From a virus (taxonomy: Duplodnaviria > Caudoviricetes): a DNA stretch of 60,054 nt. The position numbers and the translations under genes were made by a program. Below are positions 1-60,054 of this stretch, one piece after another. The notes beneath the pieces were generated by a model, which was not told the origin of the DNA, did not search any database, and saw only the letters and a program-made list of their open reading frames with translations. Within the stretch, counting starts at the first letter, position 1. The number at the start of each line of letters is the position of its first letter. The DNA lies in IMG/VR virus record IMGVR_UViG_3300032092_000031, positions 1 through 60,054 of that record; one strand, written 5' to 3'.

Positions 1-3000
1 TGTGCAGAAATTTCAGTATCACTTCTACCAACAATAAACATTCTACTATTAGAGTTACCAATTTCAAATGGCTTAAAATATATACTATCCCACGCACTCG
101 GTGTAACTCCTAATCCTAAATTGCCTGAAGTATTGAGAGTCATTTGCTTACTTCCACCTGTATAAAAAGTAAGTGGAACATAACTACCTGTTGAACCATA
201 AGTAGAATATAATCCTACTTCTCCAGATTGTGCATATAGTAATCCTTGTATATCGTTTGCATCTGATACTTGAGAATTTACTATTCCTATTACAGAAAAC
301 TTACGCAATGGACTTGTAGTTCCAATACCAACATTAGTTCCATTATCATATACTAAGCTATTACCTATTGTACTTGCACCTGTAAACTTAGGTAGGTAGT
401 TAGTAGTACCTGTACCCGTTACTGGATTAGTTAAAGCGTTTTGCTTATTGTTAAAGGTAGTCCAATCTGTAGAGCTTAAATAGCCATTTTGAGAGCCTGT
501 AGCCACTTGGATAGAGAAAGCCCCAGTTCCACTATTATAAGCCAATGGTGAGCTTGCAGATAGTGAAGAAAGGGTAATAAAGTTTGCACCATTAGTTAGC
601 TGACTTGTATTAGTTGGAATTGTAATAACACCGGTAGTATTATTATATGCTCCCGAACCTGCCGTAAAGCTTAATGCAAGTCTTGCTCTTGAATCTAAAT
701 AGTATAAATTAGTACCTTCTGAGATATTAGAAGTAGTCAAACTCACCGCTCCTGTAAACCCGTTCACCGAACTTACTGCGTCTGTATTGTCTACTTTATC
801 CCATGTAGAGCCGTTAAATATAGCCCAGTCACCCACTTTCCAATCGGTGATACCATTTAAGTTGGTAGAACCAGCTACATCTACTATGTAATAGTACCCC
901 TTAGTTCCTACAGAACTCGTTAATGTAGGGGTATTTGTAGATGCGTTCCATGTGCCTTGAAAAGTTACACCACCAGCTAGTCCTGAGATTTGGTTTTGCA
1001 CCTTACCAAAAGCCTGTAATATAGAATCAGTAGCAGCAATAGAGCCACCACCTGTTAAATTTAATCCTGTAAGTAATTTACCTGTAACAGCAGAAGTACT
1101 TAAAGTTACTGTTGCACTTCCCGGTCCTGAAGCTGTAGCCTCTCCCGTTAATGCAGTAATGTAACTTCCTGCTGCTTGTTTATTATAAAAAGTATTCCAA
1201 TCAGTTGAGCTTAAATAACCATCACTAGCAGCTCCTGATTGAGTAATGCCAATAGTACCTGTAGAAGTTATAGTTCCACCTGTTATTGGACCCGTAGTTG
1301 CAATGCTTGTAACTGTACCCACTCCTGAACCACCTACTAAAGCAATAGTTCCTGTAGCACTTGGTAAAGTATAAGTATAAGTACCATTAGTTATAGTAGA
1401 ATCTAATCTTAATTGACCTGTGAATCTACCCGTACCACTAACATCTAATTTATATGTGTCATTGGTATTTCCTATTGATAAATTTCCAGAGCCGTTTAAG
1501 GTCATTAATCTATTAGCTAATTGACCATTCCAAAAAGATATTTCGCCACCGGTTGTATTTGAACTTAATAAAAGGTTATTTAAATTTATACCAATTATTG
1601 CGTTTCCTACTCTAACTGTATTATCTGCATATAAAACTCCCGTAAACCTTCCTGCGCCATTAACATCTAATTTATACGAAGGTGATGCAGTTCCGATACC
1701 AACATTAGTTCCATCATCAAAGATTTGACTATTTCCTATCGTACTTGTACCCGTAAATTTAGGTAAATAATTTGTAGTTCCTGTTCCTGTTACTGGGTTT
1801 GTTAATACGCTTTGATATTGAGGAATATTTAAAGTAGCCCCTACTAATGTAGCAGCACCACTTGTACCTGTTGTTGTTAAAGTTAAAGCGTTTTGCTTAT
1901 TGTTAAAAGTAGTCCAATCTGCACTTGATAAAGCACCACGATTAGTAGCACTTGCCGTAGGTAGATTAAAGGTATGTGTAGCCGTTGCACTTGAAATATT
2001 AAAATCACTACCGCTTGTACCTGTTGCAAAATATTGTACTTGTGCAGTCAAGCCATTAAGAGCCGTTAAGCCTGTTGTAAACGTAGTAATAACTTGACAT
2101 AAATTACTATCTTCAGTATGTAAAGTAATTGTTCTACCTGCCGTTGTAACATAGATGCGAATAGCTAATCTATCCGTTAAAGTTAAAGTTGTTTGCGGAA
2201 CTGCTAAAGCAGTAAAATATGCTTCAACACTTGTTCCACTATTAATTATCTTAGGGTTTGTGCTATTAGAAGCAATTAGCGTAAAAGTAGTGCCATCGTA
2301 TTTGTATAACTCAATATAAAAAGTTGGAGTACCACCACCGCTTGAAGCCTCGAAATATGTTTCAAAATTAAAGTTACCTGCTGGAATATTTAACAAAGCA
2401 GGGTCATTAGCATCAGTTAAAAACGATGCAATATATCCGTTAGAACTTATTGAAAAATCTGTACCTGTACCGATAACAGGTGTCCTATTCATTTCGTAAT
2501 AAGTAACACCGCCTATTGTACCTTGATTAATAGAGCCGTTCAAATAGTAAGAAACAGATGCGCCACCACCGCTACCACTTGTTGGTAACGTAGCTAAAGC
2601 GCCATCTCCTCTAACATATTGAGTAGCGTTACCTTCAAAAGAAAATGCCAACGTACCTGCTGTAACGATAGGAGAATTACTTATTGAAATGCTATTCCCG
2701 GTAATAGAAGCAGCTACCGAGGTTACAGTTCCAGACGTTAACTGACTTGTTAAAGCTATTGTTCCACTTGCATCAGGTAAGCTATAAGTTCTTTGCGTAT
2801 TATTGGTAAGCGCAGATACATCAAATCTTCCTAACTTATAATTAGTACCTATTGAATCTTGGCTAAAATACATAGAAAGGTAAACCTTGCCTTCACCTGT
2901 AAGACTTGTGTATTCACCTCCTCCATATAATACACTTAAATTTTGTTTAAGACCTAAATACCCACCACCAAGTCCTCCTAATCCCGGACCAATTATATTT

Positions 3001-4439
3001 ATAGAATTTGCAGATAATGTATAAACACCTAAGTTAACATCATTAGTAGCTCCCGTATATGGTACATAATTACCTATAACGCTACCATAGTTAGGAATAT
3101 TTAAAGTTGTTCCTATTAAAGTAGCAGCTCCGCTTGAGCCTGTAGTGGTTAGCGTAATTGCACCTTGTTTACTATTGAACGTATTCCAATCGGTAGAGCT
3201 TAAAAAACCATTGCTTGAACTACCTGACTGAGTAATGCTTATTGCTCCTGTAGTGTTATTATATTGAATAGGAGCTGTTCCGCTTAAAGAAACTAAAGTT
3301 ATAAAGTTAGCACCATTTGTTAATTGGCTTGTATTTGTCGGTATTGTTATTACACCTGTTGTATTATTATAAGCACCACTTCCTGCAACAAAACTTAATG
3401 CAGTTAGAGGAATATAAGCATTTGGGTTAGAAGCTAAATAATAAGTACTATTATCATAGCTAATAGTTGTTCCGCTAATTTTAACAAAGCCAGTACCATT
3501 TAAAGCGCTCTGTTTATTATTGAAAGTTGTCCAATCAGTAGATGATAGATAACCATCAACAGAACCTGTAGCAACAGGAATAGAAACAACTCCTGAATTA
3601 TTTACTAATGGAGAGCTAAATGTTAGATTAATAATATCTCCAACTAGTGCAAATGTTCCATCTTTATCAGGGAACAAGTATTGTCTTGGAGTTGTTCCAA
3701 GAATAGCAGAACTTAATTGAGCAATCTTTTGGCTTCCATTAGCTTGGCTATATCTTATGTGTAAATCATTTTGAGTAACTGCATATATAGAAGTATAGCC
3801 GGGGATTCCTGATAGAGAAGTTGAGTATTGTTTGAAAGCCATGTAACCACCAACAGAACCTGTTCCATTTGAAAGATAGTTCTGTGCTGTTATATTATTA
3901 GCACCTAGATTTACACTAGTAGTTGCCCCCGTATAAGGAACATAAGAAGTAAGAGCACTACCGTAATTAGGAATGTTTAGTATATTGTTAATTAGGGTAG
4001 CTGTTCCTGAAGAGCCAATAGTAGTTAGGCTATTGATTCTATCTGTATAAGACTCATCCCAATTATCTATGTCTGATTGTGTTATTAGTTTTACCCATGC
4101 CGGAACTGTTGGGTCCGTCTCCTCTGTTAAGAAATTAACAGTGTTGATTCCTGTAACCTGAGCTACCTGGCTGTAAATAGGAGTTAAACTTCCGTAGTCG
4201 TATATCTCCATCATTGCCTCTAGCCTCTCTACAATAAAGTCCATACGAGCGTCTCCCACCCTGTCATTTACCTTACCCCACTCTACTGCGTATTTATATA
4301 AAAATATGATGTCTCTATCATACCAATAGGTTTCATCTAGCTCAGCGAACTTCTTGTTATAAGCTACGCTGCCTAATATGTGAATTGCCCTATCAGCTTT
4401 TGATAGTACTGCATTTATTTGAGTTAAAGTATACCCCAT
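1..4439 (-). CDS. Giant tail fibre/spike, N-terminal ~1479 aa (runs off window start; continues at window end)
   Basis: ATG at 4439 overlaps the stop of the upstream gene (TAATG) and reads MGYTLTQINAVLSKADRAIH... The ORF track lists no minus-strand fragment here, consistent with an open frame to base 1. G/T/S-rich repeats (DWxTFxxKQ x5, NYLPKFTG, NVGIGT). Confidence 0.85.
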   Translation of the reverse strand, partial: MGYTLTQINAVLSKADRAIHILGSVAYNKKFAELDETYWYDRDIIFLYKYAVEWGKVNDRVGDARMDFIVERLEAMMEIYDYGSLTPIYSQVAQVTGINTVNFLTEETDPTVPAWVKLITQSDIDNWDESYTDRINSLTTIGSSGTATLINNILNIPNYGSALTSYVPYTGATTSVNLGANNITAQNYLSNGTGSVGGYMAFKQYSTSLSGIPGYTSIYAVTQNDLHIRYSQANGSQKIAQLSSAILGTTPRQYLFPDKDGTFALVGDIINLTFSSPLVNNSGVVSIPVATGSVDGYLSSTDWTTFNNKQSALNGTGFVKISGTTISYDNSTYYLASNPNAYIPLTALSFVAGSGAYNNTTGVITIPTNTSQLTNGANFITLVSLSGTAPIQYNNTTGAISITQSGSSSNGFLSSTDWNTFNSKQGAITLTTTGSSGAATLIGTTLNIPNYGSVIGNYVPYTGATNDVNLGVYTLSANSINIIGPGLGGLGGGYLGLKQNLSVLYGGGEYTSLTGEGKVYLSMYFSQDSIGTNYKLGRFDVSALTNNTQRTYSLPDASGTIALTSQLTSGTVTSVAASITGNSISISNSPIVTAGTLAFSFEGNATQYVRGDGALATLPTSGSGGGASVSYYLNGSINQGTIGGVTYYEMNRTPVIGTGTDFSISSNGYIASFLTDANDPALLNIPAGNFNFETYFEASSGGGTPTFYIELYKYDGTTFTLIASNSTNPKIINSGTSVEAYFTALAVPQTTLTLTDRLAIRIYVTTAGRTITLHTEDSNLCQVITTFTTGLTALNGLTAQVQYFATGTSGSDFNISSATATHTFNLPTASATNRGALSSADWTTFNNKQNALTLTTTGTSGAATLVGATLNIPQYQSVLTNPVTGTGTTNYLPKFTGTSTIGNSQIFDDGTNVGIGTASPSYKLDVNGAGRFTGVLYADNTVRVGNAIIGINLNNLLLSSNTTGGEISFWNGQLANRLMTLNGSGNLSIGNTNDTYKLDVSGTGRFTGQLRLDSTITNGTYTYTLPSATGTIALVGGSGVGTVTSIATTGPITGGTITSTGTIGITQSGAASDGYLSSTDWNTFYNKQAAGSYITALTGEATASGPGSATVTLSTSAVTGKLLTGLNLTGGGSIAATDSILQAFGKVQNQISGLAGGVTFQGTWNASTNTPTLTSSVGTKGYYYIVDVAGSTNLNGITDWKVGDWAIFNGSTWDKVDNTDAVSSVNGFTGAVSLTTSNISEGTNLYYLDSRARLALSFTAGSGAYNNTTGVITIPTNTSQLTNGANFITLSSLSASSPLAYNSGTGAFSIQVATGSQNGYLSSTDWTTFNNKQNALTNPVTGTGTTNYLPKFTGASTIGNSLVYDNGTNVGIGTTSPLRKFSVIGIVNSQVSDANDIQGLLYAQSGEVGLYSTYGSTGSYVPLTFYTGGSKQMTLNTSGNLGLGVTPSAWDSIYFKPFEIGNSNSRMFIVGRSDTEISA
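89..130 (+). repeat. 42-bp exact repeat of 59254-59295
   Basis: CCCACGCACTCGGTGTAACTCCTAATCCTAAATTGCCTGAAG in both places. Confidence 0.9.
354..410 (+). repeat. 57-bp repeat (1 mismatch) of 59501-59557
   Basis: Encodes GTTNYLPKFTGASTIGNSL in both copies. Confidence 0.9.
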
Positions 4440-4969
4440 TAGTACCCTGTTTTAAGGTCATTTGTTATGTATTCTGCTCTATCTAAAGACGCTTGTGCAC
4501 TAGACATATTACCCTCTGCAGCAGCTTTTACGGCAGCAGATTGCTCTATGAATAACCTAATCACATCTCTTACAAACTTAGGATTCTTTTCTAATGACTG
4601 ATTTGTAGACATTAGACTAGTGTTAGTAAAGTATGCAGAGTTAGTGAAACATGTTAAACTGAAAATCTGTGTATCTGTATATATGCTTCCTGTTTGAGGA
4701 GAAGATGATGTCAACTGAAGAACAGCTGTAATAGCTAAGTCCCACGTAAGACCTGTAATTTCAATAGCGTCTCCGGCAGCATACGGCCATACATATTGAT
4801 TGTAAACAGTAGTACCAACGGTTACATAGGAACCATCTGACTTCTGCAATGTTAGCTTTCTAGAGCTGAATGTATTTTTGGCTTCAACCGCATATGTAGA
4901 CGTATCTGTGACAGTAAATCTAGCACAGTTTGAGCCCTGAGACGGTGTTATGATTGCTTCAAAAGGCAT
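4439..4969 (-). CDS. Virion protein, putative tail hub/fibre-attachment protein
   Basis: 176 aa, beta-rich N-terminus and helical C-terminus; translationally coupled to the fibre gene; own -7 promoter upstream. Confidence 0.55.
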   Translation of the reverse strand: MPFEAIITPSQGSNCARFTVTDTSTYAVEAKNTFSSRKLTLQKSDGSYVTVGTTVYNQYVWPYAAGDAIEITGLTWDLAITAVLQLTSSSPQTGSIYTDTQIFSLTCFTNSAYFTNTSLMSTNQSLEKNPKFVRDVIRLFIEQSAAVKAAAEGNMSSAQASLDRAEYITNDLKTGY

Positions 4970-4985
4970 AAGTTATTATTTTATG

Positions 4986-4993
4986 CAAATTTA
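4986..4993 (-). promoter_or_regulatory. Bacteroidota-type -7 promoter element TAAATTTG
   Basis: Matches TAnnTTTG, 16 nt upstream of ATG 4969. Confidence 0.6.
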
Positions 4994-5001
4994 AGCTATT
5001 T

Positions 5002-8000
5002 TTACTTCCTGCGACCTAATTGGAATAGCTTCTCCTTTATCATATCTCCTTTTAGTGTTGTTTTCGAGTACTCTTCGCTTTCCATATATCTTAAATAATC
5101 TATAAAATCCAATTTCTTTTGTTTTACTTCTTTTGAATCGGAACTGAAATCCTTAGACTTTTTGTATAAATCTTCTATAACAGAAGCCTTTGTTTCAATA
5201 ATCGACTTCTTGTACGCATCTAAATATTCTGAACCAAAATTATCCTCGATAGCTCTCTCTGTATAAGCTCCTAGTACTCTTGAGTCTTTAAAAAACTCTA
5301 TAGCACCTAGAACTCCTGATATTTCAGACATTCTCTGGTCACTAGAAGCGCTGTTCATTATATCATATGCAACCCTTCCTCTTATTGATGGACTCCTTTC
5401 TTTAACTAAGTTTATTACAGCCACATCTCTAGTTACATTTCTAACTATAGTTTCTATAACTTTTTGATTCATTCCGTATACTACCATCTTCTTGTACTTA
5501 AGAGACTTTTCAGGACCAAGGTCTTTTTCTATATCTTTTAATAAAGAATTCATGTCATTTATAAGAAATTCTCTAAGCTCATCTATTGATTTACCTAAAG
5601 CCTTAGTCTTTTCTGCTCTTGATTTTATTAGATTCTGCATTACGTCATTCCCACCTATTTCTGTTGTAAGCAACGCATAATCCATCATCTTATTCGTAAC
5701 TTGATTTAAATAGTATTTCTCAGGAGAAGCAACCAGTCTGCTCCCAACAGATGATACAGGAGATGATATAAGTATACCCGGGTCTTCTTTTATAGCCTTT
5801 ATTAATGAATTATCCTTGCCTGCAGCTTTTTCATATATAGAGTTCATTAAGTTCACTGTTATCTGAGTTAATGGGTTTCTCTTAAAGTCTCCAGTAAAAG
5901 ATTCTATTGCAGCTTGCGTTCTAGGTCCTGAAACTAATCTGCTTTTTTCTGCTATAGCCTGAATCATAGGAAGTGTTCCGTCTTTTTTCTCTGCGTACGC
6001 AAAACCACCAGTAGATTCATCGCTTACAATCTCATATCCTGTAAAAGGGTCTATATTTAAAAATCCTTTAGATAGAGCACTTAGCGTTGGAGGTACAGAA
6101 ACTTGACCAACACCAACCATGTCTATAGCATCTCTTACAGAATGGAGCAAAGGAATCATCCATGAGTCAGTCTCTATAGGGTCATTCATATAATCTCTTA
6201 AGCCATAGCTAACGAATCCAGTATACATCTCTTTTGCTAGGAATGGGAGAGGCACTTTTATGAATGCATTAGTAACGCCATCTCCAATATTATGCTTTGG
6301 GTTTCTAATTATCGCATAATTCTTTTTGTAGTAATCAGGCAGAGCTCTATACATCTCTCCCCAATACTCCTTTTCTTTTTCGTCATCAGATAGCGCACCT
6401 ATTGAAAACAATGTGGCATACGTTGCGCCTGCAACCATTTGCGACATTACAAAACTCGTTCTTCCTGGGCTCTTTTTAAATGCCTTGATAACAGCTCTTT
6501 TAGTAGCGTATGATGCAGATAAGTAAGGTATAAAATTATTCATGAATTTAATTGCATCTCCAACTCTAGAAAAGTTTGCTGTATTTCTAGATTCAGATGC
6601 CGCCAACTGACCAGCCTCTTCTGAAGAAAACCCTTTATCCATAAAATATTTCTTAGACTTCTTATAAACTATAAGCCTTGTCATCTTCTCAGTTGCACTA
6701 ACAATTGACTCACTAAAATCTATTGTACTATTAATACCGGATACAACTTGTTTTACGCCAAATAGTTCAAGTGGATTAAATCCAACCTTCTCGAATATAT
6801 TCTTATGACTAATACTATCATCTATGTATTTAATTCCTGTAAATATTTTATTATCATAAAACTTATCCATTCCGGACCTTAGCGCAATATCGCCAAACAC
6901 TCCGTTCTTAACAGCTTCTTTGTATATGGCATCTTTGTTTCTAATACTTGTACTAGCGGAAACCCATTGAGCTGCTATTTCTGTATATCCTACAGGGAGA
7001 ACAGGATTAATACCTCTAGCTGTAAGTATTGCTTGTATCGGGTCTAATGTAACTAACTGTGTTACACCAAATCCAGCATTAGCGATAGTTGCAAAAAATC
7101 TTATGGCTTTTACTCCAAGCACCATTGATGCTATATTTACCCATCTATCAGTTTTAGAGCTTTGATAGAATTCTTTTGAAAACCACTCAGGTACAGTTAA
7201 CATCTTGTCTCCGTCACTATATCTAACTCTCATGTTGATGTATCCATCTTTTGGTTTTACATAAACTTTATCGCCAAATTTATCGGTCTTATCTGTGCCA
7301 TCATTATTCTTTTCAGTCTCAGCTACTTTTACTGCAATATCTTGATTAAATATATTGGTGCTATCCATCTGAGGTAGCTCCGACCTTACAGCAGTATCAA
7401 GCAACTGAAGGGCTTTGTTTGAAGCTATGTTCCTAAGTGCAGTTGTAGCATATACGTTAAATAACGCAGAATAATCTGTTATAGCGGCACCATCAGAACC
7501 TCCCTTCAAAGACTTTATTGTATTTCCGCCCTGAGTTGCTACGAATGAGTTATTCTCTAGTAGCGTTTCATTTATATATCTAATAGGAACGTATTTATAC
7601 TGAGATAAGTCGTCATATACTGCTTGAGATACCAAACCTGCCTCATATTGTTCATCTAATATTGATTTGAATGCAGAGAAGGCTGATTCTGACCTAGCAT
7701 CAATATCAGCGAATTTATCTGATTTAGAAGCTGCATTCAAAAAAACTTTAGCATAATCGGATGTGTATGGAACTCCATTTATAGACTCCATTTTATACTT
7801 ACCTAAAGAATATGTTCCATCTTGATTTCTTATCAAGACACCTCTTTCTGCTATATATTCTAAAGATTTTTGTCTTTTATTTCTAGCTTCTATAACCTTA
7901 TCTGTAGCTGCTTTAATTTCTTCTGACCTAGATTCTATTTCAGACATTATCTTGTCAGCCTTTTGATGCCTGTCTCTAACAAGTTCGACTAACTTATCAA

Positions 8001-10824
8001 ATTCACCTTGATTTTTTTCATCTAAATTAGCTTCTACTATTTTTTTATTTATTTCATTTATCTCTTCAGTTATACTGTCTAGCTTCTTTTTAACCTTTGC
8101 TGCAGCCTTATCTATTGTTTCATACTCTGCTAGTGCGGTATTGTATTCTGCATCAAATTGCTGAAACCTATTAAACTTATCGCCTAACATTCTTTGAATC
8201 TCTATCAATCTTTTTACTCTAATAACCTCTTCGAGTAAACCCTTCTCGCTAAACTTCTGGTTCCCTAGTTGAATTGTAGGCTTGTCGCTAAGTCCATTAT
8301 ATACATTTTTATTAAATTCATTTATCTTCTCGTTAGACTCTACTGATGTTTGTCTAATTTTTTCTAACGCAGATACTAGTAAATCAGAAAATTGACCAGT
8401 TTTTCTAAGCTCTTTTATTACATTTACTTGATTCTCATCAATAGCTTTCAGGAATTTTCTCAAATAAGTTTGATTTACTGTTTTAGCTTCTTTAGCCTGC
8501 TTTTGCTGTCTCTGCGTTCTTGTTGCTGCATGAACTAAAACCTCCTCTTCTGTTGGAATTATACTAGCTTCTGTATCTAATGTTGCATTTTCCTGCGACT
8601 CAGGAATAGTAGCGCCTGTTGTATCTTGTACTGTTGGTTCGTTTAACTGAGACTCAAACTTAGACTTAACATCTGCTTCGTTTATTTTAACATTATTTTT
8701 TTTGAACCAATCTGATATTCCTTTAAATGCTTTATCTGCAGCTTTCTTAAAATCTTTTAATTTTTCATATGTTTCTGCAAATACCTCAAGAGCCTTAGCA
8801 TAAATATTATTAATATCTAGCCCTTGTACTTCAGCTCCTTCAGGCAACTCAGCTCTTAACCATTCAGGTAATACATTAGTTTCACCGCTCCTTAATCTAG
8901 AAGCAGCCTGTCTTGCTTTTTCTGCAACGTCAAGTTTGGGTGCTACTTCCGCTTGGCTGCCGATATTGCTATCGCCAATATTTGCGCCCTGCTCCGTGGC
9001 TTGCCGTTGGCCCCCTTCTCCTTGCCCGACTTCTTGTTGTCTAGGAATAACTCCCGTAGGTTCTGCTGTACCGCCTTCTTGTACGGTAGAGACTTGCTCG
9101 TTTTCTTTAGTGGCATCTTGTTCTATTTTAGATTGTGTTTTATCATCTACTTCTTGAGGAACTTTCGTGTCAAGTGTAGTAATAATTCTTGTATTTAATT
9201 CATCTATTTCTGCTTGTACTTGAGGCTTTATTGTATCATCAGCGTCTTTTAGTTTATTTTGAAGCCCCTTCTTTTTCATTATCAAACCAACAATAGTTCC
9301 TTCTTCTTCAGTACCAACAGAATCCCCTGCAGCTTTTTTAGCCTCATTATATTTATTTACTTCATCTCTAACTGTTTTTGCAAAACCTGCTGGAGATTGT
9401 CCTGTTAATTCTAGCTCTGTAGCATAATCAACTAAGTCGTTAGGGTCTAATGAAGCTAGTGCACTAGTTGCATAAGACTGAAGATATTTAGGAACCTTGG
9501 TAGCCTTACCAACAATAGCAAACGCTAGACCAACAATACCCTCCATTTTTACATTATCTAGAATCTCTTGATTTCTATTTGGATTTTCTAAATTTTGGTC
9601 TGCAAGGGCTTCTTGTCTAACTATCTCCATTCCACCTGCGACAGTCATGTCAATAGCTAATGGGGCAGCCGACTTACCTGCGGCTGTTACGGAATCCTTA
9701 AGGAATTGCTTTGCTTGTTTTGCGAACCCTGTTAACGCCTTGTTAGCAGTAGGTGCAGCAAATGCTTTAAGTATCTTGCTACCAAAGAACTGGCTAGCAG
9801 CACCCTCTAATGCACCTGTTATAGCTCCAGGCTTCTCTGCATTCTTAGCAACCTGCAATGCCTCTTCATCACTCAGTCCATTCATTTTAGCTACCTGAAA
9901 TGCTTGTTGAGCTGCATTTATTCTTCCTGTTCTACCTTGTATGGCAGCAACTGAAGCTAAACTATATCCTGGAACTACTAGATTTACTGGGGCAGTTATT
10001 AGACCTGCAGCAATATCCGGAAGAACACCACCACCACCATAAGCAATTTCTCCTGCTGTACCTCTTTCTGTTGGGACAGCTCCTTGATATTCTTGAGTTG
10101 ATTGACCTGAATACAAGTCTCTTGTTGGTGAACCTACCTGAGAAAGCGTAGGCATTCTTAATGTGCTTTTACCAGATAGGAACTGTATCTTACCTTGGTC
10201 ATCTAATCTATCGTACTCATCTAGGCTCTTTATAGCGTTATATCTATCTTTTACCCCTAGTATTATATTCTCGAATATACCATCTACTTGCCTTGTTACG
10301 ATAGGGTATCTGTCCTTGTTTAATTTTGTACTAAGCTCTCCTGATTTAATATCTTCAGATAATGTTTTTCTTAAATTAGGAGCAACAAAATTGTCAAAAT
10401 ACATCTTGTCTGATGCACTGTTTCTAGCTGTAATTATAGTATTTTCTATAGCATCTGGAACGTACTTTGTTCTATCTTTCTCTATCTCAGCTTCTGTTAA
10501 TTGTCTTTGAGGAGCAAATGATTGTATATCACTAACTTCAGGAACAGCTATTGGCTGCACAGGAGCACCCTTTTCTACCTTGCCAACTAACTCTGGCTTT
10601 GGTTGAGCTTTAGCTTTACGTGGCTTTTCCATACCTGCACCCTGCAGAGATATAGGTCTAGGTTGAGCTTCAGATGTAACACCTGTTAATAAAGGCTGAA
10701 CTCTCCTAGCAGGACTAATAGGTCCTGATTGAATAGTTCCATCTTCAATTCCTCTATCAAAAATAGCTCTCAATAATCCTCCCCTAGGCGGCTGCTGTTG
10801 ATTGTCGTTCTGGGTATCTGCCAT
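5002..10824 (-). CDS. Large internal virion/ejection (cargo) protein with coiled coils and LPD38-like C-terminal region
   Basis: 1940 aa; last of three genes after the muzzle gene; C-terminal motifs TANFSRVG..NNFIPYL, LPDYYKKNY, FIKVPLPF resemble LPD38. Confidence 0.65.
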   Translation of the reverse strand: MADTQNDNQQQPPRGGLLRAIFDRGIEDGTIQSGPISPARRVQPLLTGVTSEAQPRPISLQGAGMEKPRKAKAQPKPELVGKVEKGAPVQPIAVPEVSDIQSFAPQRQLTEAEIEKDRTKYVPDAIENTIITARNSASDKMYFDNFVAPNLRKTLSEDIKSGELSTKLNKDRYPIVTRQVDGIFENIILGVKDRYNAIKSLDEYDRLDDQGKIQFLSGKSTLRMPTLSQVGSPTRDLYSGQSTQEYQGAVPTERGTAGEIAYGGGGVLPDIAAGLITAPVNLVVPGYSLASVAAIQGRTGRINAAQQAFQVAKMNGLSDEEALQVAKNAEKPGAITGALEGAASQFFGSKILKAFAAPTANKALTGFAKQAKQFLKDSVTAAGKSAAPLAIDMTVAGGMEIVRQEALADQNLENPNRNQEILDNVKMEGIVGLAFAIVGKATKVPKYLQSYATSALASLDPNDLVDYATELELTGQSPAGFAKTVRDEVNKYNEAKKAAGDSVGTEEEGTIVGLIMKKKGLQNKLKDADDTIKPQVQAEIDELNTRIITTLDTKVPQEVDDKTQSKIEQDATKENEQVSTVQEGGTAEPTGVIPRQQEVGQGEGGQRQATEQGANIGDSNIGSQAEVAPKLDVAEKARQAASRLRSGETNVLPEWLRAELPEGAEVQGLDINNIYAKALEVFAETYEKLKDFKKAADKAFKGISDWFKKNNVKINEADVKSKFESQLNEPTVQDTTGATIPESQENATLDTEASIIPTEEEVLVHAATRTQRQQKQAKEAKTVNQTYLRKFLKAIDENQVNVIKELRKTGQFSDLLVSALEKIRQTSVESNEKINEFNKNVYNGLSDKPTIQLGNQKFSEKGLLEEVIRVKRLIEIQRMLGDKFNRFQQFDAEYNTALAEYETIDKAAAKVKKKLDSITEEINEINKKIVEANLDEKNQGEFDKLVELVRDRHQKADKIMSEIESRSEEIKAATDKVIEARNKRQKSLEYIAERGVLIRNQDGTYSLGKYKMESINGVPYTSDYAKVFLNAASKSDKFADIDARSESAFSAFKSILDEQYEAGLVSQAVYDDLSQYKYVPIRYINETLLENNSFVATQGGNTIKSLKGGSDGAAITDYSALFNVYATTALRNIASNKALQLLDTAVRSELPQMDSTNIFNQDIAVKVAETEKNNDGTDKTDKFGDKVYVKPKDGYINMRVRYSDGDKMLTVPEWFSKEFYQSSKTDRWVNIASMVLGVKAIRFFATIANAGFGVTQLVTLDPIQAILTARGINPVLPVGYTEIAAQWVSASTSIRNKDAIYKEAVKNGVFGDIALRSGMDKFYDNKIFTGIKYIDDSISHKNIFEKVGFNPLELFGVKQVVSGINSTIDFSESIVSATEKMTRLIVYKKSKKYFMDKGFSSEEAGQLAASESRNTANFSRVGDAIKFMNNFIPYLSASYATKRAVIKAFKKSPGRTSFVMSQMVAGATYATLFSIGALSDDEKEKEYWGEMYRALPDYYKKNYAIIRNPKHNIGDGVTNAFIKVPLPFLAKEMYTGFVSYGLRDYMNDPIETDSWMIPLLHSVRDAIDMVGVGQVSVPPTLSALSKGFLNIDPFTGYEIVSDESTGGFAYAEKKDGTLPMIQAIAEKSRLVSGPRTQAAIESFTGDFKRNPLTQITVNLMNSIYEKAAGKDNSLIKAIKEDPGILISSPVSSVGSRLVASPEKYYLNQVTNKMMDYALLTTEIGGNDVMQNLIKSRAEKTKALGKSIDELREFLINDMNSLLKDIEKDLGPEKSLKYKKMVVYGMNQKVIETIVRNVTRDVAVINLVKERSPSIRGRVAYDIMNSASSDQRMSEISGVLGAIEFFKDSRVLGAYTERAIEDNFGSEYLDAYKKSIIETKASVIEDLYKKSKDFSSDSKEVKQKKLDFIDYLRYMESEEYSKTTLKGDMIKEKLFQLGRRK

Positions 10825-10858
10825 AAAAAATTAGCTTTACAGTAATATGCAAAGCTAA
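10825..10858 (-). promoter_or_regulatory. Hairpin + U-tract containing a -7 promoter element (TAGCTTTG, 10850-10857)
   Basis: Minus strand TTAGCTTTGCA-TATTAC-TGTAAAGCTAA then TTTTTT, immediately before the ATG of the 1940-aa gene. Confidence 0.5.
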
Positions 10859-10884
10859 CCATTTTTATACTAAGGAAGTCAATT

Positions 10885-12186
10885 CTATATTCCAGCTAAT
10901 GCAGCTGCTATCGAGCTCTTAGCTTCCTTCATATATCCTTCTAAAGCTCTATATGATTCTTGAATATTACCTTTTGTATTAGGAGCGTTTTTATTGATAA
11001 AATCAAGGACCTTTGGGTTTGCTTCTAGCCATTTACCAAATATTTGTGGATACAATAGCTTTCCTGTAGTAGGTTCTACCCAACTACCCCTAGACTCTCT
11101 GTAGTACCCTACAGCTAAATTTAACTGTTTAGTAGTTATTTCTTTTTCTTTTGAAGATTGATTAGCGGCTTTTGCTCTTTCAAGTTGCAGTTTTAATTCA
11201 GACATTTTTTCATTAAAATCCTGCTTCCTTTCACTCATTGCCATTTCCCAAGTTGCTTTTCCTTGTTTAAAGTCAGCCTCTCTTCTAGCATCTCCTGCTA
11301 TAGCGTATGCAAGTAAGTCATCTGCCGTTAATTGGTCAGGTGTCTTTTTAAATGCTGCAGCTATTTTAGTTTGCTTTAATCTAGCTATATCACTAATTGT
11401 TCCACCTTGAGCTAATTCTGCATTAAATTGTTGAAATACCTTTTTCTTCATTGCTTCAGGCTGAACCATAGCAAGTTGAAGAGCTTTATTGTAATCAGGA
11501 GTCTTCTCGAAAACAGGAATCTTAAATTCGTCTCCGTTTGGTAGTTTCTGTATTTGATACTCTACAGGAGCTGTGCTTGTTATATAGTTATTCTTATTTG
11601 AATTAAACGCTGTTATTGTTTTTCCAAGGCTCTCATTAAACTTATTATTATTATATTCTATTCCTGTCATTATATTACCCCAGGTATCAGGCTTTCCAAG
11701 CTTTACACCATTTACCTCAGTATTTTCTATGTCATTCAAATTTCCTGCTGTAAATATATTGAAGTAGTTTTTATAGTTATTATCATCTATTACAATCAAC
11801 CCCTTTCTCTCTTGGTCTTTTAATACAGCTAAGTCTGCTGCAACCTTTTTAGCTACAACTGATTTATTATACACGTCGCCCATATCGGCAATAGCCTTCT
11901 GCATTACATCTCTATTCTTGTTTATCTCATCTACGTTTCCGATTCTTCTAGCTTTATTTAATTGTTTAGCAGCTGTTTCGTAGTTTTTAAAAGAACTTTG
12001 CAATAATGGCAAATCATTTTCTCTAATAGACTTAGGATTGTAGTATCTAGTGAAATCATCTACCTGTTGTTCTACTAGCTTATTTTCATACAACTCTTCC
12101 TTCTTTCTCTCTTCTAGTTCTTTAGTATACCTGTCATATGCTCCAAGAACATCAAGCTGTTGTAAATTAAATTTAAATGCTGCCAT
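10885..12186 (-). CDS. Putative internal virion/ejection protein
   Basis: 433 aa, helical and charged; lies between the Gly/Ala-rich pilot-like gene and the large cargo gene. Confidence 0.55.
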   Translation of the reverse strand: MAAFKFNLQQLDVLGAYDRYTKELEERKKEELYENKLVEQQVDDFTRYYNPKSIRENDLPLLQSSFKNYETAAKQLNKARRIGNVDEINKNRDVMQKAIADMGDVYNKSVVAKKVAADLAVLKDQERKGLIVIDDNNYKNYFNIFTAGNLNDIENTEVNGVKLGKPDTWGNIMTGIEYNNNKFNESLGKTITAFNSNKNNYITSTAPVEYQIQKLPNGDEFKIPVFEKTPDYNKALQLAMVQPEAMKKKVFQQFNAELAQGGTISDIARLKQTKIAAAFKKTPDQLTADDLLAYAIAGDARREADFKQGKATWEMAMSERKQDFNEKMSELKLQLERAKAANQSSKEKEITTKQLNLAVGYYRESRGSWVEPTTGKLLYPQIFGKWLEANPKVLDFINKNAPNTKGNIQESYRALEGYMKEAKSSIAAALAGI

Positions 12187-12212
12187 TGTTTCTATTTGTT
12201 CTTTTTATAAGA

Positions 12213-12878
12213 TTATTGGTTTCTAGGTATTAAAAGAGGATTGATAGTGTTTATAGGACCAGCTGTTTTTTGTACTTTCTTAATAAAGTCGCCAACATTC
12301 ACTTCCGGTTTTTTGAATAAACCTGAGAATGGGTTTTTTTCCATTTTAGCTGCAGAACTAGCTGCGATTCCTAATCCTTGACTGGCTAGACCTTGCATTT
12401 GATTGTATCTCTGATTTAAAAAAGAAAGTTTTTCTTGATATGCATCTTGTCTATCTCTCTGAATTGCCATTTGATTTTGAGCCATCATACCTCTGGCTTG
12501 TTGAGCTTCTGCTAGATTTCTTCTCCTAGCAGCTTCATCTTGCATAGCCATTTGATTGGCAGAGTCTTGCTGTGCTCTAATTAGGCTTGTTGCGCCTGAA
12601 GCTAAAGCTCCTCTACCTGCCTTTTTTAAAGCAGATATTCCAGTAGACATTCCTTGAGCAGCACTTGTTTCAGCTAGATTCTTAGCAGCATCGGATATGC
12701 CCATACCTTCTCTAGACTCTGCTGTTGATACTAGCTTAGATAATGCAGCCGGAGTTGATAATCCGACCCTATTAGCCATAGCTCCTTCGATTTCTTTTCT
12801 TGCTTTTCTAGCCCCAATACCACCTATCAATGATGTGGTTAAGCCTATTGCTGTTCCTATTCCTGCTCCTGCTGCCAT
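12213..12878 (-). CDS. Putative ejection/pilot protein
   Basis: 221 aa; Gly/Ala-rich hydrophobic N-terminus (MAAGAGIGTAIGLTTSLIGGIG) and Q/A-rich helices, typical of podovirus ejection proteins. Confidence 0.6.
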   Translation of the reverse strand: MAAGAGIGTAIGLTTSLIGGIGARKARKEIEGAMANRVGLSTPAALSKLVSTAESREGMGISDAAKNLAETSAAQGMSTGISALKKAGRGALASGATSLIRAQQDSANQMAMQDEAARRRNLAEAQQARGMMAQNQMAIQRDRQDAYQEKLSFLNQRYNQMQGLASQGLGIAASSAAKMEKNPFSGLFKKPEVNVGDFIKKVQKTAGPINTINPLLIPRNQ

Positions 12879-12880
12879 AA

Positions 12881-15800
12881 TTATCTATTTTGTATTAACA
12901 AGTTTACTTCTACTAAATGCAAATTTACTTTATTTTGTGGTGATTTCGCTGATAGTTTTACCTTAATCCAATCCCCCTTTAATACGTCACCATTAATCAA
13001 TCCTCCTGGACTATTTGAATCCCTGAGCATTGTTGCGTGCTTCTTATCTTCTACGTTGCTAAAGTCAGCCTCTATCAAGTTACTATCCTGCCCAATAGAT
13101 GTATTAGATACCACCTCCCAAACCCCATCTCCAAGGTAGGTTAATGCATTAAATCTCTTTTTAGCATCTCTTGAAGAGTTGAATACGCATTGTATATAAC
13201 ATGCTCCTGAAACACCATAGAATCTAGCTCTTGAACCTGCCGTAGCAACATCATGTAAATAAGCCTTACCTGATTTCATGCTATAGAATCCTCCATTAGA
13301 GAAAACCATCGCTTCAGGGTAGTAGCTATAGAAACTAACAAATGAGTTAGATTGCTCATTGAAAGAAAGTGTATATGTATCTGTAATAGCTAAATCTGGT
13401 TCTATATTAGAAACAGCCTGAAGATGTAACACATAGTTATTATTTATCTTATCATAAGCTCCAAATATCACATCCTTATATCCGAACTTATAGTATTTAG
13501 ATAGTTTACTAACAGCCCAATCGTCTAGCTTGTATGTCTTACTTAATGCAGTAATACCATCTAAACTAACTCTTACTATAGCTCCATTTACAGTATCTAC
13601 AAAGTAGTCAACAAATGAAGATGAAGCTAATGAGCATGGCTGATTACCTATTCCATAGTTACCTGAATAGTACTGAATTTTATTTAGTATTTTATCACTT
13701 TGAGCTATTAGGCTAGAACCTTCTGTATCCTGAATCAATGATTGGAAGACAGGAACTGTCCCAGTGTTTCTTTGCTGGAATACCCTAAGAGACTTATCCC
13801 TAGATTTGAATCTTTCAATATCTCCATGCTGAAGGTCATATTCATCCTGATTACTATCGTAGAATCTATTAGTATCATTTATCGAACTTCCTGCTAAATA
13901 GTTTTGGCCATATCTAACAAGGTTGCCATAGTACCCTCTTTTTGCTGTTCTATCAAAAAGAAACGGTCTACCATTACCGCTAAAGTATAATCTACTAGAA
14001 TCTGATACTAGCTCCTCGGTAACATGTATTTTTTCTACATTCCTATAAACTTCAATATTAAATTCAGAGAATAAAACAACAGATTGAGAAAAAGTAGTAC
14101 CCTCCGCCATCAATGAAATCTTATCTGTTTGCCTAACAGATATTACCTTATCAAATTGGACTTCAACAGGAGTTCCTGGGCTTCCTGTAGCTACAGGCGC
14201 ATTTGATATATCCACAACTCCCGTAAGGTCTGTTGTAGTAACAGTAAGAGGGGCTAGTGAAGGAACTTTTTTAAGAACTAATTTCATGTATGAAGTTTTA
14301 GTTCCGTAAGCCCTAAATGTTCCTGTAATCCTTATCTTAAGTTCTTCCGTTGTTGATTTATTAAAAAAGAAGAATCCTGCATCGTTTGCATATAATGGAT
14401 AATCTCCTAATCCGTATCCGTTAGATAATTGCTCCGTTTGAGAGCTTACTCTAAATGATGTATTGTTTTCGCTAGGCATACTCATCTTCATTGTTGAGTA
14501 CTTGTCTCCGGCACTTACATTATGACTATATGAAGTTAATGAGCCCTCGTATTTACCAAGTACAATAGGTATATTACTCCTGTACTTTGTATAACAATCT
14601 CCTGTATGGAATCTTACTAATGCAGGATACGTCAAGTTTGTTGACTGATTACCATTGTTATCATCAGATGCCTGACCATTACCAATATGATATCTTGTGG
14701 CAAGTCCTGCATCTCCTATTCCTAAACTAGGTCCAAATTCATAAAAGAATGTCTTATCACTTGAAGACCTTTTCTTTTGTCTATAGATTACAATCAAGTA
14801 GTTACCAAAAAACATACTACCATCAACTTTGAATTGAGCTGATATATCACTAGATAAGTCAGAGTACCTTAATTTTAGATACTTACCATTTCTATCTTTA
14901 CCTCCTATTTTAGGATTAATTTCTGTTCCTATAATCTCGTAATCGTATGTTCCAGAAGGATACGTAATCTTAAGGTCATTAAATGTACCTGTTTGGTATC
15001 TTGATATAAATTTAACTCTATCTCCTTCTACAAAATCGTAATTTATTCCACTTTCCGAATTTAATATTTCGTTATATACTCCCATGTTCTGTATTCCAAC
15101 ATAGGTTACTAACGCATCTTGCGAGATAGAAGAATCAGATGAGCCTGTAGCTACGTCATTAGTAACCCAAGTTATCTGTTTGTCTATTGTTTTGTTATCA
15201 CTCCTTACAACAGAGTACTTAACAGCCCATGATGGCGGTCTGCTAGTTATTGATAGTTTTGTATAATTTACTATGTAGTCATACATAAGTGGAGGAAACG
15301 ATGCATATTCGCTAGTACTCTTATCGAATGCTTGAATAGGATATACAACTCCATTTGTTTTTCCTTTTACATCAAAGTAAACTAATCCAAAAGAGTAGAA
15401 TGAGTTTTTAGCTAATTCGCTATAAACATTAAACGAGTCAGCAACTATATTTTGATTATTTGCTCTAAAAGAAGAGTTTAATAATTTAACACCTGATTTA
15501 GATATAGTAATTGAGTGATTTGATATCGAAGACACCGTAAATCCTAAACCTGTAGCAACAGTTCCTATACCTGACAGTATTGTATCTACTGTTTGTGATG
15601 TTGCATCATACGTGATATTAACAGGAGCTCCTAAAGAGTCAACCATGTTTATTATATATGTATGCCCTGTTGCATTAACAGAATCTAAAATAGATGTGCT
15701 GTTATTTACGTCTAATGTTCCTGTTCCGGCAATAGTTAATACTATGCTTCCTGCAGTATTAGAACTATCTTCTCCTCTTGAAGAAGCTACAAATAAAATA

Positions 15801-16879
15801 CCATTTGGTTGAGTTAGATAGTTATTTAATTCAGATGATAACGAACCTGTTACAGTTGGATTATCATACCCCTCCTTAATGCCACCATATATAATTACGT
15901 TTCCATTCAATAACTCTTGAGTATTAGCTTCATCTGGAACCTTATCAAATATCAAGTCTATTTCTCTTTGGTCTAAAAACTCATAAACACCGTTATTGTA
16001 GAAATTGTATTTATAAACCGAATTATCTGATAATGATGATATTGCTTTATCTATAGAATCAACTAAGAAATAATCAGAAGTAACTTCTCCCTTTGTCTCT
16101 TTTGCCGCAATTTCTATCTTCTTTACATTGCTTCCGCCGGTTGACATAAACAATGCAATCCTTGAATTATTCTTCGTTCCCTGTTGTTTTAGGTAGTCAA
16201 AAGGAAGAGGGGTTATACTAGCCTGAGACCATGTACTTCTCTCATTATCATCATACACAAATCTATATCTGAATTGGAATAATGAATCCCTTACGTTATT
16301 TGCAGTAACAGCATTATCATGCTCGTATGTGCATTTAATAGGAGACATTGGAGGATTAACATGAACATCAATATATGTTCTGTTTATTTCAGATGCAGAG
16401 TATTCATTAGCTATGAATCTAGACATCTTCATTTTCGTAGGTCTTCCAAGGCTATCTACAAATAATAGAATATCATCAGCCTCTGTTTCTCCGTAAAGAA
16501 TATTTACAGAGTGTATTTTATTGGCTGTGTTAAAGTTTAATATATTTGGATAAGATGCGGTTCCTGCTTGATATATTCTAGTTGCTGCTGCAGAATCCAA
16601 TGTAGACATCTTGTATATCCCATCGAGTCCTAAAGAGTTAGCATTGAATATAATCAGCTTACCTCTTAATTCGTCATTATACGCACATATACATACGTTA
16701 GTTCCTGTATTAGGGAGTAATAATGATAAACTACCTAATTCTCTATTACCAAGTATATTTTCAGCTATGCCATTTCTGAATGTTATATTCATGGCATCAA
16801 TATGATGACCTGGCTGTATTATATCTTCTGAATCTTGAAGATTTAGTATACCCTGAAACTGCTTTTTCTCTTGAGGCAT
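12881..16879 (-). CDS. Tail stabilisation/muzzle (nozzle) protein
   Basis: 1332 aa; N-terminal ..G..IDAMNI, FQFRYRFVYDD-E-STWS, KIQYYSGNYGIG, YFVD...GAIVRVS.DGIT, FVSFYSYYPE, terminal LKGDW motifs; gene order as in Bacteroidota podovirus-like phages. Confidence 0.7.
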   Translation of the reverse strand: MPQEKKQFQGILNLQDSEDIIQPGHHIDAMNITFRNGIAENILGNRELGSLSLLLPNTGTNVCICAYNDELRGKLIIFNANSLGLDGIYKMSTLDSAAATRIYQAGTASYPNILNFNTANKIHSVNILYGETEADDILLFVDSLGRPTKMKMSRFIANEYSASEINRTYIDVHVNPPMSPIKCTYEHDNAVTANNVRDSLFQFRYRFVYDDNERSTWSQASITPLPFDYLKQQGTKNNSRIALFMSTGGSNVKKIEIAAKETKGEVTSDYFLVDSIDKAISSLSDNSVYKYNFYNNGVYEFLDQREIDLIFDKVPDEANTQELLNGNVIIYGGIKEGYDNPTVTGSLSSELNNYLTQPNGILFVASSRGEDSSNTAGSIVLTIAGTGTLDVNNSTSILDSVNATGHTYIINMVDSLGAPVNITYDATSQTVDTILSGIGTVATGLGFTVSSISNHSITISKSGVKLLNSSFRANNQNIVADSFNVYSELAKNSFYSFGLVYFDVKGKTNGVVYPIQAFDKSTSEYASFPPLMYDYIVNYTKLSITSRPPSWAVKYSVVRSDNKTIDKQITWVTNDVATGSSDSSISQDALVTYVGIQNMGVYNEILNSESGINYDFVEGDRVKFISRYQTGTFNDLKITYPSGTYDYEIIGTEINPKIGGKDRNGKYLKLRYSDLSSDISAQFKVDGSMFFGNYLIVIYRQKKRSSSDKTFFYEFGPSLGIGDAGLATRYHIGNGQASDDNNGNQSTNLTYPALVRFHTGDCYTKYRSNIPIVLGKYEGSLTSYSHNVSAGDKYSTMKMSMPSENNTSFRVSSQTEQLSNGYGLGDYPLYANDAGFFFFNKSTTEELKIRITGTFRAYGTKTSYMKLVLKKVPSLAPLTVTTTDLTGVVDISNAPVATGSPGTPVEVQFDKVISVRQTDKISLMAEGTTFSQSVVLFSEFNIEVYRNVEKIHVTEELVSDSSRLYFSGNGRPFLFDRTAKRGYYGNLVRYGQNYLAGSSINDTNRFYDSNQDEYDLQHGDIERFKSRDKSLRVFQQRNTGTVPVFQSLIQDTEGSSLIAQSDKILNKIQYYSGNYGIGNQPCSLASSSFVDYFVDTVNGAIVRVSLDGITALSKTYKLDDWAVSKLSKYYKFGYKDVIFGAYDKINNNYVLHLQAVSNIEPDLAITDTYTLSFNEQSNSFVSFYSYYPEAMVFSNGGFYSMKSGKAYLHDVATAGSRARFYGVSGACYIQCVFNSSRDAKKRFNALTYLGDGVWEVVSNTSIGQDSNLIEADFSNVEDKKHATMLRDSNSPGGLINGDVLKGDWIKVKLSAKSPQNKVNLHLVEVNLLIQNR

Positions 16880-16891
16880 TTATTATTTTTT

Positions 16892-17662
16892 TTATCCTTT
16901 AACAACCAATTTCTGTCCTGCTCTTATAGTGCTATTAGCTTCCCATAGTCTTATTGGGTTAACTCTTTGTTTAGCTAATCTCTTTTGATTATAGTAGTTG
17001 CTCTTTCTAAGCTGCTTCTCTCCCATATTAACTTTTCTAGAAGAAGCAAGAAACTCTATATCTTTCCATGCTAAAAAAGCAATAGTAGCTTCTACTATCT
17101 GAATTGGTATTTTAAAATCTTGGTCATTAGAAGCATCTGATAGATACTCTAATATAATATAATCATAAGCAAAGTCGTTATCTAGATAGATGTAACCTTG
17201 CTCTTCATCTATATTAAACTCTCCTGCATCATTTAGCATAGAGCCATTACCGAATAAGTTAACATAACCTGCTCCGCTGTAATAGTTTACATAGCTCCAG
17301 AATCTGCTATCATAAGCATCACCTATTCCTTCGTCTGTGTTATTACTAGTTCTATCTGCATCAGCTATCTTGTAGGCTGTTTTATTTGGATTTCTTTTTA
17401 AGGTAGCAACTTCACCATCTGCATTTAGTACACCTATTTTAGTGTATGCTAAATAATCAGCAGGTAACTCAACAGTTTTGTTTGGCTTAACTACTAACTT
17501 CTCTGTTTTAGGAGTATAGAACACATCCATTCCTAACTCATTAACACCTCTAATTCCTAGAGCCCAAAGTCTTCTAAACTCTGCACTAGTTAGATGAGCC
17601 TGGTCTATATAGTTATATATAACCTCTGCTAACGGAACCCATTGTGCTGTTGCTTTACTCAT
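16892..17662 (-). CDS. Tail ring/adaptor-like structural protein
   Basis: 256 aa; VELPADY and IILEYLSD motifs; one of three adjacent similar-sized genes between capsid and muzzle. Confidence 0.6.
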   Translation of the reverse strand: MSKATAQWVPLAEVIYNYIDQAHLTSAEFRRLWALGIRGVNELGMDVFYTPKTEKLVVKPNKTVELPADYLAYTKIGVLNADGEVATLKRNPNKTAYKIADADRTSNNTDEGIGDAYDSRFWSYVNYYSGAGYVNLFGNGSMLNDAGEFNIDEEQGYIYLDNDFAYDYIILEYLSDASNDQDFKIPIQIVEATIAFLAWKDIEFLASSRKVNMGEKQLRKSNYYNQKRLAKQRVNPIRLWEANSTIRAGQKLVVKG

Positions 17663-17668
17663 AATTTA

Positions 17669-18274
17669 TTACGCTTTATCAACACCATCATTAGCTAAAT
17701 CTTGAGGTGTTTGTTTTTTAATTCTTAATTGACCCATAATCCAATCCATAGCCGAAGCAATATAATCTTCAGGTATCTCATCTATTTTAGGGCTAACCAT
17801 CCTTACAATAGGAGCTTTGCCTATTAAGTTAATATAGCTCTTCATGTATAATCTTTTACCTTCAGGCCAGAAAAATATCTTACTTGGAGGCGTAGGTAAT
17901 TGGTCCATATAATCAAGTTCTTTAACAGATACTTGGATTGGAGCTTTAGCTAATCCTGAACTAACAGGAAAAGTTAATGTTGCTATATTGTAACCTCTTT
18001 TTGACGCTAATGGTGCTTGAGGTAAATCAAAGTAATAATACCCTGTATCGTTATCTTTAGCTATTGTAAAACCTTTGAATGTAGAATAGAATACATCTCC
18101 AATAGTTTCAATACCATCTAACTCAATAGCTTCTCTGTAGTTTATTGTAACAGCTCTACCTACGGCAGCATCTACATACAAATCAACTTCTTCCGGTGTT
18201 AATTCTGCATCAGAACTAGGAATACCATTGTAGTAATTCCTTCTTACTAATTCTATAAATTGACTTCTATTCAT
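17669..18274 (-). CDS. Tail ring/adaptor-like structural protein
   Basis: 201 aa; YFDLP motif and C-terminal PQDLAND; synteny. Confidence 0.55.
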   Translation of the reverse strand: MNRSQFIELVRRNYYNGIPSSDAELTPEEVDLYVDAAVGRAVTINYREAIELDGIETIGDVFYSTFKGFTIAKDNDTGYYYFDLPQAPLASKRGYNIATLTFPVSSGLAKAPIQVSVKELDYMDQLPTPPSKIFFWPEGKRLYMKSYINLIGKAPIVRMVSPKIDEIPEDYIASAMDWIMGQLRIKKQTPQDLANDGVDKA

Positions 18275-18277
18275 GCG

Positions 18278-18940
18278 TTATTCTCCTTTAGCTTTAACTT
18301 GATTTGCAGCCTGTATGATTAATTGGTCATTAATGCTTACACCAATTAGACCAACAGCTCTCATTATTATCTTGTTTAAATCTGCGTCATTCCACTCTGA
18401 CTGCGTACTAGTTCCGGCATCATAAACAGGTCTTCCTGATACTGTTGTGTATCCCCAAACAGGAGGAGTTGGTAATCTAAGAAATGTTATATTGGCTGTT
18501 GTTAATGTTGTAGGATAAAACTTATAAGTAGAACCAACCTCATTGAAGCATGGCTTTGTTAAAGTTGGAGCATCTATTGAGCTATTTAATTTACTAGCAA
18601 GTTTTGAGTGGTCTATTCTAGGTATATCAACATTTCCTGTTGTTCTCATTGATATAGCCTTAAATAGGTTAGCAGGAACATTGGCACTTCCTGAAGTTAT
18701 GGTTAGGGTAGATGTCTGTATGAATGCAGATAATGCCTCATTTACATTATTACCCATTCCTAATCCTATTCTAGATATTGGTCTTCCTGGTTGAAAATCC
18801 TCAACACCACCTGCAAGCATATCAAAATAAGACCTTTCTGCCATAGGAAATATCCTATTAAAGTCCTCTGGAGATACGCCTGTTCCTTGATACTTATCTA
18901 CTAGATAGGCTACAATTTTAAAGCAGTCATTTATATTCAC
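18278..18940 (-). CDS. Tail ring/adaptor-like structural protein
   Basis: 220 aa, GTG start; VSPEDFN, FLRLP..PVWGY motifs; synteny. Confidence 0.6.
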   Translation of the reverse strand: MNINDCFKIVAYLVDKYQGTGVSPEDFNRIFPMAERSYFDMLAGGVEDFQPGRPISRIGLGMGNNVNEALSAFIQTSTLTITSGSANVPANLFKAISMRTTGNVDIPRIDHSKLASKLNSSIDAPTLTKPCFNEVGSTYKFYPTTLTTANITFLRLPTPPVWGYTTVSGRPVYDAGTSTQSEWNDADLNKIIMRAVGLIGVSINDQLIIQAANQVKAKGE

Positions 18941-18954
18941 GTGTCAAATTTGTA

Positions 18955-18962
18955 CAAAGTTA
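18955..18962 (-). promoter_or_regulatory. -7 promoter element TAACTTTG
   Basis: TAnnTTTG just downstream of a terminator and 14 nt before GTG 18940. Confidence 0.55.
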
Positions 18963-18969
18963 AGCATAT

Positions 18970-19006
18970 AAAAAGAAACCCCTCCAACTAAGAATAGTAG
19001 AGGGGT
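18970..19006 (-). terminator. Intrinsic terminator
   Basis: ACCCCTC/GAGGGGT stem followed on the minus strand by TTCTTTTT. Confidence 0.7.
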
Positions 19007-19037
19007 AAACCAAAAGCAAATGAAACAAAAACCTATT

Positions 19038-19916
19038 TTAAGATAACTCTTTCAATTTGTTATAGAACTCTGCTCCCTTTTCTGTAAGGGCAAATTCTGA
19101 TAGGAATTTAGCTGCATCTGCTCCGTCAGGAATCTGGGCAATAAGGAGTTTTGTTTGTCTCCAATGTGCCTGACCCTTGATATGTGCAATAGTAATAAGG
19201 TTATTCTCCATAGCCTTAGTTACCATGTACTTAGCTTTTACTACAGGATTATTTACAGTCTTTAAGAATAAATCAGGGTTGTTCTGTGCTTTAGTCACAT
19301 AATCAGACCTAATTGCACTTTCAGACCTTGGCTCTCCTGTTTCATAACTAAACTTAACATTCAAGAATTTAGCGTGAGCTAACATCTCTTCTTCACTAGC
19401 GTTCATTGCAACTTTCATTGCTTCTAGCTTGTTTTCAGACTTCTTAAGTTGCTCTTCTTCCGCTTCCTCATAATTAATCATTGTGTAGGTTGCAGGAGCG
19501 AACTTGTCCATTTTGTTCTTCTTCTTATCGTATTGGTCATTCTTTAATAAGAACTCTACCAATGTTGGCTTTGTAGAAGGAACTCTCAAGAATCCATCTT
19601 TAAACTGAATGTTAGGTCTTCTGTTTTGAATGCTTTCAGGTAAAGAATCCTGCTCATCTTGCCAGATAGTAGAAATACCCTCAAGGTATCTTGTAGCTCT
19701 TTCTCTACCTGTTTCCTCATCAAACACTACGCTTTTATTTCTAAGAGCAAATGTTGGAGGGAATGATAAGGTTCCGTCTTGATTTCTGAAATTTACTAAC
19801 AACTGGAATACATACTCCGAAGGTTGTCTTTTTTTCTTAACCTCTTGTTTAACAACAGGCTGTTCTACTTCGATGATTTCACCATCTTCAGATAGAATAC
19901 TTTTAGCTTTTGCCAT
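19038..19916 (-). CDS. Conserved head-module protein of unknown function
   Basis: 292 aa; FKDGFLRVP...LVEFL motif; downstream of the capsid gene with its own promoter. Confidence 0.55.
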   Translation of the reverse strand: MAKAKSILSEDGEIIEVEQPVVKQEVKKKRQPSEYVFQLLVNFRNQDGTLSFPPTFALRNKSVVFDEETGRERATRYLEGISTIWQDEQDSLPESIQNRRPNIQFKDGFLRVPSTKPTLVEFLLKNDQYDKKKNKMDKFAPATYTMINYEEAEEEQLKKSENKLEAMKVAMNASEEEMLAHAKFLNVKFSYETGEPRSESAIRSDYVTKAQNNPDLFLKTVNNPVVKAKYMVTKAMENNLITIAHIKGQAHWRQTKLLIAQIPDGADAAKFLSEFALTEKGAEFYNKLKELS

Positions 19917-19935
19917 TTTATTTCTTTTGTTTTAG

Positions 19936-19943
19936 CAAAGGTA
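19936..19943 (-). promoter_or_regulatory. -7 promoter element TACCTTTG
   Basis: Part of a 21-bp sequence (19924-19944) identical to 23221-23241. Confidence 0.65.
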
Positions 19944-19954
19944 TGTATTTTGTA

Positions 19955-20575
19955 CTATATACCTTGTTCTTGATATACCTTGAGTAGCCTGTCAGGTAGA
20001 ACAGAGTAGTCCTTCATAAAGGTCTTTGGCATACTAGCTATCAATACTTTATTTCTATACGGGCTGTTTTTTGGAGAAGTCCACCTCCTGATATTCAGTA
20101 TGTAGTTGTAGAAATATATGTAAGCATTAGCTCCTCTAATATACTCGTCTATGTCTATAGGAAGATTGTATTTCTTTATCATTTTAACAGCCCTTTTTTC
20201 GGCATCAACCTCAAGGTCTCTACATATTGCTATGTGCTTTTTAATGTCTCTAATTTGCTTCCCTTCTATCCATTCGTGCATTGCTGAATGAGAGTTCTTT
20301 CTTGAAGCTAAATCCCATATATCGCTATTTTCTGCCCACTGATGAAAGTGCGAGAATTCATGAGCTAATAAAGCTAGTCCTTTATCGTGCTTCATACTAC
20401 ATACTAACTCTCTATCTTCTCCGTCAAACCATCCTCCACATTTGAATCCACCTAGCTTTACATATGATACGTCTCTTATGCTACATTTTACCCCATACAG
20501 CTTACAAGTAGCTATTACTTCTTTTATGAAATTTATACTATTCTTATCCTTAAACTTACTTAACACTTTTCTCAT
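19955..20575 (-). CDS. Putative zinc metallopeptidase (HExxH)
   Basis: LAHEFSHFHQW followed by downstream E..A (LEVDAEKRA), zincin-like. Confidence 0.6.
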   Translation of the reverse strand: MRKVLSKFKDKNSINFIKEVIATCKLYGVKCSIRDVSYVKLGGFKCGGWFDGEDRELVCSMKHDKGLALLAHEFSHFHQWAENSDIWDLASRKNSHSAMHEWIEGKQIRDIKKHIAICRDLEVDAEKRAVKMIKKYNLPIDIDEYIRGANAYIYFYNYILNIRRWTSPKNSPYRNKVLIASMPKTFMKDYSVLPDRLLKVYQEQGI

Positions 20576-20589
20576 AGCTACTATTTCAG

Positions 20590-20597
20590 CAAATTTA
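20590..20597 (-). promoter_or_regulatory. -7 promoter element TAAATTTG
   Basis: Between the capsid terminator and ATG 20575. Confidence 0.55.
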
Positions 20598-20602
20598 TGA
20601 AC

Positions 20603-20635
20603 AAAAAAAGGGCCCTAGAATTAACTAGAGCCCTT
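20603..20635 (-). terminator. Intrinsic terminator after major capsid gene
   Basis: AAGGGC.CTAG / CTAG.GCCCTT stem followed by a T-tract on the minus strand. Confidence 0.75.
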
Positions 20636-20662
20636 ATATTTAACCTATTGATTAGTAATCAA

Positions 20663-22051
20663 TTATGGCTTCACAACTACGAATTGGTTAGCTGCGAATG
20701 TACGAAGACCTGCAGAGCAAGCGTGGCTGATAACTAAGTTCAACTTATCAGAAGTTGGAACTTTAGCAAGACCACCAGTTTCCCATACTTTCAACTCTTT
20801 ACCTGGCTCGATTTCGTTGTAAACAACTTGTAAGCTAGGAATGTTGTCGCCTGTACGAGCATCTCTGTTAGATTTCATAGGAGCCAAGATACCGAAGTTC
20901 TTGTACTTCTCTGTAGCAGGAGCTACACCGTATACAGCTTCAGCGTTGAATCCTAAGAACTTCTTAAGGTGGTAAGTAATACCATCAATCTTGATGCTAT
21001 CAAAACCATACTTAACAGCTACATCATTGCTACCACCTACTGCAGCCCACTGGATTGCACCATTTTGGTATTTAGCGAATAATGCATCATCAATCTTGCT
21101 ACGTAAGTAGCTATCCATCAAGAAGTGATACTCAGAAGCACCACCGTTGAAGTCTACTAAACGGCTAATTGCATGGAAATCTTCGATATCGAATACGCTA
21201 TCAGAATTCCACTGATGAGTTTGACCACGAGACTCGATAGTAGGGATAAGACCGCTAGTACCGTTATCGCCTGCACGGCTGTTAGTTGCTTGAACACCGA
21301 AAAGTAAAGTAAACTCTTTATTGTTTAAGAAACGATTAACCGCTTCTTTAGCACCTTTACGAGTATATTTCGCTTCGCCATCAAAGCTAACCCAAAGCTC
21401 TTGCATCATAGCCTTGTCAGTGATTTCGAAATCTTCACGAATCATAGTAGTCGTGTTAGTGTAACGATTTACTAATTCTGTTTGAGAATCAACTTTAGTT
21501 GAAGCCTCACCAGAAAGAGATGCGCCACGGCCTAATAACCAGCTACCTGAAGGTAAGTTAGTTGAGTTAAGAACGTAAGTGCTTTGTAAAGGAACAACTG
21601 TCATAGTGTGAGCACCTGCGGTTGCTTTGTTTACAGCTACGCATTTTACTAAAATACCTGTTGCTGCGATTTCATAAACTTCACCTACACGGATTGGAGA
21701 CTCTGCACCTGATGTGTTAGGGAAGTGAGAAGCTGCAGTAATGGTGATTGTAACACCTTCGCCTGCTTCGATAGTAGTATCTGCATCAGAATAAGCTGCA
21801 GTTTCTGCCGGAGCACCTGTAGTCTGTACAGCGAAATGACGCTTACCACGACTCTCATAGTGACCGAATTCTGTAGCTTGTACTACTTGTTTGTTACCTA
21901 GCATTTCTAGGATTTGAGTGTAAGATTGAGCGCCATAAGCCTCAATAAATTGGTCGTAGTTCTGTGGCTTCAATAAAGACAATGCGGTTACGAACGCTTG
22001 CGATACTGCTCCACCTTGAGGAACTACTCCACCTGGTTGTAATGTTGCCAT
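20663..22051 (-). CDS. Major capsid protein
   Basis: 462 aa after portal and acidic scaffold; N-T-MIREDFEIT, E.TLLFG, GLIPTIE and terminal GLRTFAANQF fit an HK97-fold MCP; high-expression codon bias; followed by a terminator. Confidence 0.85.
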   Translation of the reverse strand: MATLQPGGVVPQGGAVSQAFVTALSLLKPQNYDQFIEAYGAQSYTQILEMLGNKQVVQATEFGHYESRGKRHFAVQTTGAPAETAAYSDADTTIEAGEGVTITITAASHFPNTSGAESPIRVGEVYEIAATGILVKCVAVNKATAGAHTMTVVPLQSTYVLNSTNLPSGSWLLGRGASLSGEASTKVDSQTELVNRYTNTTTMIREDFEITDKAMMQELWVSFDGEAKYTRKGAKEAVNRFLNNKEFTLLFGVQATNSRAGDNGTSGLIPTIESRGQTHQWNSDSVFDIEDFHAISRLVDFNGGASEYHFLMDSYLRSKIDDALFAKYQNGAIQWAAVGGSNDVAVKYGFDSIKIDGITYHLKKFLGFNAEAVYGVAPATEKYKNFGILAPMKSNRDARTGDNIPSLQVVYNEIEPGKELKVWETGGLAKVPTSDKLNLVISHACSAGLRTFAANQFVVVKP

Positions 22052-22070
22052 TTTAAAATTATTTTATTTA

Positions 22071-23216
22071 TTAAAAATTAAAGATTTTTTGAGACGCATT
22101 TCTCACTTCATCATTCGCTGCTGGGTTAGCTCCAATGCTAGGCTTAGATGATAAGTCTATTCCTTTTATTGATTTTAACCAATCTAACTTAGCCTTAGAT
22201 ACAGCCTGTGTTACAAGAGAGTTGATTATCTTATCTCTATTTTGCAAGAAGTATTTATCTTCTGCAATCTGTCTGGTATCATATTGGTCATCCTTGACGT
22301 ATCTGTTACCGAAATAGTCAACAAGGTCAAAGTCGTTTAACTCCTGCTTTAATGCAGTCTTATCCTCATCAGGGATAGAGAATTTGGCGTCAATAGAGAC
22401 TTCCTCGTCTTTGTACTTAACTTCAAATCCATTAAACTCATTTAGCCCTTTATCAACTTGTGATAGGTACTTTTCTCTCTCAGCTTTCGCAGTCTGTTCT
22501 GACTTAGTTTGCTCAGATTGAATATATTGATTTACATACTCCTTTGGGTCTACTACCGAAGCAAACTCTTTTGCCTTCGATAGAATGTCAGGGAAGCTAA
22601 TTTCTTTCTTATATGAAGAAAGCGTTTCTTTAGCAACTCTAGCATCTTTTTTAAGTTCTCTTTCTATTCGCTTAGATTCCTTCTCTACTTTTTTATTATA
22701 AGCAGAAAGCTCGTCTTCGCTCATATATTCTGTGTCCTCTTTTGGTACACCGTATCTAGAATCAAACTCCTCGTAAATTTCTTCTGGAGTTAAATCTGGA
22801 TACTGATATGCTAGAGCCATCATTACTGCATCTGAATCATTCATTTCTGATAGATTAGATAATAGCTTCTGCTCATAAAGCATATCGGATACTGAAGCAT
22901 AATCTCCGCTTATGAGGTTTTCATAAATAGTCTTAGATTCTTCATTATCCCATTCAAATTCAAAAGACTTAGTTTCAAAATCAACCGAACTTCCTGAATC
23001 GCCATCTTTGCTCGTAGAGCCTTCTTGTCCATCAGAAGATTGACCTTCTAATGATTGACCTTCAGTTGATGCAGTTTGATTTCCTTCTCCTTCGCCTTGT
23101 GTTTGGTCTTGTGATGTGCTACTAGTATCTTGACTGCCCTCAGCGTTATCTGTCATAGATTCTGCTGACATAGGCTCACTAGAATAGCCATCAATGTCAA
23201 AGATGTTTTTATCCAT
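22071..23216 (-). CDS. Capsid scaffolding protein
   Basis: 381 aa; very acidic low-complexity N-terminus, helical; between portal and MCP. Confidence 0.7.
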   Translation of the reverse strand: MDKNIFDIDGYSSEPMSAESMTDNAEGSQDTSSTSQDQTQGEGEGNQTASTEGQSLEGQSSDGQEGSTSKDGDSGSSVDFETKSFEFEWDNEESKTIYENLISGDYASVSDMLYEQKLLSNLSEMNDSDAVMMALAYQYPDLTPEEIYEEFDSRYGVPKEDTEYMSEDELSAYNKKVEKESKRIERELKKDARVAKETLSSYKKEISFPDILSKAKEFASVVDPKEYVNQYIQSEQTKSEQTAKAEREKYLSQVDKGLNEFNGFEVKYKDEEVSIDAKFSIPDEDKTALKQELNDFDLVDYFGNRYVKDDQYDTRQIAEDKYFLQNRDKIINSLVTQAVSKAKLDWLKSIKGIDLSSKPSIGANPAANDEVRNASQKIFNF

Positions 23217-23232
23217 GTTACTTTTGTTTTAG

Positions 23233-23240
23233 CAAAGGTA
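23233..23240 (-). promoter_or_regulatory. -7 promoter element TACCTTTG for scaffold/capsid operon
   Basis: TAnnTTTG 16 nt before ATG 23216. Confidence 0.65.
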
Positions 23241-23243
23241 TAA

Positions 23244-25610
23244 CTATTCAGCCATTCCTTCATTATCTTGCTCTTCAACTTCCATCTCTTCTCCCATTTC
23301 TTCTCCTTGCATTTCTTCTTCCATATCCTCTCCCTCCATTTCTTGAGCTTGCATTTCCTGCATCTGCTGCACTTGTTGCTGCTGAATAGCTTGTTCTTTG
23401 GCTTGTTTTTTAGCCATATAAGAATCAACAATCATTCTTAATTCAGGGCTTAATGTGCTTCCTGTTTCAAATGATTTAAGTAATATATTTTGAACGAACT
23501 CTTGTTCTGCCATCTCTGCTTTCATAGACATCTCTATCTGAATAAGGCTAGCCTTAGATTGAGATTGCATCTGCTGTAATTGAGCATCAGATTGACCCTT
23601 AGCCTGAATAGACTTTTGTTGTGCTTCTGCGTTCATTTGAGAGTTCTGTTGAGCTATCTCCATCTGCTCTCTCTGTCTTCTTTTCTTAGACTTAGTAAGG
23701 TACATTTCAGCTAACTTAACATTCTCTATGTGTCTTATTTTAAATGCATCTTCAAATTCTATCTGTTGAGCAGATAAAGCGGTCTGAATCATAGCTTCTA
23801 AATACTGCTTATCTTTTTCATCAGGAAGAACTTGAATCTTAATATCAAACTTCTTATCCTTAACAGATTCTCCCATATACTCTCTGTACTGCTCTCCACC
23901 GTACATTGTAGCATCGTAGATTAAAAGACTTGCTTTAAATGCTGTCTGATTAAATATAGATAAGTATCCTTCGTATATGAAATCAGTTGCATTATTAGAT
24001 ACAGCTATTTGAGCTTGTGCTACACCTACGCCCATTCTTGGGTTTACTGAAGCACCTTCTGCAACCTCGTTCAAACCTATCTCTGCTCTAAGTCTATCTA
24101 AATAGAAATTATAAGTAGCTTGTAATTGTTGTAATTGAGCTGCACCACCGCTATTTGGAAGTTCTTGGAATGGAAGACCATTTGACCTTTCACCTTCCTC
24201 GTTCTTACTCTTATAGTATAATACACCTGTTTGGTCGTATACCGCTTGAGCATCTAATGGGGTTGAACTCTTACCTTGACCTAAGTCCATATCTGTTAAA
24301 GCATCTACATCAACAGCTACTCCTGGAGGTCTCATTTTAGCAACTAATTGCTGAATCTTTAAGTGAGCCAATGTCATCTGACGAATAGAAGTTTCCATTC
24401 TTTCAGGTATTGGCATATTCTCTAAATCAAGATTCTCATACATGTAAAGAGAGTAACTGAAATAAGCGTCTGCCATTTCTTTAACAACAGATGGCTTAAT
24501 CATATTCTTTTGAATACCCCAATGCAACATCTTATCCATGCCTAGCACATATACTCCATGGTATATAACGAACATGTCCTTGGTAATCAATTCTTTATTC
24601 TCTGAAACCTTTGTGGGTCTTTTGTCTTTTCTTTCTACGATTAGGTTACCAAACTTATTGGTTTTAGCTTGATACATTAAAGAATCAATAGTCCTAATCT
24701 CAAAGTCAATAACCTCAACAGTCCAATCATCATAAGGTCTGTCTACTTCGTATCTATATCTTTCTTGCCAACCTAAAGAAGAGTTTCTATTCTTACCGCT
24801 TTTAGCTAGTTTGAATAATTCATCTTCGCTCATATTTGGATACTCGTTTCTGATTTCTACAATCTTTTTAGAAACAACCTCTCCTATAAAAGATAGGTCT
24901 CTAAAATCATCATACTCAGAAAACGAGTAAATCATATTTTCAGGAACAACTCTCTTAATCTTTACTTGACCATTAGGAGCAACATACGTTTTAGTACCTG
25001 CTATACCCACTTCAATTAAATCCTCAAGTAGCTTTCTTTTAATTACCGGCCATGTATTCTGATGTAGAACAAAGCTCACACCTTGCTCAAACATAATCTC
25101 TTCTGGGGTTTGATAGTCAGAGAAGAATAATTCTAACTCATCTTCATCTTCAGGGGTAAATCCTTTAGGCATTAACTCAACCTGGAACTGCTGCTCCATT
25201 TGAGCTACTTCAGCTCCCTGATTCATTCTGAACTCAGCGTTCTCTCTTTCTATCTTTTTTCTTTCTGTAGAAACAGGGTCTACGGCAGATGCTCTCACTT
25301 TCTCTTCTCTCTTCATGAATCCGCCTATCATTACCTGTATGAACTTAGGGGCGATAGCCGGAGCCTTCATGTCTAGGTTAACGAAAGCCTCTTTACCATC
25401 AATGTTTAGATAGTCAAGGTATTCTTTCATTGGCTGACGGCCACGAGAGAAAGCTCTGTTCTTGATGAACTTTTTATTCCTTCTAGAGAAGAATCCCTCG
25501 TTAAATGCCTTTTCTAATATCTTTGCAACCTTGAGTCCTTCAGAGGCCTCACGCTTCAATGCGCCATTAGTCAAATGGAAGTTTAGAATCTTTTTATCGT
25601 CTAAGTTCAT
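23244..25610 (-). CDS. Portal protein
   Basis: ~788 aa directly after TerL; Q/E-rich coiled C-terminus. ATG 25610 preferred because the track's TTG at 25628 lies inside a -7 element (25626-25633). Confidence 0.85.
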   Translation of the reverse strand: MNLDDKKILNFHLTNGALKREASEGLKVAKILEKAFNEGFFSRRNKKFIKNRAFSRGRQPMKEYLDYLNIDGKEAFVNLDMKAPAIAPKFIQVMIGGFMKREEKVRASAVDPVSTERKKIERENAEFRMNQGAEVAQMEQQFQVELMPKGFTPEDEDELELFFSDYQTPEEIMFEQGVSFVLHQNTWPVIKRKLLEDLIEVGIAGTKTYVAPNGQVKIKRVVPENMIYSFSEYDDFRDLSFIGEVVSKKIVEIRNEYPNMSEDELFKLAKSGKNRNSSLGWQERYRYEVDRPYDDWTVEVIDFEIRTIDSLMYQAKTNKFGNLIVERKDKRPTKVSENKELITKDMFVIYHGVYVLGMDKMLHWGIQKNMIKPSVVKEMADAYFSYSLYMYENLDLENMPIPERMETSIRQMTLAHLKIQQLVAKMRPPGVAVDVDALTDMDLGQGKSSTPLDAQAVYDQTGVLYYKSKNEEGERSNGLPFQELPNSGGAAQLQQLQATYNFYLDRLRAEIGLNEVAEGASVNPRMGVGVAQAQIAVSNNATDFIYEGYLSIFNQTAFKASLLIYDATMYGGEQYREYMGESVKDKKFDIKIQVLPDEKDKQYLEAMIQTALSAQQIEFEDAFKIRHIENVKLAEMYLTKSKKRRQREQMEIAQQNSQMNAEAQQKSIQAKGQSDAQLQQMQSQSKASLIQIEMSMKAEMAEQEFVQNILLKSFETGSTLSPELRMIVDSYMAKKQAKEQAIQQQQVQQMQEMQAQEMEGEDMEEEMQGEEMGEEMEVEEQDNEGMAE

Positions 25611-25630
25611 TAAAATGTATTTGTGCAAAG

Positions 25631-27640
25631 TTAAAGGTTTAGTTTATAAGATTTTATAGGCACTTTGCGAACCTTAATCTCTTCTTTTCTCATTTCTACA
25701 GAAACTCCTGCTAGTAAGGAAATCATAAAAGCAACAGTTTTATCGAAAGGTGTTCTATTCTCGTGGTCATAGTTCAATAACTCCTCTAGTAGTTCCCTGT
25801 AAAATATCTTATGACAATGAGTTTCAATGTAGTTGATACATGTCTCTAATTGCCTAGCCAGGGCAAATGGGTCTCTAGAAGCTACTCCGTATGTTACATT
25901 TCCTGTCCTCTTCTTGTTCCTGTCTATCGCAGCTTGTGGTGTTTTAGATAGATACTCCGAGTATCCTCTATCCCTGAAATAGTCAACATAGTCATCACCT
26001 ACGTCATTCTCATAATTTGCTTTCATTCCCCATAGAACACAAGCCTTTAACATTTCCTCATGTAGCATTGACTTTTGTCTCGGCCTTCCATAAAACTCCG
26101 CAACAGCCATTCCAGTATTCTCTGGGTCATTTGGGTCTAATCTCTTAAATACATAAGCTGCTGCCATAGACCCCTTTCCTGATATTATCGTAGAACGATA
26201 CGGGTCAATACCATTACAGAATATGTGCGTGTTTGCCGGAATCCTCCTGTCGTCTAGTTTCTTGTTTTGAAGTTCCTTTTCGGGTATCTCGTAAACAGAC
26301 CACATTCCTTCTTTATCATCTGACCAATCCACAACTCCTTCTGACTTCCAGTATAGCCTTATCCTTCTTGGAATAACTCTATCCTGTTCTATTTTTTCTA
26401 TTTGATTGTATATCTTTTCAGAGTTAAAGTAGCATCTCTTTTGGTCAATCATGAATGCCTCTTCTTCTGTGAATGGGTTCATTCTTATCTCTTCCGCTAA
26501 TAATGTAGGGTCAGATATTAGTGACCTTTGTCTCATTAAGAAATCCTTAGCTCCGCAATCTATATTCATGCCTAGCTTTTCCTTGATGTACTTTTTCTGC
26601 TCAGGTGTAGGATTTTCTATTATTGATTTGCCGTACCTATCTATAAAACCTTCATACCCATCATAAGCAGGACAGAAGTATCTATAAAGCCCCGTAGCAG
26701 TATATTCATTTTCAAAGTGATTTGATTCGTCAAATAGTTTCTTATATGGCTCACCACCTGATTTAGAATCGTTGGCAGTAGATGGCATCAAACAGAATCC
26801 TACTCTAAACGCACCCTTCCCCAGGGTCTTCTTAACGATAGGCCAATACTGATTAATAGGAACTTCTGCCGGATACTTACCACCCTCATCTACTAGTAGA
26901 GCGGTTACCCTTCCTGAATCATAAGAATTAAGTGCAGTATTCTTCCAATTTATCTTTGATTCAATACCAATGTCATCATCAAACATTTGACCCTTCTCTC
27001 TTACTTTTATCTTTCTGCTTTTCTTTTCCCTGAATACAAGTTCGGTCTTTGTGTCTTCATCTTCTGCTCTTGGCTTAAGATAAACAGGAAGGCTCCTGTA
27101 TCCGTTCATTACCATGTATATAAATGCGTCACTCGCATCTTTACCTGTTTTAGAGACTATACCACAGAATGATTTCTTCTTTGTAATTGATTTCCATACA
27201 AGATAACATGTAGCCTGTGATGTGGCACCCTCTCTACGCTTCTTTATTCTGACAATGCCAAAGCAGTGATTTAATGTTTCGCAGTGGTCTTGATAGTAAA
27301 ACCATCTTCTATCTACCTCTCTATAATCTGGTTTGCTACCATCTTCTAGTGTCCAATAGTTTAAGTAGAAATAATGAAGTCCTGTTATATATGTCGGCTC
27401 TCCATTATTAAAAAACCAATAGCCTTCATTTATTCTTTTGATTTCCTTTACAATAAACTCCTCTTGTTGTTCGTTATATATGGCGTTACCATTATCATCA
27501 AACTCCACATCTCTTAGATAGTCTGGTAGTTGTGTTAGCCTGAAATATTGGTCTTCTTTATCCAATTCGCTATTGCCTATTTCTATTAGCTTAGGCTTTT
27601 CAGGTAGTTCGTATTTTATGCCATATATCTCTTCTATCAT
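25631..27640 (-). CDS. terL: Terminase large subunit
   Basis: Walker A-like KKRREGATS, Walker B LLVDEGGK, coupling motif MPSTAN, RNase H-like nuclease GIDPY...YEND...FDKTVA. Confidence 0.92.
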   Translation of the reverse strand: MIEEIYGIKYELPEKPKLIEIGNSELDKEDQYFRLTQLPDYLRDVEFDDNGNAIYNEQQEEFIVKEIKRINEGYWFFNNGEPTYITGLHYFYLNYWTLEDGSKPDYREVDRRWFYYQDHCETLNHCFGIVRIKKRREGATSQATCYLVWKSITKKKSFCGIVSKTGKDASDAFIYMVMNGYRSLPVYLKPRAEDEDTKTELVFREKKSRKIKVREKGQMFDDDIGIESKINWKNTALNSYDSGRVTALLVDEGGKYPAEVPINQYWPIVKKTLGKGAFRVGFCLMPSTANDSKSGGEPYKKLFDESNHFENEYTATGLYRYFCPAYDGYEGFIDRYGKSIIENPTPEQKKYIKEKLGMNIDCGAKDFLMRQRSLISDPTLLAEEIRMNPFTEEEAFMIDQKRCYFNSEKIYNQIEKIEQDRVIPRRIRLYWKSEGVVDWSDDKEGMWSVYEIPEKELQNKKLDDRRIPANTHIFCNGIDPYRSTIISGKGSMAAAYVFKRLDPNDPENTGMAVAEFYGRPRQKSMLHEEMLKACVLWGMKANYENDVGDDYVDYFRDRGYSEYLSKTPQAAIDRNKKRTGNVTYGVASRDPFALARQLETCINYIETHCHKIFYRELLEELLNYDHENRTPFDKTVAFMISLLAGVSVEMRKEEIKVRKVPIKSYKLNL

Positions 27641-28155
27641 ACGTTCTTTTTCATATACTTAATAAAAGAGTTTGCGGTCTTTGTACCAAGAGGTGTTATA
27701 AAGTATGTTTTAGCGTTCTCTATGTTCTTATGTTTTCCGATGTAGTTATTTTCCATAGCGTACCTGATAAATATAAAATAAGAGTTGCTATTAGCTATTC
27801 CGTCTTTCATATAATCAGAGTAACAGAATCTTTCATAGCACGATGCCCATATTAATATTCCCATATTGTATATACTTACACCTGTAGCTTTTTCTAAGTT
27901 ACGAGTAAATAGCATATACCTAGAAATAGTCTTTGCGTCATGCGTGATATTAACAGGTGCAAATCTCTTTATCCTAGCCTCTTTCCTATATCCTGCACTC
28001 CTTTCTACTAGCCTCTTTTGGTCTAGCTTTAATAGACTTAACTTTTTAGAAAGGTCAGAAGCCTTAGCTTTGAAGTGCTCTAATCTATTGAGCAAATCTT
28101 TCGATGATGGATTTGCTTTTTTTGATGTCTTCTTCTTTGTTTCCTGTAAGTCCAT
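27637..28155 (-). CDS. Basic protein with probable C-terminal winged HTH
   Basis: K-rich coiled N-terminus; C-terminal YFITPLG (wing-like); overlaps the terL start. Confidence 0.45.
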   Translation of the reverse strand: MDLQETKKKTSKKANPSSKDLLNRLEHFKAKASDLSKKLSLLKLDQKRLVERSAGYRKEARIKRFAPVNITHDAKTISRYMLFTRNLEKATGVSIYNMGILIWASCYERFCYSDYMKDGIANSNSYFIFIRYAMENNYIGKHKNIENAKTYFITPLGTKTANSFIKYMKKNV

Positions 28156-28393
28156 TATCTATTCTTAGTTTTTTTAGAACATCGTTAATGTCGCCTATTG
28201 AGCTAAACAGTTTCATGATTCTCTCCCATGTTCCATCGTCTTTGTTATCTAGGCTTATTTGAGATAGGTCAGTTGCGTCTAATAGTTTATTAATCTCCAT
28301 TAGCTTCTTTTGAAGCTGATAGTAAGAACCAATGATATGGTCTTTTTCAATAATCTCTATTATCTCTTTTAAACTATCCTTATCACTTTTCAT
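28085..28393 (-). CDS. Hypothetical protein, possible terminase small subunit
   Basis: 102 aa helical protein upstream of terL, ending IIERFAQ. Confidence 0.4.
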   Translation of the reverse strand: MKSDKDSLKEIIEIIEKDHIIGSYYQLQKKLMEINKLLDATDLSQISLDNKDDGTWERIMKLFSSIGDINDVLKKLRIDNGLTGNKEEDIKKSKSIIERFAQ

Positions 28394-29006
28394 AGATTAC
28401 ATACTTTGTTTTGTCAAACTTCTCTATTGCTACAACATCTCTAACCTTTACTCTTATTAGATACTCTAATCTTCCGTTATTATTGTATGGCAGTTCATAA
28501 TCAGACATCGTGTAGCAAATGGCTATATCTCCTTCTTTGATGTCTTCGTTAAAGCCTATCTCTTTAACTAGGAACTTATTATGAATATGCTTCTTCTTGG
28601 TATGTTCAGTATATATAACAGATTTTTCTTTTACCTCTTCTAGCCTATCTACCAATAAGTATCCATCAAAAGGATGAGGCACTCCATCTATTACATAAGC
28701 ATATACTTGAGCCGCGTCAATAGAGTATATATCATACTTCCCGTATTTAACAGGAAGACATGTTTCTTTGATACAGGCATTGTGGTTTATGACAATCATA
28801 GTACCACTCTTTACATTCTCATAATCATGCATAATGATTCCGAATGTATTTTGAGACATCTTACCATCCCAGTCAAACTGACGCTCAACTTGAATAGATA
28901 CTCCGTCTGCTAGTTTATGTTCTTTCTTCTCATCGTAGTTGACTCCTACGAGTACCTTACCCTTCAGTGGTTTCAGGCTCTGTAGCGTAATCTTCTCTGA
29001 GTCCAT
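28383..29006 (-). CDS. GroES/Cpn10-like protein (tandem domains)
   Basis: LKPLKGKVLV...LADGVSI N-terminus and second half PFDGYLLV...IKEGDIAI...LIRVKVRDVVA resemble Cpn10. Confidence 0.55.
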   Translation of the reverse strand: MDSEKITLQSLKPLKGKVLVGVNYDEKKEHKLADGVSIQVERQFDWDGKMSQNTFGIIMHDYENVKSGTMIVINHNACIKETCLPVKYGKYDIYSIDAAQVYAYVIDGVPHPFDGYLLVDRLEEVKEKSVIYTEHTKKKHIHNKFLVKEIGFNEDIKEGDIAICYTMSDYELPYNNNGRLEYLIRVKVRDVVAIEKFDKTKYVIYEK

Positions 29007-29256
29007 ATTGTAGATTTAATTGGTTAAAATATTTCTTTGCTGCTGATTTTGAAACTTTGGCGTGCTTTCTAAATAGGATAATAGTTTGCTCTCTCCAATC
29101 CTCGAACTGCTCTTTGGATTTGAATGTATAATACTGAAACCATTGTTTCCCTTCTATTATGGGATTTTGTGAGATATGTAACATGCTTACACCGTATGGC
29201 TTAAGCATATACTCTATAGAGGCGATAACAGCCTCGTTTAATTTATCTTGCTTCAT
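28957..29256 (-). CDS. Hypothetical protein
   Basis: 99 aa ORF preceded by -7 element TATCTTTG (29271-29278). Confidence 0.65.
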   Translation of the reverse strand: MKQDKLNEAVIASIEYMLKPYGVSMLHISQNPIIEGKQWFQYYTFKSKEQFEDWREQTIILFRKHAKVSKSAAKKYFNQLNLQYGLREDYATEPETTEG

Positions 29257-29287
29257 ACTTTGATTTATAGCAAAGATATGAATATAT

Positions 29288-29614
29288 TTACTTGAAACGC
29301 TCTCCTTTGCCGGAACTTTTTCCGTCTCTATAAACTTTAGAGCCCTTAGACCATAGGTCGTGGTATGCCCACCAACCTGCTGTTAACTTTGATGAGTTAG
29401 CTTCTTTAGCGTGACGCTTTCTATATTGTTGTCTAGCTTCGTCTGAGTAGTTTGAAGAATAACCTTTAGCACCATATCTAACAAGCTTAACCTTATCGCC
29501 TTCTTTAGCTAGCACCATTCTCTTATGTGTACTATCGTCAGACGGCTTAGGCTTGTTGAATTCAGTGAATCCGTATCTTTTCTTTAGTTTACTTAGTCTA
29601 TCTAGGTTTATCAT
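29288..29614 (-). CDS. Small basic phage protein (DUF5754-like)
   Basis: KLVRYGAKGY...YRKRH...TAGWWA..LW motif. Confidence 0.6.
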   Translation of the reverse strand: MINLDRLSKLKKRYGFTEFNKPKPSDDSTHKRMVLAKEGDKVKLVRYGAKGYSSNYSDEARQQYRKRHAKEANSSKLTAGWWAYHDLWSKGSKVYRDGKSSGKGERFK

Positions 29615-29733
29615 CTTCCTTGACCTCTATATTTTTTTGGCTTAGGTGAATGCTTATTGTAAGATTTCTTGGCAGAACCGCCTTTTCTCTTCCCAAAATT
29701 AGTTTTTACGCTATCGCTTTTTACCTTCGCCAT
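29611..29733 (-). CDS. 40-aa basic peptide ending KKYRGQGR
   Basis: Read by hand: MAKVKSDSVKTNFGKRKGGSAKKSYNKHSPKPKKYRGQGR; its stop overlaps the next ATG. Confidence 0.65.
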   Translation of the reverse strand: MAKVKSDSVKTNFGKRKGGSAKKSYNKHSPKPKKYRGQGR

Positions 29734-29822
29734 TTGTTAAAGTTTGTTAAAGTTACTATTTATTTCAAATTCATTATCTAATATTGCTTTATAAGCTTTT
29801 ATTAAAACAAAAATATTTTACC

Positions 29823-30116
29823 ATGACACAAGAAATCGTAGGATTCCTTCCATTAGCACAAGACACAGTAGATGAGTTATTTTGGATATGCGTTGATATC
29901 ATGACCATTATCGGAGATTTAACAGGACTAACTTATAACGAGATAAATGTCCTAGTATTCTGCTTTATATGGCCGGCTCATACAATGTATCTATTTTTTC
30001 TTTCCTACAGGTCCAGAAGACTTCTTCTTAAGCAATCCGGCAAATCCACCAGTAGAACCAGGGCTTTGTTTCCCTTCCTCTACAGGTTGTTCAACCTGCT
30101 TCGCTTCAGATTGTAA
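29823..30116 (+). CDS. Small membrane protein counter-oriented in the late arm
   Basis: ATG 29823; hydrophobic GLTYNEINVLVFCFIWP segment; fills an otherwise empty gap; 3' end overlaps the convergent gene. Confidence 0.55.
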   Translation: MTQEIVGFLPLAQDTVDELFWICVDIMTIIGDLTGLTYNEINVLVFCFIWPAHTMYLFFLSYRSRRLLLKQSGKSTSRTRALFPFLYRLFNLLRFRL

Positions 30117-31016
30117 CTTACTGAAAATATCCTCAAAATCTTTACCTATAGGTTTTCCTGTTTGTTTATCAAAGTATATTCTTCCATAGACTCTAGGAGC
30201 GCTAGTTATCCCCATTTTCTCAGGAATACCTGTTACAACTTTGTCTATTCCTCTTTGAACTGATTTTGGCAACACTGCACCCATTGCAGAAGAAACCCCA
30301 TATAATGGATTAATATCCCACTTATCATAGTAACTGATATATGGACCTTTTGCGTCTTCTCCAATACTTACAGTGCCTTCTCCTAGCGACATGATTGTAC
30401 CTGTGTATCCTATTTTTTTACCTGAGTCATCCTTTGCTTCAGAGAAAAATCCTCCTTCTTTAATCTTAAGAGCGTTCTCTAAGTCTTGCTTTGATTTTAT
30501 AGGACCATTAAATCTTCCTTGCATTACTCCGTTTCTAACTAAATCAGAAAACAACTGTTTTTCAACACCAGGTATCTTGTAGTACTGCATATTAGGTTCA
30601 GCACCTACTGTTGGTTTATATTCTGATTTCTGAACAGTATTAAATCTTTGTGGCTTACCAGCCCACATATTAACTAGGTCTAATCTATTCTTCATTTCAT
30701 TATCACCTGAGTCAGATTTAACATAATGTTCAGTAAGCAATCTAGCCATACTCGTCTTGTTTAAGACTCCTGCATTAAAAAACTTTTTAGCAGATAAAAA
30801 TGCATTTTCAGCTTTTTGGTCTAACTTACTTTTAGATTGAGACAACTCATCGGTATATCCAAGTGGCTCTATATTACTAGCAATATTACTAGAAATCTGC
30901 TTACCTACTTTCTTAAGTGTAGTATAAGCCCCTCCTGCTGAAGGTAAAAATGCTCCACCCTCAAATAGCTGTCTTAATAATGACTGTTGTTTAGGTTTAG
31001 GATTAGTGTCTGCCAT
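29991..31016 (-). CDS. Hypothetical protein, possibly virion-associated
   Basis: 341 aa; GPYISYYDKWDINP motif; MADT N-terminus like the large cargo protein. Confidence 0.6.
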   Translation of the reverse strand: MADTNPKPKQQSLLRQLFEGGAFLPSAGGAYTTLKKVGKQISSNIASNIEPLGYTDELSQSKSKLDQKAENAFLSAKKFFNAGVLNKTSMARLLTEHYVKSDSGDNEMKNRLDLVNMWAGKPQRFNTVQKSEYKPTVGAEPNMQYYKIPGVEKQLFSDLVRNGVMQGRFNGPIKSKQDLENALKIKEGGFFSEAKDDSGKKIGYTGTIMSLGEGTVSIGEDAKGPYISYYDKWDINPLYGVSSAMGAVLPKSVQRGIDKVVTGIPEKMGITSAPRVYGRIYFDKQTGKPIGKDFEDIFSKLQSEAKQVEQPVEEGKQSPGSTGGFAGLLKKKSSGPVGKKK

Positions 31017-31019
31017 ATC

Positions 31020-31286
31020 TTATCCTTTTAATCTACTCATAAAAGCTTTCTGCATAGCGTTCTCAAACTGCTCGCTATTATCTTTACCACCCATCTCGGT
31101 CTTAACACCTTTTCTCTTCTTGATAACTTCCATAACTCTCTTCATGTTTACGTTAGGTTTGCTATCTTTCTTTTTCATCATATCGTCTCTTTGCTTCTGC
31201 ATAGATTCTTCAAACTTTGATTGTAAGCTAGGTTTACCCATTTCGCCTACTTTACCCTTATCCTGATTTTTACCTTTGTCTTGCAT
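31020..31286 (-). CDS. Small K/M-rich basic protein
   Basis: 88 aa, in-operon spacing. Confidence 0.6.
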   Translation of the reverse strand: MQDKGKNQDKGKVGEMGKPSLQSKFEESMQKQRDDMMKKKDSKPNVNMKRVMEVIKKRKGVKTEMGGKDNSEQFENAMQKAFMSRLKG

Positions 31287-31291
31287 TTTAT

Positions 31292-31666
31292 CTATTTTTT
31301 AGGTTTACCTATTGTTACGTTTTTACCTTTTTTATAATTTTGAGTAAAATATAGTGCATCGTCATCGTTCTTGAACTTAATGAACTCTCCTGTCTTTCTA
31401 GCGTAGTCATAAGCATCATCTGAGCTTAAGAATTTTAATCCTTCATTTGTTTTCACAACCCTTGGATAAGCCATACCATCCGAAACCTCCATGAAATGCG
31501 TCATGCTTCTTGTGTTATCTTCTGGGTCTGGAATAGATTCTGGATTAGATTCGAACATTCTCTTAACAAAGTTTTTAGACATATTAGCATTCAATACGCT
31601 ATCAACATTCATTTTAGGTCCGCCTTGCCTTTGTCTTATAGCTTCAGATATTCTACCTAAATCCAT
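31292..31666 (-). CDS. Hypothetical protein
   Basis: 124 aa; THFM..YPRV..AYDYARKTGEFIKF motif. Confidence 0.65.
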   Translation of the reverse strand: MDLGRISEAIRQRQGGPKMNVDSVLNANMSKNFVKRMFESNPESIPDPEDNTRSMTHFMEVSDGMAYPRVVKTNEGLKFLSSDDAYDYARKTGEFIKFKNDDDALYFTQNYKKGKNVTIGKPKK

Positions 31667-31668
31667 TA

Positions 31669-31911
31669 TTATCTATTTTTACCTTTATGTAATCCGTGAT
31701 TCGCGAATTGTTTACCTGCTTTAGTTGCTGCTCTTTTAGTAGCATTGGCTGCTGCAAGTTTTCTTTGTCCTTCCTGTGTACTCTTTAACTTAGAAATAGT
31801 CTTTGCCGGTGCATATACTTCCCCTGTTTTACCAGATGGCTTACCGCTTGCCGTTGTCCATTTCTGCTTAGTCCACCTATCTAGACTTTTTTGTGACTCA
31901 CTCTTTTCCAT
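31669..31911 (-). CDS. DUF5872-like protein, C-terminal half
   Basis: SQKSLDRWTKQKWTTASGKPS; probable ATG at 31911. Confidence 0.6.
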   Translation of the reverse strand: MEKSESQKSLDRWTKQKWTTASGKPSGKTGEVYAPAKTISKLKSTQEGQRKLAAANATKRAATKAGKQFANHGLHKGKNR

Positions 31912-31912
31912 A

Positions 31913-32083
31913 CTACTTGTATCCTCCACCTTTTGCTTTATATTCCTTAGCTAACATTTGACTTTTTCTAGCAGACCACTCTCCAGAGTTACCTCCTTTG
32001 TTACCTGCTTTGATTTTCTCAAACAAGCCTTTTCTCATAGTAGGCTTAGTATAGTTGCCGGCTTTGTTTACAGTGCTTTTCAT
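31913..32083 (-). CDS. DUF5872-like protein, N-terminal half (56 aa)
   Basis: Read by hand: MKSTVNKAGNYTKPTMRKGLFEKIKAGNKGGNSGEWSARKSQMLAKEYKAKGGGYK; -7 element at 32103-32110. Confidence 0.7.
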   Translation of the reverse strand: MKSTVNKAGNYTKPTMRKGLFEKIKAGNKGGNSGEWSARKSQMLAKEYKAKGGGYK

Positions 32084-32114
32084 TTTTACTTTATTCTGTA
32101 TGCAAAGATATGCT

Positions 32115-32588
32115 TTAAATCATTTTGTGATTTTCAACTAGCTTGAGCCTGCTTCCATTAAACATGATATCCGGATTCAACCAATACTCTAAACTTGAAC
32201 CCATCTTCCTGGCAACCACATTAGCCTCAATAAGACCATTAATCGCAAGTCTAAATGTTGGTTCAGACATATTACCTAAAACAGCCGTAATATCATCCTT
32301 ATTGAGAAATACATAGTCTCTCATGGGTCGTACTCTAGAGCATATGTAAAAGAATATTCTCATGCTTTGGTACGGAAGATTCATCAAGACATCTGATTTG
32401 TCCTGGAACAGTTTTATGTATATCTTTGAATCGTGAAGCACCTTTTTATTTTTAGGAAGCTTCTTCATAGAGTAGAGTTCTCCTGTGTTAGGGTCAATCG
32501 TTATTGTCTCACTATCTGAGGTCATATACTCTTTCAACTCTATGCCTGTAGGCTTAAATGGATTTTGTAGGTATTCTTTCTGTTTCAT
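32115..32588 (-). CDS. RepL-like winged-helix DNA-binding protein
   Basis: TIDPNTGE, YIKLF, HTH region and YWLNPDIMFNG match the RepL-type pattern; first gene of the minus arm; -7 element TACGTTTG at 32594-32601. Confidence 0.6.
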   Translation of the reverse strand: MKQKEYLQNPFKPTGIELKEYMTSDSETITIDPNTGELYSMKKLPKNKKVLHDSKIYIKLFQDKSDVLMNLPYQSMRIFFYICSRVRPMRDYVFLNKDDITAVLGNMSEPTFRLAINGLIEANVVARKMGSSLEYWLNPDIMFNGSRLKLVENHKMI

Positions 32589-32601
32589 ATCTACAAACGT
32601 A

Positions 32602-33596
32602 AATTCTTTCTTTTAAAGAAAAAAATTTTTCTATCCTAGTGTTAATAATCAATGAGTTATAACATTTCCTTCTTAATGTATATTAATAGTTACTTTTCTA
32701 ATAAATAGAGACCAAAAATAGTCCCTAATTTAAGCTCTAAAATGACCTAAAAAAGATATAGGTTTCTAGTATGACCCTATTTAACTGTTTCATTGCATGC
32801 CGGACTATTGCTAAATAGCAAGATATACTTCCGAATTTGGACCTATTTTGTTACGGACTTTGGCAAATAGTCTCTAACAATTCTAAAAAATTACTAAATA
32901 CCATTTTCTATTTTAACAGCCTAAAATGGGGTTTAAAAAGTGTTTTGTGTATAACCGAGTGGGGTTCTCTCTATACACACCCCCAGGCGTACCGCTCGGG
33001 TAATTGCGTTTCCCTGCCCGTGTACCCTACACATATGAATTTTTTGTAATATGATGGCTTTTCTTTACATATGGTAATTTTATTTTATACGAAATAGCCT
33101 AAACTTTTTAGCATGGCTACTAAATATATTAGTACTAACTTCTTTGGGATACTTTACTAACTTTTTTAGTATTACCAGTACACAATATGTCGATGTTATT
33201 GCGTGTTTTTTATAGCGTCAATCCTTCTAATATATACCCCTAAATAACTACCTTACTATTCATACTTTACCCCTATATTTTTACCACTATATTTATACCC
33301 TTTCTTTGTCTTATTTAATATCCCCAAAATTTGCAAATAACTGTCAAATTTTGTGGCTATATTTTTACCCTTTATTAGCTGTTATTTTATCTTATATCCC
33401 TTGCTTTATTTTTTACTTGCCATTCTTTTTTTACTTGTATCTTTTCCAATTTTACCGCTTATCTAGCTATTTTACCGCTTAAATATAATTTGAAAAATAA
33501 ATACCCCTATTTGATTGTCGAATATACCCGCCCCCATAACTTCGTTCTCATATTTATTAATCGGGCAAAAAAGTAAGTCCCACAATTTTATGTTTT
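32602..33596. other. ~1 kb non-coding divergence region (probable genome terminus/packaging or origin region)
   Basis: No credible ORF; GC-rich patch 32957-33028; G-poor plus strand with repeated TATACCC/TTTACC motifs. Confidence 0.5.
32808..32821. promoter_or_regulatory. Palindromic operator-like site TTGCTAAATAGCAA
   Basis: Same TTGCTA-N2-TAGCAA at 39394 and 44029. Confidence 0.5.
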
Positions 33597-34028
33597 ATGA
33601 AAAATACAAAAGTGAATTTTACAATTGACGCCGCTTCGTTTGTTAATCTTAAAGGAGCGAATTTTTCAGGCTTAACTAGACACGCTGAAATTTCGGTTAA
33701 TGATTCGGACACTTGGGGTAAAGGTTTAACGCCTTTATTCAGTCAGTTAGTACAAAGTATGTTCAAAGGTATTGCAAAAGGTCAGCCAATTAATTGGGCA
33801 ATGTCGGTAATTAACGAATCAGGTAGCGTACTTGTTGAAGGTAGTGAAGTAATGAAGGGTGATTCTGTTAGCACTGCAAAAGCTATCTTTAAGGCTATAA
33901 GGGTACAATTTGCCCCTGAGGTTGAAGGGTTAGACATGCAGAATTTACCTAAAATTTCGGCTATAAAACAAGCCTATAAAGACGCTGCAAATAAGCGTTT
34001 AACCTTTGCAGAATTATGCGAAAATTAA
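33597..34028 (+). CDS. First early gene, hypothetical protein
   Basis: 143 aa; candidate promoter TAACTTCG at 33537-33544. Confidence 0.75.
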   Translation: MKNTKVNFTIDAASFVNLKGANFSGLTRHAEISVNDSDTWGKGLTPLFSQLVQSMFKGIAKGQPINWAMSVINESGSVLVEGSEVMKGDSVSTAKAIFKAIRVQFAPEVEGLDMQNLPKISAIKQAYKDAANKRLTFAELCEN

Positions 34029-34029
34029 G

Positions 34030-34490
34030 GTAGTATTTCGGGCTATATTAGGACATTGCGAATAGATGTCCGCTAATATCGGATATTAGTATAGCCCCCA
34101 ATAGTTATGCAATTCGCTCTAAAATTGCCGTATGTATATAGTTGCTGCACATAGATAGCGTAATTCTATATATTTATATTGAATCTTTGAAATTGTTGTC
34201 CCTTTACTTTGCAATTTAGCAAAGTGAATCCAATTAGGATAAACACTAATTAACCGAAATATTTTTTCAAGTATTTCATTAGTGCCTGAATCATTACGCT
34301 ACATATACATATATGTAGGGGAGTTCGTAATTGTATATAAGTCAAGCATCGGTTACATTAGGAGTGTAAACGCGTGAAGGTATACGAGTCGAAAGTCAAT
34401 ATTGATAGCAAAATATATGAGTCGACTATAAACAAACATAACATATATACAGGAAAGGGTAATACTATTTAGTGTTACCCTTTTTCTTTA
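34030..34490 (+). ncRNA. Putative large structured non-coding RNA
   Basis: ORF-free, with at least 8 complementary stems including a long-range closing helix and crossing (pseudoknot) pairings; ends in a terminator. Confidence 0.55.
34454..34489 (+). terminator. Intrinsic terminator
   Basis: AAAGGGTAATACTA / TAGTGTTACCCTTT stem running into TTTTTCTTT. Confidence 0.75.
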
Positions 34491-34492
34491 TA

Positions 34493-34536
34493 GCCACGAC
34501 ACGAAAGGTGTAGCATTCGATTGCATCGTGGCACTA
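34493..34536 (+). ncRNA. Mini tRNA-like hairpin element
   Basis: GCCACGA/TCGTGGC 7-bp stem, CAC-GAAAG-GTG hairpin, GCA-TTCGAT-TGC T-loop-like arm, 3' ACTA. Confidence 0.4.
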
Positions 34537-34605
34537 TTTTATTTAACTATTTCGTAAAAACGGAATGGGGTAAAAATTTTTTATTTCATCATTAAATTAA
34601 ATTTT

Positions 34606-34788
34606 ATGGCAAAGTATTATCAAGTAGTTACTCATGAATTATTAGGGGAGGAGAAAGTTACATATGCTAGAAGGTATAGCAATAAGGAGAAGGCTATGCA
34701 GATAGCCGAATCTTTAATTGAAGACGGCTACACATATGTAAAGATAGAAGATAGTAAAGGAGAAACATATGCAGAATATGAAATCTAA
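34606..34788 (+). CDS. Hypothetical protein
   Basis: 60 aa with A-rich leader. Confidence 0.65.
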   Translation: MAKYYQVVTHELLGEEKVTYARRYSNKEKAMQIAESLIEDGYTYVKIEDSKGETYAEYEI

Positions 34789-34799
34789 AATATAAGCAT

Positions 34800-35003
34800 A
34801 TGATATTTAGAAGGTGTAATTCCGGTAACTATACAGCTATAGTGTCCGGCTTTTTTGTGTCCGTAACTAGCTATAAGGATAACAAGGATACTATGTGGAC
34901 ATATAGCATAGACGGAAGTGAGCCCGATAGGGCTTACTATACTAAGAAGCTATGTGTCAAGCGGTTAAAAGAAGAATTAAATTTTATCATCAATAACAAT
35001 TAA
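34800..35003 (+). CDS. Hypothetical protein
   Basis: 67 aa, operon spacing. Confidence 0.6.
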   Translation: MIFRRCNSGNYTAIVSGFFVSVTSYKDNKDTMWTYSIDGSEPDRAYYTKKLCVKRLKEELNFIINNN

Positions 35004-35006
35004 GCT

Positions 35007-35126
35007 ATGTCAAATCTATTGCACATCGTACACGATACGCTGTTTACTTTATTTATTGGGCTCGGTCTATTCATTGTAGGCTCTGCGGTAAAATCTTTAT
35101 TCACTAAAAAGAAAGCAACATGTTAG
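35007..35126 (+). CDS. 39-aa single-TM peptide
   Basis: Read by hand: MSNLLHIVHDTLFTLFIGLGLFIVGSAVKSLFTKKKATC. Confidence 0.5.
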   Translation: MSNLLHIVHDTLFTLFIGLGLFIVGSAVKSLFTKKKATC

Positions 35127-35224
35127 TAGTAATTCCAGTCATGTCGATAATTTTTGCCATTCTGATTGTAAGAGATGCAAATAAAAGTGAAACAGGATAC
35201 ACGGATAAATTTCTAAACCTCTAA
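35120..35224 (+). CDS. 34-aa single-TM peptide
   Basis: Read by hand: MLVVIPVMSIIFAILIVRDANKSETGYTDKFLNL. Confidence 0.45.
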   Translation: MLVVIPVMSIIFAILIVRDANKSETGYTDKFLNL

Positions 35225-35234
35225 ATAAAAAGTC

Positions 35235-35597
35235 ATGATAAATGCAAAGGAAGAGTTATTGGAAGTACTAAGTGATATTAAGAAAAAATATAACGCAGAA
35301 GTGCTATGTGCTAGTATTTACTTTGGTAGTGCTGCTAGCGTAAGCCTTGGAGAAGAACGCTTTGAATTAAAGCAAGGTTATACAAATGAAGAGTTTGATT
35401 TCTTCTTATCAAAACTTGATTTTGAATATCATAACGGATATGGTATTCAGTCATTATTTGGTAAAGTGTGGATGACAAATGGAGTTTGGTTAGATAGGGG
35501 AGAGTATGACGGCTCAGAGTGGTGGGAGGATTACAAATATCCTGAACTTCCCACTGATGTAATAATAAATGAATCACTTAAATTTCTAAACCTATAA
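35235..35597 (+). CDS. Conserved phage hypothetical protein
   Basis: Y.NGYG...G.VW...WL.R.EYDGSEWW motif common in phages. Confidence 0.75.
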   Translation: MINAKEELLEVLSDIKKKYNAEVLCASIYFGSAASVSLGEERFELKQGYTNEEFDFFLSKLDFEYHNGYGIQSLFGKVWMTNGVWLDRGEYDGSEWWEDYKYPELPTDVIINESLKFLNL

Positions 35598-35607
35598 ATC
35601 AAATGTT

Positions 35608-37242
35608 ATGAAAACTTATGTAGATTGGTTCAATGAACTACCTGAGCCGTATAGGACTCAGGCCCTGGAAAATGTAAGGAGTGGTAGATGCTCGCATTCT
35701 AATGAGTATGACGAGAGCGACACATTCATATCAATGGCTCAAGCTATTACTATGACTATGCGTTGGAGTCATACCCCACAAGGTCATGAGTATTGGAATG
35801 AACTGTATGATAAGTACACGGAAGAACATAGGGAGGCGCAGCGTATACAAGAGGCTATAGAGGAGCAGAAGGAGGAGGAGGAACGTGCGAGGATTCGTGA
35901 ACTTCACAAGATTAGTGGAGATAGGCTTGTTACATTTAGTGATTCAACACGCTCTATGTTAAGAGAATTGTCAGACCATAGTATCATAGCTAGCTTAATG
36001 CTACACTATTCTGATAAGAATCTATTTTGCGACTACGTAACTATGCGTGGCGAAATGTTTTCTTATCTACCAAAAGGTAGACCCCACATCGTTAACGATA
36101 GCGGTAGATGGGCGAGAGAAGGTAGGCAAGAGATGAAGCCAGGCAAGTTGGCTAGAAAGATACTACACGAGGTAGATGAGGTAAGGGATACGCTTTTTCG
36201 CAGAGTTGAATTAACCGACAAGGACTTTGAGCAGTTCGGTAACATGGTAAGGTCGTACATAGGTATTAACGGAGATGAAGACGGAGAAGGTAGAACGCTA
36301 ACCATACAAGTATTGTCAGGCGAAGACATACGTAAGGGTTATCATGAGGATAACTATAGCCAACTTGCAGATAGTGGCAGCAACTTGTGGGGTTCATGTA
36401 TGAGGTACGGCTCTTGTCAAGATTACTTCGACATATATGTAGAGAACAATGTCAAGATGTTAGTAGCCAAAGATACGATTGGTAAGATTGTAGGCAGGGC
36501 GTTACTATGGGAGTGCGAGAACGGTAGGAAGGCAATGGATACTATTTACTGCCCTGACAAAGTTAGGCAAGTGTTTATCAAGTGGGCTATTGATAACGAT
36601 TACTATTACAAGTCTCAGCAGTCATGCCATCATCATGAGTTCGATATGTATGCAGGTGCTAGTTGTAGTGATTGGGAGGCTGTTGTAAAGTTATCTGATG
36701 CTGACTTTTGCGAGTATCCGTACATGGATACTATGATGTATCTTAATCAAGATAGAAAGTTATTATCTAACAGAGATGACGATTATACACATACGTTAAG
36801 ATGCACTGACGGAGGATATGATGAAAATGGCGTGTACGATGATTTAGATGACCGTACTATTAGTGAAGAGGATTCGGTTTATTTATCCTATTGCACTGAC
36901 CAAGTAAGTTGGAGTGGCACTACTCACATAGACAACACGGTTATGACACGAGACGGGTATAGAGTATTAGATAGAGATTCAGTTTATGTAGGATGCGATT
37001 ACTATGCAGAAGGTTCGGATAGTATAGTTTGGGTTGATTCAAGAGATGAGTATTGCCGTGTAGATGATACAACTGAAACATATGACGGAGATACTATTCA
37101 CGAAGATGATGCAGAAGAGTGTGCTCATACTGGCCACACATATCACAGAGATGACATGACAGAGGTTGAGGTGTATGTTTGGGTACACAAGGATAGCGTT
37201 GAAGATTATTTAGAACAATTAAAAGAAGAAGAAAATGTTTAA
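35608..37242 (+). CDS. Multidomain phage protein (SCM / GRALLW / MD.IY / YPYMDT core, acidic C-terminal repeats)
   Basis: 544 aa; motifs MKPGKLARKI, GSCMRY, VGRALLW, MDTIY, YPYMDT; overlaps the peptidase gene. Confidence 0.75.
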   Translation: MKTYVDWFNELPEPYRTQALENVRSGRCSHSNEYDESDTFISMAQAITMTMRWSHTPQGHEYWNELYDKYTEEHREAQRIQEAIEEQKEEEERARIRELHKISGDRLVTFSDSTRSMLRELSDHSIIASLMLHYSDKNLFCDYVTMRGEMFSYLPKGRPHIVNDSGRWAREGRQEMKPGKLARKILHEVDEVRDTLFRRVELTDKDFEQFGNMVRSYIGINGDEDGEGRTLTIQVLSGEDIRKGYHEDNYSQLADSGSNLWGSCMRYGSCQDYFDIYVENNVKMLVAKDTIGKIVGRALLWECENGRKAMDTIYCPDKVRQVFIKWAIDNDYYYKSQQSCHHHEFDMYAGASCSDWEAVVKLSDADFCEYPYMDTMMYLNQDRKLLSNRDDDYTHTLRCTDGGYDENGVYDDLDDRTISEEDSVYLSYCTDQVSWSGTTHIDNTVMTRDGYRVLDRDSVYVGCDYYAEGSDSIVWVDSRDEYCRVDDTTETYDGDTIHEDDAEECAHTGHTYHRDDMTEVEVYVWVHKDSVEDYLEQLKEEENV

Positions 37243-38311
37243 TAAGCAACTACTAATAGACATATTATCCGTTCAGTCAGAAACTTACAACTCTGTTGAC
37301 ATGGAGAACTTCATCATGGATAGGCTTGATGAAATGAATATAGATTACGTTATGGATAACGGTAATATCTATGCAGCAAAAGGTGGAGCAGACTCTTACC
37401 CATGCATAGTTTCTCACATGGATACGGTGCACAAGATTATACCGCAAGATAGGTTCAAGATTATGCATGATGACTATTGTGCAATGGGTTTCGACAGGGG
37501 GCTTAATATGCCTAGTGGTTGTGGTGGCGATGATAAGGTAGGTATATTCGTATGCCTTACTATGCTCAAACACCTGGACAATGTAAAGGTTGTATTTTTT
37601 CGTGATGAGGAGGTAGGTTGTGTTGGTAGTAGCGATGCCATGCTAGAATTCTTCGATGATGTTAGATTTATATTGCAGTGTGATAGGAAGGGTAACAAAG
37701 ATTTTGTAAATAATATCTTTGGCTTGGATTTGCAGAGTTCCGACTTCTCTAATGACGTGCTCACTATCATCAAGCGTTATGGCTATGAGTTTTCCGATGG
37801 CGGTATGACCGATGTGTATCAACTTGCACTCGATGGTGTTGGCGTATCGGTTGCTAACATGAGTTGTGGTTACTACAACCCACATAGCGATGATGAGATT
37901 GTTGTATTCGATGATGTTAATAACTGTATGCTCATGGTATATGAGATTATGACTACTATGACTGACACTTACAAGCATAAGGCAGATAGGTCATATGCGT
38001 ATGGCACAGGTTATTATAGTGGATATGGTGGATACAATAAGTGGAGCAACACTACCGCCAATGATAAAAAGTATGACTCATACGATTGGGATTCATACGA
38101 TAGCTGGCTAGGGCTCGACACAAAGAAAAAGGGCAGCCTAAAAGATGATGAGTTCTTATGCGATGATTGTAACAACGTACATAAAGTAGGAGATGCCGAA
38201 TACTTACAAGACTTTGATGCGATAGTATGTAAATCATGCTTCGACATATACGAGAAAGATATGTATACGGCTCAAAAACATATTAAAAATAATCAAAAGC
38301 AATTAAATTAA
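37235..38311 (+). CDS. M28/M20-like zinc peptidase with C-terminal Zn ribbon
   Basis: SHMDTVH, GGDDKVG, DEEVG, QCDR, GYYNPH metal-binding motifs; CDDC...CKSC. Confidence 0.85.
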   Translation: MFNKQLLIDILSVQSETYNSVDMENFIMDRLDEMNIDYVMDNGNIYAAKGGADSYPCIVSHMDTVHKIIPQDRFKIMHDDYCAMGFDRGLNMPSGCGGDDKVGIFVCLTMLKHLDNVKVVFFRDEEVGCVGSSDAMLEFFDDVRFILQCDRKGNKDFVNNIFGLDLQSSDFSNDVLTIIKRYGYEFSDGGMTDVYQLALDGVGVSVANMSCGYYNPHSDDEIVVFDDVNNCMLMVYEIMTTMTDTYKHKADRSYAYGTGYYSGYGGYNKWSNTTANDKKYDSYDWDSYDSWLGLDTKKKGSLKDDEFLCDDCNNVHKVGDAEYLQDFDAIVCKSCFDIYEKDMYTAQKHIKNNQKQLN

Positions 38312-38313
38312 TT

Positions 38314-38511
38314 ATGAACATAACAATAAACATAATAGAATTAGCTAGTGAGTTAGCTAGTGAAAGGCTTCACGATGATTGGGAAAACTCTGTAAAGATA
38401 TATAAAGATGATAATTCAGATATACTAGAGTATACTGATGAAGCACAGGATATATTCAATGACCTATACGATAAATATTATTCAATAATTGAAAACACTA
38501 AATCAAATTAA
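38314..38511 (+). CDS. Hypothetical protein
   Basis: 65 aa; YTDEAQDIFN motif. Confidence 0.65.
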   Translation: MNITINIIELASELASERLHDDWENSVKIYKDDNSDILEYTDEAQDIFNDLYDKYYSIIENTKSN

Positions 38512-38512
38512 C

Positions 38513-38752
38513 ATGAGTAAAGATTATGTAACAACTTGGAACACGAAAGCTAAAGAAGTATTAGTAGGAAAAAAGATAGTAGAAGCTAGATACCTGAATG
38601 ATGAAGAGATGGAGATGATGGGTTGGGGTAGTAGGTCACTATGCTTTTTTCTAGACGACGGAACATCATGTATGCTATCAATGGATGATGAAGGCAACGA
38701 TGGTGGTGTACTATTTTACGGCTCCAATGGAGTATTACCAACAATACATTAA
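38513..38752 (+). CDS. Hypothetical protein
   Basis: LVGKKIVEARY...SMDDEGNDGG motif; ATG 38513 preferred over TTG 38489. Confidence 0.65.
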   Translation: MSKDYVTTWNTKAKEVLVGKKIVEARYLNDEEMEMMGWGSRSLCFFLDDGTSCMLSMDDEGNDGGVLFYGSNGVLPTIH

Positions 38753-38755
38753 TAT

Positions 38756-39382
38756 ATGAGAGTACTTGTGGCTTGTGAAGAAAGCCAAACAATAACAAAA
38801 GAATTTAGAGCATTGGGTCATGAGGCGTACTCATGCGACATACTTGATTGTAGTGGCGGACATCCTGAATGGCATCTTAAAGGAGACGTGTTTAGTTTTG
38901 TGGATAGAGATTGGGACTTAATGATTGCTCATCCGCCATGCACATACCTTTCAGTAAGCGGTGCTAGGTGGCTGTATAATAAAGACGGAACTGCTAATAG
39001 AGATAGATATACGCAGAGAGATTTAGCAATAGGTTTCGTAAGTGATTTGATGAATGTCAATATACATAGAATAGCCATAGAGAATCCGGTATCGGTAATC
39101 TCTACACTAATTAGAAAGCCTGACCAAATTATACAGCCATGGATGTTCGGAGATGAGGCAACTAAGACCACTTGTCTTTGGCTCAAAAACCTACCAAAAC
39201 TAGAGCCTACAAATATTGTAGGTAAAGGTGAGCGAACTATATTTAAGTCCGGAAAATCGCATCCTAAATGGTATGCAGATGCATTAGCAAATGCTAAGAC
39301 GGCAGCAGAAAGAAGAACATTAAGAAGTAAAACATTTACAGGCATAGCAAAAGCTATCGCTCAACAATGGGGACAATTTTAA
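38756..39382 (+). CDS. DNA (cytosine-5) methyltransferase, phage type
   Basis: Variant motif I VLVACEES, catalytic AHPPCT, motif VI IENPV, TKTTCLWL, terminal RSKTF.GIA.A.A.QW. Confidence 0.8.
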   Translation: MRVLVACEESQTITKEFRALGHEAYSCDILDCSGGHPEWHLKGDVFSFVDRDWDLMIAHPPCTYLSVSGARWLYNKDGTANRDRYTQRDLAIGFVSDLMNVNIHRIAIENPVSVISTLIRKPDQIIQPWMFGDEATKTTCLWLKNLPKLEPTNIVGKGERTIFKSGKSHPKWYADALANAKTAAERRTLRSKTFTGIAKAIAQQWGQF

Positions 39383-39393
39383 CATTTAAAACT

Positions 39394-39407
39394 TTGCTAT
39401 TTAGCAA
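39394..39407. promoter_or_regulatory. Palindromic operator TTGCTATTTAGCAA over a -33 TTTG
   Basis: Intergenic; TTTG 39393-39396, then TAATTTTA at 39416. Confidence 0.5.
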
Positions 39408-39422
39408 TTAATATTTAATTTT

Positions 39423-39722
39423 ATGAGTAAGTTATATGATGGACCACAAGAGGATATGTTAGACGCTGATTACGTATATGATGAGTGGGTAAAAGATAAT
39501 TTCTTTAATCATGTATTTGATTTTGCAAGAGAGCACTACTTCGATAAGTATGAGATTGATTATTGTATCGAGTTGAGGAGTATATTATCGGGTAAAGATT
39601 CTGAATTACTAAAACATATAACCGTAGAAGAGGCTGATTATCAATTCAATGAGAAGATGACATACATATTATCTACATCTATTATATCTTACACTATTAA
39701 AAATAAAAACAATGGAAGATAA
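39423..39722 (+). CDS. Hypothetical protein
   Basis: 99 aa ORF. Confidence 0.6.
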   Translation: MSKLYDGPQEDMLDADYVYDEWVKDNFFNHVFDFAREHYFDKYEIDYCIELRSILSGKDSELLKHITVEEADYQFNEKMTYILSTSIISYTIKNKNNGR

Positions 39723-39918
39723 ATTTCAAGACTTAACGCCACTAGAAAGACAAATGGAGATGGCTAGACTGTATCATTACTTGTGGTATAACGACGACAT
39801 ATACAAGAAGTTTAAACTGTTTATGAATGACGCCTTAATGTTAAACAAAAGGTCATTTAAGATTATGTCATACGAAGAAAATATAGAAAATGAAATTACC
39901 CAAGACGATAATAATTGA
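39712..39918 (+). CDS. Hypothetical protein
   Basis: 68 aa, overlaps the upstream stop. Confidence 0.6.
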   Translation: MEDKFQDLTPLERQMEMARLYHYLWYNDDIYKKFKLFMNDALMLNKRSFKIMSYEENIENEITQDDNN

Positions 39919-39985
39919 TGTAATTGTATGGTATATAATACTCATGCAACTCTATTACCATATTAAGTATAGAGATAAGAGATAG

Positions 39986-40137
39986 GGATAGTAGGAGGAC
40001 ATAACGCTTGTGCTATATCCTCGTGGCTGCGGTAGACACAGCATTCTTGACATTGGGTTTCCATCTATCCGAAAGTTATAATCCCCATAAAGAATGCAGA
40101 GGGGCTTATGGTTGTGCCAGAACAACCAACTTTTTTT
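39986..40137 (+). ncRNA. Putative small structured RNA ending in a terminator
   Basis: GC-richer intergenic; GCATTCTT/AAGAATGC, GGATAG/CTATCC, GAGGA/TCCTC; TGGTTGT/ACAACCA + T7. Confidence 0.4.
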
Positions 40138-40154
40138 AACTAATAACTATATAT

Positions 40155-40382
40155 ATGAAAAAAATTGTAGGGTATTTATTATGGGCTGTTTTACTTGTGT
40201 TCCTTGTTATAGCTAGGATTCAGGTAAACGATTTAAGGGAACAGAATTCAGACATGTCTAAGGAGTTATTCCATACGCAAGTACTTATATCTAGGTACGC
40301 ACATGGTTTAGAATACCTGGAACTTATTGAACCGAAGGTACATTATAGGGTTATGGAATACATCAGTAATGAAACAGAGTAA
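40155..40382 (+). CDS. Small membrane-anchored protein
   Basis: N-terminal hydrophobic helix, 75 aa. Confidence 0.6.
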   Translation: MKKIVGYLLWAVLLVFLVIARIQVNDLREQNSDMSKELFHTQVLISRYAHGLEYLELIEPKVHYRVMEYISNETE

Positions 40383-40384
40383 TC

Positions 40385-41113
40385 ATGAAAAGAATCATAA
40401 ATTTTAGTGGCGGTAGAACATCTGCATTGATGACCATACAGAATTATAGGGAAGGAGATATTGTTCTGTTTACCGACACTATGAGAGAACACGAAGGAAC
40501 TTATAAGTTTATAGATGACTTCGAAAAGAATGAAGGTATACCTGTTACTAGGATTAGTTACGAAGGTGGGTTTACTGGCATGCTAGATAAGAAGGGTTTC
40601 CGTCAGATACCAAATAGAGTAAAGAGAATATGTACTGTTGAATTAAAGATACGTACTGCAAAGAGGTATATACGTAAGATGTATGGAAAGCAAGACTATG
40701 AGTGGCTTGTAGGATTTAGAGCTGATGAAGAAAGAAGAGTGAAGTCATACAATCCAGGAGTTAAATACATTAAACCTATGTTCCCTCTTTATGATAACGG
40801 AACAACAAAGGAAATGGTGATAGACTATTGGAAGAATAAGCCATATGATTTATCTATACCATCTATTCTAGGTAACTGTACTCTATGCTTTCTTAAAGGC
40901 AAGAACGTTTTGATAAGCATTATGAGGGACTATCCCGAGTTAGCTAAGGAGTGGATAAGAGACGAAGAGATGTCTGCTAAAGCAGGAACTAACAGAACAT
41001 ACTTTCAGGATACTACCTACAAAGAGTTGTTTAATATATCGCAATCAGATTTATTCAAAAAGCAAGACCTATCAAACTTGTCACCGGCATACGATTGCTC
41101 TTGCACAAACTAA
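40385..41113 (+). CDS. PAPS reductase-family (PP-loop) protein with Cys cluster
   Basis: NFSGGRTS PP-loop, RICT.ELK, GFRADE..R, FPL, GNCTLCFLK, C-terminal CSC. Confidence 0.8.
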   Translation: MKRIINFSGGRTSALMTIQNYREGDIVLFTDTMREHEGTYKFIDDFEKNEGIPVTRISYEGGFTGMLDKKGFRQIPNRVKRICTVELKIRTAKRYIRKMYGKQDYEWLVGFRADEERRVKSYNPGVKYIKPMFPLYDNGTTKEMVIDYWKNKPYDLSIPSILGNCTLCFLKGKNVLISIMRDYPELAKEWIRDEEMSAKAGTNRTYFQDTTYKELFNISQSDLFKKQDLSNLSPAYDCSCTN

Positions 41114-41119
41114 AAACAT

Positions 41120-41263
41120 ATGATACAAGGATTCTTTATTGGGATTTTATTAATGGTTGTAATAGCTGTTATAGCTTGTTTATCAATGACTTACATTGTT
41201 GATAGGAAGATAAAAAAGATTAAGGATGAGGACTTTGGATTCGATGAACAAGATATATATTAA
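41120..41263 (+). CDS. 47-aa single-TM peptide
   Basis: Read by hand: MIQGFFIGILLMVVIAVIACLSMTYIVDRK... Confidence 0.5.
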   Translation: MIQGFFIGILLMVVIAVIACLSMTYIVDRKIKKIKDEDFGFDEQDIY

Positions 41264-41354
41264 TTATGAAAAGAGATGAACACGAGCCTTACCCTAGATT
41301 AATAATGTTTGGGTGGACAATGGTAATACTTTACATTATATTTATTATTTACAT

Positions 41355-41612
41355 ATGCAAAAGTTAGTAGACTATTTATTTAGGATTATAGCCTATCCGG
41401 CTGTACTGTTTATTATATTACTGAACGTTATTAGATTCATAGTAGTGTTTAGTGCTAGGTATTTTAAGTACGGCATGGAAGTATTAATCCATAAGCAGTT
41501 CGATAGAGAGACTATTAGAGAGTTATTAGATTTATTAAAAAGTTTTAATGATAAGCTAAATGAAGACAGTAAGACAGCACTTGATAGAGAAATTAACTCC
41601 GGAACTATATGA
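41355..41612 (+). CDS. Membrane protein
   Basis: Hydrophobic segment; ATG 41355 preferred over GTG 41313. Confidence 0.55.
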   Translation: MQKLVDYLFRIIAYPAVLFIILLNVIRFIVVFSARYFKYGMEVLIHKQFDRETIRELLDLLKSFNDKLNEDSKTALDREINSGTI

Positions 41613-41784
41613 GAAAGCTATGGCTAATGTTATTCACGAGTCAGGATTAGATATGGAGATGAAAACTCCGGCAGGAGCTGTTGCATCAGCATTTGTTTGG
41701 TCTTTGAGTAATGAGAAGTTTGAGTTTTGGGATAAGGTATTTGATGACCTTGTACAAGATGTGGATATCTATGTTAGGAAATAA
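41560..41784 (+). CDS. Small protein, AFxW...FW domain
   Basis: 74 aa; resembles the N-terminus of the 544-aa protein. Confidence 0.65.
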   Translation: MKTVRQHLIEKLTPELYEKAMANVIHESGLDMEMKTPAGAVASAFVWSLSNEKFEFWDKVFDDLVQDVDIYVRK

Positions 41785-41806
41785 TTGTAATTATCAAAAA
41801 ATTATA

Positions 41807-41814
41807 TACCTTTG
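41807..41814 (+). promoter_or_regulatory. -7 promoter element TACCTTTG
   Basis: ATTG at 41784-41787, 19 nt upstream. Confidence 0.65.
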
Positions 41815-41884
41815 TATCCTCATCAAAGAGATTGGAAGCTCGTAGATGATTCTTACTCAGTGACTTGTTAATAGACATAGCTTA

Positions 41885-41931
41885 AAAAGAATCCCCACCC
41901 GTCTTCCAACCAGAGGTGGGGTTTTTCTTTT
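41885..41931 (+). terminator. Terminator/attenuator with large loop
   Basis: CCCCACC/GGTGGGG stem + TTTTTCTTTT; loop contains CTTCCAA. Confidence 0.75.
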
Positions 41932-41939
41932 AGGTCTTA

Positions 41940-42236
41940 ACAGCGTTTCAATCCTAATCTGCAAGTAACAAATCAGATAAATGAAAGTTTACAGTTCTTA
42001 TCATTTAACGAATTAGATTTTGCGAAATACGTTTGGCTAATTCGGAGATATAAGTAGTAGTAAAAGTGGTAGCAATGTCTTCCTGGTTGACAACTGCCGA
42101 CAAGCAAAGGTTCTTAAAAACTACTACTCCCTTTGATATAGGGATATGATGTTGAGCTATGAAGCCACTAGTTACATATATAGAGTGGTAGAAGATTCAA
42201 GTTTAGGCTAGTACCCTTTTGCTTGGATATAGAACC
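41940..42236 (+). ncRNA. Putative structured non-coding RNA
   Basis: ORF-free; CGAATTAG/CTAATTCG, AGTAGTAG/CTACTACT, CAAGCAAA/TTTGCTTG and several shorter stems. Confidence 0.45.
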
Positions 42237-42282
42237 AGACATGCACATATATTATGAAAACAATAATAATAACAATAATAGT

Positions 42283-42453
42283 ATGGGAGATAGTAAGAAG
42301 AACACTAGGAAAACTAATCCTAAAATACATGAACGAAAGATAGCAATAGCTTTCTTTACACTAGGAATAGTGGCTTATGTAGGTCTTTTTATTATGGGTA
42401 TCATACAAAAACTAAAACAAATAATCTATGAAAGTATCAGTATTCAAGAATAG
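42283..42453 (+). CDS. Small membrane protein (start uncertain)
   Basis: IAIAFFTLGIVAYVGLFIMGII TM segment. Confidence 0.4.
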   Translation: MGDSKKNTRKTNPKIHERKIAIAFFTLGIVAYVGLFIMGIIQKLKQIIYESISIQE

Positions 42454-42550
42454 ATTCTACTTTGCACTAACCCCATCTATAAATATATACACATGGTGGT
42501 TACTAGAAATAAGTTGGTTAAACATTACTATAAACATTAGAAGATAACAT

Positions 42551-42787
42551 ATGAAAACAGCATTACAAGATTTCATTGAACGTCTAAATTATGCTAGAGA
42601 CTTCAACACAATGATACCTGGAATAATAAAAGTAGCAGAGAGTCTATTGGAAAAAGAAAAAGAGCAGATAGTAGAAGCCTATGATAAAGGTTACAAAGCA
42701 TGTGATTTAGATGAGGCATTGGAAATAAATAAAACAATGTTTAGCGGAGAAAGATATTATGAACAAACCTATAACCAAAATAAATGA
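42551..42787 (+). CDS. Small phage protein (MKTA...EKEQI.EAY family)
   Basis: 78 aa; LLEKEKEQIVEAY motif. Confidence 0.7.
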   Translation: MKTALQDFIERLNYARDFNTMIPGIIKVAESLLEKEKEQIVEAYDKGYKACDLDEALEINKTMFSGERYYEQTYNQNK

Positions 42788-43419
42788 AATTAAACTCAAG
42801 TATATCAAGTTTTAAGGCTCTAGTAAAGAAGTCCTATTTTACAAAGGATGCTTATGATGATGATGAATATTACAATGTCTACGTGTTTGGCATACAGTCA
42901 TGTGGTGGTAAGATACTTACGTTCCATGTCATTACTGATTCAGGTATGTTAAGAAGTAGAGTACCTATATCAGAGATATACACACATATACCAACCAATG
43001 ATATTCCATTCAACTATAAGCAGCTATGGGATTGTTTTAGCGAGAATGTAGCTATTACAGAGTACGACTTCCTAGCGTTCCATAGAGCACAGGTAGTCCT
43101 AAGAGACGGAAGCAAGGTATGGGCTACGTATATGTTTACTGTTGATTGGTATAACAACCCGTATAGTGATGAACCTTCCGACTATAAGTGCGGTCATATA
43201 ATGGCATCAGATGACGGCTACCTACTATGTATGCCTAATAATAGAATATTCTGGAAGGACTCTAACTTCGTAACCAAGCCACTACCTGAAGACCTAAAAC
43301 AGTTTAAGGTGGATACTGAATTACTTTCAGTAGAAAACAAGTCGGATAGATGGGTGGCAGAGGATACTAATTCATTTTATTACGACATAATAGAACAACA
43401 TGAAAAAACCAGTACATAA
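42784..43419 (+). CDS. Conserved phage hypothetical protein
   Basis: QLWDCFS, YMFTVDW, KCGH, PNNRI motifs. Confidence 0.75.
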   Translation: MKLNSSISSFKALVKKSYFTKDAYDDDEYYNVYVFGIQSCGGKILTFHVITDSGMLRSRVPISEIYTHIPTNDIPFNYKQLWDCFSENVAITEYDFLAFHRAQVVLRDGSKVWATYMFTVDWYNNPYSDEPSDYKCGHIMASDDGYLLCMPNNRIFWKDSNFVTKPLPEDLKQFKVDTELLSVENKSDRWVAEDTNSFYYDIIEQHEKTST

Positions 43420-43792
43420 GTACAACGGAGGTGCAGGAGCAACACTTTGCCATCATTGTAAGGTCATAATAAATACCGGACTAACTGATGATATTTATTG
43501 TAAGGACTGTGCAGATAATAAGGTTGTATACCACAATAGGTATAGAGACAAGATAATCTTTGAGCATATCGGGAATGAGGTTATTATGAAAGGAGGAACA
43601 TGGATGCGGTATGGCATAGCAGACGATACTAGTATTGACATGGTAGACCCATCAGGAGGACCTTATATAATCATAGGGGATAACCTATCGAAGTTCTGGC
43701 CAAGAGGAGAATACCAAGACCTTATAGTAGAATCCATTACATTAAGAAATGGAGAAAACGAAACCACTGACGTAATATTTAAAATCAAATAA
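43400..43792 (+). CDS. Hypothetical protein with N-terminal Zn finger
   Basis: KYNGG.GATLCHHC...CKDC; VDPSGGPY. Confidence 0.7.
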   Translation: MKKPVHKYNGGAGATLCHHCKVIINTGLTDDIYCKDCADNKVVYHNRYRDKIIFEHIGNEVIMKGGTWMRYGIADDTSIDMVDPSGGPYIIIGDNLSKFWPRGEYQDLIVESITLRNGENETTDVIFKIK

Positions 43793-44026
43793 ATGATAAC
43801 ACCAATACAAGCTGTATTAACAGCTAAATCTTCCATGAATCAGAATGACTTTGACTCGTGGCTAGTTGACAATTATGCAAGGTTACTAGCCGATGAGAAG
43901 ACCTTGATTCACGATTCCATGATGTACGCATTCGATGAAGATGGGCATACCGGGCCCTGGAAGAGATTAGTCATAGACAAGTACTATAATGATAGGTATA
44001 TGAATGTTTCACTATCATCAAAATAA
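43793..44026 (+). CDS. Hypothetical protein
   Basis: 77 aa; distantly like 42551-42787. Confidence 0.6.
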   Translation: MITPIQAVLTAKSSMNQNDFDSWLVDNYARLLADEKTLIHDSMMYAFDEDGHTGPWKRLVIDKYYNDRYMNVSLSSK

Positions 44027-44027
44027 A

Positions 44028-44059
44028 TTTGCTAATTAGCAATACTAGAATTACCTTTG
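44028..44059 (+). promoter_or_regulatory. Bacteroidota promoter (-33 TTTG, -7 TACCTTTG) overlapped by perfect palindrome TTGCTAATTAGCAA
   Basis: TTTG 44028-44031, 20-nt spacer, TACCTTTG 44052-44059; palindrome 44029-44042. Confidence 0.75.
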
Positions 44060-44072
44060 TTAAAACGATTAG

Positions 44073-44591
44073 ATGAAGAATGATTATTTACAGAACACGG
44101 AACTAAGTATAGATACTGTTATTTACAAGAGAAGATTGGAAGCTAGGCTTATTGCTGAATTTAAGCTAGAATTCAAAGAAAAGATTGGTTATGAGCCACA
44201 TGTTTTAACAATGATGGATGACAACTCTGACGTACCAAATATCCCACTGTTAACGCTCAGGGATACCATAGACGATATTCTATTAGAAATGTATGGGGAT
44301 AGGCTGTTTATACATGATATAGCTAGGCTTAGAAACCGTTCAAGGAAAATAGAATTAGTCAACATGAGGTTCATATATTTCAAGCTGGCTAGATTATTAG
44401 GGCACACACTAGATAGCATCGGAGATACGATGGCTACACTAAAATATCCTAGATACGACCATACAACTATTAGATACGGCATTGAGCAATTTGATAATCT
44501 AGTAGTTAGAGATGAGTCTTTTAAGGAATTATACTTAGACGTAATAAAAAGAATCAAACAAAAATATTCAAAAAATGATATCGACACCTGA
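44073..44591 (+). CDS. Protein with DnaA domain IV-like (Bac_DnaA_C) HTH
   Basis: RSRK.ELV..R...FKLAR...TL..IG...DHTTIRYG signature. Confidence 0.7.
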   Translation: MKNDYLQNTELSIDTVIYKRRLEARLIAEFKLEFKEKIGYEPHVLTMMDDNSDVPNIPLLTLRDTIDDILLEMYGDRLFIHDIARLRNRSRKIELVNMRFIYFKLARLLGHTLDSIGDTMATLKYPRYDHTTIRYGIEQFDNLVVRDESFKELYLDVIKRIKQKYSKNDIDT

Positions 44592-44820
44592 ACAAACAGC
44601 TAACAACATTATGATGGAAGTTAGTAAGATAGTAAGAATAGGTATATGGGCATGCGTTCCAACACACCTACATCTTGTTCCTGAAATACATTCAGATAGG
44701 GCTGTTAAAGAAACAAGTATCCTAATGGTTGACAACATTATAGATGAGTTATCCCAAGAAGGAGTAACACCTAGAGTTCAACACTTCATTGATGTTAAAA
44801 AGATACTAGAAAACAAATAA
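44575..44820 (+). CDS. Hypothetical protein
   Basis: 81 aa, overlapping operon spacing. Confidence 0.6.
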   Translation: MISTPEQTANNIMMEVSKIVRIGIWACVPTHLHLVPEIHSDRAVKETSILMVDNIIDELSQEGVTPRVQHFIDVKKILENK

Positions 44821-44830
44821 AACATAAACT

Positions 44831-45124
44831 ATGAAAGAAATCATGATTAAAGACTTGTCAACGGGCTCTTACGAGCACGAGTTTAATATTTCAGAAGATA
44901 AGGAACTATGGACATCAGATGATAAACTATGGACAACTACTGCTAGAAACAAAAGAGTAATGTCAGTAGACGACAACGGAAATGGATATGCTATTAAGAT
45001 GCACGACAACGGTAAGCTTCTTTTATTAGGATACGCAGAGGCTGTTCAGTTATATATCATGTTATCAGAATTTATGGATGTTAAGATAGATTTCGTAGAG
45101 AAGACCGTTGTAAAAAGTATTTAA
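44831..45124 (+). CDS. Hypothetical protein
   Basis: 97 aa. Confidence 0.65.
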   Translation: MKEIMIKDLSTGSYEHEFNISEDKELWTSDDKLWTTTARNKRVMSVDDNGNGYAIKMHDNGKLLLLGYAEAVQLYIMLSEFMDVKIDFVEKTVVKSI

Positions 45125-45142
45125 AAATTAAAACAAAGTAAA

Positions 45143-45781
45143 ATGGTATATGGAATATCGGGATATGCTGGCTCAGGTAAAGATGAGGTTGCTAGCATGA
45201 TACAAAAGATTCAGCCTGATAAAGATTGGCAAGTAAAAAAGTTTGCAGGAAAATTAAAAACTGTTGCTTCTACTCTGACGGGTATACCTGAAAAGAATTT
45301 TGAAGACCAAGATTTTAAAAATACAATGCTAGGTAACGAGTGGGCAAATAGAAGAGGTAGCCATACGCAAATGAGCGTAAGAGAGTTCCTTCAAATATTA
45401 GGAACTGAAGCTATTAGAATAGGTCTACATAGAAATGCTTGGGTAAATGCCCTCATGTGTGATTATAAGACCGAACAAGGCATAGATATACTAGACGATG
45501 GCAATATGAAGATGTGGTTTAAAGATGTCCCTAATTGGCTTATAACTGACTGTAGATTCAATAATGAAGCCATAGCTATTAAGGAAAGAGGAGGTATCAT
45601 AATTAGAGTTAATAGGCCAGGTGTATTTCCTGTAAATAATCATCCTTCTGAGGTTGATTTAGATAGATGGAACTTCGATGCAGTGATTAATAATGACGGA
45701 AACCTAAACGATTTATATACAAAAGTTAAAAACATACTAGAAAATGAAAACATTATCCCAAGAGCAGATAGCTCTAATTAA
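45143..45781 (+). CDS. Deoxynucleoside monophosphate kinase (T4 gp1-like)
   Basis: GISGYAGSGKD P-loop, FAGKLK, REFLQILGTE, ITDCRF.NE, HPSE. Confidence 0.88.
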   Translation: MVYGISGYAGSGKDEVASMIQKIQPDKDWQVKKFAGKLKTVASTLTGIPEKNFEDQDFKNTMLGNEWANRRGSHTQMSVREFLQILGTEAIRIGLHRNAWVNALMCDYKTEQGIDILDDGNMKMWFKDVPNWLITDCRFNNEAIAIKERGGIIIRVNRPGVFPVNNHPSEVDLDRWNFDAVINNDGNLNDLYTKVKNILENENIIPRADSSN

Positions 45782-46334
45782 AAAACCGCTTCCTAAAGAA
45801 GCCGTTATGCCGCACCCTAGTAAGCAAAACTTATCTACTATTAAAGCTATCTATGTAACAGAAAGATTTAATGATGTTTTCGGTATTGGTGGTTGGACAA
45901 TTAAAACTGATTTAATCGACAATCCGCTTGCACTAGTAAAGAATATAAAGATAACGAAGGCTGGCGCTGAACGTACCGAGTATACGGCACTAATGAAAAC
46001 AAAGTTTGAGGCCGCAGAGTATGGCATATACTATGAGTGCGTAGCCTCATCTACTAATGATGATATTGGAGACGCTAGTAAAGGTGCGGCAACCGATGCT
46101 ATCACTAAAATAGCTTCTTACATAGGTATCGGAATTGATGTATTCAAGGGTCAACACGATAAGGCTCTTGTAGATTATTCTAACAACCTTTTCACTGACG
46201 ACATTAAATCTTCTATAGATAAATGTAAAACGAAAGAAGAGGTCATAGCACTATCTAAAAAGATGAGCGATGACGTAAAGAGTAATAAGGAGTTTAGATT
46301 GTACGTAACTAAAAAATTAGAATCATGCAAGTAG
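45744..46334 (+). CDS. Rad52/Sak-like ssDNA annealing protein
   Basis: YVTERFNDVFGIGGW and DASKGAATDAITK..SYIGIG. Confidence 0.75.
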   Translation: MKTLSQEQIALIKKPLPKEAVMPHPSKQNLSTIKAIYVTERFNDVFGIGGWTIKTDLIDNPLALVKNIKITKAGAERTEYTALMKTKFEAAEYGIYYECVASSTNDDIGDASKGAATDAITKIASYIGIGIDVFKGQHDKALVDYSNNLFTDDIKSSIDKCKTKEEVIALSKKMSDDVKSNKEFRLYVTKKLESCK

Positions 46335-47098
46335 ATTTAGAGTTTTTGAAGAGCAGGCCACTTAGCTTTTCTTCAATCAAAGAGTTTGATAAAAGTCCGG
46401 CTCACTATGTACATTACATCAACTCTAAAAGAGAGCCATCAGATGTAATGAGATTCGGAAGCCTGGTGCATGCCCACATACTAGAACCTGATACAGTTGA
46501 ATCTAGATTCTTTGCCATGCCGGATGTAGACAGAAGAACATCGGAAGGTAAGGCTAAATGGAAAGAGGCAGAAGAGATGTCTCAGGGTAAAGAGATTGTA
46601 ACATCTGCTCAATGGAGTAATGCAAAATCAATGATTGATGTAATGAATCAGTCAACTGAATTTACTGATATTATTTCTAAGCTAACCCATAAGGAAAGAA
46701 AGTTTGAGTACGAACTATCAGGACTGCCTTTTACTGGCTACATTGATGGAGAGGCGGATGACTTTTTCCTAGAAGTAAAGACTATTGATGATGCTTCTTA
46801 TAGCAATATTCAAAAGAGATTCGCAGACCTTAAATATCATTGGCAAGCAGGCCTATATAGCGAGGTAACAGGTAAGAAATGCTTGTATCTAATCATTCAG
46901 ACAGGTTCTGTATTTGATTTTGGATTCATGATTCCTGACCAAGAGTTTATCGAGTTAGGTAAATATGCCGTTAAAAAGGCTGCTAATGACTTCTTAGGCT
47001 GTATGATAGCAGATGGCTTCAATGTGGGCATAGATTGGAAGGTAAACAATGAAAATACCTTGTCTCTTCCAGGTTGGATGATAAAAGTTAATAACTAG
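46325..47098 (+). CDS. PD-(D/E)XK exonuclease (RecE/ExoVIII C-terminal, DUF3799-like)
   Basis: LSFSSIKEF..SPAHY, FGSLVH..ILEP, GYID...EVKT, YHWQAGLY. Confidence 0.8.
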   Translation: MQVDLEFLKSRPLSFSSIKEFDKSPAHYVHYINSKREPSDVMRFGSLVHAHILEPDTVESRFFAMPDVDRRTSEGKAKWKEAEEMSQGKEIVTSAQWSNAKSMIDVMNQSTEFTDIISKLTHKERKFEYELSGLPFTGYIDGEADDFFLEVKTIDDASYSNIQKRFADLKYHWQAGLYSEVTGKKCLYLIIQTGSVFDFGFMIPDQEFIELGKYAVKKAANDFLGCMIADGFNVGIDWKVNNENTLSLPGWMIKVNN

Positions 47099-47122
47099 TG
47101 GATAAATTGCTAAAAAACATTG

Positions 47123-47130
47123 TATATTTG
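47123..47130 (+). promoter_or_regulatory. -7 promoter element TATATTTG
   Basis: Intergenic, with half-operator TTGCTA at 47107. Confidence 0.55.
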
Positions 47131-47145
47131 CAATAAATATATTGA

Positions 47146-47481
47146 ATGTCAAAAAGATTCGACATAATTAAATGGATGGATGAGCTTCCTGAGACAACTC
47201 AAAGAGGCCTGATATTCCAAACTCACGACCTAGACAGAGAATGGCTAGAGTTTACCGTGAGAGATAGCAATGTAACATACGAAGATTATGAGTTCCAGTT
47301 AGTAGATAATACCGATGATGATGGCCTCTTCTCCAAAAAGATGGAGGCCGTTCCTTTGGGTACTAAAAGATACAACGGGGATAAGGATATTAGAATGTAC
47401 ACATTCCACAACAATGAACCATTTGTATATGATGTAAAAATAGTGTTTGGGAAAGTAAAGCACGTAAGGAGGGTTAAATGA
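47146..47481 (+). CDS. Hypothetical protein
   Basis: 111 aa; FQT.DL motif. Confidence 0.65.
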   Translation: MSKRFDIIKWMDELPETTQRGLIFQTHDLDREWLEFTVRDSNVTYEDYEFQLVDNTDDDGLFSKKMEAVPLGTKRYNGDKDIRMYTFHNNEPFVYDVKIVFGKVKHVRRVK

Positions 47482-47714
47482 GTCGCCTCAAATATATAAA
47501 CAAAAGCAAATTACAAAAATCATTCCCAAGTTTAGCAGAGCAGTTAGAAGAAATACCTAAAAACCATAAGTCACACTTCTACTGGTTCTTTGCCAACTAT
47601 TCAGGGAAGTATAAAGATGTGAAGGGTAAACCAAGAACAGTATCCATAGGGGCTGTATTAGATGTATTCGACCAACTAGGATACGATATTCAAATCAATG
47701 TAACAAAAAAGTAA
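47478..47714 (+). CDS. Hypothetical protein, possible HTH
   Basis: 78 aa; C-terminal VLDVFDQLGYDIQI. Confidence 0.55.
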   Translation: MSRLKYINKSKLQKSFPSLAEQLEEIPKNHKSHFYWFFANYSGKYKDVKGKPRTVSIGAVLDVFDQLGYDIQINVTKK

Positions 47715-47725
47715 ACCAAAAGCAA

Positions 47726-47995
47726 ATGTCACAAACCAATTACATTAATGGCATCAAATTTGCCAAGTCTAGTCAGTATGGCGTTAAGTTCCTTATTGAT
47801 GTTAAGTTGTTAACAGAAGAGTTAACTAAACTTCAAGATGAGAAGGGCTCTGTAAAAGTTGAATTAAAGAATAGAAAGAGTCCGGATAAGTTCGGCTCTA
47901 ACATGTTCGCTGTTCAAGATACATGGGTTCCAACAAAGTCTGCAACTCAGGAAAGAGTTCCTGTTAAGGAAGCAGATGACGACCTACCATTCTAG
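47726..47995 (+). CDS. ssb: Single-stranded DNA-binding protein
   Basis: 89 aa with acidic DDDLPF tail; near annealase/exonuclease/primase. Confidence 0.7.
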   Translation: MSQTNYINGIKFAKSSQYGVKFLIDVKLLTEELTKLQDEKGSVKVELKNRKSPDKFGSNMFAVQDTWVPTKSATQERVPVKEADDDLPF

Positions 47996-48007
47996 AAAAA
48001 AGACCAC

Positions 48008-48083
48008 ACTAGGTGCAGTAAATAATCAATGTAAATTAATTAAATTATTAATCGCGAATTATTTAATGGGAACTGCATCTAGT
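48008..48083 (+). other. Long-range inverted repeat/hairpin
   Basis: ACTAGGTGCAGT (48008-48019) pairs with ACTGCATCTAGT (48072-48083), one G-U; AT-rich interior. Confidence 0.6.
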
Positions 48084-48088
48084 TGGCA

Positions 48089-48156
48089 ATCCGGTTAGTT
48101 TAATTGGTAAAACTATTCGTACGGATAAGATATTGGTTCGATTCCAATACCGGATT
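48089..48156 (+). tRNA. tRNA-like element / pseudo-tRNA with truncated anticodon arm
   Basis: Acceptor ATCCGGT/ACCGGAT, TA, D arm GTTT-AATTGGTA-AAAC, TATTC-GTAC-GGATA, T arm ATTGG-TTCGATT-CCAAT; no CCA. Confidence 0.65.
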
Positions 48157-48172
48157 CTCTCAACTTTAAGCT

Positions 48173-49975
48173 ATGAACGTCACAGTATTCAAACATTACT
48201 CGGATGTAGGTAATCCAATTTACACATCCGTGGATAACGTATTACATTCCATCAAGACAGGTGGTAAGAATTTAGAACTTATAAATAAGATTAGGAACTC
48301 GGAAGACAAATCCGAGAGAACAGAACTCAAAAAGGAGTTACCGTGTGTATGTTTCGCAGGAGAGTTTAGAAGACCGATAGCTGACTCTGGAAGAGAGTCG
48401 TACAGAAACGATAGGTCGCTTACAAAACACAGCTCATTAGTTCCTATTGATGTTGATTCCATAGACAATGTAGAAGAGTTAAAGGAGGCATTAATGCACG
48501 AGCCTTATGTATACGCATTGTGGACATCATCATCAGGTAGAGGGCTTCATGGTCTAGTTAGAATATCTGACGGCAATAAACATAGAGAGCATTATAGAGC
48601 ACTATGTAAGAAGTTTCCATTCCTAGATACTACTGCACAAAACGAGAGTCGTATTTTATTCCTATCGTATGACCCCGACATTTACATCAATGAGATTGCT
48701 GTTCCTTTTTACGAACTAGAACAAGAAGAGGCTGTTTTTTTTGGAGACGCAATAAACTTGTCGCAAATATCTACTGATTACAGAAAGCTAGATGTAGCTG
48801 CTCGTATGATTAGGAAGGCTCCTGATGGGGAAAAGCATAAAGTTTTATTGTCTGCATCAAATCTTATGGGTGGATATGTTTCTGCCGGAATCATGGAGTA
48901 TGATGTGGCTAGGGAAACATTGATACACGAGATTTCAAAAAGAAATGTAGATGATATATCGTTAGCAAAGAAAACTATTGAAGACGGTTTAAGATTCGGT
49001 ATGACAAGACCTTTAACAGAGGTTAATTCTGAACTGTTAAATGTAGAGCATGACCTTGGTATTATAGACCAAGAGTTATCGTTTCTTTCAGATAACATAG
49101 CTGATGAAGATTACATCTACAAGTTTAAGCATGGCATGATTCCTATGGGTATGCCTTATGGGTATAAAGACCTAGATGAACATTTGCTTCTAAAAGAAGG
49201 AGAGTTCTATGGAATACTTTCTCACGCTAATACCGGAAAGACAACTATCAACTTATGGTTAGCTTTTCTTGCTGCACACAAATACGATTGGGGTTGGTTT
49301 ATATTCTCAGGAGAGAACAAGACCGCATCAATAAAGATGAGGCTAATAGAATATTATACAGGGTACAAGATTAAAGATGTGCCCCAAGATATTTTTGAAG
49401 TCGCTATGAAGTGGGTAAATGATAGATTTTTTATTATGAATAATCTAGATATGGTAACATATAAAGACATATTAAATAACGTCATCACCACAGCTAAATA
49501 TCGTTCAATAAAAGGATTGCTTATAGACCCATACAACTCACTAAGTATGGAGTTAGGTAGAGCAACACAATATGATTACAATGTTAGAGCGTACTCTGAA
49601 ATATTATTATTCACTAAGAAGCATAACATCAGCACATTCCTATCTGTTCATACTAATACTAATGCACAAAGGACTGTTGACAAAGATGGTAACCAACTTC
49701 CACCAAGGGCAGCAGATGCTGAAGGTGGCTCTGTCTTAATGAATAAGACGGACAACTTTATAACTATTCATAGAAATATATATGATGCAGCCACGTGGAT
49801 GAACACGGAAATCTATGTTCACAAGATTAGAAACAAAGACACTGGCGGTAATCCTACGCAGTCGAAGAATCCTATCATCTTAAAGTTAAGAGGTGGAGTT
49901 GAGTTCGTTGACTTGTATGGAGATACGCCTATTAAAAGAATTCCTAAACCAACATCAAAAAATATTCCGTTCTAA
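48173..49975 (+). CDS. Primase-helicase: BT4734-like N-terminal primase domain + DnaB-like helicase
   Basis: LKKELPCVCFAG.F, IDVD, S.SGRGLHGLV, LFLSYDP (BT4734-like); HANTGKT, FSGEN, LIDPYN, SVH, K.R (SF4 helicase). Confidence 0.82.
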   Translation: MNVTVFKHYSDVGNPIYTSVDNVLHSIKTGGKNLELINKIRNSEDKSERTELKKELPCVCFAGEFRRPIADSGRESYRNDRSLTKHSSLVPIDVDSIDNVEELKEALMHEPYVYALWTSSSGRGLHGLVRISDGNKHREHYRALCKKFPFLDTTAQNESRILFLSYDPDIYINEIAVPFYELEQEEAVFFGDAINLSQISTDYRKLDVAARMIRKAPDGEKHKVLLSASNLMGGYVSAGIMEYDVARETLIHEISKRNVDDISLAKKTIEDGLRFGMTRPLTEVNSELLNVEHDLGIIDQELSFLSDNIADEDYIYKFKHGMIPMGMPYGYKDLDEHLLLKEGEFYGILSHANTGKTTINLWLAFLAAHKYDWGWFIFSGENKTASIKMRLIEYYTGYKIKDVPQDIFEVAMKWVNDRFFIMNNLDMVTYKDILNNVITTAKYRSIKGLLIDPYNSLSMELGRATQYDYNVRAYSEILLFTKKHNISTFLSVHTNTNAQRTVDKDGNQLPPRAADAEGGSVLMNKTDNFITIHRNIYDAATWMNTEIYVHKIRNKDTGGNPTQSKNPIILKLRGGVEFVDLYGDTPIKRIPKPTSKNIPF

Positions 49976-49977
49976 GT

Positions 49978-50232
49978 ATGAAGGTAAGTATTGAAAATAT
50001 TTTTGAGAGCACGCCCATTGCTCTATATGATTTAACACTTCCAATAGAGGAGAGAGCAAAGAATAAAATAGTATTTAAGAGAGTAACTGATTGCTTAAAG
50101 TTCCTAGGAGCAAGTCAAGGAAAGTTCTCTTACTCAAAACTAAGAGGCAATGGCAAGATAACAGATAGGAATGGTAAGCCTTACGCAATAAGGCATATTG
50201 ATTACGAGAAGTATTTAAAAGAACAGAAATGA
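49978..50232 (+). CDS. Small DNA-binding protein (NUMOD1-like, tentative)
   Basis: IALYDL...FKRVTDCLKFLG pattern. Confidence 0.45.
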   Translation: MKVSIENIFESTPIALYDLTLPIEERAKNKIVFKRVTDCLKFLGASQGKFSYSKLRGNGKITDRNGKPYAIRHIDYEKYLKEQK

Positions 50233-50591
50233 AATACTCATCTAGCTTTACGCACGACATAGACTTTGGAACTGTTGGAGAAGATTGGGTAAATGATATA
50301 TTTACTAGCGGTAAGAAGGTAGAAGTAAAGACCGACAGGATAGCACACAAGACAGGCAACGTATTTATAGAATACGAGTCAAGGGGTAAGCCTTCGGGAA
50401 TATCTACATCTGATGCTCATTATTGGATATACATCATAGATGAATCCAAATCAGCCATTATACTAGATGTTAATATCCTTAAAGACAAACTAAGACAGTT
50501 TCATAAGGAAGGAAGATATTTAATGAATGGAGGAGATAATGATACGTCTAAAGGTTTTCTAGTTCCTATAATAGAATTTTTTAAACTATGA
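50229..50591 (+). CDS. PD-(D/E)XK-like phage nuclease
   Basis: VEVKTD...TGNVFIEY...GKPSGI.TS.A.YW. Confidence 0.65.
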   Translation: MKYSSSFTHDIDFGTVGEDWVNDIFTSGKKVEVKTDRIAHKTGNVFIEYESRGKPSGISTSDAHYWIYIIDESKSAIILDVNILKDKLRQFHKEGRYLMNGGDNDTSKGFLVPIIEFFKL

Positions 50592-51112
50592 GTATAACTC
50601 CTAAGAAAAAGATATGCGTATCGTGTGGGGCATTAGACTATTACTTCTCTAAAAAGATGTGCAAGCGTTGTGCATATATAAACAAAACGCCAAAGGTTAG
50701 CAAAAAAGAAACTCAAACAAGCTCCTCTAATCTTATAGAGGATTTAGATTCTGTATTTAGTCAGTACATAAGATGCAAGTATGCTAACAGCGATGGAATG
50801 GTTGAGTGTTATACTTCGGGTAAGCTAATGAGGTGGCAAGATGCTCAATGCGGACACTTCATAAGTAGAAAACAATTAGCAACAAGATGGCTGCCTCAAA
50901 ATTGTAGACCTCAATCTGAATACGATAATTGTTTTCTTTCAGGAAACATTCATGTGTATAGAGTTAAACTCGAAGAAGAACAACCTGGTATCGTTGAGTA
51001 TCTAGAAGAGCAAGCTAGGTCTATTTATAAACCTAGTGTAGAAGACTTGAAAGAAATGATTCACGAGTATAGATATAAATTAAACCTAATTAAAACAAAA
51101 TTTAACAAATGA
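50588..51112 (+). CDS. NinG/Rap-like endonuclease
   Basis: LDSVFSQYIR, CYTSG, QCGHFISR, RW...NC.PQ...N. Confidence 0.75.
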   Translation: MSITPKKKICVSCGALDYYFSKKMCKRCAYINKTPKVSKKETQTSSSNLIEDLDSVFSQYIRCKYANSDGMVECYTSGKLMRWQDAQCGHFISRKQLATRWLPQNCRPQSEYDNCFLSGNIHVYRVKLEEEQPGIVEYLEEQARSIYKPSVEDLKEMIHEYRYKLNLIKTKFNK

Positions 51113-51510
51113 GAGAGATTTTCAAAGACGAATTATTGAATAGAAAGTTTGAATCAACCATTAGCAACTACGAAGCTATTCGTAAGGTCTTATCTAACAA
51201 AGTGGATATGGACAACCCTGCGGCTGTACTAAGGCAAATGGAGAGTATTCAGTCCGTTCAGGCTCTAGCTGCCCACACAAAAGCATCTTTGACATATTTA
51301 TGCAACAAATATGCACTACAAAAGCTACCTTTGTTAGACCAAGAGAGTGGAAAGAACGCAAATGAGAAGAAGTATATACTCAATGCAGAGATGGGAGATG
51401 TTCTTTTTTATGATGAAGTAATGGAACTTTTAATCAAAGAGATGCACTATCAGGTAGAGATACTTAGAAGTATCTTATCTTATTTGAAAACCGAAATGGA
51501 AAAATTATAA
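51109..51510 (+). CDS. Hypothetical helical protein
   Basis: 133 aa ending LRSILSYLK.E. Confidence 0.65.
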   Translation: MREIFKDELLNRKFESTISNYEAIRKVLSNKVDMDNPAAVLRQMESIQSVQALAAHTKASLTYLCNKYALQKLPLLDQESGKNANEKKYILNAEMGDVLFYDEVMELLIKEMHYQVEILRSILSYLKTEMEKL

Positions 51511-51511
51511 T

Positions 51512-51781
51512 ATGAAAGGAAAAACACAAGAGTTCTACGACAAGAACCCTGAAGCTAAAAAGAAAAAGGCTGACTACGACAAGGCTTTCAATAAAAAGAA
51601 AGAGCAAGTAGAGAAGCGTACAGAACTTAATAAGGCCAATAGAAAAGCCGGCACCTATGGTAACGGAGATAAGAAAGATATGGCTCATACCAAGTCAGGC
51701 TTAAAGGTTAAGTCAGAATCAGCTAACCGTGGCTCAAAGTCAGACCAACCTGGAGACAAAAGAGCTAGAGGTAAGAAATGA
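51512..51781 (+). CDS. Small basic HNH-like protein
   Basis: K/R-rich; GD.KD.AH...S.NR pattern. Confidence 0.55.
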   Translation: MKGKTQEFYDKNPEAKKKKADYDKAFNKKKEQVEKRTELNKANRKAGTYGNGDKKDMAHTKSGLKVKSESANRGSKSDQPGDKRARGKK

Positions 51782-52188
51782 TAAAAAAGGTGCACAAGCA
51801 TGGACTTAAATTTGATTCTAAACTAGAGCTCTACATGTACGAGCTACTTGTTAAAAGTAAGTTAAGATTCGAGTTTCAAGTAGAATATGTACTCTTTGAC
51901 AAAATAAAATACAATAGTGAGACGTTAAGGAAAATGACTTTAACAGTCGACTTTGTAGTGTATCCAAAAGACTTTCCAGTCATCGTTGATACCAAAGGTT
52001 TTTTTAGACCCGAGAATAAATTAAGATGGAAGTTATTTAAATACTTCTTGTCTTCTAGGGAAGAGTTCACTCCGGAGATATTCTTCCCTTCATCTCAAAC
52101 AGAATGCATAGAGCTAATAGCCAAGCTAAAAGCCAATGACCTATCTGCTGTAAAGAAAAGTGCGAAAAGGGGTAGGATAAAAAACTAA
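51778..52188 (+). CDS. DUF1064-like PD-(D/E)XK endonuclease
   Basis: FDSKLE, FQ..Y.L, VDF, DTKG. Confidence 0.7.
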   Translation: MIKKVHKHGLKFDSKLELYMYELLVKSKLRFEFQVEYVLFDKIKYNSETLRKMTLTVDFVVYPKDFPVIVDTKGFFRPENKLRWKLFKYFLSSREEFTPEIFFPSSQTECIELIAKLKANDLSAVKKSAKRGRIKN

Positions 52189-52209
52189 ACCCAATAAAGC
52201 AAATAAACA

Positions 52210-53250
52210 ATGAACAAAGAAATCAGACCTCGCATTACGCAAGAGGAATTCGAGATTCTAAAAGACATTAGAACTAGACATGAAGCCCTATCTAACGAGT
52301 GCGAGTTAAACGGAATCCCCATACAAGATGTAAAACATTATTGGTTCAAGGGAGACCACTTCTCTATTAACGTAGCAAACAGAGGTAAGGGTTATATGGA
52401 AGTTAGAGACGAGATTATCGACTCTATGAACAAGTATTCTCCTCAGTATAAATACCCAACAAGAGACAGAGTTCTAAAACAAGACGACTACCATTTGTTA
52501 GTTGTTGACCCAGCAGATATTCACATAGGTAAATTATCTAGTGCATTTGAGACAGGAGAAGATTATAACGTAGATATAGCTGTAAAAAGAGTTATGGAAG
52601 GTGTCTATGGAATCATAGAGAAGTCTAGTGGTTTCAAAAAAGATAGAATCCTTTACGTAATAGGTAATGATATTTTACACGTAGATACTCCAAAGAGACA
52701 AACTACATCAGGTACTCCACAGGATACAGATGGTATGTGGTACGATAACTTCTTGATTGCAAAGCAAATGCACATAGAAATCATAGAAGTTCTTAGAGAG
52801 ATTGCTGACGTGTACGTTCAGTATGACCCATCAAATCACGACTATACTAATGGCTTTTTCCTGGCGGATACGATAAACAGTTGGTTCTCGAAAGATAAGG
52901 CTGTTGTATTCAACTGCTCAATAGCTCACAGAAAGTATTTCAGATACCACAATAACCTAATAGGTACAACTCACGGAGACGGAGCAAAAGAATCTGATTT
53001 ACCTATGCTAATGGCTCATGAGGCCGGATTAGATTGGTCAGAGTGTAAGCATAAGTATTTTTATGTACACCACCTGCATCATAAACGCTCTAAGGATTAT
53101 ATGGGTGTTAATGTTGAGACCTTAAGAAGTCCATCAGGAGCGGATAGTTGGCATTCTAGGAACGGTTATGTCCATGCACCTAAAGCTATCGAAGGATTTT
53201 TACACAATAAAATACACGGGCAAATCGCAAGATTTTGCCATATATTTTAA
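52210..53250 (+). CDS. Calcineurin-like metallophosphoesterase
   Basis: DIHIG, GND, SNHD, HGD, HHLHH motifs. Confidence 0.8.
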   Translation: MNKEIRPRITQEEFEILKDIRTRHEALSNECELNGIPIQDVKHYWFKGDHFSINVANRGKGYMEVRDEIIDSMNKYSPQYKYPTRDRVLKQDDYHLLVVDPADIHIGKLSSAFETGEDYNVDIAVKRVMEGVYGIIEKSSGFKKDRILYVIGNDILHVDTPKRQTTSGTPQDTDGMWYDNFLIAKQMHIEIIEVLREIADVYVQYDPSNHDYTNGFFLADTINSWFSKDKAVVFNCSIAHRKYFRYHNNLIGTTHGDGAKESDLPMLMAHEAGLDWSECKHKYFYVHHLHHKRSKDYMGVNVETLRSPSGADSWHSRNGYVHAPKAIEGFLHNKIHGQIARFCHIF

Positions 53251-53453
53251 TTCATAAGAATAGTCTTGATAAGGAACGGGTCATTTTCAGGGCTCGTTCC
53301 ATATTTTGTTATAGACACTGAGCCGGCTAGTTCCGCCATGTCTAAAACCTCATCTAAGTCATCAGATTTAGATATAATAAACGATTTAACAACAATCTTT
53401 TCAGAGTCGTCAATTTCGCCTTCCATGATTAGATTATATGTTCTATATTGCAT
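53247..53453 (-). CDS. Hypothetical protein (counter-oriented)
   Basis: 68 aa with ATG start; its stop overlaps the convergent stop of the phosphoesterase gene. Confidence 0.45.
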   Translation of the reverse strand: MQYRTYNLIMEGEIDDSEKIVVKSFIISKSDDLDEVLDMAELAGSVSITKYGTSPENDPFLIKTILMN

Positions 53454-53471
53454 CCCTAAATATTTAATAAA

Positions 53472-53648
53472 ATGATACCACTTTACGAATCAGTGCAAGA
53501 TAATGAAAGAGTAGAACTTCTAACTTCAGAGATAAACAAACTAACAGAAATGCTAGAATCAAGGATTAAGGAAAGAAGAAAGCTGGTATATAAGTACGAT
53601 AACACGAAGATAGACTTCTCTAAAAAAGAAAAGCCTAGCAAAAGCTAG
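53472..53648 (+). CDS. 58-aa coiled-coil protein, last gene of plus arm
   Basis: Read by hand: MIPLYESVQDNERVELLTSEINKLTEMLESRIKERRKLVYKYDNTKIDFSKKEKPSKS. Confidence 0.55.
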   Translation: MIPLYESVQDNERVELLTSEINKLTEMLESRIKERRKLVYKYDNTKIDFSKKEKPSKS

Positions 53649-53653
53649 GCTCT
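53622..53653. terminator. Terminator at convergence of the two arms
   Basis: AGCCTAGC-AAAA-GCTAGGCT hairpin with an A-tract on its left (U-tract for the minus strand). Confidence 0.7.
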
Positions 53654-53666
53654 ATACTTTAAGATA

Positions 53667-54071
53667 TTAATCTTCTTCAGGCTCTTCTGGCTTAGGATTA
53701 ACTCCTACAACCCATCCGTGAAGGAAATGCATATCTGCAATGTCTTCCACTGTTGCAACTCTAACAGATTCAAAATCAAACTCTTCTTTTAATAGAACCT
53801 TGATAGCGTCTGTTCTTTTCTTTTGGTCTTCTTTCTTGTACTTATATCCACCTTTTTCGTCTAGCAATAAAACGTCTTTATCGTCTGTTGCAGCGAAATC
53901 TAGGTTGATATCTCCTAGCTTCTCATTGTACTCTTCAATGTGCTTATCTAATCTTTTGTTGAATTTTTCAATGGCTTTTCTAGCCTTGGTTCCTTCAGAT
54001 AAGTTCTTAATAACTAGAGAAACTCCATAATTTACATTAAGTAAATCTTCGTAGCTTTTTTTTACGGTCAT
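53667..54071 (-). CDS. Hypothetical protein (fibre-assembly-like, tentative)
   Basis: 134 aa; -7 element TATATTTG at 54092-54099. Confidence 0.6.
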   Translation of the reverse strand: MTVKKSYEDLLNVNYGVSLVIKNLSEGTKARKAIEKFNKRLDKHIEEYNEKLGDINLDFAATDDKDVLLLDEKGGYKYKKEDQKKRTDAIKVLLKEEFDFESVRVATVEDIADMHFLHGWVVGVNPKPEEPEED

Positions 54072-54099
54072 TTTGCTTTTATTTTAGATTACAAATATA

Positions 54100-54498
54100 C
54101 TATTTTAATACAAATAATGTTGCTAAAATACCAAAAATTAAATAAACCCACTTCACTTTTTGCTGAATGGCTAGTTTCTTATTGGTCTTTTTTAACTCCA
54201 TGCTCTTTCTAGACAGTTCACTATCATAGATTGCTTCCTTCATCTCTTGATTTAAGCCTATTTTCTTATAGTTTTCTATCTGTAAGTCCTTATTAGCTAT
54301 AATGTCGTTTTTAAGCATCAAAATCGACGTTAAAGTGTCGTTGTGTTGCTTTATTCCATCTAACAACAAAAGGTCCTTAATGACCTTCTTTGCTACGTTT
54401 ATGTGGATTTTTACTGTATCGTTATTTGTAACGGTCTGTGAACCAGCTTTGGACAGAATCAATAGACATACTATTGACATAAGTAGTATCTTTTTCAT
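54100..54498 (-). CDS. Spanin-like lysis protein
   Basis: N-terminal signal, coiled coil, C-terminal TM; in lysis cassette. Confidence 0.5.
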   Translation of the reverse strand: MKKILLMSIVCLLILSKAGSQTVTNNDTVKIHINVAKKVIKDLLLLDGIKQHNDTLTSILMLKNDIIANKDLQIENYKKIGLNQEMKEAIYDSELSRKSMELKKTNKKLAIQQKVKWVYLIFGILATLFVLK

Positions 54499-54754
54499 AC
54501 TGAATATATATTTCTTTAACTGAATATTCTTTAGATAACACTTGCTTCTCTATTTCCTTGGACTCTAATTCTAGGGATTTTATCTCGATTTTAGCATTAT
54601 TTATGGTTGAATCGTACTTTGAAAGGTCTAATTTGAGTTCTTTTTGTGATTTTTTCACAAAAATTACCATTAAGATAAATACAACTGCAATTAGACTACC
54701 TAAGATTCTTTTTGGTGTCATAAATTTCCTCATGCTTTGCAGGGTATCTTTCAT
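54422..54754 (-). CDS. Spanin-like (N-terminal TM + coiled coil) protein
   Basis: TM then coiled coil; overlaps next gene. Confidence 0.5.
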   Translation of the reverse strand: MKDTLQSMRKFMTPKRILGSLIAVVFILMVIFVKKSQKELKLDLSKYDSTINNAKIEIKSLELESKEIEKQVLSKEYSVKEIYIQYEKDTTYVNSMSIDSVQSWFTDRYK

Positions 54755-54953
54755 ATAATGCTATTTTGCCTTTCAATTCTGTTATATCTCTTTCTGCTGT
54801 TGTTATCCTAACAGAGTATTCTCTGCTCTGACCTAGTAGTATCTTGATGTCAGACTTCATTTCTCTTATATCACTATAAAATATATAGCAGAATCCGCTC
54901 AGTAAAAGTGGCATCAGCCACGCTTTAACTTTATCTACTACATTGTCTTTCAT
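54696..54953 (-). CDS. Single-TM coiled-coil protein (holin/antiholin-like)
   Basis: 85 aa; -7 element at 54959-54966. Confidence 0.45.
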   Translation of the reverse strand: MKDNVVDKVKAWLMPLLLSGFCYIFYSDIREMKSDIKILLGQSREYSVRITTAERDITELKGKIALYERYPAKHEEIYDTKKNLR

Positions 54954-54986
54954 TAGTGCAAATATATGAAGGTATACGGATATATA

Positions 54987-55586
54987 TTAACTGAGTAATG
55001 AGTTGAATAGGCTGAACTTAGCTAATCTGTCCTCAAGCCCATGTGTACCACCATTTATACGCTTTGTAAGAGCTATTACGTCTTCTTTATCAGCTCCCCC
55101 ATCACAGATTTTCCATAGATTATTCTTCTCAAAGAAGAAAGCTGCAGACATTAATGGATACTTTGTAGCTATCAAATCAGGATTAGCCAGGATATCATCT
55201 TCTACAACCTTGTCGAATTGGCTGTAATTATCCTTGCCTGTAGTTTGTAGATATCCCCTTCCTCTAAACTTCCAACCATCTCCACTAGCTTCATCCCCGT
55301 TCCCCATTCTAGAAGCATATACTTTATTAGCTATTTTTTCAGGCTTTCTTTCATAAGCCTTAGCTGACACATCATCTTTAAAGTATTTCCCAAATATAGA
55401 ACGCAGTCCTTTTGAACCATAATTAAGGTTTTCAGTAACAGCCTTAAAGTTACCACTCTCGTGAGCACACTGAGATAGAAAGTGAGCTAACCTCAATGGC
55501 GTATTTATAGAGAACTTTTCCATCACTGATGGTATCTCTTCAAATACTTTTGCAGGAATCTTCGTTGATAATGCATCTAGCTTCAT
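54987..55586 (-). CDS. Endolysin, glycoside hydrolase family 19
   Basis: RLAHFLSQCAHES, ENLNY, FRGRGYLQ.TG..NY, TKRINGG..GL.DR. Confidence 0.92.
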   Translation of the reverse strand: MKLDALSTKIPAKVFEEIPSVMEKFSINTPLRLAHFLSQCAHESGNFKAVTENLNYGSKGLRSIFGKYFKDDVSAKAYERKPEKIANKVYASRMGNGDEASGDGWKFRGRGYLQTTGKDNYSQFDKVVEDDILANPDLIATKYPLMSAAFFFEKNNLWKICDGGADKEDVIALTKRINGGTHGLEDRLAKFSLFNSLLS

Positions 55587-55846
55587 TATTCTTCTGTTTT
55601 ACCTTGTTTAAAACCTTTTATAAGGCCCGTAACTGATTCAACAGTTGTAAGTCCAAGAGAAACCATTACTAATGCAGTAGTTGCCCATACAAGCGATTCT
55701 GCAGGGGCTACATGAGTCTCTGACTTAGAATTGGTATAAAGGGTCCAATAAAGAAAACCGGCCCCTATTATGCCTACTAATCTCTTGCTAGAATTATTGC
55801 TTTCTGAGGAGAAAAATCCCCCCATCCAATTAAACAGTTTCTTCAT
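55586..55846 (-). CDS. Holin
   Basis: 86 aa, SSKRL motif, two TM helices, immediately upstream of the endolysin. Confidence 0.7.
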   Translation of the reverse strand: MKKLFNWMGGFFSSESNNSSKRLVGIIGAGFLYWTLYTNSKSETHVAPAESLVWATTALVMVSLGLTTVESVTGLIKGFKQGKTEE

Positions 55847-56222
55847 TTTCTAAAGTTGTAGTTGGTTCTTCAAATACAGGTACTTCTGTTGGTGTAGATA
55901 CCCAAGGTAACTTTGGAGAAATAATCGGAGGATTAATTAGATTAGCAATTTGAGAATCTAAATTAGCATCCAATGACTCCATGTCCATTGAGTTTTCTAA
56001 CCAGCCACATACGATTTCAAACGTTAGGTCCTCGTAAGGAATAAAGTTTGTTACGTTTTCAGCGCTGAATGACTGAGCACCATACACATCTGCATTGTAC
56101 TCTTTTTCTCCTACTACTTCATGAGCCTGTCTGCGCCAATGGCAAACTACCACGAAGTCTTTTAAGTCGCCATCTTGAGGCAAACAATCTAATTGGGATA
56201 CGACCCAGTTCTTAGTACTCAT
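55830..56222 (-). CDS. Tail-fibre-associated protein
   Basis: V..CHW, FIPYEDLT.E.V.GW, LPW motifs; directly after the fibre gene. Confidence 0.6.
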   Translation of the reverse strand: MSTKNWVVSQLDCLPQDGDLKDFVVVCHWRRQAHEVVGEKEYNADVYGAQSFSAENVTNFIPYEDLTFEIVCGWLENSMDMESLDANLDSQIANLINPPIISPKLPWVSTPTEVPVFEEPTTTLENEETV

Positions 56223-56224
56223 TC

Positions 56225-59200
56225 TTATTTATTTAATTGTGATTTTAATTCGTTGATTATAGAGCGTTGCTCATTAAGCTGAACCTGCTGCTCTTTGATT
56301 GCATTTACTAGGGTGACGAAGATTCCCTCATTCTCTAAGCCTAAGTAGTCAGTATCTGCTCCTAGTCTTCTAACTAGGTCAGGCATTACATCCTTAACTT
56401 CCTGAGCGATGAAACCATACTTCAATCTAGCCTTAGTAACATCATCATTGTAGTAGAAGGTCTTAGGGTTTAATTGAAGCACTTCGTTTAATCCGTAGGT
56501 TAAAGGCTTGATAGTATTCTTAAGCCTATAGTCTGATGGGTTAGTATTGGTTAGGAAGCCTGCGTTTGAATACAATGCTCCTGTTCCAAGGTTGCCTGCG
56601 TAAAGTTGGCCAAATGCGCCTATACCATTTACATAGAACTTGGCTCCTTGAGTAGTTGATGTTGCGTTTACTAATACATCCCCCGAGCTGGTGATACGCA
56701 TACGTTCGGTTTGGTCAAAAACATTTGTAGCACTTGACCTAAAAATTATTCCAGAAAAACCTGATATGTTTACTTGGTTGCTTGAAAAATACAAACCAGC
56801 CGAGTCAGCTGCTGACCCATTATATATTTTATAAGTAGACCCAATTGATATATTGCCTTCAACAGTTAATTTATCAGAAGGAGCAGTAGTACCTATACCT
56901 ACGTTACCTCCTCTAATAAACGAGTCGCCACCTGCATTGAATAAAACGTTTTGTGTTCCGCTTGAATTGAATAAACTCAAACCTGCACCTTGCGTTCCAC
57001 TAAATTGCTCTATTGCCGCAATCGTAGTTCCATTTGAATGTTTTAAGTAATAACCTGTTGAAGCCGTTACACTACTTGAGAATGTAGCTGCTCCTGTAGA
57101 GGCTAAGAAACTTACAAAATTTACACTTTGCCCACCTGAGTCATCGGTAAGAGTTCTGATATTCCAAGTACCATTTGCAGGATAACCCCAAATGTTAAAG
57201 TTTCTAGAACCACTTGCCATTGCAGTATTAGTAAGTTCAAATTCAGCATTAGCTCCTGTACCGCTAATATGTAAAGCTCTCTTTGGGTCTGAAGTACCAA
57301 TTCCAACTAACCCCCCACCTGTGATACGCATTTTCTCACTTCCACCTGTTCTAAACATAAGAGGCCCATAAGAACTGGTTCCCCAATATGATACTTCTAT
57401 AGCTGCACCACCTGACCCTACATTATCTGTACTCATTTCTAAGGTAGCACCTGATGACCCCCATCCATTACCGATTGATAATCCACCATTAACTGTAAGT
57501 CTTGCACTTAAATTACTTGTAACCCCTATTCCTACATTACCACCAGAGGTAATTCGCATACGCTCTATGTTGCTAGTATATACTAAAAAGTTACTACTTG
57601 AACTTATGTATCCACCACTGCTATCTACGGCAAACTCGTTTGTGTAACTATTGTCGCTTGTTCCAAGTCTAACAATACCACCCTGAGAAGTAGAAGCACC
57701 ATTTATTTGTAGGTATCTATAGTTTTGATATGAGATTGGTGAACTTGTGCCTATACCTACGTTGCCGCCAGAGGTTATGCGCATACGTTCTGCACCTGCA
57801 ACACTTAATACTAAAGGTTTGCTATCATTGGTAAACAAATAAGCCGGAGCAGTTGTACCTGCATCAATATAAAAACCTGCTCTATCAGTATCTCCGTCTG
57901 CTAATAATAAACCTGCCGTTCCACTTGCGGTGTTTATTTTTAATGTTCTTGTAAACCCTGAAGCAGTAGTGCTACCTATACCTACGTTACCGCCACTTGT
58001 TATGCGCATACGCTCAGCTGGACTTGTAGAGGCATCTTGTGTAAAAAATCTCATTACAGATTTTCCGTTAGTTCCGTCCCAATTTCCTATTGAAACAATA
58101 TCAGTATATCTCGCAAAGTTTTCTGTTGAATAAGTCCAACTTCTAATTACTCCACCTTGACTTGCACCACTTGTACCATTAGCATAAGTTTGCATAGTTG
58201 AGGTTTCTACATCAATGCCAACTGTAAATTTATAGCCCGGTGTACTTGTACCGATGCCCACTAACCCACCCGAAGTTATGCGCATACGTTCGGTGACAGA
58301 ACCACCATTAACCCTTGTTCCAAATTTTAACGCACCTGCATAATCACCGCTTGTGCCATTTTCTTTTATACCTTGTATATAAGCAAAAGAATTAGCATAC
58401 GTTGATGAAGCATAATAACCACCAAAGGATATACCTCCACCAACACCAGCAGCAAAGCTTGACTTATCAATAAAATGTGCGGTTATAGAAGAATCTCCTT
58501 GAGCAACATTTGTACCAAAAACTGCTAATGGAAAGTCAGGTGCAGAATAACCAATCCCAACATTCCCCCCACTTGTTATGCGCATACGTTCGCTTCCGCT
58601 TGTTTCAAAAGCTTGGTAATTATACGTTGATGTAATTAATGGAGAACTATTCCAAGTTCTAATAATACCATTAGTTCCGTCATATCCAATTTGTAGTGAA
58701 CCTACACTTGTATTGCTTGGAACAGATATACTTGTACTTGTGATACCGCCTACTATATGTAGCTTATCTATTGGCGATGTAGTACCTATACCTACGTTAC
58801 CGCCAGATGTTATGCGCATTCTCTCGGTATAACTTTCCGCACCAATACCACCAGTTGCGGTATAAAAAGCTAATGTTGAACTTGTAGGGCTACCCACTGC
58901 ACCGCCACCATTATTATCAAATGCAAAACCTGCAAATCCACCAAGAGAACTATTTAGTAATAATTTAACTGCTGTTGATGCTGTTGATGTAGTTGTACCT
59001 ACTAATAATCTACCACTCGCATCTAACGTCATTGCTTGGGTAAAGGATATAGCGTTACCTGCCGTTCCTGAAGGAGCGTTTACCCAATAATGCGCACCTT
59101 CTACTTGTCTATATGCAGATGCAAATCCATTGTTTGTATAAATAAACCCACTACCATTAAAATAAGAATTTTGTTCTAAATGAAGTTGTGATGTTTGAAA

Positions 59201-60054
59201 GCTAAATAATGAACCTGCATTTAATTGTAATGCTCTTGCACTATTTGAAGTTGCCCACGCACTCGGTGTAACTCCTAATCCTAAATTGCCTGAAGCGGTT
59301 AGCAACATTTTTGATGTGCCATTAGTATAAAAGTTTATAGGCTTAGAACCTGCTCCATAAACATAATGCTCCGCAGAAGTGCCACCTAAATATAAAATAC
59401 CTGTTGAAGAATTTATTTGCAAATACTTTTCGCTTGTATTACTTGCTCCTATTGATACTACATTGTTACCATAATTTAATGTAGTTCCATCGTCAGTTAA
59501 TAAGCTATTACCTATTGTACTTGCACCTGTAAACTTAGGTAGGTAGTTTGTAGTACCACTGCCTGTAATTGAACCACTACCAATTGCTTGAGTAGACAAT
59601 AGTCCATTAGCATCAGCAACAACCATTCTTGTTCCTGTGCCTGCAAGGTTAGAGAATGTAGCTGCTCCTGTAGAGGCTATTGTTAAAGCCGTTGTATTAT
59701 TTGTTTTTATATTTAATGTATGCGAAGTACTTGTACCAAAATTCATTGATGTATTAGCATCATTATAGGTCATATCAGCAGAAACCGCACCACCTACTCT
59801 TTGCCAAGTTTCTATTGCTACACTTCCACTTGCAGTATATGAAGCAGCAAACCTACCCGTACCACTAACATCAAGTTTGTATGAGTTATTAGTGTTTCCT
59901 AAAGATAAATTTCCTGAAGCGTGTAACGTCATAGCATCTGTCCAAGTTAATGCATTGCCACCTGTTCCACTTGCAGTATTTCTAAATACCATTTTAGCAC
60001 CTTCAAAATATAGCATTGAGGCTGCTCCTGTATTAGTATATTTCCAACCTGACT
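56225..60054 (-). CDS. Giant tail fibre, C-terminal ~1275 aa with peptidase S74 intramolecular chaperone domain
   Basis: Frame stays open upstream of ATG 60016 to the window edge (SGWKYTNTGAASMLYF...); repeated E(R/K)MRITSGGNVGIGT; C-terminal SDYRLK...GFIAQEV...NAIKE. Confidence 0.9.
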   Translation of the reverse strand, partial: SGWKYTNTGAASMLYFEGAKMVFRNTASGTGGNALTWTDAMTLHASGNLSLGNTNNSYKLDVSGTGRFAASYTASGSVAIETWQRVGGAVSADMTYNDANTSMNFGTSTSHTLNIKTNNTTALTIASTGAATFSNLAGTGTRMVVADANGLLSTQAIGSGSITGSGTTNYLPKFTGASTIGNSLLTDDGTTLNYGNNVVSIGASNTSEKYLQINSSTGILYLGGTSAEHYVYGAGSKPINFYTNGTSKMLLTASGNLGLGVTPSAWATSNSARALQLNAGSLFSFQTSQLHLEQNSYFNGSGFIYTNNGFASAYRQVEGAHYWVNAPSGTAGNAISFTQAMTLDASGRLLVGTTTSTASTAVKLLLNSSLGGFAGFAFDNNGGGAVGSPTSSTLAFYTATGGIGAESYTERMRITSGGNVGIGTTSPIDKLHIVGGITSTSISVPSNTSVGSLQIGYDGTNGIIRTWNSSPLITSTYNYQAFETSGSERMRITSGGNVGIGYSAPDFPLAVFGTNVAQGDSSITAHFIDKSSFAAGVGGGISFGGYYASSTYANSFAYIQGIKENGTSGDYAGALKFGTRVNGGSVTERMRITSGGLVGIGTSTPGYKFTVGIDVETSTMQTYANGTSGASQGGVIRSWTYSTENFARYTDIVSIGNWDGTNGKSVMRFFTQDASTSPAERMRITSGGNVGIGSTTASGFTRTLKINTASGTAGLLLADGDTDRAGFYIDAGTTAPAYLFTNDSKPLVLSVAGAERMRITSGGNVGIGTSSPISYQNYRYLQINGASTSQGGIVRLGTSDNSYTNEFAVDSSGGYISSSSNFLVYTSNIERMRITSGGNVGIGVTSNLSARLTVNGGLSIGNGWGSSGATLEMSTDNVGSGGAAIEVSYWGTSSYGPLMFRTGGSEKMRITGGGLVGIGTSDPKRALHISGTGANAEFELTNTAMASGSRNFNIWGYPANGTWNIRTLTDDSGGQSVNFVSFLASTGAATFSSSVTASTGYYLKHSNGTTIAAIEQFSGTQGAGLSLFNSSGTQNVLFNAGGDSFIRGGNVGIGTTAPSDKLTVEGNISIGSTYKIYNGSAADSAGLYFSSNQVNISGFSGIIFRSSATNVFDQTERMRITSSGDVLVNATSTTQGAKFYVNGIGAFGQLYAGNLGTGALYSNAGFLTNTNPSDYRLKNTIKPLTYGLNEVLQLNPKTFYYNDDVTKARLKYGFIAQEVKDVMPDLVRRLGADTDYLGLENEGIFVTLVNAIKEQQVQLNEQRSIINELKSQLNK
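56691..58825 (-). repeat. Eight dispersed direct repeats encoding E(R/K)MRIT module junctions
   Basis: Copies start at 56691, 57321, 57549, 57774, 57999, 58275, 58575, 58809 (plus-strand consensus GTTATGCGCATACGTTC). Confidence 0.85.

Follow-up and report, generated by a model that had tools for sequence, protein, structure and literature searches.

A conserved 3' tail of a phage structural-gene mRNA, complementary to an early SSB-like operon, as a candidate trans-acting antisense element

Base-pairing mRNA ends and the shut-off of early genes

Several bacterial regulators that act by base pairing, such as CpxQ, SroC and DapZ, are embedded in or derived from the 3' untranslated regions (3'-UTRs) of mRNAs. 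In other cases the UTR of a full-length mRNA is itself the antisense partner and no separate small RNA is involved: in Staphylococcus the icaR 3'-UTR pairs with its own 5'-UTR, and in Listeria the hly 5'-UTR pairs with prsA2. The shut-off of early genes in phages is known mainly through proteins, as in phage T4, where RegA and RegB act post-transcriptionally, or through the locus-bound antisense RNAs of temperate phages. The phage small RNAs named in the available part of PMC12197685 are OOP, aQ, sar, c4, DicF, STnc6030, StxS, AgvB and AsxR, and none of those named there is the tail of a structural gene acting on early starts. UTR-derived RNAs that accumulate, or that were proposed to be regulators, have been described in phages phiKZ and 201phi2-1 (PMC8545117; PMC11512511); the available parts of these two sources describe neither target nor mechanism for them, and the 201phi2-1 cases derive from 5'-UTRs. 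A full-text literature search returned no structural-gene tail acting on early starts, supplementary tables being a place where further candidates may be listed.

The locus described here belongs to the window, that is, to the whole 60,054 bp of a linear IMG/VR virus record (estimated 88% complete, G+C content of about 36%). In this window, the minus-strand mRNA of a structural-module gene encoding a 292-aa protein ends in an untranslated tail, of which the 18 nt next to the terminator (19005-19022) are perfectly complementary to the initiation region of an 89-aa SSB-like gene. This tail may work like a 3'-UTR-embedded base-pairing regulator, and would be neither a cis-antisense RNA nor a processed immunity RNA of the c4 type. 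As in CpxQ, SroC and DapZ, a conserved single-stranded seed is situated directly upstream of the intrinsic terminator of an mRNA and would pair with an unlinked initiation region. The tail differs from this class in its origin from a virulent-looking phage, in being aimed at the phage's own replication module, in the unusual length of the perfect duplex (18-20 nt) and in the host, since, to our knowledge, the likely host phylum has neither Shine-Dalgarno-led initiation nor Hfq. It resembles icaR and hly/prsA2 in that the UTR of a full-length mRNA would be the antisense partner, but these are bacterial cases within one mRNA or between virulence genes, whereas here the temporal classes of a phage would be linked. 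The task would be the same as that of T4 RegA and RegB, namely the late silencing of early initiation regions, the agent being a protein in T4 and, as proposed, an RNA here.

With lambda OOP and aQ, P22 sar and P1/P7 c4, as far as these are described in the available part of PMC12197685, the tail would share the pairing of a phage RNA with a phage mRNA and the timing of expression; in sar and c4 the pairing takes place at or near the ribosome-binding region. According to the same part of that source, OOP, aQ and sar come from the strand facing their target; since the sites at 19005 and 47711 are 28.7 kb apart, the tail is not a cis-antisense RNA of the OOP/sar type. c4 is described there as a dedicated RNA, processed from the lysogeny immunity operon that it controls, whereas the tail is the end of a structural-gene mRNA that belongs to a different transcription unit from its target and is read from the other strand.

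The 292-aa gene and its untranslated tail

The source of the window is likely a freshwater phage with Flavobacteria-like hosts. The distant relatives of the 292-aa protein were found only in Flavobacteriia phages (63 GenBank records, all below 60% identity, of phages that infect Flavobacterium, Cellulophaga and Maribacter), and lake metagenomes and metatranscriptomes are rich in this phage family, the window stretch being present in runs from 17 studies (6 of these are RNA libraries). A blastn search with 18000-22000 against GenBank phages gave no match. Minus-strand genes occupy 1-32.6 kb and 53.7-60 kb and include those for large and 'virion structural' proteins, and plus-strand genes occupy 33.6-53.6 kb and include those for a primase/helicase and a PD-(D/E)XK nuclease. 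The motif TAnnTTTG, which we take to be the -7 promoter box of Bacteroidota, is present within 60 nt upstream of 13/72 genes, about 2.5 being expected from its genome-wide density. At the two ends of the window, giant minus-strand ORFs (1-4439, 1479 aa, running off the end; 56225-60054, 1263-1275 aa) have numerous exact repeats of 16-40 nt in common, and repeats also occur inside the second; these ORFs probably encode paralogous fibre- or repeat-type proteins.

The 292-aa gene and the elements around its 3' end are the following:

18278..18940, minus strand: next gene, GTG start, PHROG 'virion structural protein'
18955..18962, minus strand: TAACTTTG, TAnnTTTG box before the next gene
18966..18977, minus strand: U-rich run 3' of the hairpin, read off the sequence
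18978..19006, minus strand: terminator-like hairpin with 12 pairs, a 4-nt loop and one bulge
19005..19037, minus strand: untranslated tail of 33 nt, from stop codon to hairpin, predicted to be mostly unpaired
19038..19916, minus strand: 292-aa structural-module gene (ORF; stop codon at 19040-19038), carrying the tail on its mRNA
19936..19943, minus strand: TACCTTTG, which fits TAnnTTTG, 27 nt before the ATG of the 292-aa gene

The TACCTTTG box sits inside a 21-nt repeat (19924-19944) that recurs exactly at 23221-23241 (complement ATACCTTTGCTAAAACAAAAG), the two copies being placed just upstream of the 292-aa gene and of a 381-aa gene. A plus-strand gene at 44073 is preceded by the similar TACCTTTGTTAAAAC, and the repeat and this sequence look like one promoter or leader class common to three genes.

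A search of Pfam with the 292-aa protein gave no match, and a search of PHROGs gave unknown-function families only. For its AF2 model (pLDDT 78.9), Foldseek returned no PDB match, and the best Z of the VIA wide comparison was an uninformative 6.3 over 56 residues. In total, 129 homologues of the protein were found. One of them is gp105 of Cellulophaga phage phi18:3, annotated as 'hypothetical' (NC_021794.1 51874-52806); for the neighbouring gp104 and gp112, the annotation 'virion structural protein' is based on mass spectrometry. Since gp105 is 'hypothetical' and its neighbours were confirmed by mass spectrometry, the 292-aa protein may be located outside the mature virion, for example as an assembly protein.

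Downstream of the 292-aa gene, a G+C-rich hairpin is followed by a U-run, as in intrinsic (Rho-independent) terminators. The predicted fold of 18978..19006 reaches -20.7 kcal/mol (z -2.5), and 1 of 200 shuffles was as stable. This hairpin is absent from the list produced by a simple terminator scan, because its stem is bulged, and a search of Rfam with 18800-19200 returned no family. Two other readings of the tail were ruled out, namely a small ORF on either strand, which is not conserved in relatives, and a -33/-7 promoter, the elements of which would be too far apart (about 45-50 nt).

Four contigs of IMG/VR share 96-100% identity with the window and were uninformative. In the window's own clade, 5 further contigs have an unaltered 18-mer in the tail and 7 have one at the target; both sites being invariant, there is no covariation in this clade. 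More distant loci were collected with a profile of the 292-aa protein, which yielded 28 distant viral contigs (40-52% identity) and 55 metagenome loci, i.e. 83 loci, the metagenome loci counting toward tail conservation only and not toward covariation. The 3' region was readable in 80 of these loci (40 distinct sequences), and three were left out because they were too short or lacked the C-terminus. A tail of about 33 nt is kept in all 80 readable relatives, the 292-aa protein being only 40-52% identical, and the 80 loci have a common plan: stop codon, tail of about 30 nt, hairpin, T-run, TATATTTG and next gene. The core of the tail, GCTTYGTGTT...TATGGTTTNATTGGTT, hardly varies: its mean majority fraction is about 0.87, as against 0.65-0.83 in the adjoining coding sequence; column identity in the promoter of the next gene (0.84-0.91) is comparable to that of the tail. 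The hairpin was found at the same place in 19 of the 19 genomes folded, with stem sequences that vary freely by lineage, and the tail is unpaired in the minimum-energy folds of the relatives. RNAalifold predicted no pairs for the 40 tails, the variable stems of which misalign. The two features of a 3'-UTR regulator, a position directly upstream of an intrinsic terminator and a conserved unpaired seed, are therefore both found here. The tail of the window is a diverged homologue of the element of its relatives.

In the cultured Cellulophaga phage phi18:3, whose homologue of the 292-aa protein is 25% identical, the tail and terminator are present, and elsewhere in this phage only 11-nt matches at chance level were detected. 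The terminators that follow the 292-aa gene and gene X (see below) in the family often have the same loop letters (GTTTCTAC or TTCTTA) on differing stems, as seen in relatives L019-L046 and L047-L061. A target in the host found no support: the invariant 20-mer of the relatives' tails gave 3 matches in unrelated contexts among 185,579 species genomes, which is about what chance would give.

Four RNA-library runs were compared over 17600-20700 in the form of contigs, which give no strand, no level and no true ends. Contigs of all four libraries cover the 292-aa gene, with 90-99% likeness. Two runs, each from a different study, contain a contig that stops at the tail/hairpin junction, one at 19003 and the other at 19005, and the loose letters at these ends are presumably sequencing adapter. 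In the four runs, no contig joins the tail to the hairpin and none extends over 18929-19002. The ends at 19003 and 19005 give a weak hint that an RNA ends there, and a processed small RNA made of tail and hairpin was not seen in these contigs. The ends could also mark a 5' end if the plus-strand copy at 19005 had arisen by duplication of a leader and gave rise to a plus-strand RNA running antisense into the 292-aa gene; this is very improbable, as no plus-strand TAnnTTTG box is present upstream, where the hairpin occupies the space, as relatives have no conserved ATG or ORF on the plus strand, and as the contigs give no strand.

Complementarity of the tail to the X/SSB-like operon

The complement of the tail is located in the replication module, which includes the following elements:

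46325..47098: PD-(D/E)XK nuclease (DUF3799)
47123-47130, plus strand: TATATTTG box, 23 nt upstream of the 111-aa gene
47146..47481, plus strand: 111-aa gene, first of the likely operon 111aa-X-SSB-like
47478..47714, plus strand: gene X, 78 aa, stop codon (TAA) within the 18-mer
47497..47519, plus strand: second, weaker complement of the tail, within X (codons 7-14)
47711..47735, plus strand: target site, comprising the X stop, an 11-nt spacer, the ATG and the first codons of the 89-aa gene
47726..47995, plus strand: 89-aa SSB-like gene (ORF), acidic C-terminal tip DDDLPF
48173..49975: primase/helicase gene, adjoining the 89-aa SSB-like gene

The 111-aa, X and SSB-like genes probably form one operon, because X and the SSB-like gene follow the 111-aa gene, which has its own TATATTTG box. 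None of 14 members of the X family matched Pfam and only marginal matches were obtained in PHROGs, so that neither database points to a DNA-binding family for X. As regards the OB fold of bacterial and phage SSBs, the 89-aa protein matches no Pfam or PHROGs family; its model (pLDDT 74) has its elements in the order beta-beta-alpha-beta-beta and resembles no PDB entry at E<=0.001. SSBs are defined by an acidic C-terminal tip, (D)-x-L/I-P-F. Such a tip follows a variable linker in the 89-aa protein, residues D85, L87, P88 and F89 (D-x-L-P-F) being invariant in 13 of 13 homologues.

An earlier note on this DNA had reported that GTAAACCAAAAGCAAATG occurs on the plus strand at 19005-19022 and at 47711-47728, with the ATG of the second copy as the start codon of the 89-aa gene, and that the minus-strand RNA before the terminator is in consequence an 18-nt perfect complement of this start. 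The two copies are indeed exact and the second statement is confirmed by the positions of the ORFs and of the hairpin; the partial matches that were quoted at 52210, 42784 and 54071 are all present. The designations 'late', 'abundant' and 'ssb', also taken from that note, are presumptive. No other exact copy of the 18-mer exists in the window, and a third site on the minus strand (5110-5127) has 3 mismatches to it. The likeness between the two copies stretches to 25 nt with 2 mismatches (47711-47735; 18 nt exact, 23/25 overall), and the target is predicted to be unpaired in its own mRNA.

Chance was assessed in several ways. None of 100 shuffles contained three or more matches of the 18-mer pattern at up to 3 mismatches, and none of 300 attained the window's exact complementary run. 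The earlier note had accepted that chance recurrence of 18-mers of such composition would speak against its proposal, and this objection holds in part: some exact direct repeat of at least 18 nt was present in 19 of 150 composition-matched simulated windows (segment-wise third-order Markov), so that the 18-mer repeat alone is not significant genome-wide. When the tail was compared with 73 start regions by RNAduplex, the 89-aa gene gave -26.3 kcal/mol, the next best -19.0 and the median -10.2, a value of -26.3 kcal/mol being equalled by none of 60 shuffled tails. Among 4022 sliding windows of the early module, 47711-47735 was again at the top (-31.6 kcal/mol; next -24.3). The second complement, at 47497..47519, has a local alignment score of 29 (rank 2 of 72 genes) and an RNAduplex energy of -21.4 kcal/mol, the fifth among distinct early-module sites.

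The same locus was then considered in relatives, using 18 whole contigs which, with the window, make 19 genomes. X homologues are present in 16 of the 19 genomes (window included) and 89-aa homologues in 15 of 28 contigs, and X is directly upstream of the 89-aa gene wherever both occur. A scan of viral contigs for X added 2 contigs with both genes and none of intermediate distance to the window; genomes with 80-95% identity to the window did not turn up. In the tree of the 292-aa protein, eight genomes form a supported clade (clade A; 96/94), the other ten (B) make up three groups, and the window stands alone on a long branch. In 10 of the 16 genomes with X, the longest exact complement to the tail and hairpin arm, both strands considered, falls in the X..SSB-like locus, which represents 0.5-1% of the sequence space (both strands); in the remaining 6, just 1-3 longer matches are found outside this locus. 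When local alignments to all genes were ranked, the 5' region of X came first in 8 of the 16 genomes, between ranks 2 and 4 in 5, and between ranks 11 and 16 in 3. All in-locus complements are on the sense strand of the early genes, and it should be noted that A-rich sense strands bias matches toward early leaders.

The position of the match depends on the lineage. In the eight clade A genomes, the complement of the whole tail is at the start region of X (-18..+14), where RNAduplex energies of -29.5 to -35.4 kcal/mol compare with medians of about -11 for all start regions; the SSB-like start is mostly the second or third best pairing, and one relative has 20-nt perfect matches at the SSB-like start and at a third gene. 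In five genomes, the AUG of X is opposite an AUA of the tail complement, which would be a G-U pair in RNA. Two B genomes have the match at codons 3-13 of X, with exact runs of 12 and 15 nt and rank-1 local scores (38 and 35). In four genomes it is at the 3' end of X, as CAAACCATAA(G/T), and is read there in two frames (Q-T-I-S versus K-P-stop), which suggests that the nucleotides and not the protein are under selection. In the window the match extends from the X stop to the SSB-like start, and in one genome it is at the SSB-like start. In the B groups (10 genomes), a long complement to any start region is absent and the tail is nearly invariant; the longest Watson-Crick run was not above shuffles in 9 of these genomes, and Hamming scans remained at background (17-19 of 28). 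About half of the relatives thus have no long complement at start codons, and in these the matches to X, within the gene or at its end, measure just 10-15 nt. As the tail is nearly invariant in the lineages without long start complements, pairing with phage start codons cannot be the sole reason for its conservation.

Changes in the tail are mirrored in the X leader. The segment AAT[N]AAACC occurs in three states (A, G and a one-base deletion), and in 7 of the 8 clade A genomes the tail and the X leader have the same state, one genome being mismatched; CGAAG versus CAAAG is likewise mirrored between the tail and the X site. When RNAduplex energies were compared across genomes in a matrix, the best partner of the tail was the lineage's own X leader for all three lineages whose tail core is private; five genomes with one common core are indistinguishable. 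The observed pairing sum was reached by 9 of 20000 permutations; at the level of tail types the chance is about 1 in 24, because only some 3-4 independent types exist. Altogether, the complementarity exceeds chance and is kept in relatives, being weak or short in about half of them. The earlier note had looked to conservation and covariation in related phages as a test of the match, and its expectation was borne out, the complement recurring at the same early locus with mirrored changes.

It is unlikely, distinctly so, that the 18-nt identity of the window is due to chance or is a neutral relic of an old inverted duplication, with a tail that serves otherwise, by binding a protein, by aiding termination or as an upstream element of the next promoter. 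Such an origin would agree with the exact repeats of at least 18 nt in 19 of the 150 simulated windows, with the single strong target in the window and with the promoter-like conservation of the tail (0.87 versus 0.84-0.91), but it leaves unexplained why 10/16 genomes have their best complement within one and the same 0.5-1% of the sequence, at varied positions and with mirrored changes.

The proposed pairing, its direction and its breadth

These observations are explained most economically if the tail of the late mRNA pairs, as RNA, with the early X/SSB-like mRNA, an account that is favoured by the conserved unstructured tail at the foot of the terminator, by the sense-strand complements, by the start- and stop-codon sites that shift by lineage and by the mirrored changes. 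The mRNA of the 292-aa gene would run from the TAnnTTTG-type promoter to the hairpin terminator and would carry, just before the hairpin, the conserved single-stranded, U/G-rich tail of about 33 nt. This tail would base-pair in trans with the replication-module mRNA 111aa-X-SSB-like. In the window, the duplex would have 18 perfect pairs, or about 23/25 with a small internal loop, and would span the X stop, the short A-rich leader without Shine-Dalgarno sequence, the AUG and the first SSB-like codons. As the late mRNA accumulates, ribosome loading on the SSB-like gene would be blocked and/or the duplex would be cleaved; with a duplex on the SSB-like initiation region, repression of translation or duplex-triggered cleavage is likely. 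The anatomy, the conservation, the recurring complementarity at one locus of the relatives and the mirrored changes were observed; the pairing at the RNA level, the direction, sign and timing of the regulation, and the form of the agent (complete mRNA or processed fragment) are inferred. We consider the chances to be evenly balanced that the late-mRNA tail pairs with the early X/SSB-like mRNA and, in the window, covers the SSB-like start, because the tail is equally conserved where its complements measure 10-15 nt, because covariation events are few, and because a DNA motif or gene conversion would give much the same pattern.

If this pairing takes place, a lytic phage would possess, in a trans-acting mRNA tail, a timing device of a new and economical kind. 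It would provide an RNA-only feedback from late to early genes in hosts without Shine-Dalgarno pairing and Hfq, and would add to the small number of leads on how Bacteroidota and their phages regulate genes by RNA.

The direction of action could also be the reverse, the early X/SSB-like mRNA acting on the late mRNA and affecting termination, read-through into virion genes or 3'-end stability. Several observations would be consistent with this: the complement enters the 5' arm of the hairpin by 6-9 nt in two relatives (TAGGGGAATAACCAA, 15 nt), the early site of four relatives is just before X's own hairpin, so that two 3' ends would pair, and the RNA-library contigs of two studies end at the tail/hairpin junction (19003/19005). 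We nevertheless regard the reverse direction as quite improbable, since in the window the complement halts at the foot of the stem, with an overlap of 2 nt only, and since the early site of clade A and of the window is on a start codon, the classical place of repression.

As regards the breadth of action of the late tail, the early starts that share a 10-mer with the tail complement were counted:

Clade A: 33/324 early starts, roughly 4 per genome (1.8 in shuffles)
B groups: 2/372 early starts (1.1 in shuffles)
Window: 1/42 early starts (0.8 in shuffles)

At 9-mers, the window has 5/42 early starts against 1.5 in shuffles. In clade A, the corresponding 10-mer counts were 4/331 for late starts and 0/608 for internal windows. 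The broad masking of early initiation regions that the earlier note had proposed therefore finds support in clade A (33/324 versus 1.8) and does not hold for the window (1/42 versus 0.8), which has one strong target. In clade A genomes (G021, G023, G027, G015), AACCAAT[A/G]AAA recurs 2-12 nt before several early ATGs, and the A/G variant of these copies matches that of the tail of the same genome. By extension to the family, it can be proposed tentatively, as a possibility that we hold to be somewhat less than even, that in freshwater Flavobacteriia-type phages the tail of a structural mRNA is a trans-acting 'anti-message' against the phage's own X/SSB-like operon and, in one clade, against about 1/10 of the early leaders. 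The target site would then migrate along the operon in the course of evolution while the tail stays fixed.

The recurrence of AACCAAT[A/G]AAA before several early genes of clade A, and the 10-mers shared by 33/324 early starts (versus 1.8), would also fit with copies of one double-stranded DNA motif, made up of AACCA-type half-sites about 9 bp apart, in which case the RNA pairing would be incidental. The motif could be bound by a phage or host protein (a regulator, or a replication or recombination factor), or the two sites could be alike through inverted-repeat gene conversion. The core AACCAAT.AAACCATA indeed consists of two similar half-sites, the tail is invariant in lineages without any long complement, and the PD-(D/E)XK nuclease (DUF3799) of the phage could aid short-homology recombination. 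However, the copies are placed at mRNA landmarks (start and stop codons, feet of terminators), move inside one transcript by lineage with no fixed distance to a promoter, and have a single orientation relative to transcription; moreover, no DNA-binding family was found for X, and no second copy is found upstream of other late promoters. A DNA motif is considered to be unlikely but a serious rival, and pairing of the late tail with the early mRNA is retained as the preferred account.

Finally, a tRNA-like element is located on the plus strand at 48089-48156, between the SSB-like and primase/helicase genes. It scores 47.9 bits against the Rfam tRNA family (gathering threshold 29), its anticodon loop is cut to 2 nt, and it is not called by ARAGORN, which found no tRNA. 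The element is missing from the same locus in 12 of the 12 distant relatives scanned, and may represent either a tRNA in decay or a signal for processing of the early transcript by RNase P/Z.

Follow-up and report, generated by a model that had tools for sequence, protein, structure and literature searches.

A covarying three-way junction behind the first rightward gene of a probable flavobacterial phage points to a new family of structured phage RNAs

What lies in the long stretch without genes that directly follows the first rightward gene of this phage genome? The window, i.e., the whole stretch of DNA analyzed here, is a record of 60,054 bases from an uncultured freshwater phage, with an estimated completeness of 88%. 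Its positions 34029-34605 contain no ORF beyond 31-32 aa, and nowhere else does the rightward arm have so long a non-coding stretch, its other apparent gaps holding ORFs of 65-78 aa; the initial annotation of this DNA, which had called the gap exceptional, was right on this point. It had also described the gap as a single pseudoknotted fold of ~460 nt and proposed that this RNA forms, together with the 143-aa product of the preceding gene (ORF1), a new protein-RNA system.

The genome is organized in two divergent arms. The leftward arm carries the structural genes, including those for the terminase, the portal, a tail fiber and a match to the Crassvirus muzzle family, and the rightward arm carries a primase/helicase gene and many small genes. 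The arms diverge at ~32.6-33.6 kb, which is the minimum of the cumulative GC skew, with the strand switch at 33-34 kb. The first leftward gene at the divergence point matched RepL in a profile search; synteny places this RepL-like gene on the opposite strand from the motif described below, from which it is separated by an intergenic region of ~1 kb. Upstream of ORF1, the intergenic region contains direct repeats typical of origins (33230-33481). The terminase is ~29-32% identical to those of Cellulophaga (Pachyviridae), Flavobacterium (Elemovirus) and Maribacter phages, and the host is thus probably a flavobacterium. The 24 runs listed as containing parts of the region are all DNA runs, and mostly bear lake or fresh water labels. 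A blastn search with 1.5 kb around the region returned no match in phages. The promoter scan used a -7 box motif of the Bacteroidota type, and such a box was found upstream of ORF1 in three of nine loci, the window not being among these. The DFDxD motif, named in the abstract on the crAss-like Cellulophaga phage phi14:2, is absent from the five large proteins of the window, in a record that is 88% complete; hence, transcription by a virion RNA polymerase cannot be claimed.

Relatives of the region were collected in three ways. First, a search with the 143-aa protein gave five loci, four of them closely related (L001, L002, L061 and L062; 86-95% identity), which together with the window constitute group A, and a more distant one (L063; 55%). 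All five carry the three-way junction in the same layout (5/5), and their selection was independent of any motif pattern. Second, a scan of viral contigs for a pattern of the kept letters returned 71 stretches, 10 of which fold into the same junction; three of these lie on contigs found before, and the other seven add new loci (L069, L094, L130, L078, L096, L122 and L124). Third, a search anchored on RepL yielded 20 loci, 17 of which were usable, the other three lacking upstream DNA. The junction is present in 7/17 and missing from 10/17, and the sole new RepL-anchored locus, L151, scores 68.8 bits and had been missed by the first pattern. When a second pattern left the apex of P3 free, the contig of L151 alone was recovered among 70 new loci; a scan with a fifteen-letter pattern gave 57 stretches, mostly by chance. 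A covariance model (R1) built from 13 loci gave its members 75-88 bits, and no other sequence exceeded 25 bits; over the 14 loci formed by these 13 and L151, members range from 68.8 to 88.4 bits versus at most 25.1 bits for the pattern-selected background.

The family is therefore small (14 loci). The junction occurs once in the window and once per record in five of five whole records. It is absent from all five cultured relatives, and the R1 model has no match in the first 9 kb of phi14:2 (L133); together with the RepL-anchored loci devoid of it, these absences indicate that the junction is not essential to this type of phage. As for mimicry of a host RNA, our own script found the junction geometry in none of the 120 bacterial and archaeal genome matches listed. 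In every locus examined, the junction starts 6-11 nt 3' of the stop codon of the first rightward ORF (119-167 aa), and is followed by ~400-850 nt without any ORF of at least 50 aa. Since this spacing leaves no room for a promoter of its own, co-transcription of the RNA with the first ORF is a fair inference from the sequence. The features of the region are collected in Table 1.

Table 1. Features of the first rightward gene and of the non-coding stretch behind it, with positions in the window.
Feature	Position	Strand	Description or basis
ORF1, 143 aa, first gene of the rightward arm	33597-34028	+	orphan
Three-way junction motif, model R1	34040-34097	+	58 nt; covariation in 14 loci
P1 of the three-way junction	34040-47/34090-97	+	GGGCTATA / TATAGCCC
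P2 of the three-way junction	34051-56/34066-71	+	GGACAT / ATGTCC; 9-nt loop UGCGAAUAG
P3 of the three-way junction	34073-79/34083-89	+	CTAATAT / ATATTAG; loop CGG
Hairpin GCAAUU/AAUUGC	34109-34128	+	RNAalifold, 5 sequences; pairs invariant, hence neither for nor against
Long imperfect hairpin with inner GCU/AGC stem	34130-34179	+	RNAalifold
Hairpin with ACUUUGC/GCAAAGU (34206-34225)	34198-34234	+	UUUGC/GCAAA core in 5/5 group-A sequences
Variable module	34235-34345	+	in the window and L001 only; folds locally, z -2.17
Hairpin with conserved loop GAUAGCAA	34387-34427	+	alignment of group A
Intrinsic-terminator-like hairpin, 12 bp and U-rich tail	34454-34491	+	visible in the sequence
Mini three-way junction, 40 nt	34493-34532	+	covariation, 6 sequences

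All the complementary segments listed in the initial annotation are present where it had placed them, and the three-way junction among them is strongly upheld by comparison. Over the 14 loci, 95.2% of 294 cells are paired, and 16 of the 21 pairs have changed on both sides, namely 8/8 in P1, 6/6 in P2 and 2/7 in P3. The covariation score is 0.80 versus 0.23 for column shuffles, none of 500 of which scored as high, and sliding the partners gave at most 0.23. We hold with high confidence that the junction is a real, selected RNA structure of the + strand. P1 and P2 are kept as helices only, with varying sequences. Conversely, the loop of P2 (UGNAAAUAG), the single G that constitutes J2/3 and P3 itself (AAUAUCGRAUAUU) are kept as sequence; J1/2 is UUA and J3/1 is absent. 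P3, a near-palindrome, is nearly but not absolutely fixed in the 14 loci: that of L151 differs at two pairs, by one compensatory change and a broken loop-closing pair. Among close relatives, L001 and L061 differ from the window by compensatory changes at one pair of P1 and most of P2. L063 has a P1 and a P2 wholly different from those of the window but retains the loop of P2 (UGCAAAUAG) and the core of P3 (AAUAUCGAAUAUU). For 8 of the 14 loci, the fact that P3 and AAUAG hardly vary is partly a product of the search, whose pattern required these letters; the six loci without this bias are the five derived from the protein search and L151.

As an RNA, the element belongs to the + strand, which is also that of ORF1. 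Five cells of P1 and P2 are G-U and none is A-C, the three C-A cells of the junction all lie at the junction-side end of P3, and the - strand shows C-A mismatches where the + strand has G-U. RNAalifold gave the five group-A sequences -101.74 kcal/mol on the + strand (covariation term -10.8) versus -79.06 kcal/mol on the - strand (covariation term -3.56), so that the alignment fold is better by 22.7 kcal/mol on the + strand. Folded as a single sequence, the whole 462 nt is more stable than its shuffled versions on the + strand (z = -4.6; 0/100 shuffles as good), and as good on the - strand (z = -5.0). Taken piece by piece against shuffles, z amounts to -3.06 for the three-way junction (2/200), -1.32 for 34102-34235 (19/200), -2.17 for 34236-34345 (6/200), -1.90 for 34346-34450 (7/200) and -6.17 for the terminator-like hairpin with the mini-junction (0/200). 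Moreover, the 5' 205 nt of the non-coding sequence are 77-89% identical in pairs of loci in which the third codon positions of the ORF are 54-66% identical, which indicates that the non-coding sequence is under selection of its own.

The region behind the junction consists of successive local hairpins. These are not the same from clade to clade, and even close relatives have exchanged them as modules. The long imperfect hairpin shows one compensatory change in the window, from U-A to A-U, and several G-U pairs. The ACTTTGC/GCAAAGT helix (34206-12/34219-25) proposed initially survives in its core, with no compensatory change, and its outer pairs are broken in two of the five group-A sequences. 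The variable module contains CCGAAATAT, CACTAAT/ATTAGTG, ATTACG/CGTAAT and CTACATAT/ATATGTAG; a different, shorter module stands in its place in L002, L061 and L062, and L063 has yet another sequence. The inner and outer stems of the hairpin at 34387-34427 differ between the two versions of the module, several pairs having changed on both sides (alignment columns 372-410), and pairing is retained. Likewise, the stem of the terminator-like hairpin (34454-34483) has one version in the window and another that is common to the four close relatives, each of which pairs. The strong terminator announced at 34454 is thus present as a hairpin with a U-rich tail, and it is not among the calls of a simple terminator scan. 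The mini-junction consists of a P1 of 7 bp and two hairpins of 3 bp (loops GAAAG and UUCGAU), followed by ACUAUUUUAUUU. In group A and L063 (n = 6), 93.6% of its cells are paired and 7/13 pairs have changed on both sides, with a covariation score of 0.55 versus 0.19 for shuffles (0/500). In the form seen in the window, it is restricted to the six loci with the 143-aa ORF. By eye, L148 shows an analogous 3' junction and then a U run. Finally, L061 combines the version of the three-way junction found in L001 with the middle module of L002 and L062, a mosaic that points to recombination between modules.

This variability bears on the proposal of one ~460-nt pseudoknotted fold, which is not supported: the long-range and crossing helices involve a module that is swapped out in close relatives. 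The 3' half of the long-range helix (GTATTTCGG, 34033-41, with CCGAAATAT, 34254-62) lies in a segment that the window shares with L001 only, and in minimum-energy folds CCGAAAUAU pairs locally and not with 34033-41. The helix supposed to cross it (CACTAAT, 34244-50, with ATTAGTG, 34278-84) belongs to the module missing from L002, L061, L062 and L063. The loop pseudoknot GCGAAT (34058-63)/ATTCGC (34112-17) is perfect in the window only; in all four close relatives the central G of the loop is an A and ATTCGC is unchanged, which leaves a mismatch (4/4). The helix ATTACG (34293-98)/CGTAAT (34326-31) around CTACATAT/ATATGTAG is present in two identical copies only and carries no covariation information. 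Covariation sustains the three-way junction and the mini-junction, and the long-range and crossing helices are not conserved. What emerges is a series of local hairpins with a junction at either end, rather than a single pseudoknotted fold.

Comparison with known RNAs agrees with the initial impression that the RNA is not a tmRNA, RNase P RNA, SRP RNA or intron, none of which Rfam 15 detects in the region. At gathering score, the sole Rfam 15 match in the whole window is a tRNA at 48089-48156. With the threshold relaxed to E <= 10 over positions 32600-34700, no match starts within 34029-34414, and from 34415 on there are weak terminator-like matches of at most 25 bits versus cut-offs of 42-114. 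The loci of the relatives gave no Rfam match. ARAGORN called no gene in the window, and the tRNA model RF00005 is unmatched in the region at E <= 10. Judging from these searches, the RNA would represent a new phage-borne family of structured non-coding RNAs without a match in Rfam 15. GOLLD and ROOL are multi-helix non-coding RNAs without known function. They are described as large, ornate RNAs often carried by phages (PMC12286853); unlike them, the present RNA is smaller and modular, with only the 58-nt junction conserved across clades, and their Rfam models are unmatched both at gathering score and at E <= 10.

The closest parallel in position comes from phi14:2, also a Bacteroidota phage with a long ORF-free stretch among its first rightward genes. 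According to the report on its transcription, a pair of long intergenic stretches in the early region already exceeds most genes in transcript level at the first time point; these RNAs, whose function is unknown, remain plentiful late in infection, unlike other early RNAs (10.1101/2020.03.07.982082). A conserved structure is not mentioned for them in the portion of that report consulted. They have no detectable homology to R1 in sequence or fold, and the first 406 nt of the phi14:2 region are no more stably folded than their shuffled versions (z +0.86). Moreover, phi14:2 is only distantly related, the present terminase being ~29% identical to those of Pachyviridae and Elemovirus phages. The precedent is hence an analogy only. 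The catalog derived from IMG/VR by Fremin and Bhatt (2023) lists 8,495 anonymous, covarying candidate motifs of ~67 nt from intergenic regions of viral contigs like the present one, and the portion of its text available to us names no crAss, Bacteroid- or Flavobacter- motif (PMC10690425); the present junction may be among them. Apart from the remark on phi14:2, we found no published description of such a conserved RNA in crAss-like or flavobacterial phages.

What could such an RNA do? P1 and P2 are maintained only as helices, and the loops and one arm are maintained as sequence, a combination that suggests a docking surface for a conserved partner. Our leading explanation, which we put forward tentatively, as somewhat less than an even case, is that of a structured, probably early, non-coding phage RNA whose invariant junction surfaces bind a conserved factor in trans. 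The RNA would form the 3', non-coding portion of the first unit transcribed rightward (~500 nt, ~34040-34535, + strand). Synthesized from the divergent control region together with ORF1, it would end at its own terminator or at the U-tailed mini-junction, and would then be stable and persist. A docking site for a host protein, or for a phage protein other than that of ORF1, could be provided by the invariant faces of the junction, and the bound factor would be sequestered or recruited by the RNA during take-over of the cell. The variable hairpins could serve as a scaffold and the end structures could protect the RNA.

Alternatively, the junction could control transcription in cis, the nascent structure acting on RNA polymerase or competing with the downstream hairpins and thereby setting read-through or arrest at the 34454 terminator and the mini-junction, which would gate the whole rightward arm. 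We regard this as unlikely, yet as the best of the alternatives. The put RNAs of phage HK022, antiterminators that act in cis on RNA polymerase to suppress termination, consist of two hairpins joined by one nucleotide, and stand early in their operon, upstream of terminators. In outline, P2-G-P3 is put-like, with two hairpins linked by a single invariant G and a terminator-like hairpin ~360 nt downstream, and the element indeed lies between the divergent control region and the terminator-like hairpins, upstream of a long co-directional arm. With the fixed spacing of 6-11 nt, a terminating ribosome would reach P1 and could couple folding to translation, and sequence-invariant loops fit a contact with a conserved host enzyme. 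Nevertheless, the present motif has the closing helix P1, which to our knowledge put RNA lacks, and both the host phylum and the RNA polymerase differ. Control in cis would also leave ~350 nt of further selected, partly covarying structure unexplained, and the terminator scan that does not list the 34454 hairpin further weakens it.

A second alternative, distinctly less probable, reduces the junctions to signals for end protection or processing that shield the RNA or the ORF1 mRNA or mark cleavage sites, the 5' end resembling an exonuclease-resistant RNA and the 3' end a tRNA-like processing signal. Compact junctions do lie at both ends of the non-coding stretch. Furthermore, the 3' strand of P3 leads straight into P1, and the 5' strand of P1 is succeeded by U-A, an arrangement reminiscent of the acceptor/T-arm stack of tRNA. 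However, neither ARAGORN nor the Rfam tRNA model responds to the region, even at the relaxed threshold, and of 13 sequences only some have a CCA-like tail behind P1. xrRNAs are three-way junctions locked by a pseudoknot, which block 5'-3' exonucleases. Unlike in xrRNAs, no conserved pseudoknot was found here, GCGAAT/ATTCGC being mismatched in the close relatives. RNase J is above cut-off in 0/5 genomes of Flavobacteriia and Sphingobacteriia, which leaves no obvious target for a 5'-3' block. Sequence-invariant loops would also be needless for mere stability. The intergenic RNAs of phi14:2, which outlast other early transcripts (10.1101/2020.03.07.982082), fit such a protective role.

The third alternative places the function in the DNA, as cruciforms or single-strand hairpins of a replication origin, as a primer-RNA region or as an operator. 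The GC-skew minimum and the strand switch at 33-34 kb, the adjacent RepL-like gene, the stable folding of both strands as single sequences, and P3, which would be a palindromic site in duplex DNA, are all compatible with such an element. It is nonetheless very improbable, given that G-U pairs occur on the + strand only, that the alignment fold strongly prefers this strand, and that compensatory change across the three helices of a junction is not expected of a duplex protein site. The origin-type direct repeats lie elsewhere, upstream of ORF1.

As to ORF1, its product is an orphan that is under purifying selection, synonymous variants far outnumbering amino-acid variants in five sequences. It has no Pfam or PHROG match. 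Relatives amount to 12 clusters in a word search and two real clusters among 1.84 billion representatives in a profile search. The AF2 model reaches a pLDDT of 87.9, and Foldseek against PDB and BFVD returned no match at E <= 0.001; the ESM Atlas gave unnamed viral clusters only, below 0.9. Weak profile matches to giant repeat proteins (E 5.6e-07 and 1e-04; Ig, GA-like and other repeats) were set aside as compositional. Synonymous variation in ORF1 is modestly lower at codons 124-133 (4 versus 7-13 per ten codons). Stop-codon read-through was considered and rejected, the in-frame extension past the stop being 15 codons to the next stop.

The 143-aa family precedes the three-way junction in 6 of the 14 loci, and an ORF of another family in the remaining 8/14. 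The two families share no BLAST similarity (E > 1) and hhalign gives them a probability of 0.1%. Their predicted pI also differ, with near-neutral values of 6.6-9.0 for the 143-aa family and very basic values of ~10 for the other. Six aligned sequences of the basic family are 18-33% identical and look related to each other. ORF1 is thus found next to the RNA without being conserved along with it, and the wider conservation of the junction compared with either protein argues against an exclusive pairing of protein and RNA. The ribonucleoprotein proposed in the initial annotation, made up of the RNA and the 143-aa protein as its dedicated partner, is the least probable explanation of all: the two are adjacent and probably co-transcribed, the six loci with the protein share a form of the mini-junction that other clades lack, and the basic first ORFs of other clades could include nucleic acid-binding products, but the same junction follows unrelated ORFs and the near-neutral 143-aa protein matches no RNA-binding family or fold. 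Of that proposal, the structured + strand RNA without a match in Rfam stands, and the partnership with the ORF1 product is not supported. Rather, different genes can occupy the position in front of the motif, as is commonly seen with accessory early genes, which corrects the idea of a protein-RNA pair.

Few structured RNAs encoded by phages are known, and almost none has a known function. In phages of Bacteroidota, including the crAss-like group, abundant early non-coding RNAs are so far unexplained. Beyond the binding of a conserved factor in trans, the three-way junction might found a new class of regulatory RNA of Bacteroidota phages, a nascent module that docks on, and reprograms, the host transcription machinery or another conserved factor; we consider this unlikely. 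If true, such nascent-RNA docking would move the phage on from expressing its first gene to expressing the whole replication arm, or would disable a host system, and the swappable hairpin modules behind the junction would be evolving in an arms race. The three-way junction, as a compact covarying motif with invariant faces, a fixed position and natural module swaps, offers a defined experimental object with which this biology can be approached.

Six related viral loci from other clades that carry the conserved three-way junction (3WJ) (L069, L094, L130, L151, L122 and L124) share a common module approximately 330–440 nt 3' of it, in which UAAGCGGGUAC...CGCUG is followed by a hairpin and then by AUAAUA. 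Inspection by eye revealed that five letters of the hairpin loop are complementary to letters located 3' of AUAAUA, and that the two paired segments show compensatory changes from clade to clade (GUCUC/GAGAC, GCCUC/GAGGC, GUUUA/UAAAC and AGGUA/UACCU), which suggests that the module contains a candidate pseudoknot. The module is absent from the window.

Two close relatives encoding the 143-aa ORF, L001 and L061, have no counterpart of window segment 34537–34585, directly 3' of the small second three-way junction (mini-junction); a small hydrophobic protein ORF, not found in the window, stands there instead. In L148, a RepL-bearing relative, the 5' 3WJ is absent; despite this, an ORF-free stretch of about 510 nt follows the first ORF and terminates in a small three-way junction and then a U run, an arrangement that resembles the mini-junction of the window.

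Features located in the window and in L148
Feature	Position	Strand	Remarks
ORF, 1940 aa	5002–10824	-	No match in Pfam or PHROG searches
Divergent intergenic region, ~1 kb	32589–33596		RepL-like gene on one side, ORF1 on the other
ORF1 (143 aa) slot	33597–34028	+	
tRNA	48089–48156	+	Rfam, 47.9 bits
L148 ORF-free stretch and end junction	Rightward arm, ~1780–1850 nt from L148 RepL-like gene		

Elsewhere in the window, all five large proteins examined lacked DFDxD, a motif found in the virion RNA polymerases of crAss-type phages. ARAGORN predicted no tRNA in the entire window, including at the Rfam match, which may correspond to an atypical tRNA.

The divergent intergenic region may serve as an origin or as a control region. 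It harbors families of direct repeats (e.g., 33260–33299 and 33344–33369) as well as two identical copies of the 13-nt sequence ATTTTACCGCTTA, at positions 33449 and 33469, and the cumulative GC-skew minimum of the window falls there.

Finally, the slot occupied by ORF1, the first gene of the rightward arm, encodes different, unrelated proteins from one related phage to another, whereas both neighboring elements, the RepL side and the 3WJ, are retained. Such an organization fits an exchangeable accessory early gene as the first rightward ORF.
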